Shown here: positions 1 through 46,201 of the stretch, one piece after another | Numbering within the stretch: the stretch's first letter is position 1 | Layout: the number at the start of each line of letters is the position of its first letter | Assembly: GCA_049294435.1 (NCBI GenBank) | Contig: JBAQCU010000020.1 | Span: 79,110 to 125,310, forward strand | Reading direction: 5' to 3' | DNA from: Minisyncoccia bacterium | Lineage (GTDB): Bacteria; Patescibacteriota; Minisyncoccia; Phycocordibacterales; UBA1550 | DNA: 46,201 nucleotides | Made by a program: the position numbers and the translations under genes | The notes under the pieces: generated by a model | What the model saw: the letters and a program-made list of their open reading frames with translations, nothing else | What the model was told of the DNA's origin: nothing | Databases searched by the model: none

Positions 1-190
1 AGCCAGACGATGACCACACGAGTGCGTTGCCAGTCTTGTCGGCAAGAAGAACTTTTGTGTTGTTGTATGTAGACTGAACATAAAGAGTCCCTTCAACGTG
101 CTTCTTTTTTGCTCCGCGAGAAAGAGCGCGGGATACCAATCCCTGGTCAACACTCTGTCCTTCTTTTTTGATAATTCGTTTTTTGCCCAT
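1..190 (-). CDS. rpsK: 30S ribosomal protein S11, N-terminal part (gene continues past the left edge)
   Basis: Not in the ORF track because it is truncated. Own translation from ATG (cat 188-190): MGKKRIIKKEGQSVDQGLVSRALSRGAKKKHVEGTLYVQSTYNNTKVLLADKTGNALVWSSSG. S11-like, in the conserved position after rpsM. Confidence 0.85.
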   Translation of the reverse strand, partial: MGKKRIIKKEGQSVDQGLVSRALSRGAKKKHVEGTLYVQSTYNNTKVLLADKTGNALVWSSSG

Positions 191-275
191 TGTATTAGTT
201 TTATAAGGTTAATAAGTTTTTAGAAGTTTTAGAAGTTGATCTCTTATTTAACTTATTAAACTTATCTAACTTTGT

Positions 276-656
276 TTACTTCTTGTCTGCCTTGCGTCGT
301 CCTGAACCCATCGTTGTACGCTTGTTTCCGCGAACAGTGCGTGAATTTGTCTTTGTGCGCTGACCGCGAACAGGGAGCTTTTTTGCGTGACGGGTTCCGC
401 GATATGCTTTGATTTCTTTCAAACGTTTTACGTTTGTTGATATTTCACGTTTTAGGTCTCCTTCAAGTGTGAGCCCTTCAATAACTTTACGAATTTTTGC
501 TTCGTCGTCTTGTGTTAAATCTTTGGCGCGCTTGCCGTGATCAATGCCGACTGTATCAAGGAGCTCCTTTGCGCGTGGACGACCAATACCGTACACTGAA
601 GTGAGGCTTATCTCCAATCTTTTTTCATCTGGTATTGTAACTCCGAGGATTCGCAT
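276..656 (-). CDS. rpsM: 30S ribosomal protein S13
   Basis: 126 aa: MRILGVTIP...VYGIGRPRAKELL...YRGTRHAKKLPVRGQRTKTNSRT. Typical S13 sequence and operon position. Confidence 0.95.
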   Translation of the reverse strand: MRILGVTIPDEKRLEISLTSVYGIGRPRAKELLDTVGIDHGKRAKDLTQDDEAKIRKVIEGLTLEGDLKREISTNVKRLKEIKAYRGTRHAKKLPVRGQRTKTNSRTVRGNKRTTMGSGRRKADKK

Positions 657-697
657 ATGATGTCTTTTAGTACTTAAAATAAATTAACTCTGTCTAT

Positions 698-811
698 TTA
701 GCCCTGACGCTGTTTATGACGAGGGTTTTCACAGATAACTCGAATACGGTCTCCGCGTTTGACCGTCTTGCATTTCACGCAGATTTTCTTTACTGATGCT
801 CGTACTTTCAT
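698..811 (-). CDS. rpmJ: 50S ribosomal protein L36
   Basis: Below the ORF-track size cutoff. Own translation: [37 protein letters not shown] (37 aa, Cys/His zinc-ribbon pattern of L36). Lies between infA and rpsM. Confidence 0.9.
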
Positions 812-836
812 ACTAAATATTGAAATGGATTAGATA

Positions 837-900
837 TTGCCGTAATTATTTCCTCGTTTCCCTTGAGTAAACAAATGAAATGATGAAATAATTACGGTAA
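837..900 (-). promoter_or_regulatory. Stem-loop in the predicted 5' UTR of rpmJ-rpsM-rpsK
   Basis: Arms ccgtaattatttc (840-852) and gaaataattacgg (885-897), 13 bp extendable to about 16 with a wobble pair, about 32 nt loop. Lies between the predicted promoter (926-954) and the rpmJ ATG. Confidence 0.4.
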
Positions 901-925
901 CATGCAAAAACAAAACAGTGAGGGT

Positions 926-954
926 ATTATATCGCATTTAAAATAAAAATGCAA
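926..954 (-). promoter_or_regulatory. Sigma-70 type promoter for rpmJ-rpsM-rpsK
   Basis: Minus strand reads TTGCAT (949-954), 17 nt spacer, TATAAT (926-931). Gives a leader of about 105 nt. Confidence 0.55.
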
Positions 955-977
955 GGGCCATTACGGAGCATGCCCCA

Positions 978-1082
978 CAATTAACCTTTGACCCCCGCCT
1001 TGCGGACATTTGACAGGTCGCCGTTTGCAAAAAGCAAACGGCGTGACCCTTGTCAGTTGTTACATGTCAATTGTTAAATGTC
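978..1082. repeat. TTGAC-word palindromic element, copy L1
   Basis: caattaacctttgac..ggacatttgacaggt [cgccgtttgc aaaaa gcaaacggcg, 1019-1043] gtgacccttgtcagttgttacatgtcaattgttaaatgtc. The left half has TTGAC words and the right half GTCAA words, around a central 10 bp hairpin. Confidence 0.5.
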
Positions 1083-1298
1083 TTAAAGGCGCTTGATAAT
1101 TCTGCCCTTTCCGCCATATGGGTCCAGCTTCACCATTACTTTGTCCCCAATGAGAACTTTTATGCGATGCAAACGCATTTTCCCAGCCAGGTAGCAGATG
1201 ATGATTTTCCCATCAGCGAATTCTACCCTAAACATGGCGCTCGGTAGCGCCTCTATTACCTCTCCTTGTGTAAGTTCTTCTTTTTCTATTTCTGCCAT
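1083..1298 (-). CDS. infA: Translation initiation factor IF-1
   Basis: 71 aa S1-like OB protein: GEVIEALPSAMFRVEFADGKIIICYLAGKMRLHRIKVLIGDKVMVKLDPY. Confidence 0.95.
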   Translation of the reverse strand: MAEIEKEELTQGEVIEALPSAMFRVEFADGKIIICYLAGKMRLHRIKVLIGDKVMVKLDPYGGKGRIIKRL

Positions 1299-1348
1299 TT
1301 GTGAACGCTCATAATACCAAAACTCCTAACAATCGTCAATGACACCAG

Positions 1349-2680
1349 TTATTTCGTGATTATTTTTACAATAATTTTTGCTGGATCAGTTGGAAATGCC
1401 TTCTTCCAAATGGGGCGAATTATCACATTTACACCTCCAATATTAATTTGTTTCTTAGTTATCTCATTAATGTCCTTTTTATTCTTCCCAGCAAAATCTT
1501 CGCTTATTTTTTTTGAGTCAATCTTCCCGACAAAGTCCGCCTTTCCAGTCAGATGAAAACGTATTGTTTCAAGATCTGAAAGAATAATATTGTTTACCTC
1601 CTCAACAAACTTAAAATCAAGCGCTGATATATTTGTAATTACAAATGGATTTTCTCTATCCTCTAAGGGTAAAAGTTCCGCTATTTTTTTTGTAAGCTCT
1701 GCAGTGTCAAAAAAGAAGACGGATACAGTTGCGCGCATTGAAACGGTTGAGGGGTGATCAAAATTTTGTGGAACTTCCTCAAATCTTACAATCATACTAC
1801 CAGGGAAAAACGAAACCTCTGTAGGAATTTGCGCGCGCGCTTTTTCAACTGCAATCTTTTTTAAGTCCTGCTTAAGTTCTTCCTGTGCCAGCACTATCGC
1901 CTCATCCGAAGGAACTTTTTTAACTTCTGAAAAACCACCTGTTATTGGCGAATAAGGCTTCGAACTTGCTGTGAATTTTGTATAACGAGGGTCCCCTTTA
2001 AAACCTGGAATAGTGAAGTTTGTGTTTCCAATATTATAATCCTTGCCTACAGTATCTGCGTACACCACAACCTCTATGGCGCCCGGATTAGTAACCTTTC
2101 CACCTGAAACTTTTGCTCCTGGAACAACAACGGATTCATCAATACGAAAAATCTTATGTGTAACATCGTCTTCAAGGCGTGTATTTTTAATTAACCGTTG
2201 ACTATCAGCACTGTACTTATTATAGATTGTTACTACGCCAGAAGCCTTCTTTTGAATCTTTTTTTCTATTGTTGCTGGAACTTCTTTTGCCTTTTCTTCT
2301 GTGAGGCTCGTAAAATGGAATACTAATTCGTCTTCGTTTTCGTCAACTGTAGCGGTAAACTTATTATCAATTTGCACACCTCGCGTGATTGGCGTTACCT
2401 CTATCGTCGCCATAGCAAAGTAATTTGCTAAAAAAAACCCAGCTGTCAACAAAAGCGCAAAAAGTAGGGCAAAGAGAACGCCTTTGCCAGCGCCACGACC
2501 TTTTTGCTGTTCCAAGTTCTTTTTCCGAGGCTTCTCAAAAAAAGGGTTCTTACCAATGCGGTCGCCATCGTCGTCTCTTGTTGGTGCCAAATATTGTTCA
2601 GGTGTTGTTTGCGGACGACGAATAACATCGTTCTTAGGTACTGTTAAGTCTTTCGTTGGTTTTCTAATAATGTCTTCCAT
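1349..2680 (-). CDS. Hypothetical single-pass membrane protein (basic N-terminal tail, one TM, large extracytoplasmic domain)
   Basis: 443 aa ORF with TM segment GVLFALLFALLLTAGFFLANYF. The start is 2 nt after the stop of the upstream FtsA/PilM-like gene, so the two are probably translationally coupled. No family recognised. Confidence 0.7.
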   Translation of the reverse strand: MEDIIRKPTKDLTVPKNDVIRRPQTTPEQYLAPTRDDDGDRIGKNPFFEKPRKKNLEQQKGRGAGKGVLFALLFALLLTAGFFLANYFAMATIEVTPITRGVQIDNKFTATVDENEDELVFHFTSLTEEKAKEVPATIEKKIQKKASGVVTIYNKYSADSQRLIKNTRLEDDVTHKIFRIDESVVVPGAKVSGGKVTNPGAIEVVVYADTVGKDYNIGNTNFTIPGFKGDPRYTKFTASSKPYSPITGGFSEVKKVPSDEAIVLAQEELKQDLKKIAVEKARAQIPTEVSFFPGSMIVRFEEVPQNFDHPSTVSMRATVSVFFFDTAELTKKIAELLPLEDRENPFVITNISALDFKFVEEVNNIILSDLETIRFHLTGKADFVGKIDSKKISEDFAGKNKKDINEITKKQINIGGVNVIIRPIWKKAFPTDPAKIIVKIITK

Positions 2681-2682
2681 AT

Positions 2683-3867
2683 TTATGCATGTTGTTTAAG
2701 GAGTTTCTCCGCAAGAAGCACTTCTACTACAACGAATGGGTCTCGAGCTACTTCTGTGTCAAACAAAACAAATTTTGAAACAATATGCTGATCTAGGTAT
2801 TGTACATCTAATTCGGCACCAGTCAAAAGCTCCGATTTTAACTTTGCAACAACATTCATAAAAAATGCTGAAATATCAGAGTCCGTTGTAAAAAAGATTT
2901 TGTGCGGGGTTATGCTGTTTCCCGAAAAAGTCATGATCGCTTTTTCAAACCTTGCAAGCCACTCCTTCTCAGCCTGAGCTACTATCCATGCAACTTCTTT
3001 CTGCCTCACAGCATCAAGCTCCTCGCGAAGAAACATCTCAAAAAGTGTTGTTGCCTCTTCATGCACAGTGCGCAAACGCGCGGAAATTTCGCGAATAAAA
3101 AAATTCTTTCCACGAGGAAAAGAAACTGTGCGTGCAAGTAAGTCGTTTTCCACACGCGACACGTCTGTAGCCTCCCCAGTAATGTCCAAAAAAAGAAAAT
3201 TCTTTTCTGTTGGAAAAATATCTCGTATCGCGCTAAATGCAGCCACGGGGAACGCCCCAAAATGCACAGATTTAGCGTGAAAAAAATTATTTATTTTTCG
3301 CTCAATGCTTTGGATAACCTTAGCAGATGAAACTCCGACTGTCACAGTCATTTCCATACGTGAAGTTTTTTGTTTGTATGGATTCTTTATTTCATACCCA
3401 TTCAATTTAATCTGGATGATTTTCTTTTCAATGATTCTTACATCATCTGGTGGAAGAGTGGCTTTAAGTTCGTTTTTTAATTTTAAAATATCCTCATCAA
3501 TAAATTTTTCAAGTGAACGCTCGGAAACTTCAAACTCCTCATTTTTGATAATTTTTAGCTCGCGCGTTTTCAAAATAAACCATGGTGATGAAAGAGTGCA
3601 AAAAAAATGTTTAGGATTCCCCGTTGTCTTCGTCTTCTCTTGTAGATCTTTCAATACTTTGTCTAACGCTTTATTCATTGAAAGCAGGAAACGAGCGGAT
3701 GAAAGAACTTCCTGAAAAGAAATGTCTTCGCGGATACTGGCTATAATCTTAGGTATCTCTCCCTTTTCAATTTTAACTAATGCGGCGCCAACGCTCGCGG
3801 AACCAATATCAACAATGAGCGTGAGCGTTTCGTTTTGTTTTTGTCCTCCAAATAAAGAAAAAGTCAT
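2683..3867 (-). CDS. Actin-fold (ASKHA) ATPase, FtsA/PilM-like
   Basis: Phosphate-binding motifs LIVDIGSASVGAALV and FLDITGEATDVS. I prefer the ATG at 3867 (MTFSLFGG..) over the TTG at 3906, because an extended -10 (TGGTACAAT) lies 9 nt upstream of it. Confidence 0.6.
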   Translation of the reverse strand: MTFSLFGGQKQNETLTLIVDIGSASVGAALVKIEKGEIPKIIASIREDISFQEVLSSARFLLSMNKALDKVLKDLQEKTKTTGNPKHFFCTLSSPWFILKTRELKIIKNEEFEVSERSLEKFIDEDILKLKNELKATLPPDDVRIIEKKIIQIKLNGYEIKNPYKQKTSRMEMTVTVGVSSAKVIQSIERKINNFFHAKSVHFGAFPVAAFSAIRDIFPTEKNFLFLDITGEATDVSRVENDLLARTVSFPRGKNFFIREISARLRTVHEEATTLFEMFLREELDAVRQKEVAWIVAQAEKEWLARFEKAIMTFSGNSITPHKIFFTTDSDISAFFMNVVAKLKSELLTGAELDVQYLDQHIVSKFVLFDTEVARDPFVVVEVLLAEKLLKQHA

Positions 3868-3876
3868 CGTATAATT

Positions 3877-3885
3877 ATTGTACCA
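3877..3885 (-). promoter_or_regulatory. Extended -10 element (TGGTACAAT) 9 nt upstream of the FtsA-like ATG
   Basis: Minus strand reads catGGTACAATaattatacgATG, with no SD in between. Confidence 0.45.
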
Positions 3886-3914
3886 TGCGCAGGCTATAAG
3901 ATTCAATCGTATAA

Positions 3915-3960
3915 AAACAAAAAAACACCGAGCGTAATGATTGCGCTCGGTGTTTTTTTG
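3915..3960. terminator. Bidirectional intrinsic terminator (downstream of rpsP)
   Basis: A-run, stem acaccgagcg / cgctcggtgt, then a T-run. Confidence 0.75.
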
Positions 3961-3968
3961 TTTTGAAA

Positions 3969-4427
3969 TTACTCTGCTTTTGGAGTCTCTGTTGTTGATT
4001 CAGGAGATACTTCTTCTGTAGCTTCAGCTGTCACTTCAGATTGATCTTCTGCGACTACTTCTTCTGCAACTTCAGCTACAGGAGTTTCGGTTTCAACTGC
4101 AACTGGTGCTTTTGCTTCTACTTTAGGAGCCTCCCCTGCCTTTTCCTTTACAATAGGAGTCTTCCTTCCCAAAACGTTTATCTTCTTCCCTGTAACTGCC
4201 TTGAGGTCAATGAGGAGATTATGCACTGTGCCTGATGCTTTTGCGCCTACCGACATCCAGTACTTTGTGCGGTCAAGATTAATAATTGGTTTGCCCATGC
4301 GCGCATTGTATGAACCAAGAACCTCGATAAAGTTTCCAGTCTTTGGCTTCAATTTTGAATCTGCGACGATGACGCGGAATGATGGGTCATTCTTGCGGCC
4401 AACGCGCTGTAATCTGATGTTTAACAT
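3969..4427 (-). CDS. rpsP: 30S ribosomal protein S16 with an acidic Ala/Glu/Thr/Val-rich C-terminal extension
   Basis: MLNIRLQRVGRKNDPSFRVIVADS... is a canonical S16 N-terminus, so I prefer the internal ATG at 4427 over the TTG at 4463. The last ~70 aa are low-complexity (PVAVETETPVAEVAEEVVAEDQSEV..). Confidence 0.9.
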   Translation of the reverse strand: MLNIRLQRVGRKNDPSFRVIVADSKLKPKTGNFIEVLGSYNARMGKPIINLDRTKYWMSVGAKASGTVHNLLIDLKAVTGKKINVLGRKTPIVKEKAGEAPKVEAKAPVAVETETPVAEVAEEVVAEDQSEVTAEATEEVSPESTTETPKAE

Positions 4428-4446
4428 GAAGAGCATCCTATCAAAA

Positions 4447-4484
4447 AGCCCAGAAACAGTCAAGCATCTGACTGTTTCGGGGCT
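4447..4484 (-). promoter_or_regulatory. Terminator-like hairpin plus U-run about 20 nt upstream of the rpsP start
   Basis: Minus strand reads agccccgaaacagtca gatgct tgactgtttctgggct tttt (16 bp stem, 1 mismatch). No upstream co-oriented gene exists that it could terminate. Confidence 0.35.
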
Positions 4485-4486
4485 TT

Positions 4487-4573
4487 ACAACTGACCGCCA
4501 ACATTTAACAATTGACCAGAAAAAACGAATTGCATATAGTTCAACTGTCTCAGATGTCACCTGTCAAATGTTC
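4487..4573. repeat. TTGAC-word element, copy L2 (divergent rpsP/rnr intergenic region)
   Basis: acaactgaccgccaacatttaacaattgacc ... caactgtctcagatgtcacctgtcaaatgt. Same words as L1 and L3-L5. Confidence 0.4.
4512..4540 (+). promoter_or_regulatory. Sigma-70 type promoter for rnr
   Basis: TTGACC (4512-4517), 17 nt spacer, TATAGT (4535-4540). Confidence 0.55.
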
Positions 4574-6628
4574 CCCAATTGTGCTATCTTAATGAACAAT
4601 ATGACAGATAAAAAACAACTTGAATCAGCAGATTCACGTCTTGGGCGCTCCGGCAACTTTGTTGAAGGTGTTATTACCACAACGGCAAAGGGTTTCGGCT
4701 TTGTTTCTGTTGGCGAAGATAGTCCACGAGAAAACGACATTAAAATTGAGGCGGGGTTTCTCAATACCGCACTCCCACGCGACCGTGTAAAGGTGAGACT
4801 CAATGCCAAAATAAGCGACATACAACAGACTGGCGAGGTGGTTGAGGTACTTGCGCGCGCTAAGAACACTTTTGTTGGAACAATAGAGCAAGACAGTACG
4901 ACAACTTACTTAATTCCTCAAGACACGCGTATTTATGTTGACTTTCTTATTCCAAACCCACCGCACGAGGAAGAACTCAATGGCAAAAAAGTACTCGTAC
5001 GACTTTCAGGCTGGACAGACCCAAAGAAAAATCCTACGGCGGAGATTATTGAGGTTCTCGGTCAGGCTGGAGACAATGAAACAGAGATCCGCGCTATAGT
5101 CCTCGACAAAGGTCTCCAAATGGAGCTCCCAGATGAAATTCACCGCGAAGCTGACGCACTCAAGGCCAAGGCTCCAGCGTTCATCGCAGATGAAGCAAAG
5201 AAGCGACGCGACTTCCGCAAGGTAACAACTTTTACCATCGACCCTGTAGACGCAAAGGATTTTGACGATGCTATTTCTATACAAACACTTCCGAGCGGCG
5301 ACATCGAAATTGGTGTACATATTGCAGATGTGTCTGCATACGTAAAGCCACACGCGGCAATAGACGAAGAAGCTCGCCGTCGCGCAACATCTATATACTT
5401 AGTGGACCGTGTTGTACCAATGTTCCCTGAGGTTCTTTCAAACGACCTTTGTAGTTTGAACGAAAAAGAAGACAAGCTTGTTTTTTCAGCTGTGTTTACA
5501 TTCGCGCCAGATACTGCAAGCAACCCAACATCAAAAGTAACTGTGGAGGACGCATGGTTCGGACGCGCAATCATCAACTCGGCGAAGCGTTTTACATACG
5601 AGAACGCGCAAGAAATTCTCGATAATGGCAAAGGACTTTTTTATGATGAACTGAATACTCTCAATCTCATCGCAAAAAAATTGGTAGTACAGGACAGAAC
5701 AGAAGGCGCAATTTCCTTTGAACACGAGGAAGTGCGTTTTGAGTTGGACGAAAACAAAAAGCCTATTCGCGTGTACACAAAAAAGTTTCAAGATACTAAC
5801 AAGCTCGTTGAAATGTTTATGTTGCTCGCAAACAAAAAAGTTGCGGAATACGTTTCTTTAAAATTGAGTAACATTCAAGGAAAAACTGCTCACCCCGACC
5901 ACGAGGGAGATCTCTTTGTGTACCGCGTGCACGACGAGCCCAAAACAGAACGCCTTGTTGAGCTCTCAAAATTTGTCGCAGGACTTGGCTACAAGCTCCC
6001 TATCAAGGAAGGGCGTGTTTCATCCTCTGATATAAATAAATTCCTCGAACAGATAAAGGGCAAGCCTGAGGAAAATATGTTGAACACCGCAACCATTCGC
6101 ACAATGGCTAAAGCGATTTATTCCACACACAACATCGGGCACTACGGTCTTGCTTACGAGCACTACACTCACTTCACATCCCCTATTCGCCGTTATCCAG
6201 ACGTAATGGTACATCGCATTCTCGCCCACTTCCTCGCTGATGAAAAGGTGACTAAAGAGGAGATGGAGGAATACCGTAAACTCGCCTCTCACTCATCAGA
6301 AATGGAAAAGGCCGCGTCAGATGCCGAAAGAGCTTCTATCAAATTTAAACAGGCTGAGTATATGAGCGTGCGCGTGGGCAAGGAGTTTAACGGCACAATT
6401 TCGGGAGTTGCTGAGTGGGGTGTATTTGTGGAAGAAGATGAGACCAAGTGTGAAGGCCTCATTCGCATTTCTGATTTGGGTAATGACTACTATATTTTTG
6501 AAAGAGACAAATATCGCATTGTTGGCAGGCAAGGAAAGGAAAAATTCCAACTTGGCGATAAAATAAAGTTCCGCGTAAAAGAAGTTGATTTGGAAAAGAA
6601 GAGCATTGACTACGAACTGGTGAGGTAG
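4568..6628 (+). CDS. rnr: Ribonuclease R (RNB-family 3'-5' exoribonuclease)
   Basis: 686 aa with cold-shock-like N-terminus (KGFGFV), RNB motifs (DPVDAKDFDDAISI, HYGL..YTHFTSPIRRYPD) and a C-terminal S1 domain. The start could also be the ATG at 4592 or 4601. Confidence 0.9.
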   Translation: MFPNCAILMNNMTDKKQLESADSRLGRSGNFVEGVITTTAKGFGFVSVGEDSPRENDIKIEAGFLNTALPRDRVKVRLNAKISDIQQTGEVVEVLARAKNTFVGTIEQDSTTTYLIPQDTRIYVDFLIPNPPHEEELNGKKVLVRLSGWTDPKKNPTAEIIEVLGQAGDNETEIRAIVLDKGLQMELPDEIHREADALKAKAPAFIADEAKKRRDFRKVTTFTIDPVDAKDFDDAISIQTLPSGDIEIGVHIADVSAYVKPHAAIDEEARRRATSIYLVDRVVPMFPEVLSNDLCSLNEKEDKLVFSAVFTFAPDTASNPTSKVTVEDAWFGRAIINSAKRFTYENAQEILDNGKGLFYDELNTLNLIAKKLVVQDRTEGAISFEHEEVRFELDENKKPIRVYTKKFQDTNKLVEMFMLLANKKVAEYVSLKLSNIQGKTAHPDHEGDLFVYRVHDEPKTERLVELSKFVAGLGYKLPIKEGRVSSSDINKFLEQIKGKPEENMLNTATIRTMAKAIYSTHNIGHYGLAYEHYTHFTSPIRRYPDVMVHRILAHFLADEKVTKEEMEEYRKLASHSSEMEKAASDAERASIKFKQAEYMSVRVGKEFNGTISGVAEWGVFVEEDETKCEGLIRISDLGNDYYIFERDKYRIVGRQGKEKFQLGDKIKFRVKEVDLEKKSIDYELVR

Positions 6629-6633
6629 ATCAA

Positions 6634-6671
6634 AAAATAGCCCCCGCAACGTAAACGTTGCGGGGGTTTTT
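6634..6671. terminator. Bidirectional intrinsic terminator
   Basis: aaaaaatag cccccgcaacgt aa acgttgcggggg ttttta. Confidence 0.8.
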
Positions 6672-6687
6672 ACTTAGGCTTTTTGAC

Positions 6688-6966
6688 CTAATAATAATCA
6701 TTGCGAATATGAAACTCGCATGCCCAAAAGAAAAACATTAGCCAAAATGCGATTGCCCATATTGTTGCAGTACTATGTCCGCTTTCCTCTGTAGACAAAA
6801 CTGTGCCATAAACCGCAAGCGTTCCTATCACAATTCCGATTGGGACCTGTAGCACTCGTAACGGATGCAACTTATTCCACCACCGCAGTTTCTTTTCTGG
6901 TGGTTGGCGAAACTTATCCAGAGAAATTACTTTTGACTGGTCGCAACAACCGATTCCCTTACTCAT
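6688..6966 (-). CDS. Small hypothetical membrane protein
   Basis: I prefer the internal ATG at 6966 (MSKGIGCC..), preceded by AAGGAGAAAATA. The longer ORF would overlap the smc 3' end. Two predicted TM helices. Confidence 0.55.
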   Translation of the reverse strand: MSKGIGCCDQSKVISLDKFRQPPEKKLRWWNKLHPLRVLQVPIGIVIGTLAVYGTVLSTEESGHSTATIWAIAFWLMFFFWACEFHIRNDYY

Positions 6967-7024
6967 TATTTTCTCCTTAAAAATTGTAAAAAGTATAACT
7001 TTAGCAAGTATACCACAAATTGAG

Positions 7025-9268
7025 CTATTTTGCAAGTTGTTCCGCTTCCTCAAATTTTATAGAAAGAAGCTTTGAAATTGCGTCCGAACCCATGGTTACG
7101 CCGTAGATAATGCCCGCGCGTGACATAGTCTCGCGGTTGTGCGTGATGACAATAAGCTGAGAATACTTTGCAAGTGTTGCCACCATGTCGCCATACTTTT
7201 TAGAATTGGCTTCGTCAAGAGCAGCGTCTGTTTCGTCAAGAACGAGAAATGGTGGTGGGTTGACTTGAGACACTGCAAAGATAAGCGCAATAGAGGTAAG
7301 CGCGCGTTCACCTCCAGAAAGCATCTGAAGACCGCGGATTTTTTTGTGCGGAAGAGAAATAGCCACCTCAATCCCCTCTTCAGCCTCCTCTTCCTCAAGC
7401 TCTTCATGACCCTCTAGTATTTCCGTATCAGTTCTTTTTTTCTTTCTTTCTACCGCAACTTCTAGCGACGCAGTTCCTCCGCCAAACATCAATGCAAAAA
7501 ATTCACCAAACTGTTTATTGATTTTTTTGATACCATCTTTGAACTGCGTTCCAAGCTCCTCCTCGAGTCCGCGCATGAGGTCGCGAAGCGACTCTGCGCT
7601 CGTTTTCAAATCTTCAAGTTCCTTCTCAAGAAATTCGTCTCGAGCGACAGCCTCTTCGTACTCGCGCATAATATCCTCTCCCGAACCACCGCCCATAATA
7701 TCCTCTAAGCGAATCTTTGTACGTTCAATCTTTTTTCTGCGAGACTCTTGTTCCGCGCGAGGCTCCGATAGTGCTTGTTCAATATCAATCTGATTGCTTG
7801 AATATTCTAAAATAGCGCGCCCGATTAAAATTCCTCCTTCACGAAGCTCTTCACGGAATGAAACTTCATCTCGCGAAAAATTTTCTATGTGCTCACGCAC
7901 CATACCAAGACGCAAAGTAAGTTCCTGTTTTTTAGAACGAAACTCAAATGAAGCGCGCTCTGCGTCTGTGACCTCTCTGCGCTTCATTTCAAGCACCCTC
8001 TCTAATTCTTGAATCTTAGTTTCAAAACCAGAAATTAAATTTTCTAGGTTTTGTTGTGCGTCTAAAAGATTTTTGTGCTCAATACGCAAATCTAGAAGAC
8101 CTTTTACCGCAACCTCGCTGGGTCCTCTATTTGCGTCAGTTCCGCGAAGATGCTCAAGAAAGGAACCAATTTTATTTCGCGTTGCACTCACTACACCCTT
8201 TATATACAAATAGTCTTCACTTGACTCTGCATACCCAAGTTCATCATACAAATTTTGCGCGAGTTTCTCCGCCTCCTCCGCATTTACAGTTTTCTCGCGC
8301 AACACATCCGGCGCATTCAAACGCCTTTCCTCAAACTCAATCATTCCTTCAAAGCGTCCAATCTTTCTACCTAGGTCGTCCCTCTCGCGACGCACAGTAC
8401 CCATCTCCGCGCGCGTATGAACAAGCTCTACTACTTCGGCGCTGTCCTTTGTATCTACTCCACGCAAACTGTCAGCGTGAGCAAGCGCTTCGTTTGCCTC
8501 ATGAAGTTCACGCTCGAGATTTTCTTTTTCTCCTTGGAGCTTTTCGCGTGTGTGTTGTATGTATGTTTCTTCTCTCTTCAAATAGTCGCCATACATACTA
8601 GCAAGCTCGTCACGAAGCGCGCGCGCTTGTTCCACCTTCTCCACCTGCTTTTTCAAAAATTTAATATGCGGAGCTATCTCACGACGGAGGGATTCGCTTT
8701 GTCGCATATTTTCCTCTGTTTTTGAAAGTTTCTTTTCACTTTCAAGAATCTTCCAATGATAGATTTTTAGTCCGAGCGCGTCTTCGATCATTGCTCGACG
8801 GTCCTTTGCAGATGAATTTAGAATTCTATCAGCTTCCCCCTGAGAAATAATATGGTGCCCTGATGCGCCGATATGTACTGACGCTAGGAGTTCAATGACA
8901 TCCTTGAGTCGCACTGATGAGCCATTTAGAAAATATCCGCTAGAAGCATCGCGGTGAATCTCGCGAGAAATAGAAACTTCGTCGTAATCAATCGGAAATG
9001 TACGATCTTTGTTGTCAAAGGAAATCGTTACTTTTGCACGATTCTGACGCTCGGTATTTTTTGAACCATTGAAAATGAGGTCCTCCGTGCGCTTGCCACG
9101 CATACTTTTCAGAGACTGCTCCCCGAGCACGAAACGAAGCGCCTCAGCAACATTTGACTTCCCCGACCCGTTTGGCCCCACAATAGCTGAGATATCCGCC
9201 CCAAACTCAAAAACACTCTTCTTGGCGAATGATTTGAATCCGGAAATTTCGAGGGTTTTTACGCGCAT
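7025..9268 (-). CDS. smc: SMC-family chromosome-associated ABC ATPase, unusually short (747 aa)
   Basis: N-terminal head MRVKTLEISGFKSF...GPNGSGKSN, long heptad-rich middle, C-terminal LSGGERALTSIAL signature and FLVLDETDAALD Walker B. Confidence 0.8.
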   Translation of the reverse strand: MRVKTLEISGFKSFAKKSVFEFGADISAIVGPNGSGKSNVAEALRFVLGEQSLKSMRGKRTEDLIFNGSKNTERQNRAKVTISFDNKDRTFPIDYDEVSISREIHRDASSGYFLNGSSVRLKDVIELLASVHIGASGHHIISQGEADRILNSSAKDRRAMIEDALGLKIYHWKILESEKKLSKTEENMRQSESLRREIAPHIKFLKKQVEKVEQARALRDELASMYGDYLKREETYIQHTREKLQGEKENLERELHEANEALAHADSLRGVDTKDSAEVVELVHTRAEMGTVRRERDDLGRKIGRFEGMIEFEERRLNAPDVLREKTVNAEEAEKLAQNLYDELGYAESSEDYLYIKGVVSATRNKIGSFLEHLRGTDANRGPSEVAVKGLLDLRIEHKNLLDAQQNLENLISGFETKIQELERVLEMKRREVTDAERASFEFRSKKQELTLRLGMVREHIENFSRDEVSFREELREGGILIGRAILEYSSNQIDIEQALSEPRAEQESRRKKIERTKIRLEDIMGGGSGEDIMREYEEAVARDEFLEKELEDLKTSAESLRDLMRGLEEELGTQFKDGIKKINKQFGEFFALMFGGGTASLEVAVERKKKRTDTEILEGHEELEEEEAEEGIEVAISLPHKKIRGLQMLSGGERALTSIALIFAVSQVNPPPFLVLDETDAALDEANSKKYGDMVATLAKYSQLIVITHNRETMSRAGIIYGVTMGSDAISKLLSIKFEEAEQLAK

Positions 9269-9277
9269 TGGATTTAG

Positions 9278-9422
9278 TTTACCCCGACACCAACTTTTTG
9301 CATAGTGTTTAATCGCATATCTATCATTTGAGAGTAACCAATTCCCTTACTAGCTTATAAGATATCAGTGATAAAAACGAAAAACACACTGCAATAATGC
9401 AAAAGTTGGTGTGGGGGTTTAA
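9278..9422. repeat. Start-codon-proximal inverted-repeat element, copy A (upstream of smc)
   Basis: Arms tttaccccgacaccaactttttgcata (9278-9304) and aatgcaaaagttggtgtgggggtttaa (9396-9422). The proximal arm ends 9 nt before the smc ATG. Confidence 0.7.
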
Positions 9423-9451
9423 CATATAGCATTTCAGGATGCGACAAAATA

Positions 9452-9485
9452 AAAAGGTTGAATCACATACGAGATTCAACCTTTT
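9452..9485 (-). terminator. Intrinsic terminator of the 9511-9768 gene
   Basis: aaaaggttgaatc acatacga gattcaacctttt. Confidence 0.7.
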
Positions 9486-9510
9486 AGACTTGTTTTTATG
9501 ACATTGGGGA

Positions 9511-9768
9511 TTAAGAGACGATTGAGAACATTATTAAGCCGGTCCCAGCGAAGGCTGCGGTTGTTCCCCAAATTGTTATTCTTTCAGAAACGAGCTCCTT
9601 CGCTACCGCAGCAAAACCAGAAATGGCCACTATTATCATGAACAAATTCAGAGTATTGCCAGTTAATGGTGGGACAAGCAATTTTACAAAAATGAGACAA
9701 GCAAGTCCCGATATCTGCAACACACTGCATAGTACAATAAATAAATTAAGTCTAAATTCTCTGTTCAT
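9511..9768 (-). CDS. Small hypothetical membrane protein (3 predicted TM helices)
   Basis: 85 aa, with a strong SD (AAGGAGGATGTGTA) before the ATG. Confidence 0.6.
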   Translation of the reverse strand: MNREFRLNLFIVLCSVLQISGLACLIFVKLLVPPLTGNTLNLFMIIVAISGFAAVAKELVSERITIWGTTAAFAGTGLIMFSIVS

Positions 9769-9848
9769 TACACATCCTCCTTCACAAGATTAAACAACGG
9801 ATTTACTAAATGAAGCATTACCAACAAATATAGATAATGTCAATCTTT

Positions 9849-10547
9849 TTATTTATTCCACCCTTTCTTCTTCAACCCATCCGCAGCCGCTCCCTGCTCC
9901 GCATCCTGTTTTGATTTGCCTGTGCCTTGTCCAATAAGCTCCTCATTCAAGTAAACACCGACAATGAAATCCTTGTCGTGATCAGGACCTTCTTCACTGA
10001 TAACACGATACGACGGAGTAATACCCACATGCTCCTGTGCTTCCTCTTGGAAAAAACTCTTAGGGTCACGCCAAAGTTCTTTTTTTACAATCTCTTCTGT
10101 TTTACCAAGTAAGTTCTCCTTCAAAAATTTATCAACAGCTTCGTAGCCGAGGTCCAAGTAAATTGCGCCCACGAGCGCCTCAAATGCATTCGCTAGGATA
10201 ATCTGGCGCGCCTTTGTGCCTTTGTCCTTCGCCTCACCTTTTGAAAGAAGCAAGTATTCTTCCATTCCTAAATCAATGGCAAGATTGCCAAGAGTAACCG
10301 CGTTTACGAGAGCAGCTCGATAGCTCGTCAAATCCCCTTCATTTGCATTTTTGTATTTCTTGTATAAAAAATCAGTTACCGAAAGTTCTACCACAGCATC
10401 ACCAAGAAATTCCAATCGTTCATTGTGGTCAAGCCCACGCTCACGCGTCTCATTTATGTACGAGCGGTGCGTAAAAGCCTCGCGGAGAACCGCGCGGTCA
10501 CGAAATTGAACGCCAATTTTATTTTCGAATTCTGCAAACTTTTCCAT
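9849..10547 (-). CDS. rnc: Ribonuclease III
   Basis: Signature NERLEFLGDAVVE plus a C-terminal dsRBD (232 aa). Confidence 0.95.
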   Translation of the reverse strand: MEKFAEFENKIGVQFRDRAVLREAFTHRSYINETRERGLDHNERLEFLGDAVVELSVTDFLYKKYKNANEGDLTSYRAALVNAVTLGNLAIDLGMEEYLLLSKGEAKDKGTKARQIILANAFEALVGAIYLDLGYEAVDKFLKENLLGKTEEIVKKELWRDPKSFFQEEAQEHVGITPSYRVISEEGPDHDKDFIVGVYLNEELIGQGTGKSKQDAEQGAAADGLKKKGWNK

Positions 10548-10572
10548 AATTGATTTACTTTCTGTTCTTCCA

Positions 10573-10649
10573 CGTCTTTGCGAGCGTAGCGCGGCAATCC
10601 AGAGTATGTGCGATGAGTTCTGGATTGCTTCGCTGTGCTCGCAAAGACG
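10573..10649 (-). promoter_or_regulatory. Long interrupted hairpin in the rnc leader
   Basis: Outer arms cgtctttgcgagc (10573-10585) / gctcgcaaagacg (10637-10649). Inner arms gcaatccaga (10594-10603) / tctggattgc (10619-10628). Two 2x2 internal loops, about 27 bp in total, 15 nt apical loop, no U-run afterwards. Ends 25 nt before the rnc ATG. Confidence 0.5.
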
Positions 10650-10661
10650 ACGAAATTATTG

Positions 10662-11075
10662 TCAGTTGTGTGTTTTATTTAGTAAAATATTCACCGCTTT
10701 TGTGATCACGGGAAGCATATCGTCATACATATTGAGGTCAATAATCTCTGCGAGCTTGAACCACTTTGCGTCATCGAGACCACCTGTCTTCATAAGTTTA
10801 ATATCCTGGTATGGCGCTTCGCAGAGGAAGTAGCTCACGTGCTTTCGCATCTTTCCTTTTTCTGGATGCGATGCTACATATTCATTCTCGCCAAGGATTA
10901 CACCTGGAGTTACAGGAAGATTGATTTCCTCTTTTACAATGCGTGTAATAGCGGTTACGTCGTCTTCACCTTCCTTGTAATGCCCCTTTGAAAGAGTCCA
11001 GTGTCCAAAGATATCGTGTACAAGTCCCAAGTACACATTCTCGCCGTCGCGTGCATACACCACTGCTCCACCGAG
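10662..11075 (-). other. Nudix-like domain portion of the NusB fusion
   Basis: G-x5-E-x7-R-I-V-K-E-E-I-N-L, compared with the Nudix box G-x5-E-x7-REUxEExGU. The EE pair is kept, while the RE glutamate and the Gly are replaced. Confidence 0.6.
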
Positions 11076-11576
11076 CTTGTCGAGAGGAAGTGTCTTTGGA
11101 TCCACGGGCACGTGCGGAGTTTTCTTCTTGCCCGTTTCGTCTTTGCCGGGCTCGCCGAGCTCTTTGTATACCGCGCCAAGTACACCGTTTATAAACTTAC
11201 CACTCGTCTCCCCGCCATAAGTTTTTGCTAGTTCAATGGCTTCGTTGATAGCAACCTTTGCTGGAACTTGTGTGCGATCCTCAAAGAGAAGCTCATATAG
11301 TCCGATGCGTAATATATTTCTATCAACAAGCGCAATTTTTTCTATTGGCCAATCTGGTGCCGCTTTCTCGATGATGTCGTCAAGTTTAGTTTGTTTACTC
11401 AAAATTCCCAAGAGAAGCTTTCTCATAAACGTAATATCGTTTACCCCTGGTGCAAACTCTTCTGCGTTGCGAACAAGCGCGTGTTCTATTTCAAGATCAG
11501 TTAACGTTCCTCCACGAAAATCCCATTCATAAAGAACCTGCATAACTATACTTCTTGAAAGGTGCCTGTTTGCCAT
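10662..11576 (-). CDS. nusB: NusB antitermination factor fused to a C-terminal Nudix-like domain
   Basis: Residues 1 to ~140 are typical NusB (RSIVMQVLYEWDF..., VPAKVAINEAIELAKTYGGETSGKFINGVLGAV). A Lys/Pro-rich linker follows, then ~135 aa with a Nudix-box-like GHYKEGEDDVTAITRIVKEEINL. Confidence 0.85.
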   Translation of the reverse strand: MANRHLSRSIVMQVLYEWDFRGGTLTDLEIEHALVRNAEEFAPGVNDITFMRKLLLGILSKQTKLDDIIEKAAPDWPIEKIALVDRNILRIGLYELLFEDRTQVPAKVAINEAIELAKTYGGETSGKFINGVLGAVYKELGEPGKDETGKKKTPHVPVDPKTLPLDKLGGAVVYARDGENVYLGLVHDIFGHWTLSKGHYKEGEDDVTAITRIVKEEINLPVTPGVILGENEYVASHPEKGKMRKHVSYFLCEAPYQDIKLMKTGGLDDAKWFKLAEIIDLNMYDDMLPVITKAVNILLNKTHN

Positions 11577-11651
11577 ATAAATTTAAAAGTACTTATACTT
11601 ATAGTATCTTACAAGAGCAAAAAAGACAAAAAAGAAAAGCGACAAGCTTTT

Positions 11652-11879
11652 CTACTTTGTCGCTTTGCCCTTTGCAGCAACTCTTTTCTCAATTTTTGAG
11701 TTGGTTTTTACGACACTGAGAACCGTTTTTCCACGATATGTACCACATGCAGTACATACTTGGTGTCGCATATGGAGCGCCTCACACTTTACGCACTTTG
11801 AAAGGCGCGCGCCGTCCAAGGCGTGGTGGGAACGGCGGTTTGCCGTATGCGCACGGGTATGTCTCATTCGTACTACCAT
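11652..11879 (-). CDS. rpmF: 50S ribosomal protein L32
   Basis: MVVRMRHTRAHTANRRSHHAL..C..C....H..C..CG, the zinc-ribbon L32 pattern. Confidence 0.9.
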   Translation of the reverse strand: MVVRMRHTRAHTANRRSHHALDGARLSKCVKCEALHMRHQVCTACGTYRGKTVLSVVKTNSKIEKRVAAKGKATK

Positions 11880-11954
11880 AGTTTCAATACTGTATCAAAA
11901 AGCCCATAAAAAATCAAGAGGCTAGCATGATTCACCAAAAAGTTCCTGCGTCAA

Positions 11955-11981
11955 ACAAAAAGGCGACTTGAAGTCGCCTTT
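11955..11981 (-). terminator. Intrinsic terminator after the rnhB-hypothetical pair
   Basis: Minus strand reads aaggcgacttcaagtcgcctt followed by tttgtttg. Confidence 0.65.
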
Positions 11982-12002
11982 ATTTCCTTTCTTTGTTCTT
12001 TT

Positions 12003-12404
12003 TTATTTATTTGAAGCGAGCCACTTCCTTAAACGCCCTGCCTGTTTGTAATCAGCAACATGCAGATCGCCTATTTTAGTTTTGATGATTGCTGAGCCCA
12101 GGCATCCACTCAATAAAGACAAGGACCCATTCAAATCATCCAAACGGATCGTTCCTATTTGATTAAGTTCGTGCTTCCCAGAATCGTTTGCCTCCCAGTA
12201 AAACAGTTTGTAAAGTTGGCCTGTGTCTTTTTCAATGCACAGACGCGCTCCACACTTGATTTTAAGAGTTATGCTTGTGTTGCTCTCGTCAAGGTTTTTT
12301 GAGGTTGGCGCAACTTGCCCACCCCACACAGTCGCAATTGCTATAATACCCCCTTTTTGTTGTGAAATATAAAATGAACTAAGTTTTAGCATACTATTTT
12401 CCAT
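12003..12404 (-). CDS. Hypothetical protein, coupled to rnhB
   Basis: 133 aa from the ATG at 12404, 4 nt after the rnhB stop. No recognisable family. Confidence 0.55.
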   Translation of the reverse strand: MENSMLKLSSFYISQQKGGIIAIATVWGGQVAPTSKNLDESNTSITLKIKCGARLCIEKDTGQLYKLFYWEANDSGKHELNQIGTIRLDDLNGSLSLLSGCLGSAIIKTKIGDLHVADYKQAGRLRKWLASNK

Positions 12405-12408
12405 GCTT

Positions 12409-13008
12409 TTACACAAGCCCCCTCAGGAAACTTTTGCGGTGATGTGGGATGATACCATTTTTTTTGATTGCTTCGTAGTGCGCGCGGGTGCCGTAGCCTT
12501 TGTGTTTTTCAAAGCCATATGCGGGAAACTTTTTTGCGAGAAGCACCATGCGCGCATCACGCGCCGTTTTTGCAACGATAGACGCAAGCGCAATCACAAG
12601 TTCCTTTTCATCTCCTTTGATAATTGTCTCTTGGTTCTGATAATGCGATGGCGCGCGAAGCGCGCCATCTAGGAGGACTCTTGTTTCCTCCGCATCGTGT
12701 TCAATAGCGCTGAGCGATTTTTCAATAGCTGTACGTATTGCATACGAGAGTCCCTTTTTATCAATCACACTCGGCGTGACAAATGAAACAGAGCAAGAAA
12801 GATACCCGAGCTTCTCCGCTTCACGAATTCTCTCATGCCATTCCGCACGAGACTTTGGTGTAAGTTTTTTGGAATCTTTTACAACAGGGAAAAGTTTGGT
12901 AACTCGCTTGTGGTACTCGGCATATATGCAAACAGCTCCCACAGCAACTGGGCCAGCAAGTGGCCCGCGTCCAACCTCATCAATACCTATAATATACTTG
13001 TGTCGCAT
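12409..13008 (-). CDS. rnhB: Ribonuclease HII
   Basis: IGIDEVGRGPLAGPV active-site motif, 199 aa. Confidence 0.95.
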   Translation of the reverse strand: MRHKYIIGIDEVGRGPLAGPVAVGAVCIYAEYHKRVTKLFPVVKDSKKLTPKSRAEWHERIREAEKLGYLSCSVSFVTPSVIDKKGLSYAIRTAIEKSLSAIEHDAEETRVLLDGALRAPSHYQNQETIIKGDEKELVIALASIVAKTARDARMVLLAKKFPAYGFEKHKGYGTRAHYEAIKKNGIIPHHRKSFLRGLV

Positions 13009-13017
13009 TTTTTACAG

Positions 13018-13110
13018 TATACCCCCACACCTACTTTTAATATAATTGAAAGACATCATTCTAGAAAACTACACTATGCCTATTAGAAATAAAGTAGGTG
13101 TGGGGGTATA
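13018..13110. repeat. Start-codon-proximal inverted-repeat element, copy B (upstream of rnhB)
   Basis: Perfect 20 bp arms tatacccccacacctacttt (13018-13037) / aaagtaggtgtgggggtata (13091-13110), 53 nt spacer. The proximal arm ends 9 nt before the rnhB ATG. Confidence 0.8.
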
Positions 13111-13111
13111 T

Positions 13112-13144
13112 CCGAAAAAAGAAAAAGGCCGTACGAGACGGCCT
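13112..13144 (-). terminator. Intrinsic terminator of the 13158-13547 gene
   Basis: Minus strand reads aggccgt ctcgt acggcct ttttctttttt. Confidence 0.65.
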
Positions 13145-13157
13145 CTTGAATAGCTTG

Positions 13158-13547
13158 TTAACATGTTTTCAATTTTAGCCGACAATAGCGGTAATAATCA
13201 AAACCTGCCACAAACGCGCACAACACGCTAAGAAATAAATAGGAACTCCAGTTATTTGAGGAGTCCTGATTTGCTTGAATTGCGAGCACATCAAGAATGA
13301 AAAAGATCACACCTGTGACGACCATCAGATTACTTTGTGTCAGTCGTGCTGTTCTTCTTGAACTCTCCAAGCTTTTGATGTAGTTCCTCTTTTGCTCCAG
13401 CGACAGCTGTGCTTGAGTGCTCAGTCCGCTCTCTATCATGGACGAAACTTTCCCGCTGACAGATATTGAGATGACTACATAAAACAAGATTGTAACAACC
13501 GCAATAAGCCATAGAGCGATTTGAAAAATAACCAAAAAGCTGACCAT
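13158..13547 (-). CDS. Hypothetical membrane protein
   Basis: 129 aa with 3-4 hydrophobic segments and an SD (AAAAGGAGACACAA) before the ATG. Confidence 0.6.
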   Translation of the reverse strand: MVSFLVIFQIALWLIAVVTILFYVVISISVSGKVSSMIESGLSTQAQLSLEQKRNYIKSLESSRRTARLTQSNLMVVTGVIFFILDVLAIQANQDSSNNWSSYLFLSVLCAFVAGFDYYRYCRLKLKTC

Positions 13548-13598
13548 TTGTGTCTCCTTTTTCGTGAATACAACGTTGTAGGGTTCTTTCTGTTTTGT

Positions 13599-13627
13599 AC
13601 AATACTGTATTTTTCTATGTTCGTCAA
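13599..13627 (-). promoter_or_regulatory. Sigma-70 type promoter for the 13158-13547 gene
   Basis: Minus strand reads TTGACG (13622-13627), 17 nt spacer, TATTGT (13599-13604). Confidence 0.5.
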
Positions 13628-13640
13628 CCGATTTTTACAT

Positions 13641-13674
13641 CCAGCAATTATCCGCGATAGCGGATAATTGCTGG
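13641..13674. promoter_or_regulatory. Perfect 15 bp-arm palindrome between two divergent promoters
   Basis: ccagcaattatccgc gata gcggataattgctgg. Lies between the -35 of the minus-strand promoter and the -35 of the dnaE promoter. Confidence 0.35.
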
Positions 13675-13688
13675 GATTTGGCATGTTT

Positions 13689-13717
13689 TTGAGTGAACCG
13701 TGCGCGTCTGGTATACT
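13689..13717 (+). promoter_or_regulatory. Extended -10 promoter for dnaE
   Basis: TTGAGT (13689-13694), 17 nt spacer ending in TGg, TATACT (13712-13717). Only 9 nt separate it from the ATG. Confidence 0.55.
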
Positions 13718-13726
13718 CAATGAGCC

Positions 13727-16700
13727 ATGAGCGAACCTAAATTTATACATTTACATACCCACTCCCACTATTCCCTCCTGGACGGGCTCTCAAAAGTGGG
13801 CGATATGGTGAAGCTTGCGAAGCATCACGGGATGAACGCCATAGGACTCACCGACCACGGCAATATGTACGGCGCGATTGAGTTTTACAAAACATGTAAG
13901 TCAAACGGCATCAAACCTATCATTGGTGTGGAGGCGTACATCACTCCTGGTTCACGACACGACAAACGCCCAGGGATTGACACCACTCGCTATCACCTCA
14001 CCCTACTCGCAAAAAATGCAACTGGCTACAAAAATCTAGTGCGACTCGTTACGCTTTCACAACTGGAAGGCTACTACTACAAGCCTAGAATGGACAAGGA
14101 GATTTTGCGAAAACACAGCGATGGTATTATTTGTCTTTCGGGATGTTTCGGCAGTGAGATCTCTCGCGCATTTCGCAATCGCGATAGAGATGAAGCAGAG
14201 CGTGTCGCTCTTGAACATCAGGAAATTTTTGGCAAAGAAAATTATTTTTTGGAAATTATGCACCACCCAGGGGTTCCTGGTATTGAGGAGGTTCGCAATG
14301 GGATAATCGCTCTTGGAAAAAAACTTTCAATCCCGCTTGTTGCAACACAAGACTCACACTACTTAAGGAGTGACGACCAGCGCGCGCACGAAACACTTCT
14401 TGCCATTCAGACCAACGGCGACCTCAATGATGAAAACCGCTTCTCAATGGCGTCTGATGATTTTTCATTTATTGACACCGAAAGAGCTCTTGGTTATTTT
14501 GCGAGTACCCCCGAAGCTGTGTGGAATACGCAAAAAATTGCTGATATGTGTGATATTAAGCTCAAGCTCGGCTCTTGGGTTTTTCCAGATTTTAAAATCC
14601 CTGAAGGCACTACTTACGACAAAGAACTTCGTCGTCTTGCGTATGAAGGTATCCTTGTACGCGGACTTTCTCCAGACGACAAGGGTGTTACAGACAGACT
14701 TGAGTACGAGCTCAAAGTTATTTGCGACAAAGGTTACGCGCCATACTTTCTTGTTGTTGCAGACCTGCTTCGCTTCGCAAATGAAAATGGCATCCTCACT
14801 ACCGTGCGTGGCTCAGTCGCGGGCTCTATTACAACGTACTTGCTAAAAATCACGCACGTAAATCCGCTGGAATACAAACTCCCATTTGAACGTTTCCTAA
14901 ACCCAGAGCGTCCTTCCGCACCCGATATAGATATGGACTATGCCGATAACCGTCGTGACGAGGTTATCAACTACGCCCGTGAAAAATACGGCGCAGACCA
15001 TGTGGCGCAAATTGGTACATTTGGAACAATGATGGCGCGTGGCGCAGTGCGTGACGTCGCGCGCGCTCTTGGGCACCCTTATGTTATTGGTGACAAGATT
15101 TCTCGCCTTATACCAGAAGGATCACAGGGCTTCCCGATGACTATAGATACAGCGCTCAAGATGATTCCAGAGCTTGCTGATTTATATAAAAATGATGCGA
15201 CTACAACAGAGATTATTGATCTCGCAAAAAAATTAGAGGGTTGCGTAAGGCACATTTCGGTACACGCTGCTGGTGTTGTGATTTCTCCTGTCCCTCTTAT
15301 TGATTTCGTACCAACACAGCTTGACCCTAAAGGTGGAAAAATTATTACTCAATATGATATGCACGCTGTTGAAGACGCTGGGCTTTTGAAATTTGACTTT
15401 CTGGGTATTAGGAACCTTTCTATTCTTGGTGATGCGATACGTTTAGTAAAGGAGCGTCACGGTGTCGCAATTGATATTGAAAATATTCCCCTCGATGACC
15501 TTCTCACATTTGCTATGCTCGCGCGCGGAGAAACGATGGGACTTTTTCAACTAAACGGTTCTGGAATGACGCGATATTTAAAAGAGTTACAGCCATCTAC
15601 TATTCACGACATCAACGCGATGGTAGCACTATATCGTCCAGGTCCAATGGAAATGATTCCAGAATACATTAAACGAAAGCACAATCCATCGCTCGTATCG
15701 TATCTTGATCCTCGCATGAAAGAAATCCTCGCTATGTCGTATGGTGTGATCACATACCAAGATGACGTGATGATGATTGCTATTAAACTCGCGGGTTATT
15801 CGTGGCTAGATGCTGACAAGCTCCGCAAAGCGATGGGAAAAAAAATCCCAGCAGAGATGCAGTCTCAGAAGGAGAAACTCCTTAAGGGTTTCGTAGATGG
15901 TGGACTTACAGAAAAAAAAGCGCAGGAGCTCTGGCTTCTCATTGAGCCTTTTGCCGCGTACGGATTCAACAAAGCGCACGCCGCGAGCTACGGTCGCCTC
16001 GCGTATCAGACAGCGTATATGAAGGCAAACTACCCTATTGAATATATGACAGCGATTCTCACAGCGGAGTCCGGCGACACAGAAAAAATTGCCGAGATTA
16101 TTACCGAGTGCAAGAGAATGAAGCTTCCTGTGCTTCCTCCTGATATAAACGCGAGCTATGGAGGGTTTACAGTGGTTGAGAGTAATGGTAACCAAGAGAT
16201 CAGATTCGGGCTCTACACCATCAAAAATCTCGGCACAGATATTTCTGACGCGATTATTGCGGAGCGTGGAGGAAAATTTGCATTCACTTCCTTCAGTGAT
16301 TTTCTTGAGCGTATTCGTCATAAAAATTTAAATAAGAAATCATTGGAATCGCTTATCAAAGCTGGCGCAATGGATGCATTTGGCGAACGTGGAACAATGC
16401 TCGCAAATATGGAGGAGGCGCTTGAGTACAATAAGGCTCAAGGCAAAGAGATGAGTGGGCAGGAGTCGCTGTTTGGAATTATGTCTGATCAGTCTAGTGT
16501 GCCGGTGCTAAGACTGAAGCCATCAGACCCAGTGGCAAAGCGTGATCGTCTCATTTGGGAAAAGGAGCTACTAGGTTTGTATGTATCAGGACATCCTCTT
16601 GATGACCACAGAGCAAAACTTGATAGCATAGGCACAACAATAGAAAGTGTAAAAACTCTTCGTGATGGAATGCCTGCTGTAGCGGGTGGCATTGTTGAAC

Positions 16701-16915
16701 ACATACACTCAATTATTACTAAAAAAGGAGACAAAATGGCATTCGTAAAATTAACCGATATGACAGGCACGCTTGAGCTCGTTATTTTTCCCGAGGCGCT
16801 CTTCACCCACAAAGAATTCTTTGAAACTCCCGACAGGTGCATCAAAGTAAAAGGAAAAATCTCTGAGCGTAACGGCGAAAAAACGCTGATTGTGGAGAGG
16901 GTGAAGGAGTTGTAA
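13727..16915 (+). CDS. dnaE: DNA polymerase III alpha subunit
   Basis: 1062 aa with an N-terminal PHP domain (FIHLHTHSHYSLLDG), the polymerase core and a C-terminal OB fold. Confidence 0.97.
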   Translation: MSEPKFIHLHTHSHYSLLDGLSKVGDMVKLAKHHGMNAIGLTDHGNMYGAIEFYKTCKSNGIKPIIGVEAYITPGSRHDKRPGIDTTRYHLTLLAKNATGYKNLVRLVTLSQLEGYYYKPRMDKEILRKHSDGIICLSGCFGSEISRAFRNRDRDEAERVALEHQEIFGKENYFLEIMHHPGVPGIEEVRNGIIALGKKLSIPLVATQDSHYLRSDDQRAHETLLAIQTNGDLNDENRFSMASDDFSFIDTERALGYFASTPEAVWNTQKIADMCDIKLKLGSWVFPDFKIPEGTTYDKELRRLAYEGILVRGLSPDDKGVTDRLEYELKVICDKGYAPYFLVVADLLRFANENGILTTVRGSVAGSITTYLLKITHVNPLEYKLPFERFLNPERPSAPDIDMDYADNRRDEVINYAREKYGADHVAQIGTFGTMMARGAVRDVARALGHPYVIGDKISRLIPEGSQGFPMTIDTALKMIPELADLYKNDATTTEIIDLAKKLEGCVRHISVHAAGVVISPVPLIDFVPTQLDPKGGKIITQYDMHAVEDAGLLKFDFLGIRNLSILGDAIRLVKERHGVAIDIENIPLDDLLTFAMLARGETMGLFQLNGSGMTRYLKELQPSTIHDINAMVALYRPGPMEMIPEYIKRKHNPSLVSYLDPRMKEILAMSYGVITYQDDVMMIAIKLAGYSWLDADKLRKAMGKKIPAEMQSQKEKLLKGFVDGGLTEKKAQELWLLIEPFAAYGFNKAHAASYGRLAYQTAYMKANYPIEYMTAILTAESGDTEKIAEIITECKRMKLPVLPPDINASYGGFTVVESNGNQEIRFGLYTIKNLGTDISDAIIAERGGKFAFTSFSDFLERIRHKNLNKKSLESLIKAGAMDAFGERGTMLANMEEALEYNKAQGKEMSGQESLFGIMSDQSSVPVLRLKPSDPVAKRDRLIWEKELLGLYVSGHPLDDHRAKLDSIGTTIESVKTLRDGMPAVAGGIVEHIHSIITKKGDKMAFVKLTDMTGTLELVIFPEALFTHKEFFETPDRCIKVKGKISERNGEKTLIVERVKEL

Positions 16916-16919
16916 TTTT

Positions 16920-16969
16920 CCCAACTGTCATATAAGAGATGCTGTAGCATCTCTTATATGACAGTTGGG
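16920..16969 (+). terminator. 23 bp perfect hairpin at the dnaE 3' end (no U-run)
   Basis: cccaactgtcatataagagatgc tgta gcatctcttatatgacagttggg, starting 5 nt after the dnaE stop. Confidence 0.5.
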
Positions 16970-16973
16970 GAAT

Positions 16974-17005
16974 AAAAAAACCGGTCGCCCTTTCGGAACG
17001 ACCAG
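16974..17005 (-). terminator. Intrinsic terminator of the 17020-17343 gene
   Basis: Minus strand reads ctggtcg ttccgaaagggc gaccgg ttttttt. Confidence 0.65.
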
Positions 17006-17019
17006 CTTTGACAATTAAT

Positions 17020-17343
17020 CTACACTTTATTTTTTACATATGCTTCCCCAGCGTGGAACCCCATTCGAAAAATTTCTTCGAGAATGTTAATAATTGCGGG
17101 GTCTTCTGGCAACAAAGAATCCAATGCCTTAATAGCATTTATACCAGCTATAGCTAGTGTATCAGTACCAACATCCAAATGTCCAGCAAAGGCAATGTCT
17201 TTTGACTCTACTGAGTGACAGGCCCACATGTCACTTTTCAAATCCTCCAGATCATTCCAAAAAGAAAAATCTACAATAAGGTGTCGATGAACTGATCCAC
17301 CATCATTAGGTAAATATGCTGCAACAATTGCTGGTTTTTCCAT
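17020..17343 (-). CDS. Hypothetical protein
   Basis: 107 aa ORF bounded by a terminator. No recognisable family. Confidence 0.55.
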   Translation of the reverse strand: MEKPAIVAAYLPNDGGSVHRHLIVDFSFWNDLEDLKSDMWACHSVESKDIAFAGHLDVGTDTLAIAGINAIKALDSLLPEDPAIINILEEIFRMGFHAGEAYVKNKV

Positions 17344-17449
17344 CTTGAACCCTCCTTTGTTTGTGTTAAAAAATAACCACTTCCATACCGCGTGGAATCT
17401 CTAATATTATAGCAGGTTTGATTTAAAAAGTCAATACCTTAAAAACCCT

Positions 17450-17476
17450 TTGAAAATGAGCGGAAAATGGTAGAAT
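17450..17476 (+). promoter_or_regulatory. Extended -10 promoter for thrS
   Basis: TTGAAA, 15 nt spacer, TGgTAGAAT (17468-17476). Only 8 nt separate it from the ATG. Confidence 0.5.
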
Positions 17477-17484
17477 AGGACGAT

Positions 17485-19254
17485 ATGAAAAACGAAGCCG
17501 AGGACACCAATCTCCATAATATCCGCCACTCCCTTGCGCACTTGCTCGCTATTGCGGTGCTTGAAAAGGACCCGAACGCAAAGCTCGGTATCGGGCCGGT
17601 AATTGAAAACGGTTTTTACTATGACTTTGAATTTTCAAACGGCTACACCCCTACCCCCGAGGACCTGAAGGGTTTTGAAAAGGCGATGCGTAAAATGGTG
17701 AACAAAGGTCTTCCTTTTGAAGGGCGCGCCGTATCGGTGGATGAAGCAAAAAAGATGTTTGAGGGACAGCCATACAAAGCGGAGCTCATAAATGAATTTG
17801 CTGATGAAGGAAAAGATTTAACACTCTATAAGACTGGCGACTTCACTGACCTCTGCAAAGGCGGGCACGTAGAAAATACAAAAGAAATCCCTGCGGATGC
17901 ATTTACCATCACGCACACTGCAGGCGCATACTGGCGTGGAAGCGAAAAAAATCCGATGCTCACCCGCATCTACGGTCTCGCATTTGAAAGTGGCGAGGCT
18001 CTTGATGCGTACAAACTTCAAATTGAGGAAGCAAAAAAGCGCGACCACCGAAAGCTCGGCAAGGAGCTTGGACTTTTTACATTTTCTGAGCTAGTAGGTC
18101 CTGGTCTTCCTCTCTGGACACCAAAAGGCACAATGATTCGAGAGCTCCTGAACGACTATGTGTGGGAGCTCCGCAAAGCGCGCGGTTTTCAAAAAGTAAC
18201 CATTCCTCACATCACAAAAAAAGATCTTTACGAGACGTCGGGACACTGGAAGAAATTTGCTGATGAACTTTTTAAGATTACCACGCGCGAAGGGCACGAG
18301 TATGCAATGAAGCCCATGAATTGCCCCCACCATACGCAGATTTTTGCATGCGAACAACGAAGCTACCGAAACATGCCACAGCGCTACTGCGAGACAACCA
18401 TGGTGTACCGCGACGAACAGTCCGGTGAACTATCGGGACTTTCTCGCGTACTCTCAATCACTCAGGACGATGCACACGTATTTTGTCGCGAAACACAGAT
18501 AGAACAGGAGATTTTTGCTATCTGGGATATCATTGATACTTTCTATAAAACGTTTGGCTTTGAAAATATGCAGGTACGGTTCTCACGTCACGACCCTGAA
18601 ACTTTTGAGAAATATCTTGGTACAAAGGAGGTTTGGGATAAGGCTGAATCAGCAATTGATGGCCTTCTAAAAAAACGCGGTATTGAAAACTATATCGACG
18701 GAAAAGGAGAAGCCGCAATGTATGGCCCGAAGATTGATTTCATTACGAAAGACTCTATCGGTCGCACACTTCAGGTTGCAACTATTCAGCTCGACTTCAA
18801 CCAACCAGCTAGTTTTGATCTTGTGTGTATGAACGAGAAGGGAGAAAAAGAGCAGGTGGTGATGGTTCACTGCGCAATCATGGGTTCTATCGAACGCTTT
18901 ATGTCTACGCTTATAGAACATACTGCTGGTGCCTTCCCACTGTGGCTTTCACCAGTGCAGGTAAAAATTCTTCCTATTAGCGAAAAGTTCGTGGACTATG
19001 CTGAGAAAGTTCGGGGGGAGCTTGTGGGCGCTGGTATCCGTGTAGAGCTTGATGATTCCAATGAATCACTTGGTAAGCGTATACGAGTGGCAAAAACAGA
19101 AAAAGTTCCGTACATTCTTGTCCTCGGCGAAAAAGAGGCTGAAGAGGGTACTGTAACTGCAGAGCGTCGCGATGGCGGACATTTAGACGCTTTACCTATT
19201 GCTGAATTTTTGGCAATCGCGAAACGCGAGATTGATACAAAAGAAATCTGGTAA
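17485..19254 (+). CDS. thrS: Threonyl-tRNA synthetase (no N-terminal TGS domain)
   Basis: 589 aa. Starts directly in the editing domain (RHSLAHLLA, DLCKGGHV), followed by the class II core and an anticodon-binding domain. Confidence 0.97.
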   Translation: MKNEAEDTNLHNIRHSLAHLLAIAVLEKDPNAKLGIGPVIENGFYYDFEFSNGYTPTPEDLKGFEKAMRKMVNKGLPFEGRAVSVDEAKKMFEGQPYKAELINEFADEGKDLTLYKTGDFTDLCKGGHVENTKEIPADAFTITHTAGAYWRGSEKNPMLTRIYGLAFESGEALDAYKLQIEEAKKRDHRKLGKELGLFTFSELVGPGLPLWTPKGTMIRELLNDYVWELRKARGFQKVTIPHITKKDLYETSGHWKKFADELFKITTREGHEYAMKPMNCPHHTQIFACEQRSYRNMPQRYCETTMVYRDEQSGELSGLSRVLSITQDDAHVFCRETQIEQEIFAIWDIIDTFYKTFGFENMQVRFSRHDPETFEKYLGTKEVWDKAESAIDGLLKKRGIENYIDGKGEAAMYGPKIDFITKDSIGRTLQVATIQLDFNQPASFDLVCMNEKGEKEQVVMVHCAIMGSIERFMSTLIEHTAGAFPLWLSPVQVKILPISEKFVDYAEKVRGELVGAGIRVELDDSNESLGKRIRVAKTEKVPYILVLGEKEAEEGTVTAERRDGGHLDALPIAEFLAIAKREIDTKEIW

Positions 19255-19255
19255 A

Positions 19256-19296
19256 GAAAAAAGAGCGACATCATAGAATGTCGCTCTTTTTTCTTT
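19256..19296. terminator. Bidirectional intrinsic terminator
   Basis: aaaaaagagcgaca tcatagaa tgtcgctctttttt. Confidence 0.8.
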
Positions 19297-19300
19297 TACT

Positions 19301-19540
19301 TTACTTCTTGCACATACCACAATTCGCTCCCTCACATTTATGAGAGTCTCCCTTGCCGCACGAGTTACACTTTCCACCAATAGCGCAAACCATTGAATGG
19401 TTCACGTATTTTAATGAAAGACCTATTACGATGAGAAGGACTGGCCAAATAATGCTCCAGTCAACGATGCGGATAATCCCAAGACCTTTCAAAAAAGCTA
19501 CAACACCAACCCATACCAATACAATACCTGCTATTTTCAT
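19301..19540 (-). CDS. Small membrane protein with a Cys-rich C-terminal tail
   Basis: 79 aa with two TM helices, then CAIGGKCNSCGKGDSHKCEGANCGMCKK (6 Cys). Confidence 0.6.
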   Translation of the reverse strand: MKIAGIVLVWVGVVAFLKGLGIIRIVDWSIIWPVLLIVIGLSLKYVNHSMVCAIGGKCNSCGKGDSHKCEGANCGMCKK

Positions 19541-19588
19541 ATTTAAAAAAATTAATTACTAATGACTTGATTGTATCACCCGTGACAG

Positions 19589-19720
19589 TTATTTTGCAAT
19601 ACTGACAGCAACATCATTTACAGGCGCCTCTGGCGCAACTGCTGACTTTTTCCCAAAGAAAAAACCAATCCAGATTGCGAGAGCGATTGCAATAATAGCT
19701 AGAATGTATTTTTTAATCAT
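19589..19720 (-). CDS. Possible 43-aa membrane peptide
   Basis: Below the ORF-track cutoff. Own translation: MIKKYILAIIAIALAIWIGFFFGKKSAVAPEAPVNDVAVSIAK. Confidence 0.35.
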   Translation of the reverse strand: MIKKYILAIIAIALAIWIGFFFGKKSAVAPEAPVNDVAVSIAK

Positions 19721-19940
19721 GTATCCAGTATATGATTATAAGTCAAAAATGACAACAATGGCTAATATCAGTAGTTTCCCCCGTATTTGCATTCCAACCT
19801 CAGAGCGAGCTAAATTGGTTTTTAGGGGGTTTTGAGCGCGACGGCGCGAAAACTTCAGACTTTTTTAAGCTTCAAAAAAGTCATACCTGACTTAGCAAAG
19901 TCATCCTGGGGGCATAGAAAAAGAATTTAGCGAGCGGTCT

Positions 19941-22013
19941 TTACGCATCAATATTTGCCATCTTTGCGTTAGACTGAATAAAAGACTTGCGCGCTGAAAC
20001 GTCTTCACCCATTAAAACATCAAATGTCTTGTCTGCATCTACGGCGTCATCAATGGTAACTTGTTTCAAAATACGAGACTTTGGATCCATCGTTGTTTCC
20101 CACAGCTCCTCTGGGTTCATTTCTCCGAGACCTTTGTATCTCTGTAGAGAAATCTTCGGAGTTTTCTTTTTTCCGCCTGTTTCTATTTCCTCCTCTCCTT
20201 CCGCGTCAGTCCGCGTCTCGTCCGCATCGTTCTGCGTCTCTCCTTCATCTACGACTTCGAGTAAACTTACATCCTTTCCAAGGAACGCAATTTTCTCTTC
20301 TTCGCTGTATGCATAGCTAATTTCTTTTCCACGCTTAATCTTATAAAGTGGCGGTTGAGCGATATAGATGTATCCCCCTTCAATGACCTGTTTAAAGTAT
20401 CGGTAAAAAAGAGTAAGTAGAAGAGCGCGAATATGAGCGCCGTCAACGTCTGCATCTGTTGCTATGATAATTTTATGATAGCGAAGTTTCGACATATCAA
20501 ACACGTCGCCAATACCAACACCGAGAGCAATAACGAGCGATTTGATTTCGTTTGACTCAAGCATACGGTCCAAACGCGCGCGCTCTACGTTCAAAATCTT
20601 ACCCTTTAGTGGCAGAATCGCTTGCGTCTTTCTATCACGCCCTTGCTTTGATGAACCGCCTGCAGAATCTCCCTCTACGATAAATAGCTCCGAGTCCTCT
20701 GCCTTGTTGGTCGTGCAGTCTGCGAGCTTGCCCGGGAGAGTGAGCCCCTCGAGCGCGCCTTTGCGGAGCACGCTGTCCTTTGCGGCTTTTGCGGCCTTGC
20801 GCGCGCGTAAAGCGAGGATTACCTTATTTACAATTGCACGGCCATCGTCTGGGTTCTCTTCGAGGAACATTCCGAGTGCCTCACCAAAAACCTTTTCAAC
20901 AGCGCCACGCGCTTCCACAGAGCCAAGTTTCCCTTTTGTTTGCCCTTCAAATTGGATCTCACGCATCTTTACAGAGATAGCGCATGTTAGGCCCTCGCGC
21001 ACATCGTCAGCTGTAAAATTTTCATCAGCCTCCTTGAGAAAATTATTTTTTCTCGCGTAATCATTGATCCGACGCGTGAGCGCAGTACGAAAACCAGTGA
21101 CGTGAGTACCGCCTTCTTGATTGTAAATGTTGTTTGCAAATGCGAGCTCGCGAGATGAGATGTCGTCAATATACTGAAAAGCAACTTCTACCATCACACT
21201 ATCCATTTCTTTTTCAACATAACAAATATTTTTGTGTACGGGTTTTTGATGCTGGTTGTAAAAACGCACAAGCGACACAAGACCTCCATCAAAGTAGAAT
21301 GACATTGAAGGAACTTCAAGCTGGAAGTCCGCAAGGAACACCTCGTTATCCAGCTTCAATTTGTCTTCTGATTTTCTTGCATCTATGATGACAATCTGAA
21401 GGCCCTTTACGAGATACGCTTGCTGACGAAGATGGTTAATAATTTGATTCCAGTTCCAACCCATCTCCTTAAAGATAAGTTCGTCCGGTTCAAATGTAAC
21501 AATAGTGCCATGAAATTTCGTGGTGCCAACTTTTTTCACCGCGGACTTTCTTTTGCCACGCTCGTACTCCTGCATATGAATTGCGCCGTCGCGATGTACC
21601 TCTACTTTTGTAAATACAGAGAGCGCATTTACCACTGACGCGCCGACACCATGGAGTCCTCCAGAAACTTTATAGCTCGTTCCTTCAAACTTTCCTCCCG
21701 CGTGGAGTGTCGTCATAATTGTTTCAAGAGCTGAAACTTTTGTTTTGGAGTGAATGTCTGTTGGAATACCGCGACCGTTGTCCACCACACGCACACGGTT
21801 GCCTGGGAGAAGCGCTACCTCAATATAATCGGCAAAACCACCCATCGCCTCATCGCGCGAGTTGTCAAAAATCTCCCAAATGAGGTGGTGAAGCCCCTCC
21901 GGCCCCGTGGAGCCAATATACATACCCGGACGCTTACGCACAGGCTCAAGCCCTTCAAGGACGACGATATCCTCTGCTCCGTATCCTTCGGTTTTTTCGT
22001 CTTTTTTTGCCAT
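19941..22013 (-). CDS. gyrB: DNA gyrase subunit B
   Basis: 690 aa with GHKL ATPase (GLHHLIWEIFDNSRDE), Toprim (EGDSAGG) and QRYKGLGEM. An acidic insertion (EGETQNDADETRTDAEGEEE) precedes the last motif. Confidence 0.98.
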   Translation of the reverse strand: MAKKDEKTEGYGAEDIVVLEGLEPVRKRPGMYIGSTGPEGLHHLIWEIFDNSRDEAMGGFADYIEVALLPGNRVRVVDNGRGIPTDIHSKTKVSALETIMTTLHAGGKFEGTSYKVSGGLHGVGASVVNALSVFTKVEVHRDGAIHMQEYERGKRKSAVKKVGTTKFHGTIVTFEPDELIFKEMGWNWNQIINHLRQQAYLVKGLQIVIIDARKSEDKLKLDNEVFLADFQLEVPSMSFYFDGGLVSLVRFYNQHQKPVHKNICYVEKEMDSVMVEVAFQYIDDISSRELAFANNIYNQEGGTHVTGFRTALTRRINDYARKNNFLKEADENFTADDVREGLTCAISVKMREIQFEGQTKGKLGSVEARGAVEKVFGEALGMFLEENPDDGRAIVNKVILALRARKAAKAAKDSVLRKGALEGLTLPGKLADCTTNKAEDSELFIVEGDSAGGSSKQGRDRKTQAILPLKGKILNVERARLDRMLESNEIKSLVIALGVGIGDVFDMSKLRYHKIIIATDADVDGAHIRALLLTLFYRYFKQVIEGGYIYIAQPPLYKIKRGKEISYAYSEEEKIAFLGKDVSLLEVVDEGETQNDADETRTDAEGEEEIETGGKKKTPKISLQRYKGLGEMNPEELWETTMDPKSRILKQVTIDDAVDADKTFDVLMGEDVSARKSFIQSNAKMANIDA

Positions 22014-22045
22014 AAAAATAAAAAGCTAGCGCTTTTTGTACGTCC

Positions 22046-22075
22046 ATTATACCAAGACTTCCCTCTTTTTGCTAA
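22046..22075 (-). promoter_or_regulatory. Extended -10 promoter for gyrB
   Basis: Minus strand reads TTAGCA, 18 nt spacer, TGgTATAAT. The leader of about 25-30 nt contains the hairpin aaaaagcgctagcttttt. Confidence 0.55.
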
Positions 22076-22086
22076 CGCTTAAATGC

Positions 22087-22115
22087 TTGACTTTAGATAG
22101 TAATCGTGCTATATT
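22087..22115 (+). promoter_or_regulatory. Sigma-70 type promoter for the 22163 ORF
   Basis: TTGACT (22087-22092), 17 nt spacer, TATATT (22110-22115). Confidence 0.55.
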
Positions 22116-22162
22116 TTTAATCGTAAGTCAATGGTGGCTTACAAATACAAAGGAGAGTTAAA

Positions 22163-22390
22163 ATGTCAATAAGAATAGTTCTTACCGAAGCAGAAATGGG
22201 CGAAATCGCACTCAAATATGTTCAACGGAGAATACTGAGTGAGTCAGTGCCAATGAACACCGACAAGATTCGCAGAGAAATTGGCAATACTGCGAAAGAG
22301 CTTGGCCTCTCACCTGAAAAGGCAATACAGTTTGTTCTACAAATACTGAGTCCTGCTTTTGAAAAGGTACTTATGGACCTCGGTAAATAA
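22163..22390 (+). CDS. Small hypothetical protein (75 aa)
   Basis: Has its own promoter and a good SD (AAAGGAGAGTTAAA). No family recognised. Confidence 0.55.
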   Translation: MSIRIVLTEAEMGEIALKYVQRRILSESVPMNTDKIRREIGNTAKELGLSPEKAIQFVLQILSPAFEKVLMDLGK

Positions 22391-22502
22391 TAATGTACCG
22401 TAAGGCGGTAAGGTAAAGTCTCAAGACTTTCTAAAAGGGTAATTCTGGCTCCTGTGCGAAAGTACAGCAAGCGGAGAACAAGAACCTCTCCTCCCGCAAT
22501 TC

Positions 22503-22535
22503 AGAGACACAGGCAACTGTGTCTCTTTTTATTTT
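22503..22535 (+). terminator. Intrinsic terminator
   Basis: agagacacag gcaa ctgtgtctct ttttatttt. Confidence 0.75.
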
Positions 22536-23066
22536 CTAGAATACCGCCATCCTGCGCCATTTTGAGCGGAAAATATCCATCGGCACAAAGAGGTTTTCGC
22601 CGTCACCTTTTTGTGTCGTATCGGAGTCGTGGTAATAAAATCCAATCGCCACGCCGTCCTTTTCTTCAAACCCTGTGAGCACAACCATATGAAATTTATC
22701 TGCCTCTTGAAACTTCTTAATTGCGGACACAATCACTGCGCGACCAGCGCGTAATTCTGAAATTAGGAAATTAATTCCCTCTTCATTTAATTCATCGTGG
22801 GTTTTTGATTCAGATTTTCGCCATTCATTTCTAGAAAGTTTTACTCCGTATTGTCGCGCAAGAGCAACAAGCCCGTCGTGCTTCCACCCGTACTCACCGT
22901 GCGCACCTATCGCGCATCCTTGCGCTATCATTTCATCCAGAGTTGGCGTTTCTTCTCCTAGCGCTTCAAGGAGCATTTTCAAACATGCTACTCCACACGC
23001 GCGCGGTTGCCACAACTCGTCTGTAACATCTAAATATTGAGAGTAATATGGAACGTTGATTTTCAT
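22536..23066 (-). CDS. Papain-like cysteine peptidase, C39-like family
   Basis: MKINVPYYSQ...RACGVACLKMLL (catalytic Cys context) and a downstream His. I prefer the ATG at 23066 over the GTG at 23096, which lies inside a hairpin. Confidence 0.65.
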   Translation of the reverse strand: MKINVPYYSQYLDVTDELWQPRACGVACLKMLLEALGEETPTLDEMIAQGCAIGAHGEYGWKHDGLVALARQYGVKLSRNEWRKSESKTHDELNEEGINFLISELRAGRAVIVSAIKKFQEADKFHMVVLTGFEEKDGVAIGFYYHDSDTTQKGDGENLFVPMDIFRSKWRRMAVF

Positions 23067-23080
23067 ATATTTTATCTTAT

Positions 23081-23136
23081 CTCCCCCAGCTTTCACTAAT
23101 TCTCGCTATCGCGAGAATTAGTGAAAGCTGGGGGAG
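23081..23136 (-). terminator. 26 bp perfect hairpin between pheT and the C39-like gene
   Basis: ctcccccagctttcactaattctcgc tatc gcgagaattagtgaaagctgggggag. Starts 8 nt after the pheT stop. No clean U-run follows. Confidence 0.45.
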
Positions 23137-23143
23137 GAATTAA

Positions 23144-25519
23144 TTACCGCACACCAAGTCCTTTTTCAGAAAGTTTTGCAGTAATATTTGCCATTACTTC
23201 ATTTATCTCCATGTCTGAAAGTGTGCGCTCGGGCGACTGGAATACAAGATTGAACGCGTAGGAAGTTTTTGAGTCTTTTGTAAACACGTCGAAAAGTCTA
23301 TCGTGCACAAGCAAATCGGTTCCTTCCGATCTAATGATCTTAATAATTTCATCTTGCGTTACGTCCTGTGTCCACAGTGCAATATCGCGAAGCACAAACG
23401 GGTATGCGGAAATTCTCTTATAAGGAACATTTACTGATGAAGGAGTTAGTGGTTCGTATTTCCCGCTGGTATTTTTGCATACAGGAAGCGGGCACTCCCA
23501 CACGTTACCATTCTCACTCCAGGAAACCTCGACGCCAAAAACATCTTCAACTGCTTTGTGCGCTTGGTGCAGGATTATGCGCTCCATTTCCTCCTTTTTA
23601 GACTGCTTCATATTTTTTGTCACTGTTGCACCGATAGAGATATGTATAGATTCTTTTCCAGCCGAAAAAAATACTGTGCCGATTTCAAACATTAAAATTT
23701 GATCCGTGCCCAATAAAGGGGCGTTGCGCGCATTAAACACGAGGGCTTCTGCCATCCCGTCGGAGAGATTATCGCGGAGAAAATTCACTCCCTCTGCCAT
23801 AGGATTTACGATTTCAACTTTTCCATCTTTGCGAAATGCATAAGTAAAAATCTCGGAGAAACCAAGCGAAGCAAAAGTGTTGCGTACACGAAGCATTGTG
23901 TCGTAAAGATCATTGTGGGTCGGTGTAAAAGCATCTGGAGCAAGTTTTGCAACAGAGATTTTTTCGTACCCTATCAAACGCGCAATCTCTTCAGTGATAT
24001 CTGCAGAAATACGGATATCAAAGCGTTCTGCTGGTGCGACTACTGAAAACCTCTCTTTTTTAATTGCAGGAATTCGTCTCGCCCCTGTGATATTTTTGAA
24101 ACGAGGACTATCTGCGAGTTTTTCAATAAGAACACCACCTGCTTCTCCGATAATTTTATTGTAGCGTGAGGCGTGTGCTATCATTCCGTCGCCAAGATAC
24201 ACGCCCACGTGGTCTATTCCTTGTTCTCGTATTTTTGTCCCTTTCATCCATTCAATACTTTCGTGATAAATCTCGCTACCTTCATTTACTGAGAAAACTA
24301 AATCTCCAGCCTGGAGCGCGTCTAGTGAGACGTCATCTCCAAACACATACTGATCAACTGAAATTCGTGGGATTTTTATTCCCGCTTCTAGATATAGGTA
24401 CGCCACGAACCCTGAGCAGTCAAACTTATTTGGAGCGTCAAATAGTACACTAGCGCCGTAAAAGTACGGAGTGCCGACTAATTCCTTCGCGCGAAGCGCG
24501 ATTTTTTTACCAGGATTTTCAATCTGTTCATATGAAAAACCAAGTCTCGTTAAATCCCGCATTAAGTCCTCCGTTCTATAAGTAATTCCTAAAATACGCG
24601 CAACGTCATTTGATGACATACTAACGCGATATGGGTTAGCTCTACGCGGATACACATCCACTATTTCGCCTGCTTTCGCGTCTGGGAAAATTTCTAAAAG
24701 AAGTTCGGTTGAGCGCTCCATTGCGATCGGCGCAATTTCTGGCGCGCGGTTGTGCTCAAAACGGCGAGATGAATCGGTGCGGATGTTTACCGAGGCAGAC
24801 GCTTTGCGCACGAGAGCCGAATCAAACGTTGCCGATTCCAGTACTATAGTATTTACTTTTGCTCCGACCCCTGCATGCGCGCCTCCTTTCACCCCAGCGA
24901 TTGCTAGTGGCCGTATTTTGTCGGCAATTACAAGGGTTTCATTCGGAAGAATGATGTCTTTACCATCCAACGTCTCAATTTTTTCTTTTGCTTCGTTTGT
25001 ATTGCGCACGATGATTTTAATTCCACCATTTACGTCGCGATTTAACTTATCGGCATCAAATGCGTGCATTGGTTGTCCAAGCTCAAGCATTACAAAATTT
25101 GTCACATCTACAATCGCGTTTATACTTCTCTGCCCTACCGATTCAAGCGCATCACGAAGCCACGCAGGCGATTCACGACCATCTACCCCTTCCACAACTC
25201 TACCAACATATCGCAAACACGCTTTTGGTTCTCTCACTTCAACCTCTAGAGCTGCCCTAATTTCAGATGTTTTTACTTTTGGTGAAAAAGATTTGAGCTT
25301 AACATCGCTGAACACTGCCAACTCTCGCACGAGTCCTATCCACGACAAAAGGTGTCCTCGGTCAGGGGTAATCTTTAATTCAAAAATAGTATCGTCATTT
25401 TTTTTGTCTGTACTTTCGACTTCACAGATGTACTCTAAAAAAATACGTGAGAGCTCCACAGGTTCTGGGAGATTATCGGCGTATTGCGTGAGGTTTTTGT
25501 ACGATGCAAAAATGTTCAT
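23144..25519 (-). CDS. pheT: Phenylalanyl-tRNA synthetase beta subunit with an inserted NlpC/P60 domain
   Basis: 791 aa with B3/4 (RYVGRVV..SPAWLRDALESVGQRSINAIVDVTNFVMLELGQPMHAFD), B5 (SNDVARILGITYRTEDLMRDLTRLGF), then a ~155 aa insert, then the canonical FSVVAPAERFDIRISADITEEIARLIGYEKI and C-terminal domains. Confidence 0.95.
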   Translation of the reverse strand: MNIFASYKNLTQYADNLPEPVELSRIFLEYICEVESTDKKNDDTIFELKITPDRGHLLSWIGLVRELAVFSDVKLKSFSPKVKTSEIRAALEVEVREPKACLRYVGRVVEGVDGRESPAWLRDALESVGQRSINAIVDVTNFVMLELGQPMHAFDADKLNRDVNGGIKIIVRNTNEAKEKIETLDGKDIILPNETLVIADKIRPLAIAGVKGGAHAGVGAKVNTIVLESATFDSALVRKASASVNIRTDSSRRFEHNRAPEIAPIAMERSTELLLEIFPDAKAGEIVDVYPRRANPYRVSMSSNDVARILGITYRTEDLMRDLTRLGFSYEQIENPGKKIALRAKELVGTPYFYGASVLFDAPNKFDCSGFVAYLYLEAGIKIPRISVDQYVFGDDVSLDALQAGDLVFSVNEGSEIYHESIEWMKGTKIREQGIDHVGVYLGDGMIAHASRYNKIIGEAGGVLIEKLADSPRFKNITGARRIPAIKKERFSVVAPAERFDIRISADITEEIARLIGYEKISVAKLAPDAFTPTHNDLYDTMLRVRNTFASLGFSEIFTYAFRKDGKVEIVNPMAEGVNFLRDNLSDGMAEALVFNARNAPLLGTDQILMFEIGTVFFSAGKESIHISIGATVTKNMKQSKKEEMERIILHQAHKAVEDVFGVEVSWSENGNVWECPLPVCKNTSGKYEPLTPSSVNVPYKRISAYPFVLRDIALWTQDVTQDEIIKIIRSEGTDLLVHDRLFDVFTKDSKTSYAFNLVFQSPERTLSDMEINEVMANITAKLSEKGLGVR
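24056..24523 (-). other. NlpC/P60 papain-like hydrolase domain inserted in PheT (about residues 333-488)
   Basis: GTPYFYGASVLFDAPNKFDCSGFVAYLY (catalytic Cys), GDLVFS, IDHVGVYLGDGMIAHAS (His plus third polar residue). The family motifs appear in the canonical order. Confidence 0.75.
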
Positions 25520-25530
25520 GGTGAATTTTT

Positions 25531-26337
25531 CTAAAATTGATTCACGAGCCTAAGGTCACCAGAGTAAAGCAGGCGCACATCTTCAATGCCATATTTAAGC
25601 ATCACGAGCCTGTCTACCCCGACGCCAAAAGCAAATCCACTGTATTTGCGTGGATCAATACCGCTTGCTTGCAAAACATTCGGGTGCACCATCCCACCGC
25701 CCATCACCTCTATCCAACCAGAACGCTTGCATACATTGCACCCTGCACCTTTACACAGGAAACAGGACACATCAATTTCTACCCCTGGCTCCACAAACGG
25801 GAAGAAACTCGGGCGCATTCGCATTTTAATATCATCTCCAAAAAGTTTTTTGAAAAAAAATTCGAGCGTTCCCTTGAACTCAGCCATAGTGACATCTTCT
25901 CCAACCACAAGCCCTTCCACTTGGTGAAATTGCGTCTCATGTGTTGCATCGGTTGCTTCATAACGAAATACTTTTCCAGGCACAACAATGCGGAGCGGCG
26001 GTTTGCTCTTTTCCATATAACGAATCTGAACTGGTGATGTGTGTGTACGCAAGAGGAACTTTTGACCATTGACCATTGACATGTGACTGGAATTCAATTC
26101 CCCTTCAATTGTTTCTTTGTCAATTGTCAATTGTCCTTTCTGGTTGCCACGCAACCAGAAAGTATCCTGCATATCGCGCGCAGGGTGATTCTCTGGAACA
26201 TTGAGCGCGTCAAAATTATAATGCTCGGTTTCAATCTCGGGACCAAGCGCAACTTCAAACCCGAGCTCAGTAAAAATACGCACGATTTCATCCATAGTAC
26301 GTGAGAGGGGGTGGATATGACCAAGTTTTTCTTCCAT
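25531..26337 (-). CDS. pheS: Phenylalanyl-tRNA synthetase alpha subunit (no N-terminal coiled coil)
   Basis: 268 aa with HPARDMQDTFW, LLRTHTSPVQIRYM, FRYEATDATHETQFHQVEG and the Cys knuckle CFLCKGAGCNVCKRSGW. Confidence 0.95.
   Translation of the reverse strand: MEEKLGHIHPLSRTMDEIVRIFTELGFEVALGPEIETEHYNFDALNVPENHPARDMQDTFWLRGNQKGQLTIDKETIEGELNSSHMSMVNGQKFLLRTHTSPVQIRYMEKSKPPLRIVVPGKVFRYEATDATHETQFHQVEGLVVGEDVTMAEFKGTLEFFFKKLFGDDIKMRMRPSFFPFVEPGVEIDVSCFLCKGAGCNVCKRSGWIEVMGGGMVHPNVLQASGIDPRKYSGFAFGVGVDRLVMLKYGIEDVRLLYSGDLRLVNQF
26062..26136. repeat. TTGAC-word element, copy L3, inside the pheS coding sequence (25 codons)
   Basis: ttgaccattgaccattgacatgtgactggaattcaattccccttcaattgtttctttgtcaattgtcaattgtcc. 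Encodes PheS residues G68-Q92 (GQLTIDKETIEGELNSSHMSMVNGQ). Confidence 0.45.
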
Positions 26338-26347
26338 AATCCCTTTA

Positions 26348-26491
26348 GTTTACCTCAACACCTACTTTTTGCATAATTTTTGCCGCCATTCCAAAATTGG
26401 TAAAAAATCTGGTCTAGTCTTACATAACTGGCCTTTTAAGTTAGAAATTAAAAAAAATGGCAATAATGCAAAAGTAAGTGTTGGGGTTTAC
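26348..26491. repeat. Start-codon-proximal inverted-repeat element, copy C (upstream of pheS)
   Basis: Arms gtttacctcaacacctactttttgcataat (26348-26377) / ataatgcaaaagtaagtgttggggtttac (26463-26491). The proximal arm ends 10 nt before the pheS ATG. Confidence 0.7.
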
Positions 26492-26504
26492 ACGAAAAAA
26501 CTCA

Positions 26505-26530
26505 AAAACAAAAAACCGCCGAAGCGGATT
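26505..26530 (-). terminator. Short UUCG-loop terminator after tRNA-Thr
   Basis: Minus strand reads ccgc ttcg gcgg tttttt. Confidence 0.5.
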
Positions 26531-26536
26531 TTTATT

Positions 26537-26612
26537 TGGAGCCATCTCCCGGATTTGAACCGGGGACCTACGCATTACAAGTGCGTTGCTCTACCAACTG
26601 AGCTAAGATGGC
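26537..26612 (-). tRNA. tRNA-Thr (anticodon UGU), CCA encoded
   Basis: GCCATCT TA GCTC AGTTGGTA GAGC A ACGCA CTTGTAA TGCGT AGGTC CCCGG TTCAAAT CCGGG AGATGGC T CCA. Full 76 nt cloverleaf. Confidence 0.95.
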
Positions 26613-26621
26613 AATATTAAA

Positions 26622-26722
26622 ACATGTGACAATTAACTTTTAACATTTGACGAGGGAATTTTTTACTTTGTGAAAAATTCCCTCATTTTTTGTCAATTGT
26701 CAATTGTTCTTCGTCAATTGTT
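26622..26722. repeat. TTGAC-word palindromic element, copy L4
   Basis: acatgtgacaattaacttttaacatttgac [gagggaattttt..aaaaattccctc, 26652-26684] attttttgtcaattgtcaattgttcttcgtcaattg. Confidence 0.5.
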
Positions 26723-27095
26723 TCTTGTATTCTGCCACATCTCGAAGAAAAAAGGAAACGGAACCCTTCTTTCTGATTACCCCCTTCCCTTTCACCATAT
26801 CAAACCATTTACTGTGGCGCTCCTTTATTCTTTGACCAACAAGTTCGGTGAAGTGAAGAATCTCATGAGCGGTCGTATAAAAAGCTGCGAGGGCAAACTT
26901 GCGGATACGCGCAAGGACTACCACACGAAACACATACCACACATGGTGAATTGTGTCGTAAAGCTTGCCGTGGAGTTCTTTCTCAACACCCTCTACAAGC
27001 GAAAGCTTTAGATTACGCAAAGTAATTAGCTTCCACGAAACCATTCCGATTATGGTTGCGAGGGAGAGATAAAATAATGTAATGATTACAAGCAT
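26700..27095 (-). CDS. Hypothetical membrane-anchored protein
   Basis: I prefer the ATG at 27095 (MLVIITLFYLSLATIIGMVSW..). The longer ORF (to 27152) runs into repeat L5. The C-terminus and stop lie inside repeat L4. Confidence 0.55.
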   Translation of the reverse strand: MLVIITLFYLSLATIIGMVSWKLITLRNLKLSLVEGVEKELHGKLYDTIHHVWYVFRVVVLARIRKFALAAFYTTAHEILHFTELVGQRIKERHSKWFDMVKGKGVIRKKGSVSFFLRDVAEYKKQLTKNN

Positions 27096-27097
27096 AT

Positions 27098-27200
27098 GGA
27101 CAGTTGGGACATTTTGGACAAGTGACAATTGACGGGGAACCAAAGCACTCATGCATCATGTCAAATGTTAATTGTTAGCGAAGCGATTGTCAATTGTTGG
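27098..27200. repeat. TTGAC-word palindromic element, copy L5
   Basis: ggacagttgggacattttggacaagtgacaattgacgggg ... catgtcaaatgttaattgttagcgaagcgattgtcaattgttgg. Confidence 0.5.
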
Positions 27201-27222
27201 ACACAAGCTCTGCTTGTGTTCG

Positions 27223-27813
27223 CTACTTTGCTACAGCGAAACGCGAAAAGCGAGCAACGGCGATCTTTTCACCAAATTTCTGAACCCCCCCATCAATTAA
27301 TTGTTTAATAGTAATATCCGGATTTTTTACAAACGCTTGAGCAAGAAGTGTGCGCTCTCCAAAATACCCAACAAGCTTTCCTTCCATCATCTTTGCCTGA
27401 ATGTCCGCTGGCTTGCCAGATTCTAGAACCTCCTTTTTAAATATATCAATCACCTTCTCGCGTACGTCTTCTGTAATCTCTGTTTCGTCAAGATATTGTG
27501 GATTAGTAGCCGTAATGTGCATTGCTATATCGCGAGCCATAGCGATAAATTCCTCATTACGCGCAACGAAGTCAGTCTCACAAGAAAGCTCAACCATCGC
27601 GCCAACATTTTTATTACTATGAATATACGACTCAACTACCCCTGCGCCAAGCTCGCGGTCGCCTTTCTTTTCAGCAATTGAACTGCTTTTCTTGCGAAGT
27701 ATTAAGAGGGCTTTTTCTTTGTCACCATTTGCCTCCTCAAGAGCCTTTTTGCATTGCATCACAGAAATTCCTGTTAATTCGCGTAACTCCTTAATTTGTT
27801 CTGTTGTAATCAT
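27223..27813 (-). CDS. tsf: Elongation factor Ts (short form)
   Basis: 196 aa with an N-terminal UBA-like region: ITTEQIKELRELTGISVMQCKKALEEANGDKEKAL. Confidence 0.95.
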   Translation of the reverse strand: MITTEQIKELRELTGISVMQCKKALEEANGDKEKALLILRKKSSSIAEKKGDRELGAGVVESYIHSNKNVGAMVELSCETDFVARNEEFIAMARDIAMHITATNPQYLDETEITEDVREKVIDIFKKEVLESGKPADIQAKMMEGKLVGYFGERTLLAQAFVKNPDITIKQLIDGGVQKFGEKIAVARFSRFAVAK

Positions 27814-27857
27814 TGGGATAGTTAATAGTTATTAGTTTATAGTCAATAGCAAAAAAA

Positions 27858-28580
27858 CTAAAGACTGCTGACTGCTGACTGCTGACTATTCCGACCGTCT
27901 TTGAACGCCTGTGCGATTTGAGAAACGAAAAAGCTTACACTTGAAACTGACGAGTCATTGCCAGGAATTGGAAAATTAATTTCCTTAATATCACAATCAG
28001 AGCTTGCAAGAGCAACAACAGGAATACCGAGGTGCTGAGCTTCCTTGATAGCGATTGACTCCTTGCGTGGGTCTACGACAAACATTGCCGCAGGTACATC
28101 CTTCATTGAAACGATACCTGCAAAGTTTCTCTCAAGACGCTCAATGTCCTTATCAATAAGCGAGCGTTCTTTCTTTGTATACATAGAGAGCTCGCCTTTT
28201 TCTTTTTTAGAGCGAAGGTCCTCAAGTAACGCAACGCGTTTTTTGATCTCTGGGAAATTTGTGAGAACACCTCCTACCCAACGCTCCACAACGAATGGCA
28301 TATCAATGGATGTCGCTTCATCCTCAACTACCTTCTTTGACTCGCTCTTAGTCCCAACAAAAAGAATTTGCTTACCACCTTTTGCGAGGGTTTTTATAAA
28401 TGTCTTTGCGTTTTCAAGCAGAACACTTGTCTTTTCAAGATCCATAATTTCAATACCATTTTTGGTACCGAAAATAAAAGCCTTTGCTGATGGGTGACGG
28501 CGTGAACGTGAATAGCCGAAATGCGCCCCTGCGGCGAACATTTCGGTTATTAGTCCGTGATTCTCTGCTGTTTTTGTCAT
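27858..28580 (-). CDS. rpsB: 30S ribosomal protein S2
   Basis: 240 aa: AGAHFGYSRSRRHPSAKAFIFGTKNGIEIMDLEKT... Typical S2, upstream of tsf. Confidence 0.97.
   Translation of the reverse strand: MTKTAENHGLITEMFAAGAHFGYSRSRRHPSAKAFIFGTKNGIEIMDLEKTSVLLENAKTFIKTLAKGGKQILFVGTKSESKKVVEDEATSIDMPFVVERWVGGVLTNFPEIKKRVALLEDLRSKKEKGELSMYTKKERSLIDKDIERLERNFAGIVSMKDVPAAMFVVDPRKESIAIKEAQHLGIPVVALASSDCDIKEINFPIPGNDSSVSSVSFFVSQIAQAFKDGRNSQQSAVSSL
27863..27887. repeat. Tandem heptamer (gactgct) x3.6 at the extreme 3' end of rpsB
   Basis: gactgct gactgct gactgct gact. Encodes ..SQQSAVSSL*. Confidence 0.9.
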
Positions 28581-28670
28581 AAATTGTTAGGTTAGCCAGG
28601 TTTTAATTATTTAAAAAGCTCAAGAAGACACTCATGGCCTTATCTTCTCGTCGCCTGTTTACAAGCCGTT

Positions 28671-28699
28671 ATATTACCAGACGACAGCCCAAAATGCAA
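28671..28699 (-). promoter_or_regulatory. Sigma-70 type promoter for rpsB-tsf
   Basis: Minus strand reads TTGCAT (28694-28699), 17 nt spacer ending in TGg, TAATAT (28671-28676). Leader of about 85 nt. Confidence 0.55.
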
Positions 28700-28729
28700 G
28701 AGATTGTGGAACATTCGTGGCATGAATTA

Positions 28730-28755
28730 TAAAAAGAAGCCCTTAACGGGCTTCT
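28730..28755 (-). terminator. Intrinsic terminator overlapping the stop of the 28743 gene
   Basis: Minus strand reads gaagccc gttaa gggcttc tttttat. Confidence 0.6.
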
Positions 28756-29171
28756 TTTGCGAACGGGGAAATTAAGATTGAGCTGTTTCCTTCTGTAAAA
28801 ACTTCCTTCTGTGGGGTTGTAGCTATTCCAATATCCTGAACCAAGATAACAGCATTATGACTTAGATTATTGATCGAATTTTGAAGATTAAGCAAATCCT
28901 CGGCGTTTGCTCTCTCGTGTAGCAAAATTCTATCCTCTGTTTCTTTATTACCATCAGAAGGAACTGCGGACGACAAGTAATTCCCGCCCGTACTTGTAAC
29001 TATATAACTCCCTTTCGCCTCTTCTGTAATCGAACACTCCGCACATTGAACAACTTTAGCCACCTCTTTTTTTAAGGATAATGAAAGAGTATCACCAACG
29101 AAGTGCGAATTCATACATATGACAGTGACAAAAATAACAGTAATGCATACGAAAATAAATTTTAAGAACAT
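28743..29171 (-). CDS. Hypothetical secreted or membrane-anchored protein
   Basis: 142 aa with a hydrophobic N-terminus (MFLKFIFVCITVIFVTVICM). Confidence 0.55.
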   Translation of the reverse strand: MFLKFIFVCITVIFVTVICMNSHFVGDTLSLSLKKEVAKVVQCAECSITEEAKGSYIVTSTGGNYLSSAVPSDGNKETEDRILLHERANAEDLLNLQNSINNLSHNAVILVQDIGIATTPQKEVFTEGNSSILISPFAKEAR

Positions 29172-29312
29172 TTTTCCCTCCTAATAATTATAGTGACAAA
29201 TCCGAAAACAATAATACTAAAGAAGTACTAAAAATACAATCGTTTTAGTGGGACAAGACTAGTCACCTCATTTGTTAAACACGACTACTGATGTGTCGTA
29301 ATAATACAAATG

Positions 29313-29963
29313 TTATCTGCTAAAAGTAATAGAGGAAACAATTTGACGCAATATCTCTATCTCTTTTTCGTCTACTGATTCATTGGAAAGCAGTGGGTGG
29401 ATTTCAAAAACTATGCCAGGGAAAAGTGAGTTTGGGATATTCACAAAAACAGCGACACTTTTATTGGAAAGAACTTGCCCAATTTCCGTATTTCGTACAA
29501 CTATAGCTTTATCACCACCTTTATTCACCGACCAGAACTCACTCGGCACAACACGGTCATCTCCCCATACAAACTTAACAAGATACGCATCACCAACTTT
29601 TTCATATCCATAAGTATCTACAAGACTTCCCCCCCTAGATTTGGTAAAATCCTTTGTAACACCACCAAAGGAAATCCAGTGGTTTTGAGCAAATTCAAGC
29701 ACACCAGTTAATCTGCGACCCGTATCGCCATTCACTACTTGAATATTAACTCTTTTGAAAATATCGGGATACTGAAAAGAGATGCCGAACTCTTTATTCT
29801 GATACATTTTCCATTCCCCTATTTTATTATCAACAATCTCTTTCTTTTGCTGTTGCGAGATAGGGTTGCCCCTATCAGCGAGCCTGCCACCCATAAAAAT
29901 ACTCCACAATGTTACACCACTAACGATAGTAAATATTGCAATTATTATTGTTTTTTTATTCAT
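29313..29963 (-). CDS. Hypothetical secreted or membrane-anchored protein
   Basis: 216 aa from MNKKTIIIAIFTIVSGVTLWSIF. No family recognised. Confidence 0.55.
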   Translation of the reverse strand: MNKKTIIIAIFTIVSGVTLWSIFMGGRLADRGNPISQQQKKEIVDNKIGEWKMYQNKEFGISFQYPDIFKRVNIQVVNGDTGRRLTGVLEFAQNHWISFGGVTKDFTKSRGGSLVDTYGYEKVGDAYLVKFVWGDDRVVPSEFWSVNKGGDKAIVVRNTEIGQVLSNKSVAVFVNIPNSLFPGIVFEIHPLLSNESVDEKEIEILRQIVSSITFSR

Positions 29964-30047
29964 ATTACAAAACATTGTACAGTTAATCCACTAAAAATAC
30001 AAAGAAAAAGGGATGATGTTGTGCATCATCCCTTAAGCCTCATTAAT

Positions 30048-31175
30048 CTACGGCACCAAATACATCTGCTTGATAAAGTACTCTTCTGGTCCCGGACTTG
30101 CCGTGCATCCTTGCGATGGTTGAATCATCAAATCAGTAATAATGCCGTTCCAGTCCGCCAGCCCTGACATGCCGAGATTGTACACTCTTGCGGAGTCATA
30201 ATTGAATGTACCATTATGCCACGCATTGTCCGGCTTGCGATACCAAATTACCACTGGGTTCGTAACACATCTAAAGTCGAGAGCGAGCACTAAGTGCTTG
30301 AATACGTCGGCATTAAGCGTAATCTCGCGGCTACAAACTGCAGTTTCACCGCACGCCACATCTCCAAAGAAACTACCACGACCGACATATGGATTCACAG
30401 AACTGCTGTCTATCCATAGGTCGCTATTCGTAGCATTATAAGCATTCACAAACATTGCGCCCCACAATTCCTTGTTGTTGTTTTCAGCAAATGTATAGAA
30501 ATATGCATAGCCGAGAACGAACGGGAGAGGATTGTGGGTGTATTGCGGTACTTCAGGAATAGCGATGTCATCTGAATCTTCTACGCGACCTGTAGGATAC
30601 CATGGGTATGGGTCCGCATGCGGTTTATCTACTTGGAAGTGCAGGTGCGAGCCTGTGCTAGTGCCGTGACATGGATCCGAAAGCGCACCACCAGATTCGC
30701 CAATGGTTAACCCCTCAGCGACAGGAGCCCCAACGGCTGGCGCTGATACGCTACGGAGATGAGCATATCCAAGATAGGCCTTCTCTCCTGCTACATAAGG
30801 ACTATTAACTTCGATCACAACGAGCCCTCCCCATGTAGAGTCGCAAGTATCGCGACGCACCACGGTTCCAGATAGCGCAGCGAGCACGGGTGTTCCACTT
30901 ACAACTGCTATGTCCACACCCGGATGTTTACCGCATCGTTCCCCTGCACAACCAGATGTACGATTGTAGTTATCGCGATATAACGTTGTAAACATTTTGC
31001 GACCAGCAGTGCTGTCGCAGTTTGCCGTAGCACTATCGCAATCACCTCCTGTAGCAGGTGTCCCATAGTAAGTGCCATTGTAGTCTGGCATGTTTGCAAT
31101 CGGTTTAGTACCAGCTATTGCTGTTTGTCCAAAATTAGCAACGCACAACAAAACGACCATGAGTAACTTCTTCAT
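30048..31175 (-). CDS. Secreted M23 (LytM-type) metallopeptidase with an uncharacterised C-terminal domain
   Basis: Signal peptide MKKLLMVVLLCVANFGQTAIAG, HxxxD (HPGVD) and HxH (GSHLHFQV) motifs. The C-terminal ~180 aa are unassigned. Confidence 0.85.
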   Translation of the reverse strand: MKKLLMVVLLCVANFGQTAIAGTKPIANMPDYNGTYYGTPATGGDCDSATANCDSTAGRKMFTTLYRDNYNRTSGCAGERCGKHPGVDIAVVSGTPVLAALSGTVVRRDTCDSTWGGLVVIEVNSPYVAGEKAYLGYAHLRSVSAPAVGAPVAEGLTIGESGGALSDPCHGTSTGSHLHFQVDKPHADPYPWYPTGRVEDSDDIAIPEVPQYTHNPLPFVLGYAYFYTFAENNNKELWGAMFVNAYNATNSDLWIDSSSVNPYVGRGSFFGDVACGETAVCSREITLNADVFKHLVLALDFRCVTNPVVIWYRKPDNAWHNGTFNYDSARVYNLGMSGLADWNGIITDLMIQPSQGCTASPGPEEYFIKQMYLVP

Positions 31176-31205
31176 TTTCTACTCCTTTTTAAGTTTTGAG
31201 AAAGA

Positions 31206-31237
31206 ACAAAGTCGGTTGCTAACCAATCGACTTTTGT
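31206..31237 (-). terminator. Terminator downstream of the displaced prfA 3' end
   Basis: Minus strand reads acaaaagtcgattg gttag caaccgactttg ttctttctc. About 35 nt after the stop of the prfA remnant. Confidence 0.55.
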
Positions 31238-31271
31238 ATCATAGCACTATTATTTTTTTATTAACAACTTT

Positions 31272-31340
31272 TTACTCTCCATCCTCCGCATCTCCCACGG
31301 TACCCTTTGCGCAGGCTTCCAAGATGGGCTCAATGTTGCC
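31272..31340 (-). pseudogene. Displaced duplicate of the prfA 3' end (last 22 codons plus stop)
   Basis: Translates to GNIEPILEACAKGTVGDAEDGE*, versus GNIEPILEACAKGTVGDAQEGE* for functional prfA (32102-32170). 57 of 69 nt are identical by hand alignment, and the differences are mostly synonymous. Confidence 0.75.
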
Positions 31341-31344
31341 GACA

Positions 31345-31365
31345 CTTGGAAACCGGACATCCAAG
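31345..31365 (+). repeat. REP-like hairpin motif, copy 1 (flanks the transposase gene)
   Basis: cttgga aaccggaca tccaag. A variant of GGAAACCCGACGTCCAAG. Confidence 0.6.
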
Positions 31366-31368
31366 TAC

Positions 31369-32058
31369 CTACAATTCCTCTGCAAAGATATCGGTATTGT
31401 CTCGACTAGCAGCCCTTCTATTTAAAATATCATTCAAGGTTGAGAGCGCGAACTTTTTATATTCACGAATATTTTTGTACTGCTCCAAAATAATATCTTT
31501 ATTACAAAAATTACTTTCTGCTTCTCCTATGTATTCTCCCCAGCTCGTTCTGCTCTTTACCAACTTGGACGTCGGGTTTCCAAGTTGGTGGACACGGTCG
31601 TTTAAGTTCACATAAGCACTTGAATGAAGTAAGTATTCATTTGAATCTATATGAACAGCTTTGTACTTCCCTTGAAACAAAACTCCTGACCGCTTATGCT
31701 TTTCGTTAAAATATTTTGTATATCCTCCACCAAGTCTTTTCATAAACATACTCACTCCGTCATCAACAAGTTGCTCTAATATAAAATGATAATGATTTGG
31801 GTTAAGACAATATGCAACAAAGTTAACAAGTCTTTTCTCTTTTACTTTTTCAGATTTCGACTTCGACGTCGGGTTTCCAGGTTTTTGCTTTTTAAATGAA
31901 TTTTCAAAAATACTTCCTATTGGTTCAACAGTATTGAACTCCTCCATACTCTGCATAAAACGGTCAACATCACTTTCATCAGAAAAAACGGTTCGCTTGT
32001 CTGTCCCACGATTGTACACGTGATAGAACTCACCATTTGCAAAAGAAATATTTCTCAT
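31369..32058 (-). CDS. IS200/IS605-type Y1 (HUH) transposase, RAYT-like
   Basis: 229 aa from MRNISFANGEFYHVYNRG.., with the HUH motif NPNHYHFIL, YTKYFNEKHKRSGVLFQGKYK, and Tyr in SSAYVNLN. The ORF-track N-terminal extension runs through flanking repeat copy 4. Confidence 0.8.
   Translation of the reverse strand: MRNISFANGEFYHVYNRGTDKRTVFSDESDVDRFMQSMEEFNTVEPIGSIFENSFKKQKPGNPTSKSKSEKVKEKRLVNFVAYCLNPNHYHFILEQLVDDGVSMFMKRLGGGYTKYFNEKHKRSGVLFQGKYKAVHIDSNEYLLHSSAYVNLNDRVHQLGNPTSKLVKSRTSWGEYIGEAESNFCNKDIILEQYKNIREYKKFALSTLNDILNRRAASRDNTDIFAEEL
31560..31588 (-). repeat. REP-like motif, copy 2 (inside the transposase CDS, 10 bp stem)
   Basis: ccaacttgga cgtcgggtt tccaagttgg. Encodes ..LGNPTSKL.. 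Confidence 0.6.
31864..31881 (-). repeat. REP-like motif, copy 3 (inside the transposase CDS)
   Basis: cgacgtcgggtttccagg. Encodes ..PGNPTSK.. Confidence 0.55.
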
Positions 32059-32077
32059 GTGCCTTCTATTGTACCAT

Positions 32078-32097
32078 TTGGAAACCCGACGTCCAAG
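32078..32097 (+). repeat. REP-like hairpin motif, copy 4 (5 nt after the prfA stop)
   Basis: ttgga aacccgacg tccaa g. Confidence 0.6.
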
Positions 32098-32101
32098 TAG
32101 A

Positions 32102-33070
32102 TTATTCACCTTCCTGCGCATCGCCCACTGTCCCCTTTGCACAGGCTTCTAGGATTGGCTCAATATTGCCGAGGAAAATCTTTTCAATATTGCTCCACGA
32201 CTGTTTGATGCGGTGGTCGGTGATGCGGTCTTGAAGAATGTTGTAGGTGCGGATTTTCTCCGAGCGGTCGCCGGTACCAATCTGACCTTTGCGGTCTGCG
32301 GACACATCACTCTCCTTTTTTGCGCGATCAATGTCCTCGAGTCGCGCCATAAGCATCGACATTGCCTTCTCGCGGTTCTTTACTTGGCTTCGCTCGCTTG
32401 TGCAACGCACCGCGAGGCCTGTTGGTTTGTGAATGATACGCACGGCAGTTTCCACTTTGTTCACGTTCTGGCCACCCGCACCACCAGAGCGAGAGAACTC
32501 CATCTCGAGGTCTGCAGGATTAATAGTGAAAGTTGTTACTGGATAAATAGGAAGCACCACTACTGAAGCAGTGGAAGTATGCACACGTCCCATTTTTTCT
32601 GTTGCGGGAATGCGCTGTACACGGTGCACGCCAGTCTCCCAGCGGAGCATGTCGTATGCATCTTTGCTTTTTATTTCAAACGATGCTTCTTTGTAGCCAC
32701 CCATTTCACTCTGATGCTCATCAAGCTTTTTAAATTCCCATCCTTTTTTTTCAGCAAAGCGTTCGTACATCATCGCGAGATCCTGTGCAAAAATTGCCGC
32801 CTCTTCTCCCCCCGCACCAGCACGCACTTCTAAAATAATCTCCTTTGGCCTAACCTCCTCCTCCTTATCACCATCAATAATCTCTGTCATCTGTTTTTCA
32901 AGTGCATCAATCTGCGAACGAAGAGTTGCGAGCTCACTCGCGCCCATCTCGGCGAATTCTCCGTCTGCCGATATCATTCCCTCCACCTCCGCCTCAGCAG
33001 TCAAAAGACGCTCGTACTCATCTGCGAGATATTTTGTTTTTTGATTTGATTTGAATGTTTCAATGTCCAT
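32102..33070 (-). CDS. prfA: Peptide chain release factor 1
   Basis: 322 aa with the PAT tripeptide (RIPATEKMGRVHTS) and the GGQ motif (SGGAGGQNVNKVETAVR). Confidence 0.95.
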   Translation of the reverse strand: MDIETFKSNQKTKYLADEYERLLTAEAEVEGMISADGEFAEMGASELATLRSQIDALEKQMTEIIDGDKEEEVRPKEIILEVRAGAGGEEAAIFAQDLAMMYERFAEKKGWEFKKLDEHQSEMGGYKEASFEIKSKDAYDMLRWETGVHRVQRIPATEKMGRVHTSTASVVVLPIYPVTTFTINPADLEMEFSRSGGAGGQNVNKVETAVRIIHKPTGLAVRCTSERSQVKNREKAMSMLMARLEDIDRAKKESDVSADRKGQIGTGDRSEKIRTYNILQDRITDHRIKQSWSNIEKIFLGNIEPILEACAKGTVGDAQEGE

Positions 33071-33095
33071 AAAAGTATTTTAGCATGCAATAGAA

Positions 33096-33128
33096 AAGCT
33101 CACACAGAAATAGATTCTGTGTGAGCTT
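33096..33128 (-). terminator. Hairpin downstream of rpmE
   Basis: aagctcacacagaa atag a ttctgtgtgagctt (14 bp stem). Confidence 0.6.
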
Positions 33129-33135
33129 AACTTCG

Positions 33136-33357
33136 TTACTTCTTCTTTGTGGGAGCCGTAGCAGCTACGCGCTTCTTGAAACGCTCTACGCGTCCACCTT
33201 GATCAAGGACTTTTTCCTCACCTGTAAAGAACGGGTGGCATGAACTGCAGATTTCTACGTCAATTTTTGGCATCGTTGAACCAACGACGAATTTTTCGCC
33301 ACATGAGCAGGTAACTGCTGATTCCTGATGATATGTTGGGTGAATTTCTTTCTTCAT
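33136..33357 (-). CDS. rpmE: 50S ribosomal protein L31
   Basis: [10 protein letters not shown]...CSCG...[10 protein letters not shown], 73 aa. Confidence 0.95.
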
Positions 33358-33395
33358 AATGGATGAACTTTACCAGATGAGCCAGCTTTTTGCAA

Positions 33396-33537
33396 GCCCC
33401 TACACCTATCACTGCATTATTCTGCTTTTGCCCTATTTTTCTGCGTACCAAAATATATATTTTCAAAACAACTTCAACATTCAACATTAGTCATATCGGC
33501 AGAACAAATGCGATGCAGGGATAGGTGTAGGGGCAAG
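33396..33537. repeat. Inverted-repeat element, copy E (diverged, upstream of rpmE)
   Basis: Arms gcccctacacctatcactgcat (33396-33417) / atgcagggataggtgtaggggcaag (33513-33537), with an AT-rich spacer of about 95 nt. Confidence 0.55.
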
Positions 33538-33549
33538 AGATAGGTTCCT

Positions 33550-33635
33550 GTATACCCCCACACCTACTTTTTGTGCCAGAACATTGTATTTTTACCGCTC
33601 ATATAAATATGCAAAAAGTAGGTGTGGGGGTATAC
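33550..33635. repeat. Start-codon-proximal inverted-repeat element, copy D (upstream of the nuclease gene)
   Basis: Perfect 23 bp arms gtatacccccacacctacttttt / aaaaagtaggtgtgggggtatac, 40 nt spacer. The proximal arm ends 8 nt before ATG 33644. Confidence 0.8.
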
Positions 33636-33643
33636 TAAATGAT

Positions 33644-34219
33644 ATGCAAAAGTGGCTAATCACTGGACTTATTGTGGTATTTTTAGCGCTTGCGGTGCAG
33701 GATGGGTTTTTAAGCATGATTGACGATGATACAGCCCCGCTTCTTACGAGGTCGGACCTCGTAAGAAGCGGGGCTGTCAAACAGCTAGCCTCACTATCAA
33801 ATCCTACTCTGCCTATCGTGATCCGCGTAATAGATGGCGACACTATTATAGTTCTCGTAAATGGTGCACAAGAAAAAATACGTCTAATAGGTGTAGACAC
33901 ACCAGAAACTGTTGACCCGCGAGGGTCAGTGCAGTGCTTCGGCGAGGAAGCAAGCGAATTCACAAGGTCAATACTTGTAAACCAAGTTGTTCGCCTAGAG
34001 TCTGATGCTTCGCAGGATGACCGCGATAAATATGGACGACTTCTACGTTATGTATTTCTTGGAGATACTTTGATAAACAAAGAACTTATATCTCTAGGTT
34101 ATGGGCACGAATACACTTATCGTCGAGTATACAAGTACCAAAAAGAGTTTAAAGATGCCGAGATGAGCGCGCGTAATTCACAAGAAGGTCTGTGGTCTGA
34201 GTCGGCTTGCAAGGATTGA
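33644..34219 (+). CDS. Membrane-anchored staphylococcal-nuclease-like (SNase/thermonuclease) protein
   Basis: MQKWLITGLIVVFLALAV (TM), then IRVIDGDTIIV...IRLIGVDTPE...RDKYGRLLRYVF. I prefer ATG 33644, because the TTG-extended ORF is made of repeat D. Confidence 0.85.
   Translation: MQKWLITGLIVVFLALAVQDGFLSMIDDDTAPLLTRSDLVRSGAVKQLASLSNPTLPIVIRVIDGDTIIVLVNGAQEKIRLIGVDTPETVDPRGSVQCFGEEASEFTRSILVNQVVRLESDASQDDRDKYGRLLRYVFLGDTLINKELISLGYGHEYTYRRVYKYQKEFKDAEMSARNSQEGLWSESACKD
33731..33777. repeat. 47 bp palindrome (23 bp perfect arms) inside the nuclease CDS
   Basis: acagccccgcttcttacgaggtc g gacctcgtaagaagcggggctgt. Encodes TAPLLTRSDLVRSGAV in the linker between the TM helix and the nuclease domain. 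Confidence 0.9.
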
Positions 34220-34292
34220 CCTCATTGTGATAATTTGGTATAATATAAATTGCAATAGAAGTTAGTATTTACACCTGATACAATATACATAT

Positions 34293-34493
34293 ATGGAAAA
34301 ATTCTCACCGCAAAACAATGATACGGGTAAACACGAAGCATTTAAAAGTGTTGACCTTGACGAAATAATGAAAGACGTTGATGACGACTTTAAATCTGGG
34401 AAACTAACTCGTGAACAAAAAGAGTTTGTTGAGCCCGCAGATATATCTGACCCAAGTCTTGATAGGATAGACGCACGAAGTAAGGGGCACTAA
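34293..34493 (+). CDS. Small acidic hypothetical protein
   Basis: 66 aa ORF with no convincing SD and no recognisable family. Confidence 0.4.
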   Translation: MEKFSPQNNDTGKHEAFKSVDLDEIMKDVDDDFKSGKLTREQKEFVEPADISDPSLDRIDARSKGH

Positions 34494-34634
34494 TCATGGC
34501 AACAAAAATAATTGGTTTAAAATCAGTTATTTTTGCTACATGGTTTTCTTTTTGGTAAAGTACCCATACACTTAATTTATTATAAATTAAGGCACCACGA
34601 TTTATAGTCAATCGTATAACAATCATACAAATCG

Positions 34635-34721
34635 GGAGGATTCGCATAGCGGTCTAGTGCACCACCTTGGAAAGGTGGCAACGGGGCAACTCGTTCGAGG
34701 GTTCAAATCCCTCATCCTCCG
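34635..34721 (+). tRNA. tRNA-Ser (anticodon GGA), no encoded CCA
   Basis: GGAGGAT TC GCA TAGCGGTCTAG TGC A CCACC TTGGAAA GGTGG, long variable arm CAACGGGGCAACTCGTTC, GAGGG TTCAAAT CCCTC ATCCTCC G. Confidence 0.93.
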
Positions 34722-34722
34722 C

Positions 34723-34769
34723 ATTAAAACGAAAGGCGTAGCCCGGAGGGCTACGCCTTTCGTTTTAAT
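34723..34769. terminator. Bidirectional terminator (22 bp stem)
   Basis: attaaaacgaaaggcgtagccc gga gggctacgcctttcgttttaat. Confidence 0.8.
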
Positions 34770-34771
34770 TG

Positions 34772-35161
34772 CTACCTCCCTATCTTTTCCCGAATTCGCG
34801 TAATTACTTCATCAATTCTAATATCTGTTTTTACAAAGTATTCAAACACATCTTCTTCTACTGCCTTCGACACATCCTCATTGTCACTCAAGTTGGTAAG
34901 AACAATTACGGGCACTTTTCTTCCCCAGTCGTCTTCGCGGAGTTTTTTTAACATCTCAAGCCCATCCATTTTTGGCATAAGAATGTCAAGTAAAATCAAA
35001 TCTGGGTGCTCTTTAAGAGACATCTCTAAACCTTCTATTCCATTTTTTGCTTCAATGATTTTATACCCTTCTACGGTAAGCACATCTCTTAGCACCATCT
35101 GAAGTGGCTCCTCATCTTCAACTACGAGAATAATTTTCTTTTGACCTGTCATATTTGACAT
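34772..35161 (-). CDS. Stand-alone response regulator receiver domain (CheY-like)
   Basis: KIILVVEDEE...DLILLDILMPKMDG...VIVLTN. 129 aa, no output domain, and no kinase in the window. Confidence 0.85.
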   Translation of the reverse strand: MSNMTGQKKIILVVEDEEPLQMVLRDVLTVEGYKIIEAKNGIEGLEMSLKEHPDLILLDILMPKMDGLEMLKKLREDDWGRKVPVIVLTNLSDNEDVSKAVEEDVFEYFVKTDIRIDEVITRIREKIGR

Positions 35162-35192
35162 TATACACCTGTTGCAAATAAAAGCGACTCAA

Positions 35193-36089
35193 CTATCGTT
35201 CCATTCCTCGGAGAACCGCGATACGTTCAGATGCTTCCGGGTGTGTGGCAAAAAGTTTACTCATAAACGAGACTGCCTTACCGTTTTTGAGCGGGTTTGA
35301 TATATACAGATGAGCTGTGGCGGTGCTCACTCGCTGAAGTCCTGTTGGATATGCGGATATTTTTTCTAGAGCAGATGCGAGCCCTTCTGGGTAGCGTGTA
35401 AGGAGCGCGCCAGATGCATCCGCGAGAAATTCACGTTTGCGAGAAATAGCAAGTTTGATAAGTTGAGCAACGATTGGGGTTAGGATTGCGAATACTATCC
35501 CAATTATCATAAGTATCAACCCAAGACGACCATCACGATTATTATTATTACCACCATAGAATGACATTCTTAAAAAAATGTCGGAAATAATTGCAATAAA
35601 ACCAACAAGTACTACAACCACAGTACCAATCAAAGTATCCCTGTTTCCTATATGCGAAAGCTCGTGCGCTATTACTCCTTCAAGTTCAGTTTTGTTTAAA
35701 ATCGCGAGAAGCCCTGTTGTTGCCGCGACTGCCGCATGATCCTTGTCGCGCCCTGTTGCGAATGCGTTTGGGGATGGGTCATCAATGACATACACCTTTG
35801 GCATCGGAAGCCCTGCGGTGATTGAGAGATTTTCAACAGCATTCCACAAATCAAAATACTCCTCACGCTTGGCAGGTTTTGCCCCTGACATTTTAATCAC
35901 CAGTGAATCCGAATACCAATAACTCCAGATGTTCATGCCGACACTGAAAATGACACCGAAATAAAGTATCGTTGGATTATTTTGAATATAACTAAACAAC
36001 CACGCGATACCGATAACCACCACGAAAAAAATGGTCATTAAAAACCAAGTCTTTCGTACATTTTTATCTTGGTGGGTATATAAAGTCAT
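35193..36089 (-). CDS. htpX: HtpX-type M48 membrane zinc protease
   Basis: HELSHIGNRD (HExxH) plus TM helices. I prefer ATG 36089 (MTLYTHQDKNVRKTW..), because the longer ORF would overlap hicA. Confidence 0.9.
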   Translation of the reverse strand: MTLYTHQDKNVRKTWFLMTIFFVVVIGIAWLFSYIQNNPTILYFGVIFSVGMNIWSYWYSDSLVIKMSGAKPAKREEYFDLWNAVENLSITAGLPMPKVYVIDDPSPNAFATGRDKDHAAVAATTGLLAILNKTELEGVIAHELSHIGNRDTLIGTVVVVLVGFIAIISDIFLRMSFYGGNNNNRDGRLGLILMIIGIVFAILTPIVAQLIKLAISRKREFLADASGALLTRYPEGLASALEKISAYPTGLQRVSTATAHLYISNPLKNGKAVSFMSKLFATHPEASERIAVLRGMER

Positions 36090-36111
36090 TTTGAATTTTG
36101 AATAACAATTA

Positions 36112-36318
36112 TTAGTTCTTTCCAAAACTTTCTATAGCAAGGTAGATTTGCTTTACTATTTTAGGATGCAAAATTGCACTGCCGTGAATCGGTAAAGTAA
36201 TCCTTATACCTTCACGGTAATACTGCGCGTGGCTACCTGCTTGCCTTCCAAACACAAAACCTTTACCCTCAATGAGGTCGACGGCCTCCTTCGCACTTAG
36301 TCTTGGAGATTTAGGCAT
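36112..36318 (-). CDS. hicA: HicA-family mRNA interferase toxin
   Basis: 68 aa: MPKSPRLSAKEAVDLIEGKGFVFGRQAGSHAQYY.. Typical HicA/YcfA. Confidence 0.8.
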   Translation of the reverse strand: MPKSPRLSAKEAVDLIEGKGFVFGRQAGSHAQYYREGIRITLPIHGSAILHPKIVKQIYLAIESFGKN

Positions 36319-36321
36319 GTG

Positions 36322-36549
36322 CTAGGAAGAAAGAGTCAGAGACGATATTGTGAGAGAAACGGAGTCTCTTAAATCAACACGCTCTCCACGAGACTTAATG
36401 TCATCAAGTGTCATTTTTAAAACATCTTTTAGATTTTCACGCACATTCTCTTCTGTGTCACCTTGCGCATAAACCCCCTGGATGAACGGGCACTCAGCAT
36501 AATATCCATCCTCTGTCTTTTCAATAATAATTGGATATGTATTTGTCAT
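36322..36549 (-). CDS. hicB: HicB-family antitoxin
   Basis: 75 aa from MTNTYPIIIEKTEDGYYAECPFIQGVYAQGDTEENVRENLKDVL. Its stop is 3 nt before the hicA start. Confidence 0.75.
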   Translation of the reverse strand: MTNTYPIIIEKTEDGYYAECPFIQGVYAQGDTEENVRENLKDVLKMTLDDIKSRGERVDLRDSVSLTISSLTLSS

Positions 36550-36584
36550 ACCGAAACTATACCACATACGCTGACCTGTGCAAG

Positions 36585-36632
36585 CCATGTTTTGCACACA
36601 TTTTTATCTTGGTGGGTGTATAGGGTTGCCAT
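36585..36632 (-). pseudogene. Fossil copy B of the htpX 5' end (16 codons)
   Basis: ATGGCAACCCTATACACCCACCAAGATAAAAATGTGTGCAAAACATGG = MATLYTHQDKNVCKTW. It then diverges, and the frame stops 8 nt before hicB. Confidence 0.7.
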
Positions 36633-36639
36633 AAAATAT

Positions 36640-37002
36640 TTAAAAATTCGAAGAAATAAGGGACCCCATCATACCAAATAGCGCCAAGATCACCAAAGAA
36701 AAAAGGATCCATGCTGCGATTTTGAAAGGGGTGCGCATTCCTGGGATATCGTTCCCCTGAGCAGAATCGGGGCTCACTGCTGGCAATGTATTTTTTTTAC
36801 TTACTACCAAAAAATATGCAAAATTTAACAAAGAAACTAACATCACTCCTGTCCCCAGAAATGTGAGTACTTGTATAACATACTGAAGGTTGTGCCAATT
36901 ACCGCGAACAAGCAATCCTTGACCCAATATTAACAAGGCACCCGCTATTTTAAAGTCGCGTATGAGTACCCTCCTTTTTTCCTTAAAGATATCTGGGTTC
37001 AT
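36640..37002 (-). CDS. Hypothetical membrane protein (cassette between htpX 5' copies C and B)
   Basis: 120 aa from MNPDIFKEKRRV.., with 3-4 TM helices. The start is uncertain, since a TTG at 37050 is also possible. Confidence 0.5.
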   Translation of the reverse strand: MNPDIFKEKRRVLIRDFKIAGALLILGQGLLVRGNWHNLQYVIQVLTFLGTGVMLVSLLNFAYFLVVSKKNTLPAVSPDSAQGNDIPGMRTPFKIAAWILFSLVILALFGMMGSLISSNF

Positions 37003-37054
37003 GTTTTTAGAGGGGCCACCTTTGAGTGTGCGATTAGTTAGATAGACCAACCCT

Positions 37055-37120
37055 GAAGATCGTCATCAAAAGCCACGTCTTGCGCACATTTTTATCTTGC
37101 TGGGTGTAAAGGGTTGCCAT
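37055..37120 (-). pseudogene. Fossil copy C of the htpX 5' end (22 codons)
   Basis: MATLYTQQDKNVRKTWLLMTIF, versus MTLYTHQDKNVRKTWFLMTIF for functional htpX. It then diverges to RVGLSN*. Confidence 0.7.
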
Positions 37121-37150
37121 ATCGCTAATATTTTTTATCTTACCATGCCT

Positions 37151-37185
37151 AATCAAAAAACACGCGCAAAGCGTGTTTTTTGATT
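37151..37185. terminator. Bidirectional terminator after the DUF805 gene
   Basis: aatcaaaaaacacgc gcaaa gcgtgttttttgatt. Confidence 0.75.
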
Positions 37186-37198
37186 GTTATAGAATCTT

Positions 37199-37585
37199 TT
37201 AGCACAAGTGCCCCTCTAGGCCAATTACTGTTCCTTTTGGATTCTGGCCATACTGATTATCAGTAGGATCACTATCCATCACTAAAAAGACAATCCATAC
37301 AATAAAGCCAACAAGTGGAACTAATATAATGAGGAGCCACCACCCACTGTGATTAGTATCATGGAATCTTCTTACTGTCACTGCTAGACTAGGAATATAC
37401 AGTGCTAAAGCATAAAGCAAAGCGACGACAAAGACTACAATCTCCGAAACACCAAAAAGGTCGAGGAAACTAATTGCAACAGTAATAAGTACGTTAAACA
37501 ACGTAAAATACCAATACTCTGATCGTGTAGCTCTCCCGCTAAACACTGCGTACTTTTTCAAAACACCTAAATAATAATTCATCAT
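37199..37585 (-). CDS. DUF805-family inner membrane protein
   Basis: GRATRSEYWYFTLFNVLI...RRFHDTNHSGWWLLI. Characteristic DUF805 motifs. Confidence 0.8.
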   Translation of the reverse strand: MMNYYLGVLKKYAVFSGRATRSEYWYFTLFNVLITVAISFLDLFGVSEIVVFVVALLYALALYIPSLAVTVRRFHDTNHSGWWLLIILVPLVGFIVWIVFLVMDSDPTDNQYGQNPKGTVIGLEGHLC

Positions 37586-37681
37586 ATTTATATTAAGCTC
37601 TGTACTTATGCTCTGTTAATTAAGAACGATTATATTGTCGCATAGTGAGGTAAGGGAGTCAATGCGTACCATTTTTAAATG

Positions 37682-38185
37682 CTACCCAATATTTATTTGA
37701 ACATGTTTTCTCATGTCTATTGTCCCAGAAATATCCAAGGTTGCATTGAGTGTCCAGTCTATGCGTGCATTAGGAATACCTATCCCAATACCTGTACCGG
37801 CAAGACTATCGAGCATGCCACCAATATTTACTCCGCCAATACTTGCCTTAGCAAGAATGCTTTGACCTTGTGTTTGTGGTAAAACATTTACGGGAATGAT
37901 TATCTCAAAAGGATACTGTGCCTCAGCGTACTCCTTTTGCCCATCCAAAGGAAGCTCGAACTGATATATTGTGACTTTATCTTGTGATTGATAGCTGCTC
38001 CCTTTAGAGTCAGTACGCCATGTTGTTGATATCTTCTCGCCCTTTAGCGAAATAGAAAATTTATTTGCCTGTGTTGGCTTTTTCAATTTCAAAGAAACCG
38101 TTCCACGTATTGTCTCTCCTGGGTGATAATTATATTGTTCTGGCGTAATGACAATGTCTCCCCTGCTGAATAATCCAAATAGCAT
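37682..38185 (-). CDS. Hypothetical beta-sandwich protein, possibly arrestin/Spo0M-like
   Basis: 167 aa. PGETIRGTVSLKLKKPTQANKFSISLKGEK resembles arrestin-N/Spo0M-type sequences. Co-oriented directly downstream of lemA. The assignment is weak. Confidence 0.5.
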   Translation of the reverse strand: MLFGLFSRGDIVITPEQYNYHPGETIRGTVSLKLKKPTQANKFSISLKGEKISTTWRTDSKGSSYQSQDKVTIYQFELPLDGQKEYAEAQYPFEIIIPVNVLPQTQGQSILAKASIGGVNIGGMLDSLAGTGIGIGIPNARIDWTLNATLDISGTIDMRKHVQINIG

Positions 38186-38205
38186 TTTATTTTATTAGTT
38201 AGTAT

Positions 38206-38787
38206 TTAGAACTTGACTGCTACTGGCTCACGAGCAGCCTCGTTGTCGAGCTCGAAGAATTCTTGTTTAATAAACTTAAACATTCCAGCAATCATATTTC
38301 CTGGGAATGATTCGATGGCGATGTTGAGGTCACGCACGTTGCCGTTGTAGAAGCGGCGTGATGCTTGGATCTTGTTTTCAGTATCTGCAAGTTCTGCCTG
38401 AAGTGAAAGGAAGTTTTGGTTTGCTTTTAGATCTGGGTACGCCTCTGCTACTGCAAGAAGTTTACCGAGTGACTGACCGAGAGATGCTTCTGCTCCGGAC
38501 ATTGCTACAATTTGTTCAGCGGTGATATTACTTGGGTCAATATGTACCTGTGTTGCCTTTGCACGCGCCTCTGTGACTGCTTCAAAAACTCCGCTTTCGT
38601 GCTTTGCATATCCCTTTACTGTTTCTATAAGGTTGGGGATAAGGTCATAGCGGCGCTTGAGCTGAACGTCGATATCTGCCCATGCCTCCTTGGTGCGATT
38701 TACCAAACTAACAAAACTGTTGTAAGCAAAAATAGCCCACAAAATGATAACTGCCAGAACCCCTAAAATAATGTATGTTGGTGTCAT
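38206..38787 (-). CDS. lemA: LemA family membrane protein
   Basis: N-terminal TM, then NSFVSLVNRTKEAWADIDVQLKRRYDLIPNLIETVKGYAKHE. Confidence 0.9.
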   Translation of the reverse strand: MTPTYIILGVLAVIILWAIFAYNSFVSLVNRTKEAWADIDVQLKRRYDLIPNLIETVKGYAKHESGVFEAVTEARAKATQVHIDPSNITAEQIVAMSGAEASLGQSLGKLLAVAEAYPDLKANQNFLSLQAELADTENKIQASRRFYNGNVRDLNIAIESFPGNMIAGMFKFIKQEFFELDNEAAREPVAVKF

Positions 38788-38964
38788 GTTATATATTTAA
38801 ACTATTAATCTGATTGCCATATTATAGCATAGAATTCAACCAAAAATACAAATTACTATTCCCATCTTGTCTTCATCTTGCCTTCTTTCAAAATACAGAA
38901 GATTGTTGTAGTATCAATGTCGGAAAGTTGCACCATTAAATAACCTAAACAACTGGGAGGAATA

Positions 38965-39246
38965 ATGACCTATCTTTGCGTTGTAACTCGCTACAAAACC
39001 ACCTGTTCCAAAAAACCTGGGATTACGCATGTCTCACTAGACAAACAAAATGGTTATTGCCCGATATGCCACAGACCGCTACATATGAAAGGTAATTGCG
39101 CAGTAACCAATGAAATGACCGGCGCGCAAACACCTAAAATAGCTAAAAAGGACGGGCCAAACATATGTGGTCCATCAGAACCACGAGATATGTCGCTAAA
39201 AAATGCGCGCAAAGACACGCATACACAAACTAAAAAATTTGAATGA
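38965..39246 (+). CDS. Small basic hypothetical protein with a CxxC...C motif
   Basis: 93 aa with SD GGGAGGAATA before the ATG and a terminator downstream. No family recognised. Confidence 0.45.
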   Translation: MTYLCVVTRYKTTCSKKPGITHVSLDKQNGYCPICHRPLHMKGNCAVTNEMTGAQTPKIAKKDGPNICGPSEPRDMSLKNARKDTHTQTKKFE

Positions 39247-39271
39247 GGACTAATTGACCCCGTTGACATAA

Positions 39272-39310
39272 GAAAGGGCAAGCGGTTACGCTTGCCCTTT
39301 TTCTTTTTCT
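39272..39310 (+). terminator. Intrinsic terminator
   Basis: aagggcaagcg gtta cgcttgccctt tttcttttt. Confidence 0.75.
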
Positions 39311-39354
39311 CGCTATCGTTGCAAAAATTATTATTTTCTGCTATATTTAAATCT

Positions 39355-39588
39355 ATGGAATTTCTGGTTACGGTTCTGCCTTGGTTGCAGATTATCCTCT
39401 CTATCATTCTCGCTGCGGCGATTCTCCTCCAGCAAACTGGGGCAGGAGTTGGTGGTGCGTTTGGCGGTGGTGACGATTCAATTCGTTACACGCGAAGAGG
39501 GATGGAGAAGGTGCTTTTTTACACCTCAATTGTCGTTGCAATTTTGTTCGCTCTTTCAGCGTTCGCAATGCTCATTATCCGCGCCTAG
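39355..39588 (+). CDS. secG: Preprotein translocase subunit SecG
   Basis: 77 aa from MEFLVTVLPWLQIILSIILAAAILLQQTGAGVGGAFGGG. The ORF-track extension overlaps the upstream terminator. Confidence 0.75.
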   Translation: MEFLVTVLPWLQIILSIILAAAILLQQTGAGVGGAFGGGDDSIRYTRRGMEKVLFYTSIVVAILFALSAFAMLIIRA

Positions 39589-39656
39589 GCAATATAGCCA
39601 TACAGTACATTCAATATTTTGTTGTGAAGCAATTTCTTTCAGATTTTTCTCAAAAA

Positions 39657-41405
39657 ATGAATTCTCGTTTCTCCTTTCCGCTTGAAGGGCGTTTTGCTCT
39701 TGCTCTCAAAGGATTTTCGCATCGTGAAAACCAAATCTTTTTTACAGCAATTGGGGTTCTTGTAGGCACTGCAATTGTTCTGTTAGCAGGAGTAAACTAT
39801 TCATTTACTGTAAAAGTTCCGGCGGATGGTGGCACCATTGTAGAAGGAGTTCTGAACACGCCGGCGCACATCAATCCTCTTCTCGCCACATCCGAGGTTG
39901 GCACCGAGGCAGACCGCGACTTATCAGCGCTTATTTACTCTGGACTTCTTCGAGCAGATGGTAAAAGCGGGTTCATCCCTGATCTTGCAGAAAGATACGA
40001 TGTTTCATCAAACGGACTTGTATATACATTTATACTGAAGGATAATCTTATTTGGCACGACGGAAAAAAGATTACTGCGAATGATGTTGTATTTACCGTA
40101 AAAACCGCCCAAGACGGTCGCATAAAGAGCCCAAAACGAGCGTCATGGGATGGTGTGGATGTGTTGTTAGTGGACGATTTGACTGTGCGTTTTACTTTAA
40201 AAAAACCTTACGCGCCATTTATTGAAAACACAACGATGGGGATTCTTCCTGAGCACATCTGGAAAACGATTGACTACAATCGTTTTGACACAAACAAATA
40301 CAACCGAGAGCCTATTGGTTCTGGCCCTTACAAATTTAACAAGATTGAAACGGTCATAAAAGACGGTGACGAGCTTCCTGTTTCGTACACTTTAAAATCA
40401 TTCAGTAATTTTGCTTTAGGTAAACCGCACATAAACACCGTAAAATTTGTTTTTTTCAAAAGCGAAGAGGCTCTTGTGCAAGCTGTAAAGGCTGGATCTA
40501 TCGGAGCAATAAATTCTATCTCGCCTGAAAGCGCAAAGAAACTTGATGCGCTTGGTTACAATATAGAACGCACACCGCTCCCGCGCGTGCTTGCGGTTTT
40601 CTTTAATCAAACTGAACAAACAATCTTTGCAGACCCATCTGTGCGCAAAGCGCTTACTCTAGCCGTTGATAAAAAAAGGATTGTAGATAGCGTTCTTTCA
40701 GGATACGGAGTCCTACTCGATTCCCCTCTTCCTCCTGGGACTGTCGGGTACAAAGTTGCGAATACAGAGAAAACTCATGAAGAGAATTTGGTGTCTGCGC
40801 GCGAAATTCTCGAAAAAGCTTCATGGAAGTTTGCATCCACCACTAACTCGTGGACAAAAAAAATAAAAAATGAAACGCAAACAATTCGTTTTGACCTTGC
40901 CACATCAGAAGCGATCGAACTGAAGACTGTCGCAAACGAACTCAAATCCTCGTGGGGGGAACTTGGGGTTGAGGTCAACGTGCATATCTTTGCCACTGGC
41001 GATTTGAAAGAAACCATCGTACGACCACGAAAGTTTGAGGCGCTTTTCTTTGGGCAAGTGCTCGGACAGGGCGGTGACCCGTATCCTTTCTGGCACTCAA
41101 GTCAGCGACTGGACCCAGGCCTCAATGTTGCTTCGTATGTGAATACTAAGGTGGATAAAATCTTAGATGATGCTCGCGCCGAAACCAGCGCCGAGAAACG
41201 CAAAAAATTATACAGCTCTTTTAATGACGAGATTTCAAAAGACATGCCCGCAATTTTTATGTATGCGCCAGAATTTTTATATGTAGTGCCAAAAGAGGTT
41301 CAAGGATTTTCTATTGGCACAATTACTGCACCCGCAGAACGTTTTTTAAATATTTATGAATGGTACATCAACACCGATAACGTGTGGAAGATATTTGTAA
41401 AATGA
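39657..41405 (+). CDS. Family-5 ABC transporter substrate-binding protein (peptide/nickel type), membrane-anchored, orphan
   Basis: YTFILKDNLIWHDGKKITANDVVFTVK and overall SBP_bac_5-like sequence. I prefer ATG 39657 over GTG 39624. No permease or ATPase genes are nearby. Confidence 0.8.
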   Translation: MNSRFSFPLEGRFALALKGFSHRENQIFFTAIGVLVGTAIVLLAGVNYSFTVKVPADGGTIVEGVLNTPAHINPLLATSEVGTEADRDLSALIYSGLLRADGKSGFIPDLAERYDVSSNGLVYTFILKDNLIWHDGKKITANDVVFTVKTAQDGRIKSPKRASWDGVDVLLVDDLTVRFTLKKPYAPFIENTTMGILPEHIWKTIDYNRFDTNKYNREPIGSGPYKFNKIETVIKDGDELPVSYTLKSFSNFALGKPHINTVKFVFFKSEEALVQAVKAGSIGAINSISPESAKKLDALGYNIERTPLPRVLAVFFNQTEQTIFADPSVRKALTLAVDKKRIVDSVLSGYGVLLDSPLPPGTVGYKVANTEKTHEENLVSAREILEKASWKFASTTNSWTKKIKNETQTIRFDLATSEAIELKTVANELKSSWGELGVEVNVHIFATGDLKETIVRPRKFEALFFGQVLGQGGDPYPFWHSSQRLDPGLNVASYVNTKVDKILDDARAETSAEKRKKLYSSFNDEISKDMPAIFMYAPEFLYVVPKEVQGFSIGTITAPAERFLNIYEWYINTDNVWKIFVK

Positions 41406-41540
41406 ATTCAATATATAAAATTTAAATTTTTTAAATAATTCCTAATTTTCAAGATTCTGAAATTGGGATTTGTTTAGAAATTTGAAATTAAAAATCAGAA
41501 ATTTCACTAAATTATAAGATTTAATAAGCAACAAAATAAA

Positions 41541-43604
41541 ATGACAGATGAACAACCTAAAAAAATAGATGACAGCAACATTGGCAGGGAAAACAAAGGT
41601 GGATACAGCGCGCGCCGTTTCCCACGCAAGGACAGTAGTGCGCGTGGACCAAGAAGCGCTGTGAACCGCTCTGCAGCTCGTGGCTACTCGCGCGGTGGCG
41701 CATCGCGTCCACAAGGAACACACGGCGGAGCGTCCGCTACATCCGGTGCTCCACGAACACATAGCGGAGCGAAAACGCAAGGGGGTTTCCGTGGTTCACG
41801 TGGGCCTATGGCAGAACGCACATCAACTCGCATCAAACACTCGACAGGTCGCGAAAAGGCGGACGCTCGTCGTATGATGGCTCCGTATCCTTCAAAAGAT
41901 GGAGAGAATTCAATTATTCCACCACTCAAAGATGGAGACATTCGTGTTATCGCGCTCGGTGGCGTAGAGGAAATCGGACGAAATATGACAATGGTTGAGT
42001 ATAAAGACTCAATTGTTATCATTGATGCTGGTTTACAATTTCGTGAGGAAAATACTCCTGGTGTAGATTATATTTTAGCTAATACAAAGTATCTTGAGGA
42101 CCGCAAACATAAAGTGAAGTCGGTAATGATTACGCACGGACACCTCGACCACACTGGAGGTATCCCCTACCTTATGGGCAAAATTGGGAACCCTCCGCTT
42201 TACACCCGCAATCTCACTGCGCTTATGATTGGAAAGCGTCAGGAAGAATTCTCGCATCTTCCTCCGCTAGATCTTCGCATTGTTGAAAAAAATGACCGTG
42301 TTACTATGGGTGATTTCAAAGTGCGTTTCTTTGCTGTAACACACACCATACCAGATGCTATGGGTATAATCATTGAGACTCCGTACGGAAACATTGTCCA
42401 CACAGGCGACCTCAAGCTTGACCACGTAGACGGCGTGCCAACGATGGAAGAGGAGGACGAGTTTGATGACATTAAGAAAAATGCGCCTACACTTCTTCTT
42501 ATGGCAGATTCTACAAACGTAGAACGCCCTGGTTTTTCTTTTCCAGAACGTACGGTGCTAAAAAATATTGAAGACATAATTCGCAACACAGAAGGACGAA
42601 TAATTGTTGCAACATTCGCTTCGCTCCTCGAGCGTCTAGTAAAGATTATTGACGTTGCAGAAGTTCTTGGCAAAAAAATCGTGCTGGACGGACGCAGTAT
42701 GAAGAACAACGTTGACATCGCGCGTCAGTCGGGTCTTCTTAAGGCAAAGTTTGAGACGTTTATTCCAATTGAAGATATGGAAAAATATCCACCCGACCGC
42801 GTCATTCTTCTTGTGACAGGAGCACAGGGTGATGAATTTGCATCTCTTATGCGCGCAGCAAACAAAGCTCACAAATATTTGAAGATTAATAAACGCGATA
42901 CTGTCCTTCTTTCGTCATCAACAGTTCCTGGCAATGAACGTAGTGTTCAAAAACTCAAAGACAATCTTTCTCGCCAAGGGGCGCATCTTATTCACTACGA
43001 AAATGCAAAGGTGCACTCTTCGGGTCACGCGCATCACGACGAATCTCTTTGGATTCACAAGCGTCTCGCTTCGCGTTTCTTTATGCCCGTTCACGGATAC
43101 CACTACATGCTCCGCGTGCACGCTGACATCGCGCGCGAAGCAGGGCTCCCAGACGAGAACATAATCATTCCAGACAATGGCATGATTATAGAAATTCAGG
43201 AAGAGGGCAAGAAAATTGTATCGCTAAAGGAAACTGCTCCTCACAGCCTGGTGCTTGTAGACGGATTTTCTGTTGGTGATATGCAAGAAGTGGTTCTCCG
43301 TGACCGCCAGATGCTTTCTCAAGACGGTATCTTTGTAGTCATCGCTACACTTGATACTTCAACAGGAAAGGTAACCAAATCACCAGATGTGATTTCGCGC
43401 GGATTCGTGTATCTACGCGAGTCGCAAGACCTTCTTCGCAACGCGCGATTTCTCACAAAAAAGACCGTGGAGGATATGGCTGGTGGTTCAAAGCAAATTG
43501 ACTTTGATTACATAAAAGACCACGTGACCGACGCCGTCGCACGCCTCCTCTTTCAAGAGACTGCCAAACGCCCAATCGTGATTCCAGTGATACTGTCGGT
43601 ATAA
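41541..43604 (+). CDS. rnj: Ribonuclease J with an Arg/Gly/Ser-rich N-terminal extension
   Basis: 687 aa with the metallo-beta-lactamase motif ITHGHLDHTGG, beta-CASP and HSSGHA. The first ~130 aa are basic and low-complexity. Confidence 0.93.
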   Translation: MTDEQPKKIDDSNIGRENKGGYSARRFPRKDSSARGPRSAVNRSAARGYSRGGASRPQGTHGGASATSGAPRTHSGAKTQGGFRGSRGPMAERTSTRIKHSTGREKADARRMMAPYPSKDGENSIIPPLKDGDIRVIALGGVEEIGRNMTMVEYKDSIVIIDAGLQFREENTPGVDYILANTKYLEDRKHKVKSVMITHGHLDHTGGIPYLMGKIGNPPLYTRNLTALMIGKRQEEFSHLPPLDLRIVEKNDRVTMGDFKVRFFAVTHTIPDAMGIIIETPYGNIVHTGDLKLDHVDGVPTMEEEDEFDDIKKNAPTLLLMADSTNVERPGFSFPERTVLKNIEDIIRNTEGRIIVATFASLLERLVKIIDVAEVLGKKIVLDGRSMKNNVDIARQSGLLKAKFETFIPIEDMEKYPPDRVILLVTGAQGDEFASLMRAANKAHKYLKINKRDTVLLSSSTVPGNERSVQKLKDNLSRQGAHLIHYENAKVHSSGHAHHDESLWIHKRLASRFFMPVHGYHYMLRVHADIAREAGLPDENIIIPDNGMIIEIQEEGKKIVSLKETAPHSLVLVDGFSVGDMQEVVLRDRQMLSQDGIFVVIATLDTSTGKVTKSPDVISRGFVYLRESQDLLRNARFLTKKTVEDMAGGSKQIDFDYIKDHVTDAVARLLFQETAKRPIVIPVILSV

Positions 43605-43720
43605 AGACCACTCGGGAGCCGTCTTGTGCGGTGCACGCATAATTTTCTACTGAAAATTTGCTCCGCTCGGCTCGCCAGCCTGCGCAAGGCACCGCACAAG
43701 AGGCATCCCTCGCTCTGAGG

Positions 43721-43768
43721 AAAAACCAAAACCGCACCGTTTATGCAAACGGTGCGGTTTTGGTTTTT
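43721..43768. terminator. Bidirectional terminator (22 bp stem)
   Basis: aaaaaccaaaaccgcaccgttt atgc aaacggtgcggttttggttttt. Confidence 0.85.
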
Positions 43769-43771
43769 AAG

Positions 43772-44332
43772 CTACTTGCGAACGACAGGGAAGTAGCAAC
43801 AATTCCCAGCGCCCCAGTTATCGACCCAGTGGTTGGCGCCCAAGACGCGCCCACGGCTGTCGTAGCCAATGACCGGAGTGCGCGGGCTGCCGACCAGCGT
43901 GTGTTTTGTTCCGAGTCCGATAAAGAGATCTTGCTTTTGATGTGAGGGATTGGCAATACCATACTGGATGAGTTCCTCGTAGGTAAGGGGGCGGACACCG
44001 AGAGCATCCATTTCCGCAAGCGCCTCGTCGCTTCCGATAGTTTTTCCAAAGTCAATAATCATCACGTCGAGCTTTTCAGGGCTTGGTGTGGCGTAGGGCA
44101 TGTTCTTTTCGAGATCGTCCCATATATATGTCTTGCCACCACTTGTACGATACTCTGCCAACGCTTCTTCTTTACTAAGCGGGCGCATGGTGAGCTCGTG
44201 GACTCCTTTGCCTTCGAAGGAAGTGTCGAGATAGCCAGCCTCCTTGAGTCGCGCAACCGTCTCGGCGAGCTCTGGTGAAACTGCTGACTCATTTTTTTGC
44301 TGTTGTGGCATCTGTTCTGGCATTTTGTCCAT
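43772..44332 (-). CDS. Hypothetical protein in a visibly GC-richer segment
   Basis: 186 aa ORF bounded by a terminator. No family recognised. Confidence 0.6.
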   Translation of the reverse strand: MDKMPEQMPQQQKNESAVSPELAETVARLKEAGYLDTSFEGKGVHELTMRPLSKEEALAEYRTSGGKTYIWDDLEKNMPYATPSPEKLDVMIIDFGKTIGSDEALAEMDALGVRPLTYEELIQYGIANPSHQKQDLFIGLGTKHTLVGSPRTPVIGYDSRGRVLGANHWVDNWGAGNCCYFPVVRK

Positions 44333-44379
44333 AATATTTTCCTATTGATTATCCCCTGCTGACTAATACCTGTATTCTA

Positions 44380-44389
44380 CCCCCCCCCC
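44380..44389. repeat. C10/G10 homopolymer tract in a divergent promoter region
   Basis: tgtattctaCCCCCCCCCCtacaac, 48 nt upstream of the 44332 start codon. Confidence 0.9.
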
Positions 44390-44476
44390 TACAACACTTG
44401 TCAACGACAAGTGTTCGGGCGATTTAAAAAACAATCCAAGTACTGTCACATGGCAGTGCTTTTACTTAATTTGAAT

Positions 44477-44505
44477 TTGCTGGAACATCGCAAGTTTGTT
44501 ACAAT
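44477..44505 (+). promoter_or_regulatory. Extended -10 promoter for hicB-hicA (second pair)
   Basis: TTGCTG, 17 nt spacer ending in TGt, TACAAT (44500-44505). Only 6 nt separate it from the ATG. Confidence 0.5.
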
Positions 44506-44511
44506 AAAAAT

Positions 44512-44775
44512 ATGAAGAAATCGCAAGAACTCCAATTCAATATTATGTTTCGCCCTGAGCCTGAGGGTGGTTTCACTGCAATTGTTCCATCCCTACCTGG
44601 ATGTATTTCGTATGGGAAAGATTTAAAAACAGCAAAAAAAGAAATCATTGACGCAATTCGCGGTTATATCGCATCTGTCAAAAAACATAAAGGGAAAGTT
44701 ACTCACGATGCAGAAAGTTTTATGAGCTCTGTTCGGTTTTCACCAACTAGTACCCGAACAAGACAGCATGCCTAA
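44512..44775 (+). CDS. hicB: HicB-family antitoxin (second pair)
   Basis: FNIMFRPEPEGGFTAIVPSLPGCISYGKDLKTAKKEIIDAIRGYI. Typical HicB/UPF0150 N-domain. Confidence 0.8.
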   Translation: MKKSQELQFNIMFRPEPEGGFTAIVPSLPGCISYGKDLKTAKKEIIDAIRGYIASVKKHKGKVTHDAESFMSSVRFSPTSTRTRQHA

Positions 44776-44971
44776 GCTCCCCTCCATTACATCAAAGAAA
44801 CTTCTAAAAATGCTCGCGCAGGTAGAATTTGAAGTTGACCACACCACAGGTAGTCACTACATTTTATACAGAGCAAAAGATAATGCGCGGGTAACCGTCC
44901 CCTTCCACTCTAAAGATATTCCAAAAGGAACACTTTATACAATCATGAAATCTGCTGGACTTCTTGAATAA
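44768..44971 (+). CDS. hicA: HicA-family mRNA interferase toxin (second pair)
   Basis: MPKLPSITSKKLLKMLAQVEFEVDHTTGSHYILYR.. Has an 8 nt overlap with hicB. Confidence 0.85.
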   Translation: MPKLPSITSKKLLKMLAQVEFEVDHTTGSHYILYRAKDNARVTVPFHSKDIPKGTLYTIMKSAGLLE

Positions 44972-44976
44972 AAAAC

Positions 44977-46149
44977 ATGCCACGTATTTCTGCAAAAAAT
45001 CCACTTTTCATTCTCGTTTATCTAGCGAGTTTTTTCTATTCTTTCCACTACGCGCTTCCTATTTATATAGAATCGTCGTTCATTAGCCAGTTTCTTTCCA
45101 CTGAAAAAACTATCGGGCTTCTCTTTTCTATTGCGGCTGTGTTTTCTGCGATATTTACTTTCCTTTTTCCACGTATTCTACGAAGGTTTGGCAACTACAA
45201 GGCGACACTCACAGCAATGGGCCTCGAAATTATCGCGCTTCTCATCCTAGCCTTCTTCACCACTCCAGCAATCATCATTCCAGTATTCATTCTCCATCAA
45301 ACTCTCGCATCAGTAATCTTCCTCAACTTCGACAGCTTCGTGGAAGCATTTTCTGTGGACGAAGCAACCGGTGGCATCCGTGGAATTTTTATGACAGTGC
45401 TCAACATTGCGTTTGTAGTTGCGCCGTTCCTTGCTGGGCTCATGCTTACCGACCATGATTTCTGGAAAATATATCTCGCCGGCGCGGTGTTTATGGCGTT
45501 CAGCTTTATCGTCATAGCAGTAAATTTCAAAAACTATGTGAATCCCGCATATGTCATCCCTTCATTTAAGGATACGCTCAGAATAGTTTCAGAAAGTCAC
45601 GACATCCACTCTATTATATACGCGCACTTTTTGCTCGCTCTATTTTACTCATGGATGGTCATCTATATACCGCTCTATCTCAACCAGCATGTTGGAATTT
45701 CAATGAACATTATTCTTGGTGTCATCACGCCAATCGCGCTCCTTCCATTTGTTCTCTTTGAAGTAATCCTCGGCAAAATTGCGGACACGCATCTTGGAGA
45801 AAAAGAAATTCTCACTATTGGCTTCATTATTATGGCGGTCTCTACAATAGGAATTTCGTATGTTACTACCGCAAGCGTAACTATTTGGGCAATACTTCTT
45901 TTCATCACACGCACAGGCGCAAGCATGGTTGAGGTGACTACCGAAAGTTATTTCTTCAAACAAGTAAACGCTGGTGACACGCACCTCATTACATTTATGC
46001 GCACCATGCGTACCATTGCCGGCGCAACAGGCCCCCTTTTGGGATTCATCCTCCTCTCATTTATGGAGTTCCAAAATCTTTTCCTCGTGCTTGGTGTCAT
46101 TCTACTCTCAGCACTCCCCTACGCGCTCACGATAAAAGACACACGGTAG
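44977..46149 (+). CDS. MFS-type transporter
   Basis: 390 aa with about 11-12 hydrophobic helices and a basic loop (PRILRRFGNYK) after TM2. Confidence 0.75.
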   Translation: MPRISAKNPLFILVYLASFFYSFHYALPIYIESSFISQFLSTEKTIGLLFSIAAVFSAIFTFLFPRILRRFGNYKATLTAMGLEIIALLILAFFTTPAIIIPVFILHQTLASVIFLNFDSFVEAFSVDEATGGIRGIFMTVLNIAFVVAPFLAGLMLTDHDFWKIYLAGAVFMAFSFIVIAVNFKNYVNPAYVIPSFKDTLRIVSESHDIHSIIYAHFLLALFYSWMVIYIPLYLNQHVGISMNIILGVITPIALLPFVLFEVILGKIADTHLGEKEILTIGFIIMAVSTIGISYVTTASVTIWAILLFITRTGASMVEVTTESYFFKQVNAGDTHLITFMRTMRTIAGATGPLLGFILLSFMEFQNLFLVLGVILLSALPYALTIKDTR

Positions 46150-46159
46150 CGTCAAAACA

Positions 46160-46201
46160 AAACATAACAATAGTACGCTATAGCGTACTATTGTTATGTT
46201 T
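46160..46201 (+). terminator. Hairpin after the MFS gene (runs to the window edge)
   Basis: aaacataacaatagtacgc tata gcgtactattgttatgttt (19 bp stem). Confidence 0.7.

Follow-up and report, generated by a model that had tools for sequence, protein, structure and literature searches.

In the window, i.e., the whole 46,201-nucleotide stretch of DNA that was analysed, both subunits of phenylalanyl-tRNA synthetase (PheRS) were encoded by neighboring genes. The source organism is a candidate-phyla-radiation (CPR) bacterium, and all coding features described below lie on the minus strand. The pheS gene (positions 25531-26337) encodes an α subunit of 268 aa without the N-terminal coiled coil and lies directly upstream of pheT (23144-25519), whose single ORF encodes a β subunit of 791 aa. 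Between the pheT stop codon and the start of the next gene, an inverted repeat was found whose 26-bp arms match perfectly around a loop of 4 nt (23081-23136, no strand assigned), with an RNA free energy of -53 kcal/mol (z -12). The next gene (22536-23066) encodes a papain-like peptidase, Peptidase_C39_2, of 176 aa from the ATG at 23064-23066 (P0388). Further on, gyrB (19941-22013) is the conserved downstream anchor of a syntenic block and recurs in the loci of relatives.

PheT was assigned as a bacterial PheRS β subunit by its TIGR00472 score, its B3/4, B5, CLM, and FDX-ACB domains, and the adjacent pheS. The TIGR00472 match starts at profile position 156 and barely clears the cut-off (403.4 bits against 402.65) because of an insert and the missing N-terminus. 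In the Pfam profile search, no tRNA_bind domain (PF01588, i.e., B1/B2) was found in the window PheT, whereas a few of its relatives (P0082 and P0109) keep B1/B2. Pfam placed B3_4 at aa 100-278, CLM at aa 540-662, and FDX-ACB at aa 704-786. The B3/B4 editing domain (24686-25222) reached 185 bits. For B5, only the second half was matched, at aa 485-518, which corresponds to profile positions 34-67 of 67.

The B5 domain is interrupted. Its first half (aa 295-333, 24521-24637) ends in a strand at 329-333, and its second half (aa 488-520, 23960-24058, B5 profile positions 34-67) begins with a strand at 490-494. Between them lies a module of 154 residues (aa 334-487, 24059-24520), seen as an alignment gap in relatives that have no insert. 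Its bounds were set by alignment with five such close relatives, i.e., P0034, P0035, P0039, P0048, and P0075. A preliminary description of this DNA had placed an NlpC/P60 domain at aa 333-488 (24056-24523), which was essentially exact. The reading frame runs through the insert without a break, as it had stated, and every NlpC/P60 motif that it quoted is present; the motifs read GTPYFYG, FDCSGF, GDLVF, DHVGVYLG, and MIAHAS. The profile search that it proposed gave a significant match to PF00877 (NLPC_P60) at aa 349-457 (24149-24475), with E 2e-18 and 66.7 bits where the gathering score is 23. The predicted nucleophile, Cys368 (codon 24416-24418), is the first residue of a helix at 368-378. The predicted catalytic histidine, His437 (24209-24211), is in a strand at 437-443, and His449 (24173-24175), the third polar residue of the predicted triad, is in a strand at 446-451.

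The AF2 model of PheT had a pLDDT of 89, and of 93-96 within the insert. In this model, Cys368 caps its helix, and His437 and His449 sit on adjacent strands. Foldseek aligned the insert to the Clostridioides difficile autolysin Acd24020 (7cfl) with TM 0.88 and rmsd 2.5 Å, to Acd33800 (9ubf) with TM 0.87, and to MepS (7v6s) with TM 0.83, so the structural match on which the preliminary description had made its claim depend was obtained. The best PDB sequence match was again 7cfl (E 8e-16), and the nearest sequence relatives in the PDB were DL-endopeptidases and autolysins (7cfl, 4xcm, 4fdy). By profile score, the order of Cys, His, and polar residue, and the papain-like α+β fold, the insert belongs to NlpC/P60 (PF00877, MEROPS C40). 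The conclusion that a cell-wall-type cysteine peptidase domain, strongly conserved and predicted to be intact, really does nest in the B5 domain of a cytoplasmic PheRS β subunit agrees with what had been proposed; it draws on the Pfam match, the fold, and the conservation of Cys and His.

The DL-endopeptidases of the p60, LytE, CwlO, and Acd24020 type share with the insert the fold (TM 0.83-0.88) and the predicted Cys-His-His triad. The p60-type hallmarks are shared as well, i.e., G-x-P-Y, FDCSGF, PR-S-DQ, GDLVF, DHVG-Y-G, and the C-terminal G-x-RR. However, the insert differs from these enzymes in three points. A signal peptide and wall-targeting domains (LysM, SH3b, coiled coil) are lacking, another domain of a cytoplasmic housekeeping enzyme surrounds the insert, and a conserved extra loop of about 15-20 residues is present within aa 411-433. 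This family-specific extension, VNEGSEIYHESIEWMKGTKIREQ (24221-24289), separates the GDLVF strand from the DHVG strand. It exceeds the canonical p60 length, 7cfl being gapped opposite to it in the sequence alignment, and E420, E423, G427, and T428 are conserved within it. Neither a signal peptide or lipobox nor a wall-binding module was found with the insert, which is internal to a cytoplasmic synthetase. SH3b was not found by profile search, and the module is flanked by the B5 halves alone.

The cytoplasmic YkfC-type γ-D-Glu-L-diamino-acid endopeptidases of murein-peptide recycling (3h41, 2evr, 2hbw) likewise have an NlpC/P60 catalytic domain, which, as in the insert, presumably acts on free peptides inside the cell. 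Their structures were among the structural matches of the insert, with similarity below that of the autolysin-type domains. YkfC-type enzymes select a free L-Ala N-terminus by N-terminal SH3b domains, whereas the insert has none. Since a secretion signal and the SH3b domains that confer specificity on YkfC are both missing from the module, it speaks against a cytoplasmic DL-endopeptidase that such an enzyme, if unregulated, could attack peptidoglycan precursors.

The survey of PheT orthologs that had been suggested showed that in Ca. Yonathbacteria, Campbellbacteria, and other Paceibacteria, the insertion point is identical in over 200 clusters of PheT sequences; some relatives have no insert. 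Independent assemblies from NCBI, JGI, ENA, and Logan yielded over 100 protein clusters of the same architecture; therefore, chimeric assembly, the artefact that the preliminary description had wished to see excluded, is ruled out. The GC content of the insert (0.42-0.43) is native as well, being the same as that of its flanks. A profile scan of contigs with the whole PheT alignment, a search dominated by universal PheT motifs, had L006 and L007 as the insert-bearing loci among the matches listed. Module carriers of 400-650 aa were considered as PheT variants without B3/B4 and rejected. Their N-termini look like truncations at contig ends or internal Met codons, so they were left out as evidence.

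For residue conservation, 306 modules were compared, i.e., 203 PheT modules and 103 stand-alone modules, which are described below. The nucleophile Cys is kept in 305 of them and the first His in 304, and the third triad residue is conserved in about 290, being H, Q, or D in nearly all. At this third position, PheT modules have H in 189 of 203, with Y and D next commonest, and of the 103 stand-alone modules, 60 have H, 36 Q, 4 D, and 2 Y. Mean pairwise identity was 0.54 in the insert versus 0.505 in the rest of PheT, and dN/dS was 0.04-0.05 versus 0.06-0.08. In the main stand-alone clade, three canonical pocket residues are altered (D367S, R385S, and Q390K), and specificity may therefore vary among members of the family.

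The insert-less proteins P0075, P0048, P0034, and P0035/P0039 nest separately within the insert-bearing clade, and their deletion boundaries differ. Judged from these sequences, the insert appears to have been lost cleanly at least three times. The insert-less relatives share the minimised PheRS.

Stand-alone proteins of the form B5a-NlpC/P60-B5b made up more than 100 clusters. They are 190-240 aa long (about 200) and align to PheT aa 296-522. One of them, P0125, is a complete gene internal on its contig. Their first residues (MYKLGFS...) already belong to the B5 strand, with no hydrophobic leader ahead of it. The model of a stand-alone module (pLDDT 94, pTM 0.89) gave the same Foldseek matches as the PheT insert. 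At four loci (L088, L089, L090, and L162), the stand-alone gene occupies the position of pheT in the S2-Tsf...gyrB-thrS-dnaE block and adjoins a PheRS-like gene encoding a single chain of α core and FDX-ACB. The two genes overlap in L089 and are divergently transcribed in L088 and L090.

The PheRS-like gene has no editing domain of any kind. It has the same architecture, α core plus FDX-ACB, as the mitochondrial-type single-chain PheRS (TIGR00469), for which it scored 228-240 against a cut-off of 258. Unlike the mitochondrial type, it is bacterial (Paceibacteria). The architecture is also that of the 'PheS-related mystery ligase SrmL' (NF051887), for which it again scored below the cut-off (248-249 against 300). 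These observations point to reduction of the bacterial (αβ)2 PheRS to a single-chain form in Paceibacteria, which is seemingly unreported; in the searchable literature, nothing relevant was found on monomeric PheRS in Patescibacteria or on SrmL. That the stand-alone module stays beside a PheRS-like gene devoid of an editing domain would fit a PheRS-related role equally well.

The Peptidase_C39_2 partner was assigned to PF13529 by its profile score (E 1e-11, 46.1 bits against a threshold of 24) and its Gln/Cys/His/Asp set. In the numbering of the 186-aa ORF, Q20, C34, H136, and D157 are invariant in an alignment of five C39_2 sequences, and Q20, C34, and H136 fall in columns with 95% or more conservation among 120 members of the family. 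An informative PDB relative was not found, the best E being 0.045. Among seven insert-bearing loci chosen by PheT homology, six have C39_2 as the next gene downstream, its start codon often overlapping the preceding stop codon. When 80 metagenomic loci were chosen by C39_2 homology instead, 52 had the module just upstream and 23 were too short for a decision; the module was missing despite at least 2.6 kb of upstream sequence in only one locus. Two proteins, P0328 and P0333, are fusions of the module and C39_2. No C39_2 was found within 6 kb of pheT in about 75 ordinary bacterial insert-less loci among the matches listed.

Of the insert-less relatives, L002 and L086 have no C39_2, and in L171 it is a pseudogene with a stop codon, a frameshift, and the His/Asp region lost. 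L174 keeps it intact, which weakens a simple co-loss statistic; the tally of 6/7 insert-bearing versus 1/4 insert-less loci gave a one-sided Fisher p of about 0.09, calculated by hand and ignoring phylogeny. Loci with the module and no adjacent C39_2 were also found (L007, L088, and L090). In part, the linkage could stem from gene order inherited within a clade whose synteny is very conserved.

Seven residues, which we take to be the canonical B3/B4 editing residues, were checked in the numbering of Escherichia coli, i.e., R244, N254, H265, G318, E334, T354, and A356. All seven are conserved in the window PheT. They are conserved in 113-115 of 115 insert-bearing proteins, where position 244 is R or K in 114 and position 356 is S or A in all. 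The five insert-less relatives examined also conserve them, with S at the A356 position. The conserved editing residues of insert-bearing PheTs therefore leave no vacancy for the insert to fill, which speaks against the earlier idea that it replaces proofreading. Canonical aminoacylation and B3/B4 editing by PheRS appear unaltered by the insert.

The reading that we prefer, and to which we give an even chance of being right, is an autonomous cytoplasmic cysteine hydrolase that is nested in B5, carried by pheT, and paired with C39_2, with the PheRS functions unchanged. A p60-type NlpC/P60 domain would have been inserted once, in the ancestor of a large Paceibacteria (CPR) clade, into the loop that joins the two flanking strands of the PheRS-β B5 domain, and would since have been kept as a predicted active enzyme. 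Comparative genomics suggests that B5a-NlpC/P60-B5b is an autonomous folding and functional unit, independent of B3/B4, CLM, and the anticodon-binding domain, with B5 serving as its scaffold and pheT as its carrier. The module probably works in the cytoplasm alongside the neighboring C39_2 protein, as a two-peptidase system. Its chemistry would be thiol-mediated amide-bond hydrolysis by the predicted Cys368/His437/His449, and, by homology, the bond is most probably of the γ-glutamyl or murein-stem peptide type, as in the closest relatives.

The free-standing module without B3/B4 and CLM, the pairing and fusion with C39_2, the p60 hallmarks, and the net acidity of the module (median pI 5.3, net charge -6) together argue that the module functions independently of the remainder of PheRS β. 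The preliminary description had offered an additional or replacement hydrolysis activity or a moonlighting function; the replacement of editing did not hold, and the result is nearer to moonlighting. The comparative series resembles a natural dissection, with insert-bearing PheT, clean losses, a stand-alone remnant beside a single-chain PheRS-like gene, C39_2 fusions, and decay of the partner in some insert-less relatives. It follows from this series that selection acts on the peptidase module itself.

A previously unknown activity of the module and C39_2 that is tied to the synthetase is unlikely. It would be either covalent catalysis through a thioester, by which an aminoacyl or peptidyl group on tRNAPhe is hydrolysed off or transferred, or the work of a dedicated peptidase pair that liberates the amino-acid substrate of PheRS in an auxotrophic symbiont. 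In the first form, which we regard as decidedly unlikely, the module would hydrolyse the ester of aminoacyl- or N-acyl-aminoacyl-tRNA, in cis as extra proofreading and in trans for the single-chain PheRS without B3/B4. The module does sit within an aminoacyl-tRNA synthetase, the sole piece kept from a dismantled pheT adjoins the editing-less gene, and a thiol nucleophile could readily attack an activated ester. However, the editing function is already provided for, the module is acidic and retains the peptide-binding hallmarks of p60, and to our knowledge no NlpC/P60 enzyme acts on tRNA. Editing or trans-editing homology (B3/B4-CtdA, YbaK/INS, AlaX, DTD) was not found for the insert, whose family matches were all NlpC/P60. 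The C39_2 partner, itself a peptidase, has no evident link to tRNA, L165 and L167 carry the PheRS-like gene and C39_2 with no module in the sequenced stretch between them, and the module was cleanly lost several times from an otherwise unchanged PheRS. A free-standing deacylase derived from PheRS β has a precedent in CtdA, an aminoacyl-tRNA deacylase of the B3/B4 fold (PMC12449066). Like the stand-alone B5a-NlpC/P60-B5b, CtdA is a piece of PheRS β turned into an independent small protein, but it is an editing domain acting on tRNA, whereas the stand-alone module consists of B5 and a foreign peptidase and has no homology to the editing domain. If true, the tRNAPhe version would be a new chemical class of proofreading, also serving the editing-less single-chain PheRS in trans.

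In the second form, the module and C39_2 would free Phe or another amino acid from γ-Glu-Phe-like conjugates or scavenged peptides and so feed PheRS in an auxotroph. CPR bacteria are auxotrophic scavengers, the closest relatives cleave γ-glutamyl amide bonds, and the association with PheRS at the gene level persists in fused and split forms. Nothing ties the specificity to Phe, however, the argument is purely inferential, and the stand-alone gene is divergent from the PheRS-like gene in L088 and L090; we consider this supply role improbable.

It is slightly more improbable still that the domain has no catalytic role and, like RipD, acts in binding or as a structural element, either binding a ligand or stabilising a PheRS deprived of B1/B2 and the α coiled coil. 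Inactive NlpC/P60 domains exist, RipD (4jxb) was among the PDB matches of the insert, and this PheRS is minimised, with a PheS of 268 aa and a PheT without B1/B2. Yet Cys and His hardly vary among about 300 diverged modules, a constancy that binding alone would not demand. Moreover, relatives without the insert get by with an equally minimised PheRS, and the module is retained where PheT is gone. An assembly chimera or a recent functionless selfish insertion, for which the odd architecture and nothing more could be cited, is refuted by the insertion point common to more than 200 clusters, the native composition, and a dN/dS of about 0.05, and its probability is negligible.

Eukaryotic aminoacyl-tRNA synthetases acquire appended domains. 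A foreign, predicted-active hydrolase inside a core domain of a bacterial synthetase, kept across an entire radiation of CPR bacteria, appears to be undescribed. The preliminary description knew of no example, and in the searchable literature, we found no description of NlpC/P60 in PheRS and no relevant cytoplasmic NlpC/P60 in Patescibacteria. Glutathionylspermidine synthetase/amidase is an end-to-end fusion of a CHAP amidase to an ATP-dependent ligase, and its two parts act on one metabolite in opposite directions. The likeness lies in the physical union of a papain-like Cys amidase with an ATP-dependent ligase within a single cytoplasmic polypeptide. In PheT, however, the hydrolase is nested, and it is not known to share a substrate with the synthetase.

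The well-folding stand-alone protein of about 200 aa and C39_2 are reagents for a substrate search. Should the substrate prove to be linked to tRNA or Phe, a new way of synthetase quality control or of substrate supply would have come to light; should it be a murein peptide, the system would illustrate how ultra-small symbionts recycle or scavenge material of the cell wall. PADLOC defence models gave zero matches for the module or C39_2. The tandem-repeat NlpC/P60 proteins P0121, P0122, and P0138 were considered as domain donors and rejected. These are secreted multi-copy wall proteins, mostly without the Cys, and they score high against the insert only because of their many copies.

The pheT gene was encoded on the minus strand as a single uninterrupted ORF of 791 aa (23144..25519), with pheS (268 aa) directly upstream. 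Five domains were recognized by Pfam search, i.e., B3_4 (aa 100-278), NLPC_P60 (aa 349-457), only the second half of B5 (aa 485-518, profile positions 34-67 of 67), the catalytic-like module CLM (aa 540-662), and FDX-ACB (aa 704-786). The protein was assigned to pheT_bact of NCBIfam with 403.4 bits (cut-off 402.65), and because the match starts at profile position 156, the B1/B2 N-terminus is missing. From an alignment of 119 homologues, including five insert-less ones, the limits of the insert were set at aa 334-487 (nt 24059-24520), and its GC content was equal to that of the flanks. The preliminary description had placed the insert by hand count within one residue of these limits, and the continuous frame and every NlpC/P60 motif quoted there were recovered. 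The family assignment was borne out by the NLPC_P60 match (E 2e-18, 66.7 bits vs. gathering score of 23). The PheRS of the window is minimised (pheS 25531-26337, pheT 23144-25519). PheS has no N-terminal coiled coil (TIGR00468 match from profile position 68) and PheT has no B1/B2 tRNA-binding domains; PF01588 is kept in a few relatives (P0082 and P0109, ~900 aa).

The B5 domain is usually described as winged-helix-like. An AlphaFold2 model of the window PheT, built from an alignment of 57 sequences, showed a mean pLDDT of 89.3, with most of the insert at 93-96. In the model, the first part of B5 is composed of a strand (298-301), two helices (303-310 and 316-326), and a strand (329-333), and B5 resumes after the insert with a strand (490-494) and a helix (505-516). 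The peptidase is therefore located between two B5 strands. Helix 368-378 opens with Cys368, and neighbouring strands carry His437 and His449, which is predicted as a classic papain-like arrangement. In Foldseek search against PDB, the whole model matched PheRS beta chains, and the insert matched Acd24020, an autolysin of C. difficile (7cfl; TM 0.88, rmsd 2.5 Å, 34% identity), as well as Acd33800, MepS, and YkfC. PDB sequence search with the insert agreed (7cfl, E 8e-16; also 4xcm and 4fdy). Compared with these matched structures, the insert has an extra conserved loop of ~15-20 residues within aa 411-433. The insert is a genuine NlpC/P60 domain that retains all three triad residues and lies nested within B5.

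PheTs of ~790 aa with the same architecture made up more than 100 clusters at 90% identity, the most distant at 39% identity, and came from NCBI, JGI, ENA, and Logan assemblies. A chimeric assembly, raised earlier as a possible source, is thereby ruled out, and the insert is not an artefact. The named hosts were Ca. Yonathbacteria, Campbellbacteria, Paceibacterota, or Minisyncoccia, and the window PheT was 77-79% identical to the Yonathbacteria proteins. When 1.84 billion representative proteins were searched exhaustively with the insert alone, most matches were proteins of ~780-810 aa, aligned at approximately residues 335-480. P0121, P0122, and P0138 were rejected as possible donors of the domain; in these secreted proteins NlpC/P60 is repeated 5-9 times in tandem, mostly without the catalytic Cys, and their high scores against the insert are due to copy number alone.

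The catalytic Cys was present in 305 and the first His in 304 of 306 pooled modules (203 PheT-embedded and 103 free), and nearly all had H, Q, or D at the third triad position. Conservation was slightly higher in the insert than in the remainder of PheT (mean pairwise identity 0.54 vs. 0.505). Against two close relatives, dN/dS was 0.04-0.05 for the insert and 0.06-0.08 for the rest of pheT, values that are only approximate because dS is near saturation. The insert is under purifying selection and ancient in its clade. In a neighbour-joining PheT tree without support values (insert columns removed, E. coli outgroup), the insert-less P0075, P0048, P0034, and the pair P0035 and P0039 held separate places inside the insert-bearing clade, and the deletion boundaries differed among them. 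The simplest history is that the domain was gained once by an ancestor and cleanly excised at least three times thereafter.

Among the matches of the exhaustive search were also proteins of ~200-230 aa. These free modules align with PheT aa 296-522, beginning with a Met just ahead of the first B5 strand (YK[IL]G[IF]S), continuing through NlpC/P60, and ending just past the last B5 helix. By profile search, more than 100 such clusters were found in Paceibacterota, Zambryskibacteria, and Parcubacteria. One of them, P0125, has genes on both sides within its contig and is therefore a complete gene. The model of another, P0301, was one compact body (pLDDT 94, pTM 0.89) with the same NlpC/P60 structural matches as the insert. 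In a poorly resolved neighbour-joining module tree, the free forms nested among PheT inserts, with 77 of them in a single clade and the others in several small clades, and the 77-member clade carried the co-varying changes D367S, R385S, and Q390K at canonical positions.

Three fetched loci, L088, L089, and L090, share the syntenic block of the window, i.e., L31 and/or RF1, S2, Tsf ... gyrB, thrS, and dnaE. There, a gene of ~380 aa with a class-II alpha core and FDX-ACB (L088:6821-7963, L089:6859-8004, L090:6818-7960) stands in for pheS-pheT, and the free module takes the pheT position. The module thus persists as an independent gene where the rest of PheT is gone. The single-chain gene, carried by some Paceibacteria, was also found in L162, L165, and L167, and its domain architecture is that of mitochondrial PheRS. 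Its protein scored 228-240 with the mitochondrial-type model pheS_mito (cut-off 258) and 248-249 with the 'PheS-related mystery ligase SrmL' model (cut-off 300), both of NCBIfam; the name PheRS-like denotes these proteins, known from fetched loci and just below both curated cut-offs. It could be a bacterial single-chain PheRS that has gone unreported, and no description of such an enzyme in Patescibacteria was found in open-access papers and bioRxiv.

A Peptidase_C39_2 gene (22536-23066, 176 aa, Pfam) lies directly downstream of the window pheT. Its protein has no leader peptide and carries the invariant Gln/Cys/His/Asp set. Among seven insert-bearing loci chosen by PheT homology, C39_2 adjoins pheT in six (window, L004, L087, L006, L172, and L173), the exception being L007 of Campbellbacteria, where a DUF5715 protein follows instead. 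This protein has a SPHTKGQSFDIDG motif, and a D-Ala-D-Ala-ligase-like ORF is placed ~2.7 kb downstream of pheT (L007:3799-4521, 6500-7492). Among 80 metagenomic loci chosen by C39_2 homology, the module was just upstream on the same strand in 52, and the gap from the pheT ORF end to the C39_2 match was usually a few bases and slightly negative in several. In 23 the upstream sequence was too short to judge, most starting inside the pheT 3' end. Only L121 had at least 2.6 kb upstream and no module, and L112, L161, L102, and L165 had none within the 1.5-1.9 kb available. The short loci L165 and L167 showed the order single-chain PheRS-like gene, unrelated ORF, and C39_2. In L161 (1595-3418), which has no pheT upstream, a MurC-like ORF immediately follows C39_2, which weakly hints at a connection with peptidoglycan-peptide metabolism.

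Two relatives inside the clade that lack the insert, L002 and L086, have no C39_2, and no homologue was found within 6 kb in ~75 insert-less pheT loci of other bacteria. Downstream of the insert-less pheT of L171, C39_2 is a pseudogene (6107-6371) that contains an in-frame stop and a frameshift and has lost ~80 codons, including the His/Asp region. Its sister L174 has an intact copy (3672-4202) with Gly-to-Asp at a Gly conserved in at least 95%. In the P0328 and P0333 clusters, the stand-alone module is fused to C39_2. The module is usually accompanied by this second papain-like peptidase, an association that is strong but not absolute. Gene order passed down by descent may explain part of the linkage; in favour of a functional link are the fusions and the finding that C39_2 has decayed in some relatives without the insert.

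The E. coli K-12 PheT was mapped onto the family at its editing residues R244, N254, H265, G318, E334, T354, and A356. These were conserved in 113-115 of 115 insert-bearing PheTs and in all insert-less ones, with R or K at the R244 position in 114 of the 115 and S or A at the A356 position in all. The canonical B3/B4 proofreading site is therefore intact, leaving no gap for the insert to fill, and the earlier suggestion that the insert replaces proofreading is not upheld. It is reasonable to consider the module as an autonomous cytoplasmic cysteine hydrolase, which would use B5 as a scaffold and work with C39_2. Because nearly all hallmarks of p60-type DL-endopeptidases are kept, the target would most likely be an amide bond of the gamma-glutamyl or murein-stem type. 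In the main rival reading, the substrate would be aminoacyl-tRNA, and the module might serve, in trans, the single-chain enzyme that has no editing domain. This reading draws on the free module staying beside the PheRS-like gene (the two overlap in L089) and on CtdA, a free-standing B3/B4 deacylase showing that PheT-derived pieces can turn into trans-acting factors (PMC12449066); with the proofreading site intact, it is considered improbable. The modules are net acidic (median pI 5.3) and so give no hint of RNA binding. A role in phenylalanine provisioning is considered very unlikely.

Insert-bearing proteins are labelled in databases as 'C40 family peptidase' or 'phenylalanine--tRNA ligase beta subunit-related protein', so the sequences are already public. 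In keeping with the preliminary description, which knew of no example, no account of the nested architecture was found in open-access papers and bioRxiv, nor of the stand-alone remnant or the C39_2 link. Both families are known; the nesting of a peptidase in PheT and its evolutionary behaviour appear to be new.

A Peptidase_M23 protein (375 aa, 30048-31175) is encoded a few kb from pheST in the same syntenic block of the window. In E. coli K-12 (L001, NC_000913: 1792267-1797944), nlpC lies ~2.8 kb downstream of pheT (pheST-ihfA-btuCED-nlpC), almost certainly by coincidence.

The stretch separating the pheT stop from the C39_2 ATG holds a perfect inverted repeat whose 26-bp arms are joined by a loop of 4 nt (23081-23136; free energy as RNA -53 kcal/mol, with z -12). 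Since its 3' arm has GGGGGAG ~15 nt ahead of the start codon, the hairpin could terminate transcription or mask the C39_2 ribosome-binding site. Other long perfect hairpins, with arms of 19-23 bp and each unique in sequence, are intergenic near gene ends (33731-33777, 34723-34769, 43721-43768, and 19253-19296), one just after tRNA-Ser. A longer 49-nt repeat, 78% complementary, is at 16895-16994. Perfect stem-loops of such length seem to characterise the Minisyncoccia source genome.

Follow-up and report, generated by a model that had tools for sequence, protein, structure and literature searches.

The prfA locus

The window, a stretch of 46,201 nt from the genome of a Minisyncoccia bacterium, carries on its minus strand an intact prfA gene (32102..33070) for peptide chain release factor 1 (322 aa; Pfam PCRF, E 3.9e-50; RF-1, E 1.9e-38). 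Its identity to the prfA of Yonathbacteria-type genomes amounts to 94%. Downstream of it, on the same strand, lie a gene for a Y1 transposase-like protein and a second copy of the prfA 3' end. Repeat search and self-BLAST delimit the two ends as direct repeats that comprise 22 codons, the stop codon and 2 nt upstream. The proximal copy, c1 (32102..32172), is the prfA 3' end in use. The displaced copy, c2 (31272..31342), has an intact frame and stop codon and no upstream reading frame. The prfA end region includes ..AATATTGAAAAGATTTTCCTCGGCAATATTGAGCC.. and the c1 peptide reads ..GNIEPILEACAKGTVGDAQEGE. The c2 peptide (31272-31340) is GNIEPILEACAKGTVGDAEDGE, which equals the working prfA ends of two relatives, L012 and L086.

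The original prediction of a second prfA 3' end with 57 of 69 identical nucleotides, mostly synonymous differences and two amino-acid changes could be reproduced. Between c1 (32102-32170) and c2 (31272-31340), ten of the 12 differences affect third codon positions and two affect first positions, one of which is synonymous as well (Leu CTA/TTG). The amino-acid changes are Q->E and E->D. The similarity persists in formal alignment: Self-BLAST of the window yields E = 3.7e-14 for the pair, and local alignment scores amount to 41-43 compared to no more than 14 for shuffled sequences. Identical runs shared by the two copies reach 8 nt at most in the window and 11 nt in its relative L001. The similarity had been supposed to end exactly at a Gly codon. 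Its limit is indeed located near there, but the stop is not exact: The repeat finder reports a 71-nt repeat (59/71 identical, spacing 830) with TC as the two additional nucleotides, and in L001, traces extend for about 7 more nt. Within prfA, the duplication limit falls on the 3' arm of a 13-bp hairpin, which is imperfect and formed around CAATATTG.

The hairpin cassette

In the unit of 830 nt between the copies, a RAYT-like Y1/HUH gene is flanked on either side by a 23-nt hairpin motif, which also occurs twice in frame inside the gene. All motif copies are located on the minus strand. The left one (32076..32098, ACTTGGACGTCGGGTTTCCAAAT) begins 3 nt past the prfA stop codon. A hairpin had been predicted 5 nt past this stop; the motif is present there, but the distance is 3 nt and the stem of this copy has only 5 bp. 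Both internal copies are inverted and fall into low-confidence loops of the structure model. The first (31860..31882) is degenerate and encodes PGNPTSKS, and the second (31563..31585) has an 11-bp stem (-10.6 kcal/mol, z -5.5) and encodes QLGNPTSKL. The right copy (31344..31366) lies 2 nt after the transposase stop codon and 3 nt before c2. Beyond these four, no motif copy was found in the 46-kb window. A promoter-like site for the transposase-like gene (TGGACG-16-TG-TACAAT, 32095->32068) overlaps the left motif copy with its -35 box. The order motif, TGnTAnAAT, ATG is repeated in 68 of 74 related loci. In the same set, a left motif copy is present in 68/74, a right one in 56/74, and left and right copies match in 47/74.

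The gene itself (31369..32058, minus strand) encodes 229 aa. It had been assigned to the Y1 transposases, and a Y1_Tnp match (Pfam PF01797, 32.2 bits, cut-off 23, E 1.3e-7) bears this out. The score with the NCBIfam RAYT model REP_Tyr_transpos (NF047646) is 31.1 bits and thus below the cut-off of 80. The HUH motif H89-Y-H91 is part of NPNH89-Y-H91, and Y149 of SAY149VNLN; H89, H91 and Y149 are invariant across 33 homologues. According to the structure model (pLDDT 75.8, pTM 0.77), the protein is predicted to adopt the HUH fold. The best Foldseek match is 4ER8 (E 2.5e-5, TM 0.65), i.e. E. coli TnpA-REP on a REP hairpin, followed by the TnpA proteins of IS608 and ISDra2. A sequence search of the PDB returned no match and an exact-sequence lookup of the transposase no record. 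More than 3200 homologues were found in Patescibacteria, and the 830-nt unit belongs to a Patescibacteria-wide family of selfish cassettes.

In unrelated contexts, cassettes with the same hairpin and proteins of 74-89% identity occur without duplicates. Hence, hairpin, gene and hairpin form the mobile unit. In 20 of 70 cases, the left hairpin is located at most 7 nt from an upstream stop codon. No conserved flank was seen in 67 left joints, and no hairpin motif is present in frame inside 86 prfA genes. Two members of the family are bracketed by duplicated ends of other genes. In L113, the duplicate comprises 20 codons and the stop codon; in L145, where the cassette has the opposite orientation, it comprises 7 codons and the stop codon. 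At both loci, c2 adjoins the distal hairpin. Flank repeats in L143, L147 and L126 were considered as gene-end brackets and ruled out, as they are intergenic repeats or hairpin doublets.

Recurrence of the bracketed cassette at prfA

The layout of the window recurs in four other independent assemblies, L001, L086, L166 and L168; the independent assemblies were drawn from NCBI, JGI, ENA and Logan. L001 (GCA_016235505.1) contains a full second prfA end. In L086 and L166, c2 is shortened to about 21 nt and, therefore, dispensable. L168 carries a different piece of prfA, a 26-nt fragment from further upstream (score 22, null maximum 15). The right joint, consisting of hairpin, G(T)nC and GGCAAC, is common to the window, L001 and L086, and in every carrier c2 adjoins the distal hairpin at a distance of 0-11 nt. 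Empty sites, whose existence in related genomes the original prediction implied, were found in most of the 26 close prfA loci that are included in the prfA tree: Here, the rpsB promoter follows 54-212 nt past prfA, and there is no second copy. The carriers are scattered and not monophyletic in either the prfA tree or the rpsB+tsf tree. L001 is the sister of the empty L012/L013 in the former (support 98/92) and of L012 in the latter (support 99/98). In a tree of the transposase proteins, the prfA-linked copies are not separated from those at other sites.

Coding-type divergence of the two gene ends

Between c1 and c2 of the window, dS exceeds 1 and dN/dS is about 0.03 (dN 0.041, dS 1.53). The corresponding values of dN and dS are 0.083 and 3.37 in L001, and 0.079 and 0.81 in L113, where a different gene is concerned. 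The L113 copies even use TCA and AGT for the same Ser. When c2 of the window is compared to c2 of L001, dN/dS is 0.087/1.15 (0.075), and ten of 13 changes are at third positions. This is like the value for the working ends of the same two genomes (0.083/0.91). The excess of third-position changes is significant (P = 5e-4, 3e-4 and 1.6e-3). No indels and no stop codon changes are present in c2 of the window, L001 and L113. A model in which the copies were identical at birth and the downstream one decayed neutrally was simulated. As few amino-acid changes as observed, or fewer, appeared in 0.03% (window), 0.05% (L001) and <0.03% (L113) of the runs, and the model is rejected with P values of ~3e-4, 5e-4 and <2.5e-4, respectively.

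As to the nearest relatives of the individual ends, c2 of the window, with 10-11 differences to its closest matches (L008/L007), is only marginally nearer than c1 with 12, the ends being short and their synonymous sites saturated. All pairs of the 69-nt ends differ by 10-18 nt in a star-like, saturated pattern. Sliding-window identity along prfA revealed no recombination breakpoint.

Comparison with known systems

REP/RAYT systems ('REPtrons', E. coli TnpA-REP, PDB 4ER8) share with the prfA cassette an HUH/Y1 protein, for which 4ER8 is the best structural match, and a gene flanked by copies of a short palindrome. Unlike in these systems, the protein of the prfA cassette remains below the NCBIfam RAYT cut-off (31 vs 80 bits), the palindrome is also found twice in frame inside the gene, and only the four cassette copies of the motif are present in 46 kb. 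To our knowledge, gene-end duplication is no part of the described REP/RAYT biology, and a literature search that combined RAYTs with the candidate phyla radiation found nothing.

IS200/IS605 elements insert 3' of a fixed tetra- or pentanucleotide and do not duplicate their target. By contrast, the cassettes show no conserved flank in 67 left joints and have long duplications at prfA, L113 and L145, and instead of distinct left and right subterminal hairpins, the prfA cassette has the same motif at both ends. The IS200 model NF033573 does not match the window protein; an IS200 element nested in L086 scores 132 bits with it. The Y1 gene is the only gene between the repeats, and neither a tyrosine nor a serine recombinase or integrase is encoded in or beside the unit. 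Together with the layout, which is unlike classical IS200/IS605, this agrees with the earlier statement that neither an integrase nor classical Y1 transposition is evident.

Integrative elements that target gene 3' ends and bring a substitute end are e14 and phage 21 in icd as well as tRNA/tmRNA-targeting islands. C-terminal displacement arrays in Rhs/CDI/T6SS loci have been attributed to homology-facilitated illegitimate recombination (PMC5361080). As in both, the working end at prfA is joined to the gene body and a displaced, presumably old end lies downstream. However, the prfA unit has no integrase and no identical core and comprises only 830 nt, and prfA is an essential housekeeping gene and not a polymorphic toxin.

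The closest analogues are the gene hybrids generated by mobile ORFs in fungal mitochondria and the "insertion with long target duplication". According to PMC3630166, which cites Paquin et al. (1994), hybrids with mobile ORFs (homing-endonuclease genes) are atp6 of Allomyces macrogynus and atp6, atp9, cox2 and nad3 of Glomus sp.; they are composed of core, foreign C-terminus, nuclease ORF and native C-terminus. This is the order at prfA, where core, putatively inserted end, nuclease gene and putatively native end follow each other. Also alike are the much stronger divergence of the copies in DNA than in protein and the patchy distribution among close relatives. The nuclease of the prfA cassette is, however, an HUH/Y1 protein with hairpin sites instead of a LAGLIDADG or GIY-YIG enzyme, its gene forms no in-frame fusion with that of the host, and the host is bacterial. 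[quoted passage not shown] The repeats in these cases are nearly identical, e.g. 44/46 and 417/423 (PMC2853133). Similar to these insertions, a small gene unit at prfA is bracketed by direct repeats of more than 30 bp (71 nt), of which relatives with an empty site have a single copy; the length of the repeats varies, some repeats overlap gene 3' ends, and no integrase is present. In contrast to them, the prfA repeats are only 83% identical with dS >1 and coding-type differences, and the cargo itself is a transposase-like gene with hairpin ends of its own.

Origin of the duplicated end

The copies differ like the gene ends of two lineages, so that recombination with DNA of a relative is most likely. 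On balance, we lean towards a history in which the cassette and a donor gene end came by recombination between lineages and the displaced resident end was left downstream. Two gene ends of separate coding history, joined when the cassette arrived, with the old end as a relic, had already been postulated in the original prediction, and the dN/dS of about 0.03, the simulation, the empty sites and the scattered carriers argue for it. The source would be a related, diverged lineage with the cassette behind prfA, whose DNA recombined into the lineage of the window. The prfA body would have provided the upstream homology, and the donor gene end (c1) and the cassette would have entered together. The downstream joint would connect the foot of the distal hairpin to a site in the resident gene some 22-26 codons ahead of its stop codon, whereby the resident end (c2) would have been shifted downstream and out of use. 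Afterwards, prfA sequence would be present on both sides of the cassette, the body of the gene forming the left arm and c2 the right one. The cassette could thus spread to any relative by ordinary homologous recombination, whatever stands downstream of its prfA, and each transfer would swap part of c2 for the recipient's own, recently functional end. As no identical run between the copies of the window exceeds 8 nt, they should recombine poorly, which would make the insertion stable. We infer that c1 is foreign and c2 resident, that the route was recombination after DNA uptake and that the first joint at the hairpin was illegitimate. Several points count against this history: c2 of the window is hardly closer to its nearest relatives than c1, prfA shows no breakpoint in the sliding-window comparison, a 69-nt arm of about 83% identity is a poor RecA substrate, and a donor-type lineage with the cassette right behind an unduplicated prfA end was not found in the sample. 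Furthermore, four independent duplicated brackets (two different prfA joints, L113 and L145) among about 70 cassettes are many for a rare illegitimate event, which hints at a contribution of the enzyme encoded by the cassette.

An unlikely but serious alternative is a single crossover, either Campbell-type or site-specific, through which a circle composed of prfA end, hairpin, gene and hairpin integrates at the resident prfA end. RecA could catalyze the crossover, as could the Y1 enzyme in the role of an integrase or a recombinase whose gene lies elsewhere. The outer limits of the direct repeats would be set by the content of the circle, in agreement with the identical right joint in three non-sister lineages and with the similar repeat lengths of 63-71 nt at prfA and L113. 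Y1 enzymes of the IS200/IS605 family release circular single-stranded intermediates, as known from IS608, and both copies would stay coding-like if they were exchanged repeatedly with functional ends. However, no integrase gene is located in or beside the unit, and an identical core is lacking, the longest common run in the window being those 8 nt. The limits in L168 (26-nt fragment from further upstream) and L145 (25 nt) differ and are, therefore, not fixed across events, and the hairpin-bounded unit occurs elsewhere without any gene end.

A homing-like spread driven by the RAYT-like HUH enzyme appears decidedly doubtful. The enzyme would nick or cut near cassette-free gene ends, and repair would copy the cassette from a carrier allele. 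Synonymous recoding of the proximal end would shield the carrier and prevent deletion, and the displaced end beside the distal hairpin would be the downstream homology arm. The fungal mobile-ORF gene hybrids would thus have a counterpart in bacteria that relies on a single-strand nuclease. Such a spread would also explain the four brackets among about 70 cassettes and the fact that a fifth or more of the cassettes start at most 7 nt from the host stop codon.

We consider it very improbable that a target duplication of 70-80 nt arose at one ancestral insertion, either from staggered cuts or from template switching during replication, and was inherited vertically, diverging in place and being lost elsewhere. 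The joint common to the window, L001 and L086, the indels in the T-run just upstream of c2, which resemble neutral decay, the truncated c2 of L086 and the fragment in L168 are in accordance with it, and there is a precedent in the literature (PMC2853133). However, the simulation rejects it at three loci, the c2 copies of the window and L001 have diverged like working genes, and c2 of the window, L001 and L113 is free of indels and stop codon changes. Moreover, at least four independent losses would be required in a clade of 12 genomes. A long target duplication may nevertheless have been the very first event.

It is equally hard to believe that c2 is still used, i.e. that some members of the population or some transcripts lose cassette and c1 and have c2 as the end of prfA, with purifying selection acting on both ends. 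The coding-like c2 in two lineages, with stop codon and frame intact, would fit, and removal of exactly the 830-nt spacing would preserve the frame. This is opposed by the relatives in which c2 is cut to about 21 nt (L086/L166) or replaced by a fragment (L168) and prfA is unharmed. No open frame is located upstream of c2, the bases preceding it carry lineage-specific indels, recombination between copies with at most 8 identical bases in a row should be rare, and no intron-like or bypass element was seen. An assembly artefact that fused two strains is practically negligible even for a metagenome-derived genome, since part order and joint are repeated in independent assemblies from NCBI, JGI, ENA and Logan, and the joint needs no k-mer path common to strains.

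Bacteria of the candidate phyla radiation have tiny genomes, few classical mobile elements, no cultivated genetics and a gene content that varies between close relatives. The prfA locus, the htpX locus 4 kb off (see below) and two loci elsewhere point to a recurrent gain of DNA by conserved genes right at their ends. If the favoured recombination history applies, the incoming DNA supplies a gene end of its own and leaves the old one as a dated scar. Such scars would be countable marks of recent gene flow between lineages. Should the hairpin-cutting enzyme take part, HUH/Y1 proteins would have a mode of action that is new; should it be uninvolved, a selfish cassette would use an essential gene as portable homology and spread by ordinary recombination.

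Flanking regions

Between c2 and the gene for an M23 peptidase, a promoter-like site (31267->31238) and a hairpin (~31208-31234; -7.2 kcal/mol, z -3.0), followed by TTTGTTCTTTC, are located on the minus strand (31208..31267). A terminator had been proposed behind the displaced copy at 31206-31237. The hairpin was found, but a terminator was not called in the consensus scan, and the promoter-like site intervenes. The M23 peptidase gene is one of three lineage-specific genes for secreted or anchored proteins between c2 and rpsB (28743..31175, minus strand). They are other cargo in a prfA-rpsB hot spot: The gap between both genes ranges from 54 to 3521 nt across relatives, and the sequence straight after c2 depends on the lineage. 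In the prfA-rpsB spacers of seven relatives, no second copy of a prfA end or an rpsB start was found beside other cargo genes.

The pattern predicted to occur also at the 5' end of htpX was confirmed by self-BLAST, with three copies of this end on the minus strand (36042-36093, 36582-36633 and 37070-37121, together 36042..37121). Without hairpin motif or transposase, these copies bracket a hicBA cassette and a membrane-protein cassette.

The prfA locus and its second gene end

The minus strand of the window carries, in this order, rpmE, prfA (32102-33070), a 23-nt motif, a 229-aa Y1 gene (32058-31369), a further motif copy, a second prfA end (31340-31272), three genes for secreted proteins, rpsB, tsf, pheS and pheT. 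The original prediction had aligned this displaced end (c2) to the in-use end (c1) by hand, and the copy is real: 57 of 69 nt are identical over the final 22 codons plus stop. With two extra bases (TC), the repeat comprises 71 nt (59/71 identical), and the copies are spaced 830 nt apart. The formal alignment is significant: The pair is recovered by self-BLAST of the window with E = 3.7e-14, and local alignment scores of 41-43 compare with at most 14 for shuffled sequence. The motif begins 3 nt past the prfA stop codon, not 5 nt as first stated, and the stem of this left copy is only 5 bp when folded. The terminator proposed downstream of c2 exists as a hairpin (about 31208-31234, -7.2 kcal/mol), but did not pass a terminator scan. 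It may belong to the following gene, because a promoter-like site precedes it.

The peptide SNIE/GNIE, repeated around the palindrome CAATATTG, gives rise to an imperfect 13-bp inverted repeat within prfA (TGGAGCAATATTG .. CAATATTGAGCCA; 32156-32197). The 3' arm of this inverted repeat is also where the duplicated segment begins.

The Y1/HUH protein and its hairpins

The 229-aa gene is RAYT-like and has hairpins of its own. Its product matches Pfam Y1_Tnp above threshold and scores 31 bits with the NCBIfam RAYT model, below the cut-off of 80; a PDB sequence search with it yielded no match. The closest fold to its AlphaFold model (pLDDT 75.8, pTM 0.77) is that of 4ER8, E. coli TnpA-REP in complex with a REP hairpin (E 2.5e-5, TM 0.65), followed by the IS608 and ISDra2 transposases. 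H89 and H91 of the HUH motif (NPNHYH) and Y149 (SAYVNLN) are invariant in an alignment of 33 homologues. The family is large, with more than 3200 matches that are roughly 57-88% identical; the source names are those of Yonath-, Moran- and Paceibacteria. The nearest relative of the window protein (L167, 211-894; 88-89% identical) is encoded in another genomic context. Its HUH motif reads HNH instead of HYH, and three residues (RVH) are missing ahead of the second internal hairpin, so that the gene may be decaying.

The motif, ACTTGG-N11-CCAAGT, has four copies in the window, all at the Y1 gene (0 expected by chance): once 5', once 3' and twice inverted and in frame within the gene. The internal copies encode ..GNPTSK.. 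and map to the two loops that are modelled with low confidence. Among 74 non-redundant related loci, the left copy is present in 68, the right copy in 56 and at least one internal copy in 70. Although the inner bases vary between loci, an internal copy agrees with a flanking one within two mismatches in 68/74. An extended -10 box (TGnTAnAAT) directly follows the left copy and is itself followed by ATG. In half of the non-redundant loci (35/70), a co-oriented gene ends at most 32 nt before the left hairpin; in 20/70, no more than 7 nt separate its stop codon from the hairpin start, a preference for positions directly behind a stop codon.

Some further features of the cassette, i.e. hairpin, gene and hairpin, were observed. 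Across the 74 related loci (L001-L172), internal copies mostly have the opposite orientation to the flanking ones, and the asymmetric inner portion of the hairpin can point either way at a given position in different loci. In L170, the left hairpin is forward and the right reversed; L172 has the reverse arrangement. Sometimes, the TAA of the upstream gene overlaps the left hairpin stem (70 related loci). In L002 (606-770), L015 and L087, the cassette lies upstream of an SNase-rpmE-prfA block. Ahead of it is a 5' fragment (54 codons) from another Y1-like gene (MQRNFEFSINEFYHVYNRGNN..); the stop codon of this fragment and the hairpin stem overlap. In the L002 lineage, the second internal hairpin differs in sequence (CTTGGAGGTAAGGACTCCAAA) with pairing retained.

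Carriers and empty sites

Locus L001 (GCA_016235505.1) has an 86%-identical gene at the same position and a full second prfA end. The cassette is also found in L086 (a JGI contig) and L166 (an ENA contig), where c2 is shortened to about 21 nt (GGCAACATTGCGTCAATCCTC) and followed by the rpsB upstream region, and where the Y1 gene is preceded by a nested canonical IS200. In L168 (a Logan contig), an 81%-identical cassette behind prfA is followed by a 26-nt prfA piece that derives from a position about 40 codons ahead of the stop (24/26 identical; score 22 versus a null maximum of 15) and then by half a hairpin. The right joint common to the window, L001 and L086 runs from the hairpin through G(T)nC to GGCAAC and varies only by indels in the T-run. 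The DNA immediately after c2 is lineage-specific.

The nested IS200 separates the left hairpin from the start of the RAYT-like gene and has its own hairpin (CCCTGTGGTCTCTGCCACAGGG) at both sides. Its IS200/IS605 TnpA gene (L086, 1440-2040; L166, 110-740) encodes 143 aa (NCBIfam transpos_IS200, 132 bits). In L086, 29 nt (TAATCACTTGGACGTCGGGTTTCCAAGTG) are present after both the prfA and the transposase stop codon.

In 80 prfA loci from species-representative genomes, neither a cassette behind prfA nor a second gene end was present. Comparison with close relatives revealed empty prfA loci in most of them: rpsB starts 54-212 nt after prfA in most of the 26 closest loci. In others, unrelated cargo of 0.8-2.4 kb occupies the spacer without a duplicate. 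In the prfA protein tree, the window falls within a 12-genome clade (support 100/99), in which L001 is sister to the empty L012/L013 (98/92). In the rpsB+tsf tree, L001 again joins L012 (99/98), the window groups with empty genomes and L086 stands apart. Since carriers are scattered in both trees, several gains or at least four losses are required.

The prfA-rpsB spacer is a hot spot of 54 nt to 3.5 kb with unrelated cargo in different close relatives (window 28743-32101; L006, L007, L012, L013, L017, L023, L024); the relatives have in common only the final ~120 nt (the rpsB upstream region). L010 (4000-4040) has a lone 23-nt hairpin 5 nt after the prfA stop, without transposase gene or second end. 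In L009, L010 and L026, a 10-residue insert (GLPAISNETAG-like) interrupts the conserved PrfA tail between GTVG and the acidic end.

Divergence of the two copies

In the window, c1 and c2 differ at 12 positions, 10 of them third positions (dN 0.041, dS 1.53). The corresponding copies in L001 show 15 differences (dN 0.083, dS 3.37). The divergence between the two displaced copies (13 differences, 10 at third positions, P = 0.0016; dN 0.087, dS 1.15) resembles that between the working ends of the window and L001 (12 differences; dN 0.083, dS 0.91). The full c2 copies contain neither indels nor a shifted stop, and the window c2 peptide is that of the working prfA ends of L012 and L086. Simulations were run with copies identical at birth, the working one under selection and the other neutral. 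The fraction of runs with as few amino-acid differences as observed was 0.03% (window), 0.05% (L001) and 0/4000 (L113, where a surface protein gene is bracketed). Nucleotide identity of prfA between these lineages is about 75-90%, so a piece neutral since the origin of the clade would be unrecognisable. Judging from these comparisons, c1 and c2 have separate coding histories, and every full c2 must until recently have served as a functional gene end. In L086 and L168, c2 is visibly decaying. No recombination breakpoint was found in prfA.

Origin of the bracket

The prfA bracket, i.e. the cassette between two copies of the gene end, was most likely produced by recombination between diverged lineages. 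The donor lineage would have had the cassette behind its prfA, and donor DNA would have paired with the recipient prfA body. At the far joint, the foot of the distal hairpin would have been linked to a point 22-26 codons before the recipient stop. There, L001 retains GTTTTTTC, similar to the prfA codons ..GTTTTTCTG.. The gene end would thereby have been doubled, presumably with the donor version proximal and the resident version distal. The cassette would then be flanked by prfA sequence on both sides and could thus enter relatives by homologous recombination, whatever lies downstream. This account fits the shared right joint, the lineage-specific DNA directly after c2, the scattered carriers and the 'freshness' of c2 in two lineages. 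As the longest identical run is 8 nt, recombination between c1 and c2 should be rare. Insertions with identical repeats would be quickly lost, which may account for the observation of diverged pairs only. The prfA observation is confirmed, and its interpretation as the arrival of a foreign end is supported by coding-type divergence and by the simulation disfavouring identity at birth.

Alternatively, a circle carrying the gene end might have integrated by a single crossover or site-specifically. The constant right joint fits, but integrase and identical core are missing, and the repeat limits differ in L168 and in L145, a bracket at a convergent gene. True target duplication followed by vertical descent only is rejected as the whole story by the dN/dS pattern and the simulation, but it may account for the initial event. 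The truncation of c2 in L086/L166, together with the indels just before it, contradicts a continued use of this copy. Mis-assembly is excluded, as five independent assemblies, the window included, show the carrier layout.

Related arrangements are known. In the mobile-ORF gene hybrids of fungal mitochondria, the parts follow each other in exactly the same way: the core, then the foreign end, the nuclease gene and the native end. These hybrids are due to a homing endonuclease, and a sister-species test identifies the inserted end as foreign (PMC3630166). 'Insertion with long target duplication' concerns restriction-modification units, mostly in naturally competent bacteria. It resembles the prfA bracket in its long variable repeats and missing integrase, but its repeats are near-identical (PMC2853133). 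Rhs/T6SS displacement arrays have been ascribed to homology-facilitated illegitimate recombination (PMC5361080). Unlike the prfA cassette, integrase-borne elements that replace gene ends have an integrase and a core. No literature joining 'RAYTs' with 'candidate phyla radiation' was found.

Brackets at other genes

In L113, a 59%-identical cassette lies behind the gene for a 719-aa surface protein, whose final 20 codons plus stop recur 3' of the distal hairpin with 52/63 identical positions and a single amino-acid change. Among the differences are Ser TCA versus AGT and stop TAA versus TAG. In L145, a convergent gene has its final seven codons plus stop duplicated (24/26), and the relic copy touches the far hairpin despite the opposite orientation of the cassette. 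L167, L169, L170 and L172 have the identical hairpin and 74-89% identical proteins behind other genes without a duplicate. These proteins are not separable from the prfA-linked ones in the protein tree. On this evidence, the moving unit is hairpin-gene-hairpin, which gene-end duplication occasionally accompanies.

The same pattern had been claimed for htpX. Here, the window contains the gene start in three copies around a hicBA cassette and a membrane-protein cassette. This bracket is present without hairpin or Y1 gene, so the general process does not require the Y1 enzyme. Nevertheless, with four independent brackets in about 70 cassettes, the enzyme may take part.

Self-comparison of the window revealed further dispersed repeats (9265-9421, 13005-13047, 26344-26490 and 33605-33647), among them a 149-nt direct pair with 65% identity and inverted matches of 35-43 nt to a palindromic element beside a nuclease gene.

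Follow-up and report, generated by a model that had tools for sequence, protein, structure and literature searches.

Two nested insertions into the start of htpX, a housekeeping protease gene, within its first ~20 codons, each by crossover within short homology and starting from an ancestral lemA-htpX arrangement, are in our view the probable origin (at a rough probability of 0.6) of a locus in a tiny-genome CPR/Paceibacteria bacterium in which two small cassettes stand ahead of htpX. The window—the whole stretch of 46,201 nt that was analysed, part of a contig that extends over 125 kb or more—carries the 5′ end of htpX three times on its minus strand as direct copies, beginning at 36089 (the functional one), 36632 and 37120. 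The CPR/Patescibacteria have tiny genomes and few recognizable mobile elements, which leaves their means of gaining genes to be explained. One concrete and recurrent route is indicated by the present site and its counterparts in relatives, wherein small cassettes, often toxin-antitoxin units, settle at the start or the end of a conserved gene without breaking it. No recombinase gene is visible in the cassettes, and every event leaves behind a datable fossil. Read along the window, the site is made up as follows:

35193-36089, minus strand: functional htpX (M48 protease; Pfam PF01435, 109 bits)
36024-36089, minus strand: copy A, the first ~22 htpX codons, with the Ala-less start ATG ACT TTA (MTLYT) by the codon table
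36090-36111, minus strand: right flank of hicBA (TAATTGTTATTCAAAATTCAAA), from the hicA stop to the htpX ATG, homologous in L165 and L170 by alignment
36112-36318, minus strand: hicA, encoding a toxin of 68 aa (PF07927, 41 bits; cut-off 27)
36322-36549, minus strand: hicB antitoxin gene, 75 aa (UPF0150, 33.2 bits against a cut-off of 27.3; HicB_lk_antitox, 26 bits)
36556-36583, minus strand: putative hicBA promoter (TTGCAC at 36583-36578, a 16-nt spacer, then TGG+TATAGT as extended -10 at 36564-36556)
36582-36632, minus strand: copy B, a fossil htpX 5′ end of 17 codons, MATLYTHQDKNVCKTWL
36640-37002, minus strand: hydrophobic ORF of 120 aa, the cargo of the upstream cassette and the single ORF between copies C and B
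37055-37120, minus strand: copy C, a fossil htpX 5′ end of 22 codons, MATLYTQQDKNVRKTWLLMTIF, whose frame continues to a stop at 37034-37036
37151-37185: terminator hairpin of the DUF805 gene, a perfect 15-bp stem with a T-run on either side; copy C lies 30 nt downstream of it
37199-37585, minus strand: DUF805 gene (Pfam), between lemA and htpX
37682-38185, minus strand: arrestin-N-like gene (Pfam), between lemA and htpX
38206-38787, minus strand: lemA, a conserved partner gene upstream of htpX (PF04011, 201 bits)

A repeat search recovers the copies as a single 52-nt family, with 90% identity between B and C and 71% between A and B; likewise, a core 24-mer with up to three mismatches allowed matches exactly these three sites, with no match in 100 shuffles. 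The longest run of identical bases between any of the copies is 20, in the form of a core common to A and B (ACCCACCAAGATAAAAATGT). Copies A and C differ at 13 positions, 11 of them at codon position 3, and when the seven fossil/functional pairs are pooled the differences at codon positions 1, 2 and 3 number 12, 4 and 52 (p = 4e-13). Nonsynonymous differences account for 14/68 in these same pairs, as against the 79% expected under random change (p = 3e-24), and their share is also lower than under a model in which the fossil alone decays (p = 8e-4). These nearly all-synonymous differences indicate that each copy descends from an htpX that was functional in a diverged lineage; judged at the level of codons, such synonymous-only divergence shows the fossil copies to originate in functional htpX alleles. 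The initial annotation had already recognized the three copies, the preponderance of third-position changes among them and the position of copy C after the DUF805 terminator, and on these points the coordinates all check, the formal alignment and statistics agree, and the terminator stem is perfect. Its placement of the end of the copy-B frame 8 nt before hicB has to be corrected, as the TGA closing that frame overlaps the hicB ATG (36549-36547) in the form ATGA. A hairpin, be it of RNA or DNA, in the htpX 5′ end was also considered as a recombination or regulatory signal and rejected (z-score of -1.69; no consensus structure in 15 relatives).

Between copies B and A lie hicB and then hicA, a toxin-antitoxin cassette that by its domains would classify as a type II hicBA system, being composed of adjacent small genes with both domains above the Pfam thresholds. 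The HicA toxin has 16 homologues at 76–85% identity, and the homologues of the 75-aa HicB begin with MT[NS][ST]YPI. The pair is predicted to be transcribed from an extended -10 promoter of its own, built partly on the fossil junction: it would end 6 nt ahead of the hicB ATG, with its TTG overlapping the last codon of fossil B, and this short distance would probably make for a leaderless transcript. While a generic consensus promoter scan does not detect it, the motif TGTGGTAYAGT is invariant in eight cassette copies from six different contexts, as is its spacing to the hicB ATG.

The initial annotation had predicted that relatives would be polymorphic for the cassettes, and empty, single and double alleles were all found. 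The closest htpX loci are empty, with lemA adjoining htpX (L084, and L082 with 85% HtpX identity and a 34-nt gap); L165, L166 and L170 have single-cassette alleles of the form fossil-hicBA-htpX with the junction of the window; and L168 has a double stack of a different kind from the window's. The HtpX of the window shares 85–87% amino acid identity with those of L082 and L165. The junction between copy B and the hicBA cassette falls just past TGG CTT, at the same point as in L165, L166, L168 and L170, and the boundaries of the cassette are identical in five genomes. In L165 and L170 as in the window, the right flank TTATTYAAAATTCRAM and the Ala-less start ATG-ACx accompany hicBA; in L168 and L170, again as in the window, the upstream fossil retains ATG-GCA (MATLYT), the usual start. 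This linkage bears out the earlier proposal that the cassette brings a replacement htpX 5′ end.

The fossils themselves are mosaics. Their left half is of the resident type, and their right half (GAT AAA AAT GTG ... TGG YTT GCR) tracks hicBA, including in L168, where htpX itself has GAT CAG AAT GTT, unlike the right half of the fossil. In L170 the resident-like sequence of the fossil reaches codon 17, and in L165 the fossil equals the functional copy over 23 nt. The mosaic patterns of L168, L170 and L165 suggest that the crossover or conversion points vary. At the nucleotide level, the hicBA genes of the window and L165 are 77–81% identical and the flanking core genes 72–86%; with the divergence of the cassette so close to that of the core genes, the insertion could date far back and have descended vertically, modified later by gene conversion, instead of representing a recent transfer.

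These informative htpX alleles came only via tracing the HicA homologues: among 160 species-level relatives, neither tblastn with three peptides nor Smith-Waterman comparison with the first 75 nt of each locus gave a second htpX 5′ fragment. The Ala-less MTLYT start was tried as a general marker of inserts and rejected, given that the lemA-htpX gap exceeds 200 nt in 10/20 such loci versus 60/128 overall; it is linked to an insert only for the hicBA(1) cassette. Two further candidates were set aside as well, namely L004, where a more distant hicBA lies directly upstream of htpX without a fossil and the ATGGCTTGCA match corresponds to the common promoter -35 region, and L138, where a weak peptide match upstream of htpX falls inside a 289-aa membrane protein and is no fossil.

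The 120-aa ORFan membrane ORF of the upstream cassette is uncertain as a real gene and may not be one: its only match among 5.8 billion proteins is to itself, a DUF2157 match stays below threshold, and the DNA from C to B is without a DNA or tblastx match across 170 related loci. Farther upstream, the lemA-htpX pair is present in 128/160 loci, with a gap of at most 200 nt in 68, and the DUF805 and arrestin-N-like genes that lie within this interval in the window are missing from it in 160/160 relatives (tblastn against the loci); no duplication is seen flanking these two genes.

The same cassette and the same pattern are encountered at other genes. The hicBA cassette occurs in six contexts—the htpX 5′ end, the rplB 3′ end, upstream of rnhB and three others—and the only stretch common to all six extends from the promoter to the hicA stop. 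In L164 it comes after rplB, and three rplB 3′ ends (137, 137 and 97–99 nt) mark off hicBA and another cassette of two genes, with synonymous to nonsynonymous differences among the rplB copies of 10:1 and 9:0. Duplication was not seen in the contexts of L162 and L169, which have adequate flank, or in others on short contigs. Beyond hicBA, duplicated gene ends or gene 5′ segments surround small cargos in the relatives L087 (vapC/PIN), L128 and L010. Taken overall, repeat lengths range from 41 to 202 nt. Many short direct repeats from a self-BLAST of 1.5 Mb were not counted, since they trace to repeats inside proteins, to terminators that resemble one another or to REP-like palindromes (L032, L091, L045, L117). 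The window has a further case of its own at prfA:

32102-32170, minus strand: functional prfA 3′ end, the last 22 codons and stop
32077-32097 and 31345-31365: 21-nt hairpin motifs flanking the Y1_Tnp gene, with two further copies inside the ORF
31369-32058, minus strand: Y1_Tnp (IS200-like) gene, the cargo of the prfA case (PF01797, 32 bits; cut-off 23)
31272-31340, minus strand: fossil prfA 3′ end, 83% identical, with 10/12 differences synonymous

The 21-nt hairpin motif has four matches against zero expected, all within 31345-32097. After the fossil prfA end comes a different hairpin, presumably the native terminator, and in L165 rpsB directly follows prfA, which represents the empty state. 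With the prfA 3′ end duplicated here, the rplB 3′ end triplicated in L164 and the other cases just named, the claim that this insertion mode recurs is upheld; together, the empty, single and double alleles at htpX and the pattern at other genes suggest a recurring way of gene gain. The companion claim that the window holds no recombinase fails on account of the Y1_Tnp ORF, though this is neither in nor beside the htpX cassettes.

We regard homology-driven recombination as favoured over a trans-acting integrase, although not proven, and what we infer of the order of events and of the enzymology runs as follows. The cassette would be a sub-kilobase unit comprising the junction to a 3′-truncated htpX 5′ fragment, a cargo with its own promoter and a replacement htpX start. 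Within the short homology derived from htpX, a crossover between the resident gene and the copy brought by the cassette, which would stem from a diverged lineage of Paceibacteria, would yield two hybrid copies, of which one would remain as the upstream fossil and the other would restore an intact htpX. The first joining of a cargo to a gene end may have been illegitimate and microhomology-mediated, of the type of homology-facilitated illegitimate recombination (HFIR): htpX has TGG-TTT-TTG where the cassette has its -35 region GGTTTGCG, and TGGTTTG is common to htpX codons 16–18 and that region. Later spread might have proceeded by DNA uptake and host homologous recombination, with the fossil or gene-end copy serving as a homology arm of 50–140 nt, or alternatively through a circle popped out between the direct repeats and re-integrated in Campbell fashion; a dedicated site-specific recombinase would not be required by either path. 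The initial annotation had likewise read the locus as successive cassette insertions with replacement 5′ ends, and as an interpretation this is supported, the order of the two events being a matter of conjecture. There are counterpoints: RecA-type recombination over 50–70 nt at 70–90% identity should be very inefficient, and the 20-nt identical core of A and B would also resemble a site-specific core.

The latter point leads to the possibility, which we consider unlikely, that a recombinase encoded elsewhere or by a helper element used the htpX 5′ end as attB, the cassettes being integrase-less satellites or decayed remnants brought together by tandem accretion. Direct repeats that consist of the target gene's end and accompany regeneration of the gene are indeed found here and are a hallmark of integrase-driven islands, such as those at the dusA 5′ end (PMC4482086) and the tycheposons (10.1101/2020.12.28.424599). 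The likeness extends to the foreign regenerated end with its mostly synonymous differences, to the stacked fossil ends that delimit successive inserts and to the integrase-less units between the repeats; the identical A/B core and the shared cassette boundaries across five genomes would also fit. Insertion at a gene end with a replacement end is familiar from e14 in icd and SXT in prfC, and integrase-less CIMEs next to ICEs arise by tandem accretion. In contrast to such islands, the htpX units measure ~0.5 kb and a recombinase is absent from them and their vicinity, and the targets are the htpX start and the rplB and prfA ends in CPR genomes. Further, instead of a lone attachment site at which the crossover core is constant, a single cargo family is seen at several unrelated targets—the six hicBA contexts, in which the duplicated sequence differs (as with the rplB 3′ end in L164) or none is seen—with variable repeat lengths and with mosaic break points that differ among the window, L165, L168 and L170. 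Nor was an integrase or resolvase domain found in the 46-kb window (Pfam; ORFs of at least 90 aa judged likely real), or an integrase in the gene tables of L162, L164 and L165 (10-kb loci around other cassettes). An origin of the cassettes from phages or plasmids was rejected too, for neither the htpX motif nor any close relative of HicB was present on a viral contig.

Other classical elements match the htpX cassettes less well. The cassettes are without an integrase or transposase domain (Pfam), and there are neither terminal inverted repeats nor hairpins at their edges. Integron cassettes differ in that no attC-type inverted repeats are present at the edges and the window is without an integrase; DDE transposons or IS elements differ in that there is no transposase and no terminal inverted repeats, and the duplications are 51–66 nt long and diverged, where such elements would leave identical ones of 2–15 bp.

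Homing-type double-strand-break repair, to which we assign a small probability, would have a nuclease cut the cassette-free allele close to the end of the gene, whereupon the cassette and gene end of a diverged donor would be copied in and the native end would stay as a fossil where downstream homology is missing. Fossil-leaving repair of this kind is known for free-standing endonuclease genes of organelle and phage genomes, with Allomyces atp6 as a precedent. The outcome of a donor-type functional end with a native fossil would fit, and in L115 a GIY-YIG gene is flanked by a duplicated stretch that by eye resembles the 5′ part of a tRNA gene. However, the htpX cassettes are without a DNA endonuclease, HicA being an RNA-binding or RNase-type toxin (Pfam), and the cargos are heterogeneous, ranging from toxin-antitoxin pairs to an ORFan and Y1_Tnp. 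It is more improbable still that the Y1 (IS200-like, HUH) protein of 31369-32058 mobilizes the cassettes via single-strand DNA intermediates, even though its gene is the sole recombinase-type gene in the window and lies inside the analogous prfA duplication, and a homologue in L090 is found just downstream of htpX between hairpin-containing direct repeats. The characteristics of IS200/IS605 or REP/RAYT elements (a Y1 HUH gene and subterminal hairpins) belong to the prfA insert only and not to the htpX cassettes, near which the 21-nt hairpin motif is absent and whose edges are devoid of hairpins or inverted repeats; L165 has the hicBA cassette without a Y1 gene after prfA or elsewhere in its 10-kb locus; and IS200/IS605 elements are not known to duplicate 50–140 nt of their target. 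Finally, local tandem duplication with divergence in place, or an artefact of metagenome assembly joining strain variants, might be suspected from the metagenomic source of the sequence and the shortness of the repeats, but is close to refuted by a synonymous excess far beyond non-coding decay, by inter-copy segments that are mutually unrelated and by runs of at most 20 identical bases, under the usual assembly k-mers, with an assembly artefact in particular being unlikely in the face of a 9,668-nt Logan contig (L081) that matches the window at 100% identity throughout the locus, though perhaps from the same sample or reads, and of the same architecture in NCBI, JGI and Logan assemblies of other samples. 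For the source sample, SRR28062858 has an identical contig.

Returning to homology-driven recombination, a close parallel might be seen in the orphan toxin-tip/immunity arrays of Rhs, CDI and T6SS, in which displacement occurs by homologous and illegitimate (homology-facilitated) recombination (PMC5361080). There too, no dedicated recombinase is involved, a module is anchored by the homology of a conserved segment, the old end is stacked as a fossil, the cargos are toxins and antidotes, and the copies come from different strains rather than from duplication; the stacked conserved fragments from different lineages at htpX are of this kind. Whereas in those arrays the variable gene end is itself the cargo and the host gene encodes a polymorphic toxin, here the hosts are conserved housekeeping genes (htpX M48, rplB, prfA), their protein is unchanged and the cargo is outside the gene. 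HFIR has been reported during natural transformation (PMC3240628) and in de Vries & Wackernagel 2002 and Prudhomme et al. 2002, both as cited in PMC5361080. Its one-sided homology and microhomology join would produce the observed junctions; the experiments have mainly been with deletion of recipient DNA, and we found no description of a net gene-end duplication of 50–140 nt with its later reuse as a homology arm as an outcome. A parallel might also be struck with a ParDE-like module of Microcystis that lies between 152-bp direct repeats (PMC7935541), in being a small self-regulated toxin-antitoxin unit between direct repeats beside a chromosomal gene; unlike at htpX, the Microcystis repeats are identical, intergenic and endowed with internal inverted repeats, rather than being diverged coding gene ends.

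More tentatively, and at what we would put somewhat short of even odds, the Paceibacteria, and perhaps the CPR generally, may harbour recombinase-free mobile cassettes of sub-kilobase size, with a toxin-antitoxin pair, a small ORF or a nuclease gene as cargo, that carry a portable start or end of a housekeeping gene of 50–140 nt and are moved between diverged lineages by uptake and homologous recombination, each time regenerating the gene and stacking silent fossils. If the homology-driven reading is true, duplicated gene ends would furnish a simple search rule for acquired genes, fossil stacks would record the order and source of insertions, and the locus would allow the idea of gene ends as portable attachment sites, acting through homology, to be tested.

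The insertion process also leaves its traces in annotation, in the form of short fossil ORFs and of gene starts mis-called inside fossils—e.g., htpX calls of 281 aa and 310 aa and hicB calls of 81, 88 and 91 aa.

The 5' end of htpX occurs three times in the window as direct copies, of which copy A is the start of the functional gene, while copies B and C are non-functional remnants ("fossils") that delimit two small inserted cassettes. In the direction of transcription, the locus is arranged as follows:

38787-38206, minus strand: lemA, first in the direction of transcription
38185-37682, minus strand: gene with an Arrestin_N-like domain (31 bits)
37585-37199, minus strand: DUF805 gene
37185-37151: terminator hairpin of the DUF805 gene, with a perfect 15-bp stem
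37120-37055, minus strand: copy C, htpX start
37002-36640, minus strand: hydrophobic (membrane) ORF of 120 aa, between copies C and B
36632-36582, minus strand: copy B, htpX start
36549-36322, minus strand: hicB
36318-36112, minus strand: hicA
36089-35193, minus strand: complete htpX (M48 protease), starting with copy A
after htpX, minus strand: response-regulator gene
after the response-regulator gene, plus strand: tRNA-Ser

A repeat search of the window recovers the copies as a single 52-nt family (identity 90% for B/C and 71% for A/B), they can be aligned with MAFFT beginning at the start codon, and a core 24-mer, with up to 3 mismatches allowed, matches at the three copies only and never in 100 shuffles, confirming the initial annotation. 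Its remark that the differences lie mainly at third positions likewise holds for A versus C, in which 11 of 13 differences over 60 aligned bases are of this kind and two change an amino acid; the frame of copy B, said to stop 8 nt before hicB, instead ends in a TGA overlapping the hicB ATG (ATGA). An assembly error is an unlikely source of the copies: their longest identical run is at most 20 bases, the segments separating them are unrelated to each other, and a 9.7-kb Logan contig, possibly from the same sample, is identical to the window over the htpX locus.

Seven fossil/functional pairs were pooled for a test of divergence, namely those of htpX and prfA in the window, two of rplB in the related contig L164, and one each in the related loci L165, L168 and L170. 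Codon positions 1/2/3 account for 12/4/52 of their differences (binomial p = 4e-13), and 14 of the 68 are nonsynonymous, as against 79% expected under random change (p = 3e-24). That number is likewise below the expectation for one freely decaying and one selected copy (p = 8e-4). Because the differences are so overwhelmingly synonymous, duplication in place followed by decay is ruled out. The gene-end copies derive from working genes of different lineages.

By its HtpX relatives, the window belongs to the Paceibacteria/Parcubacteria part of CPR. Of 160 related loci, 128 have lemA upstream of htpX in the same orientation, 68 of them with a gap of no more than 200 nt. One of the closest relatives, L082 (85% aa identity in HtpX), carries an empty allele, in which 34 nt separate lemA from htpX and the response regulator comes next, and L084 (74%) is arranged in the same way. 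Larger gaps are filled by recurring operon partners (DUF2207, NUDIX, Gmad2-like) in some relatives and by small genes of selfish appearance (YafQ/ParE-type toxins, 23S-rRNA-IVP proteins) in others. The arrestin-N-like gene between lemA and DUF805 is missing from the lemA-htpX interval in all 160 relatives. A second htpX 5' fragment was found in none of these 160 species-level relatives, and a homologue search with the membrane ORF found none. The informative alleles came from the contigs of 16 HicA homologues (76–85% identity). In L165, a Yonathbacteria MAG whose gene order matches that of the window between RNase J and tsf (HtpX identity 87%), and in the Logan contig L166 with the same synteny, the order is lemA, fossil htpX start, hicBA, htpX; L170 also has a single hicBA cassette. 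L168 (1531-2982) has a double stack, in which two hicBA pairs precede htpX, first the shared one and then a different, unrelated one, each with a fossil htpX start ahead of it. Thus, the predicted empty and single-cassette alleles both exist, along with two kinds of double allele. In the gene tables of L165 and of L081, the Logan contig identical to the window over this locus, the fossils mislead automatic calls: htpX is called at 281 aa from an internal start, and hicB at 81 or 88 aa, starting within the fossil or the promoter.

Five sequences, namely the window, L165, L166, L168 and L170, share the point at which the fossil ends: htpX codon 17 (TGG YTT), followed by GCR... and then the invariant TGTGGTATAGT, six bases ahead of the hicB ATG. 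The other side of the cassette is TTATTYAAAATTCRAM, followed in the window, L165 and L170 by an Ala-less start (ATG ACx YTN TAT). In the window, L168 and L170, the upstream fossil has the family-typical ATG GCA ACC (MATLYT). The right-hand half of the fossil (GAT AAA AAT GTG...) tracks the cassette even in L168, where the resident htpX reads GAT CAG AAT GTT. Such a pattern would be expected from a cassette-borne htpX 5' segment recombining with the resident one, the fossil then being resident on its left and cassette-derived on its right, and the working htpX the converse. The break point varies: L170 is resident-like up to codon 17, and in L165 the fossil equals the functional copy for its initial 23 nt (one mismatch in 34). 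Read in this way, copy C would join a resident left part to a right part of 22 codons from the membrane-ORF cassette, and the left part of copy B would be the start supplied by that cassette; the structure is compatible with either order of the two insertions.

This mode of insertion is general and extends beyond htpX. The same hicBA cassette is found in five other contexts, where only the segment from its promoter through the stop codon of hicA is homologous: the interval separating a methyltransferase gene from rnhB (L162, L163), a site after rplB (L164), and three more (L167, L169, L171/L172). L164 contains three copies of the final 137 nt of rplB (4544-4680, 5212-5348 and about 6071-6169), which delimit hicBA and another pair of genes, small ORFs that overlap; the synonymous:nonsynonymous differences are 10:1 and 9:0. 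The ORFs of this second cassette (region 4544-6170; 65/78 and 89 aa) have a TA-like architecture and no Pfam match. The final 69 nt of the window's prfA (32170-32102) have a second copy at 31340-31272, on the far side of a Y1_Tnp gene, with 10 of 12 differences synonymous; in L165, rpsB directly follows prfA. Self-BLAST over 167 sequences (1.5 Mb) yielded further cases:

L087, 2405-3115: duplicated gene 3' end with a PIN/VapC pair behind it
L128, 3203-3506: duplicated htpX 3' end (last 16 codons)
L010, 1682-3705: duplicate of 202 nt from the 5' region of lemA, lying 1.8 kb upstream, with mostly synonymous differences
L115, 2459-2793: GIY-YIG gene with a flanking duplicate resembling the 5' part of a tRNA, by eye only
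Y1_Tnp and PaaX/Cas2-like genes between intergenic direct repeats

The recurrent mode earlier suggested from htpX together with prfA is supported by prfA itself, by rplB in L164 and by the duplicated ends of other relatives. The window had been described as lacking a recombinase; the IS200-like Y1_Tnp ORF (31369-32058) within the prfA duplication corrects this. A 21-nt hairpin motif, CTTGGACGTCGGGTTTCCAAG, lies on both sides of this gene (31345-32097) and twice inside it in the opposite orientation, encoding GNPTSK (4 matches versus 0 expected by chance). In L090 (8907-9686), a Y1_Tnp homologue directly downstream of htpX is bounded by 54-nt direct repeats, each with a palindrome TTCCCATAGGTCSGACCTATGGGAA and a promoter-like TGTGTTATAAT.

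The htpX cassettes themselves yielded no recombinase domain, terminal inverted repeats or hairpins. A classical site-specific integrase is argued against by one cargo at several targets, repeat lengths of 41 to 202 nt, variable break points and the failure to find a phage-borne copy of the htpX site, although one might be encoded elsewhere in the genome. Given this evidence and the short microhomology at the junction (htpX ...TGG TTT TTG... versus GGTTTGYG in the cassette -35 region in other contexts), we favour a two-step model. A rare illegitimate microhomology join would first make a cargo-gene-end unit, analogous to homology-facilitated illegitimate recombination (PMC3240628; PMC5361080). 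Ordinary homologous recombination would then spread the unit, the copy of the gene end serving as a short arm; alternatively, a circle freed by recombination between the repeats might re-integrate in Campbell fashion. The gene stays intact only where the homology of the inserted unit covers the start or stop codon, which explains why surviving insertions are found at gene ends. One weak point is that recombination over about 50–70 nt at 70–90% identity should be inefficient. Another is that hicBA of the window and L165 (77–81%) has diverged as much as the flanking genes (72–86%), so that the hicBA event may be old, with later gene conversion.

The integrase-driven elements e14 in icd and SXT in prfC regenerate the end of their target gene with a foreign, synonymously diverged copy. 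The same is classically seen in the integrase-driven dusA islands (PMC4482086). Stacked units without integrases are known as accretion or from tycheposon islands (10.1101/2020.12.28.424599), and the closest parallel in mechanism is the model in which orphan toxin/immunity arrays arise by displacement (PMC5361080). In contrast to integrase-driven elements, the present cassettes are sub-kilobase and have no recombinase gene of their own; they further differ from known systems in that the targets are housekeeping genes whose protein is unchanged, one cargo occupies several targets, and the host belongs to CPR. A full-text literature search found no account of such gene-end cassettes in CPR bacteria. 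The initial reading of cassettes inserted at the htpX 5' end is supported.

Elsewhere in the window, inverted-repeat pairs of about 20 nt, GTWTACCCCCACACCTACTTTT ... AAAAGTAGGTGTGGGGGTWTAC, spaced 50–110 nt apart and without an Rfam match, occupy four intergenic sites:

9272-9421
13012-13110
26343-26490
33545-33634

These may represent a module of divergent promoters that binds a regulator, or else a miniature element. The pheT product (PheRS beta chain, 23144-25519) has an NlpC/P60 peptidase domain at residues 349–457, between B3_4 and B5, and a NusB-NUDIX fusion protein (10662-11576) is conserved in a Yonathbacteria relative (L162, 8488-9393).
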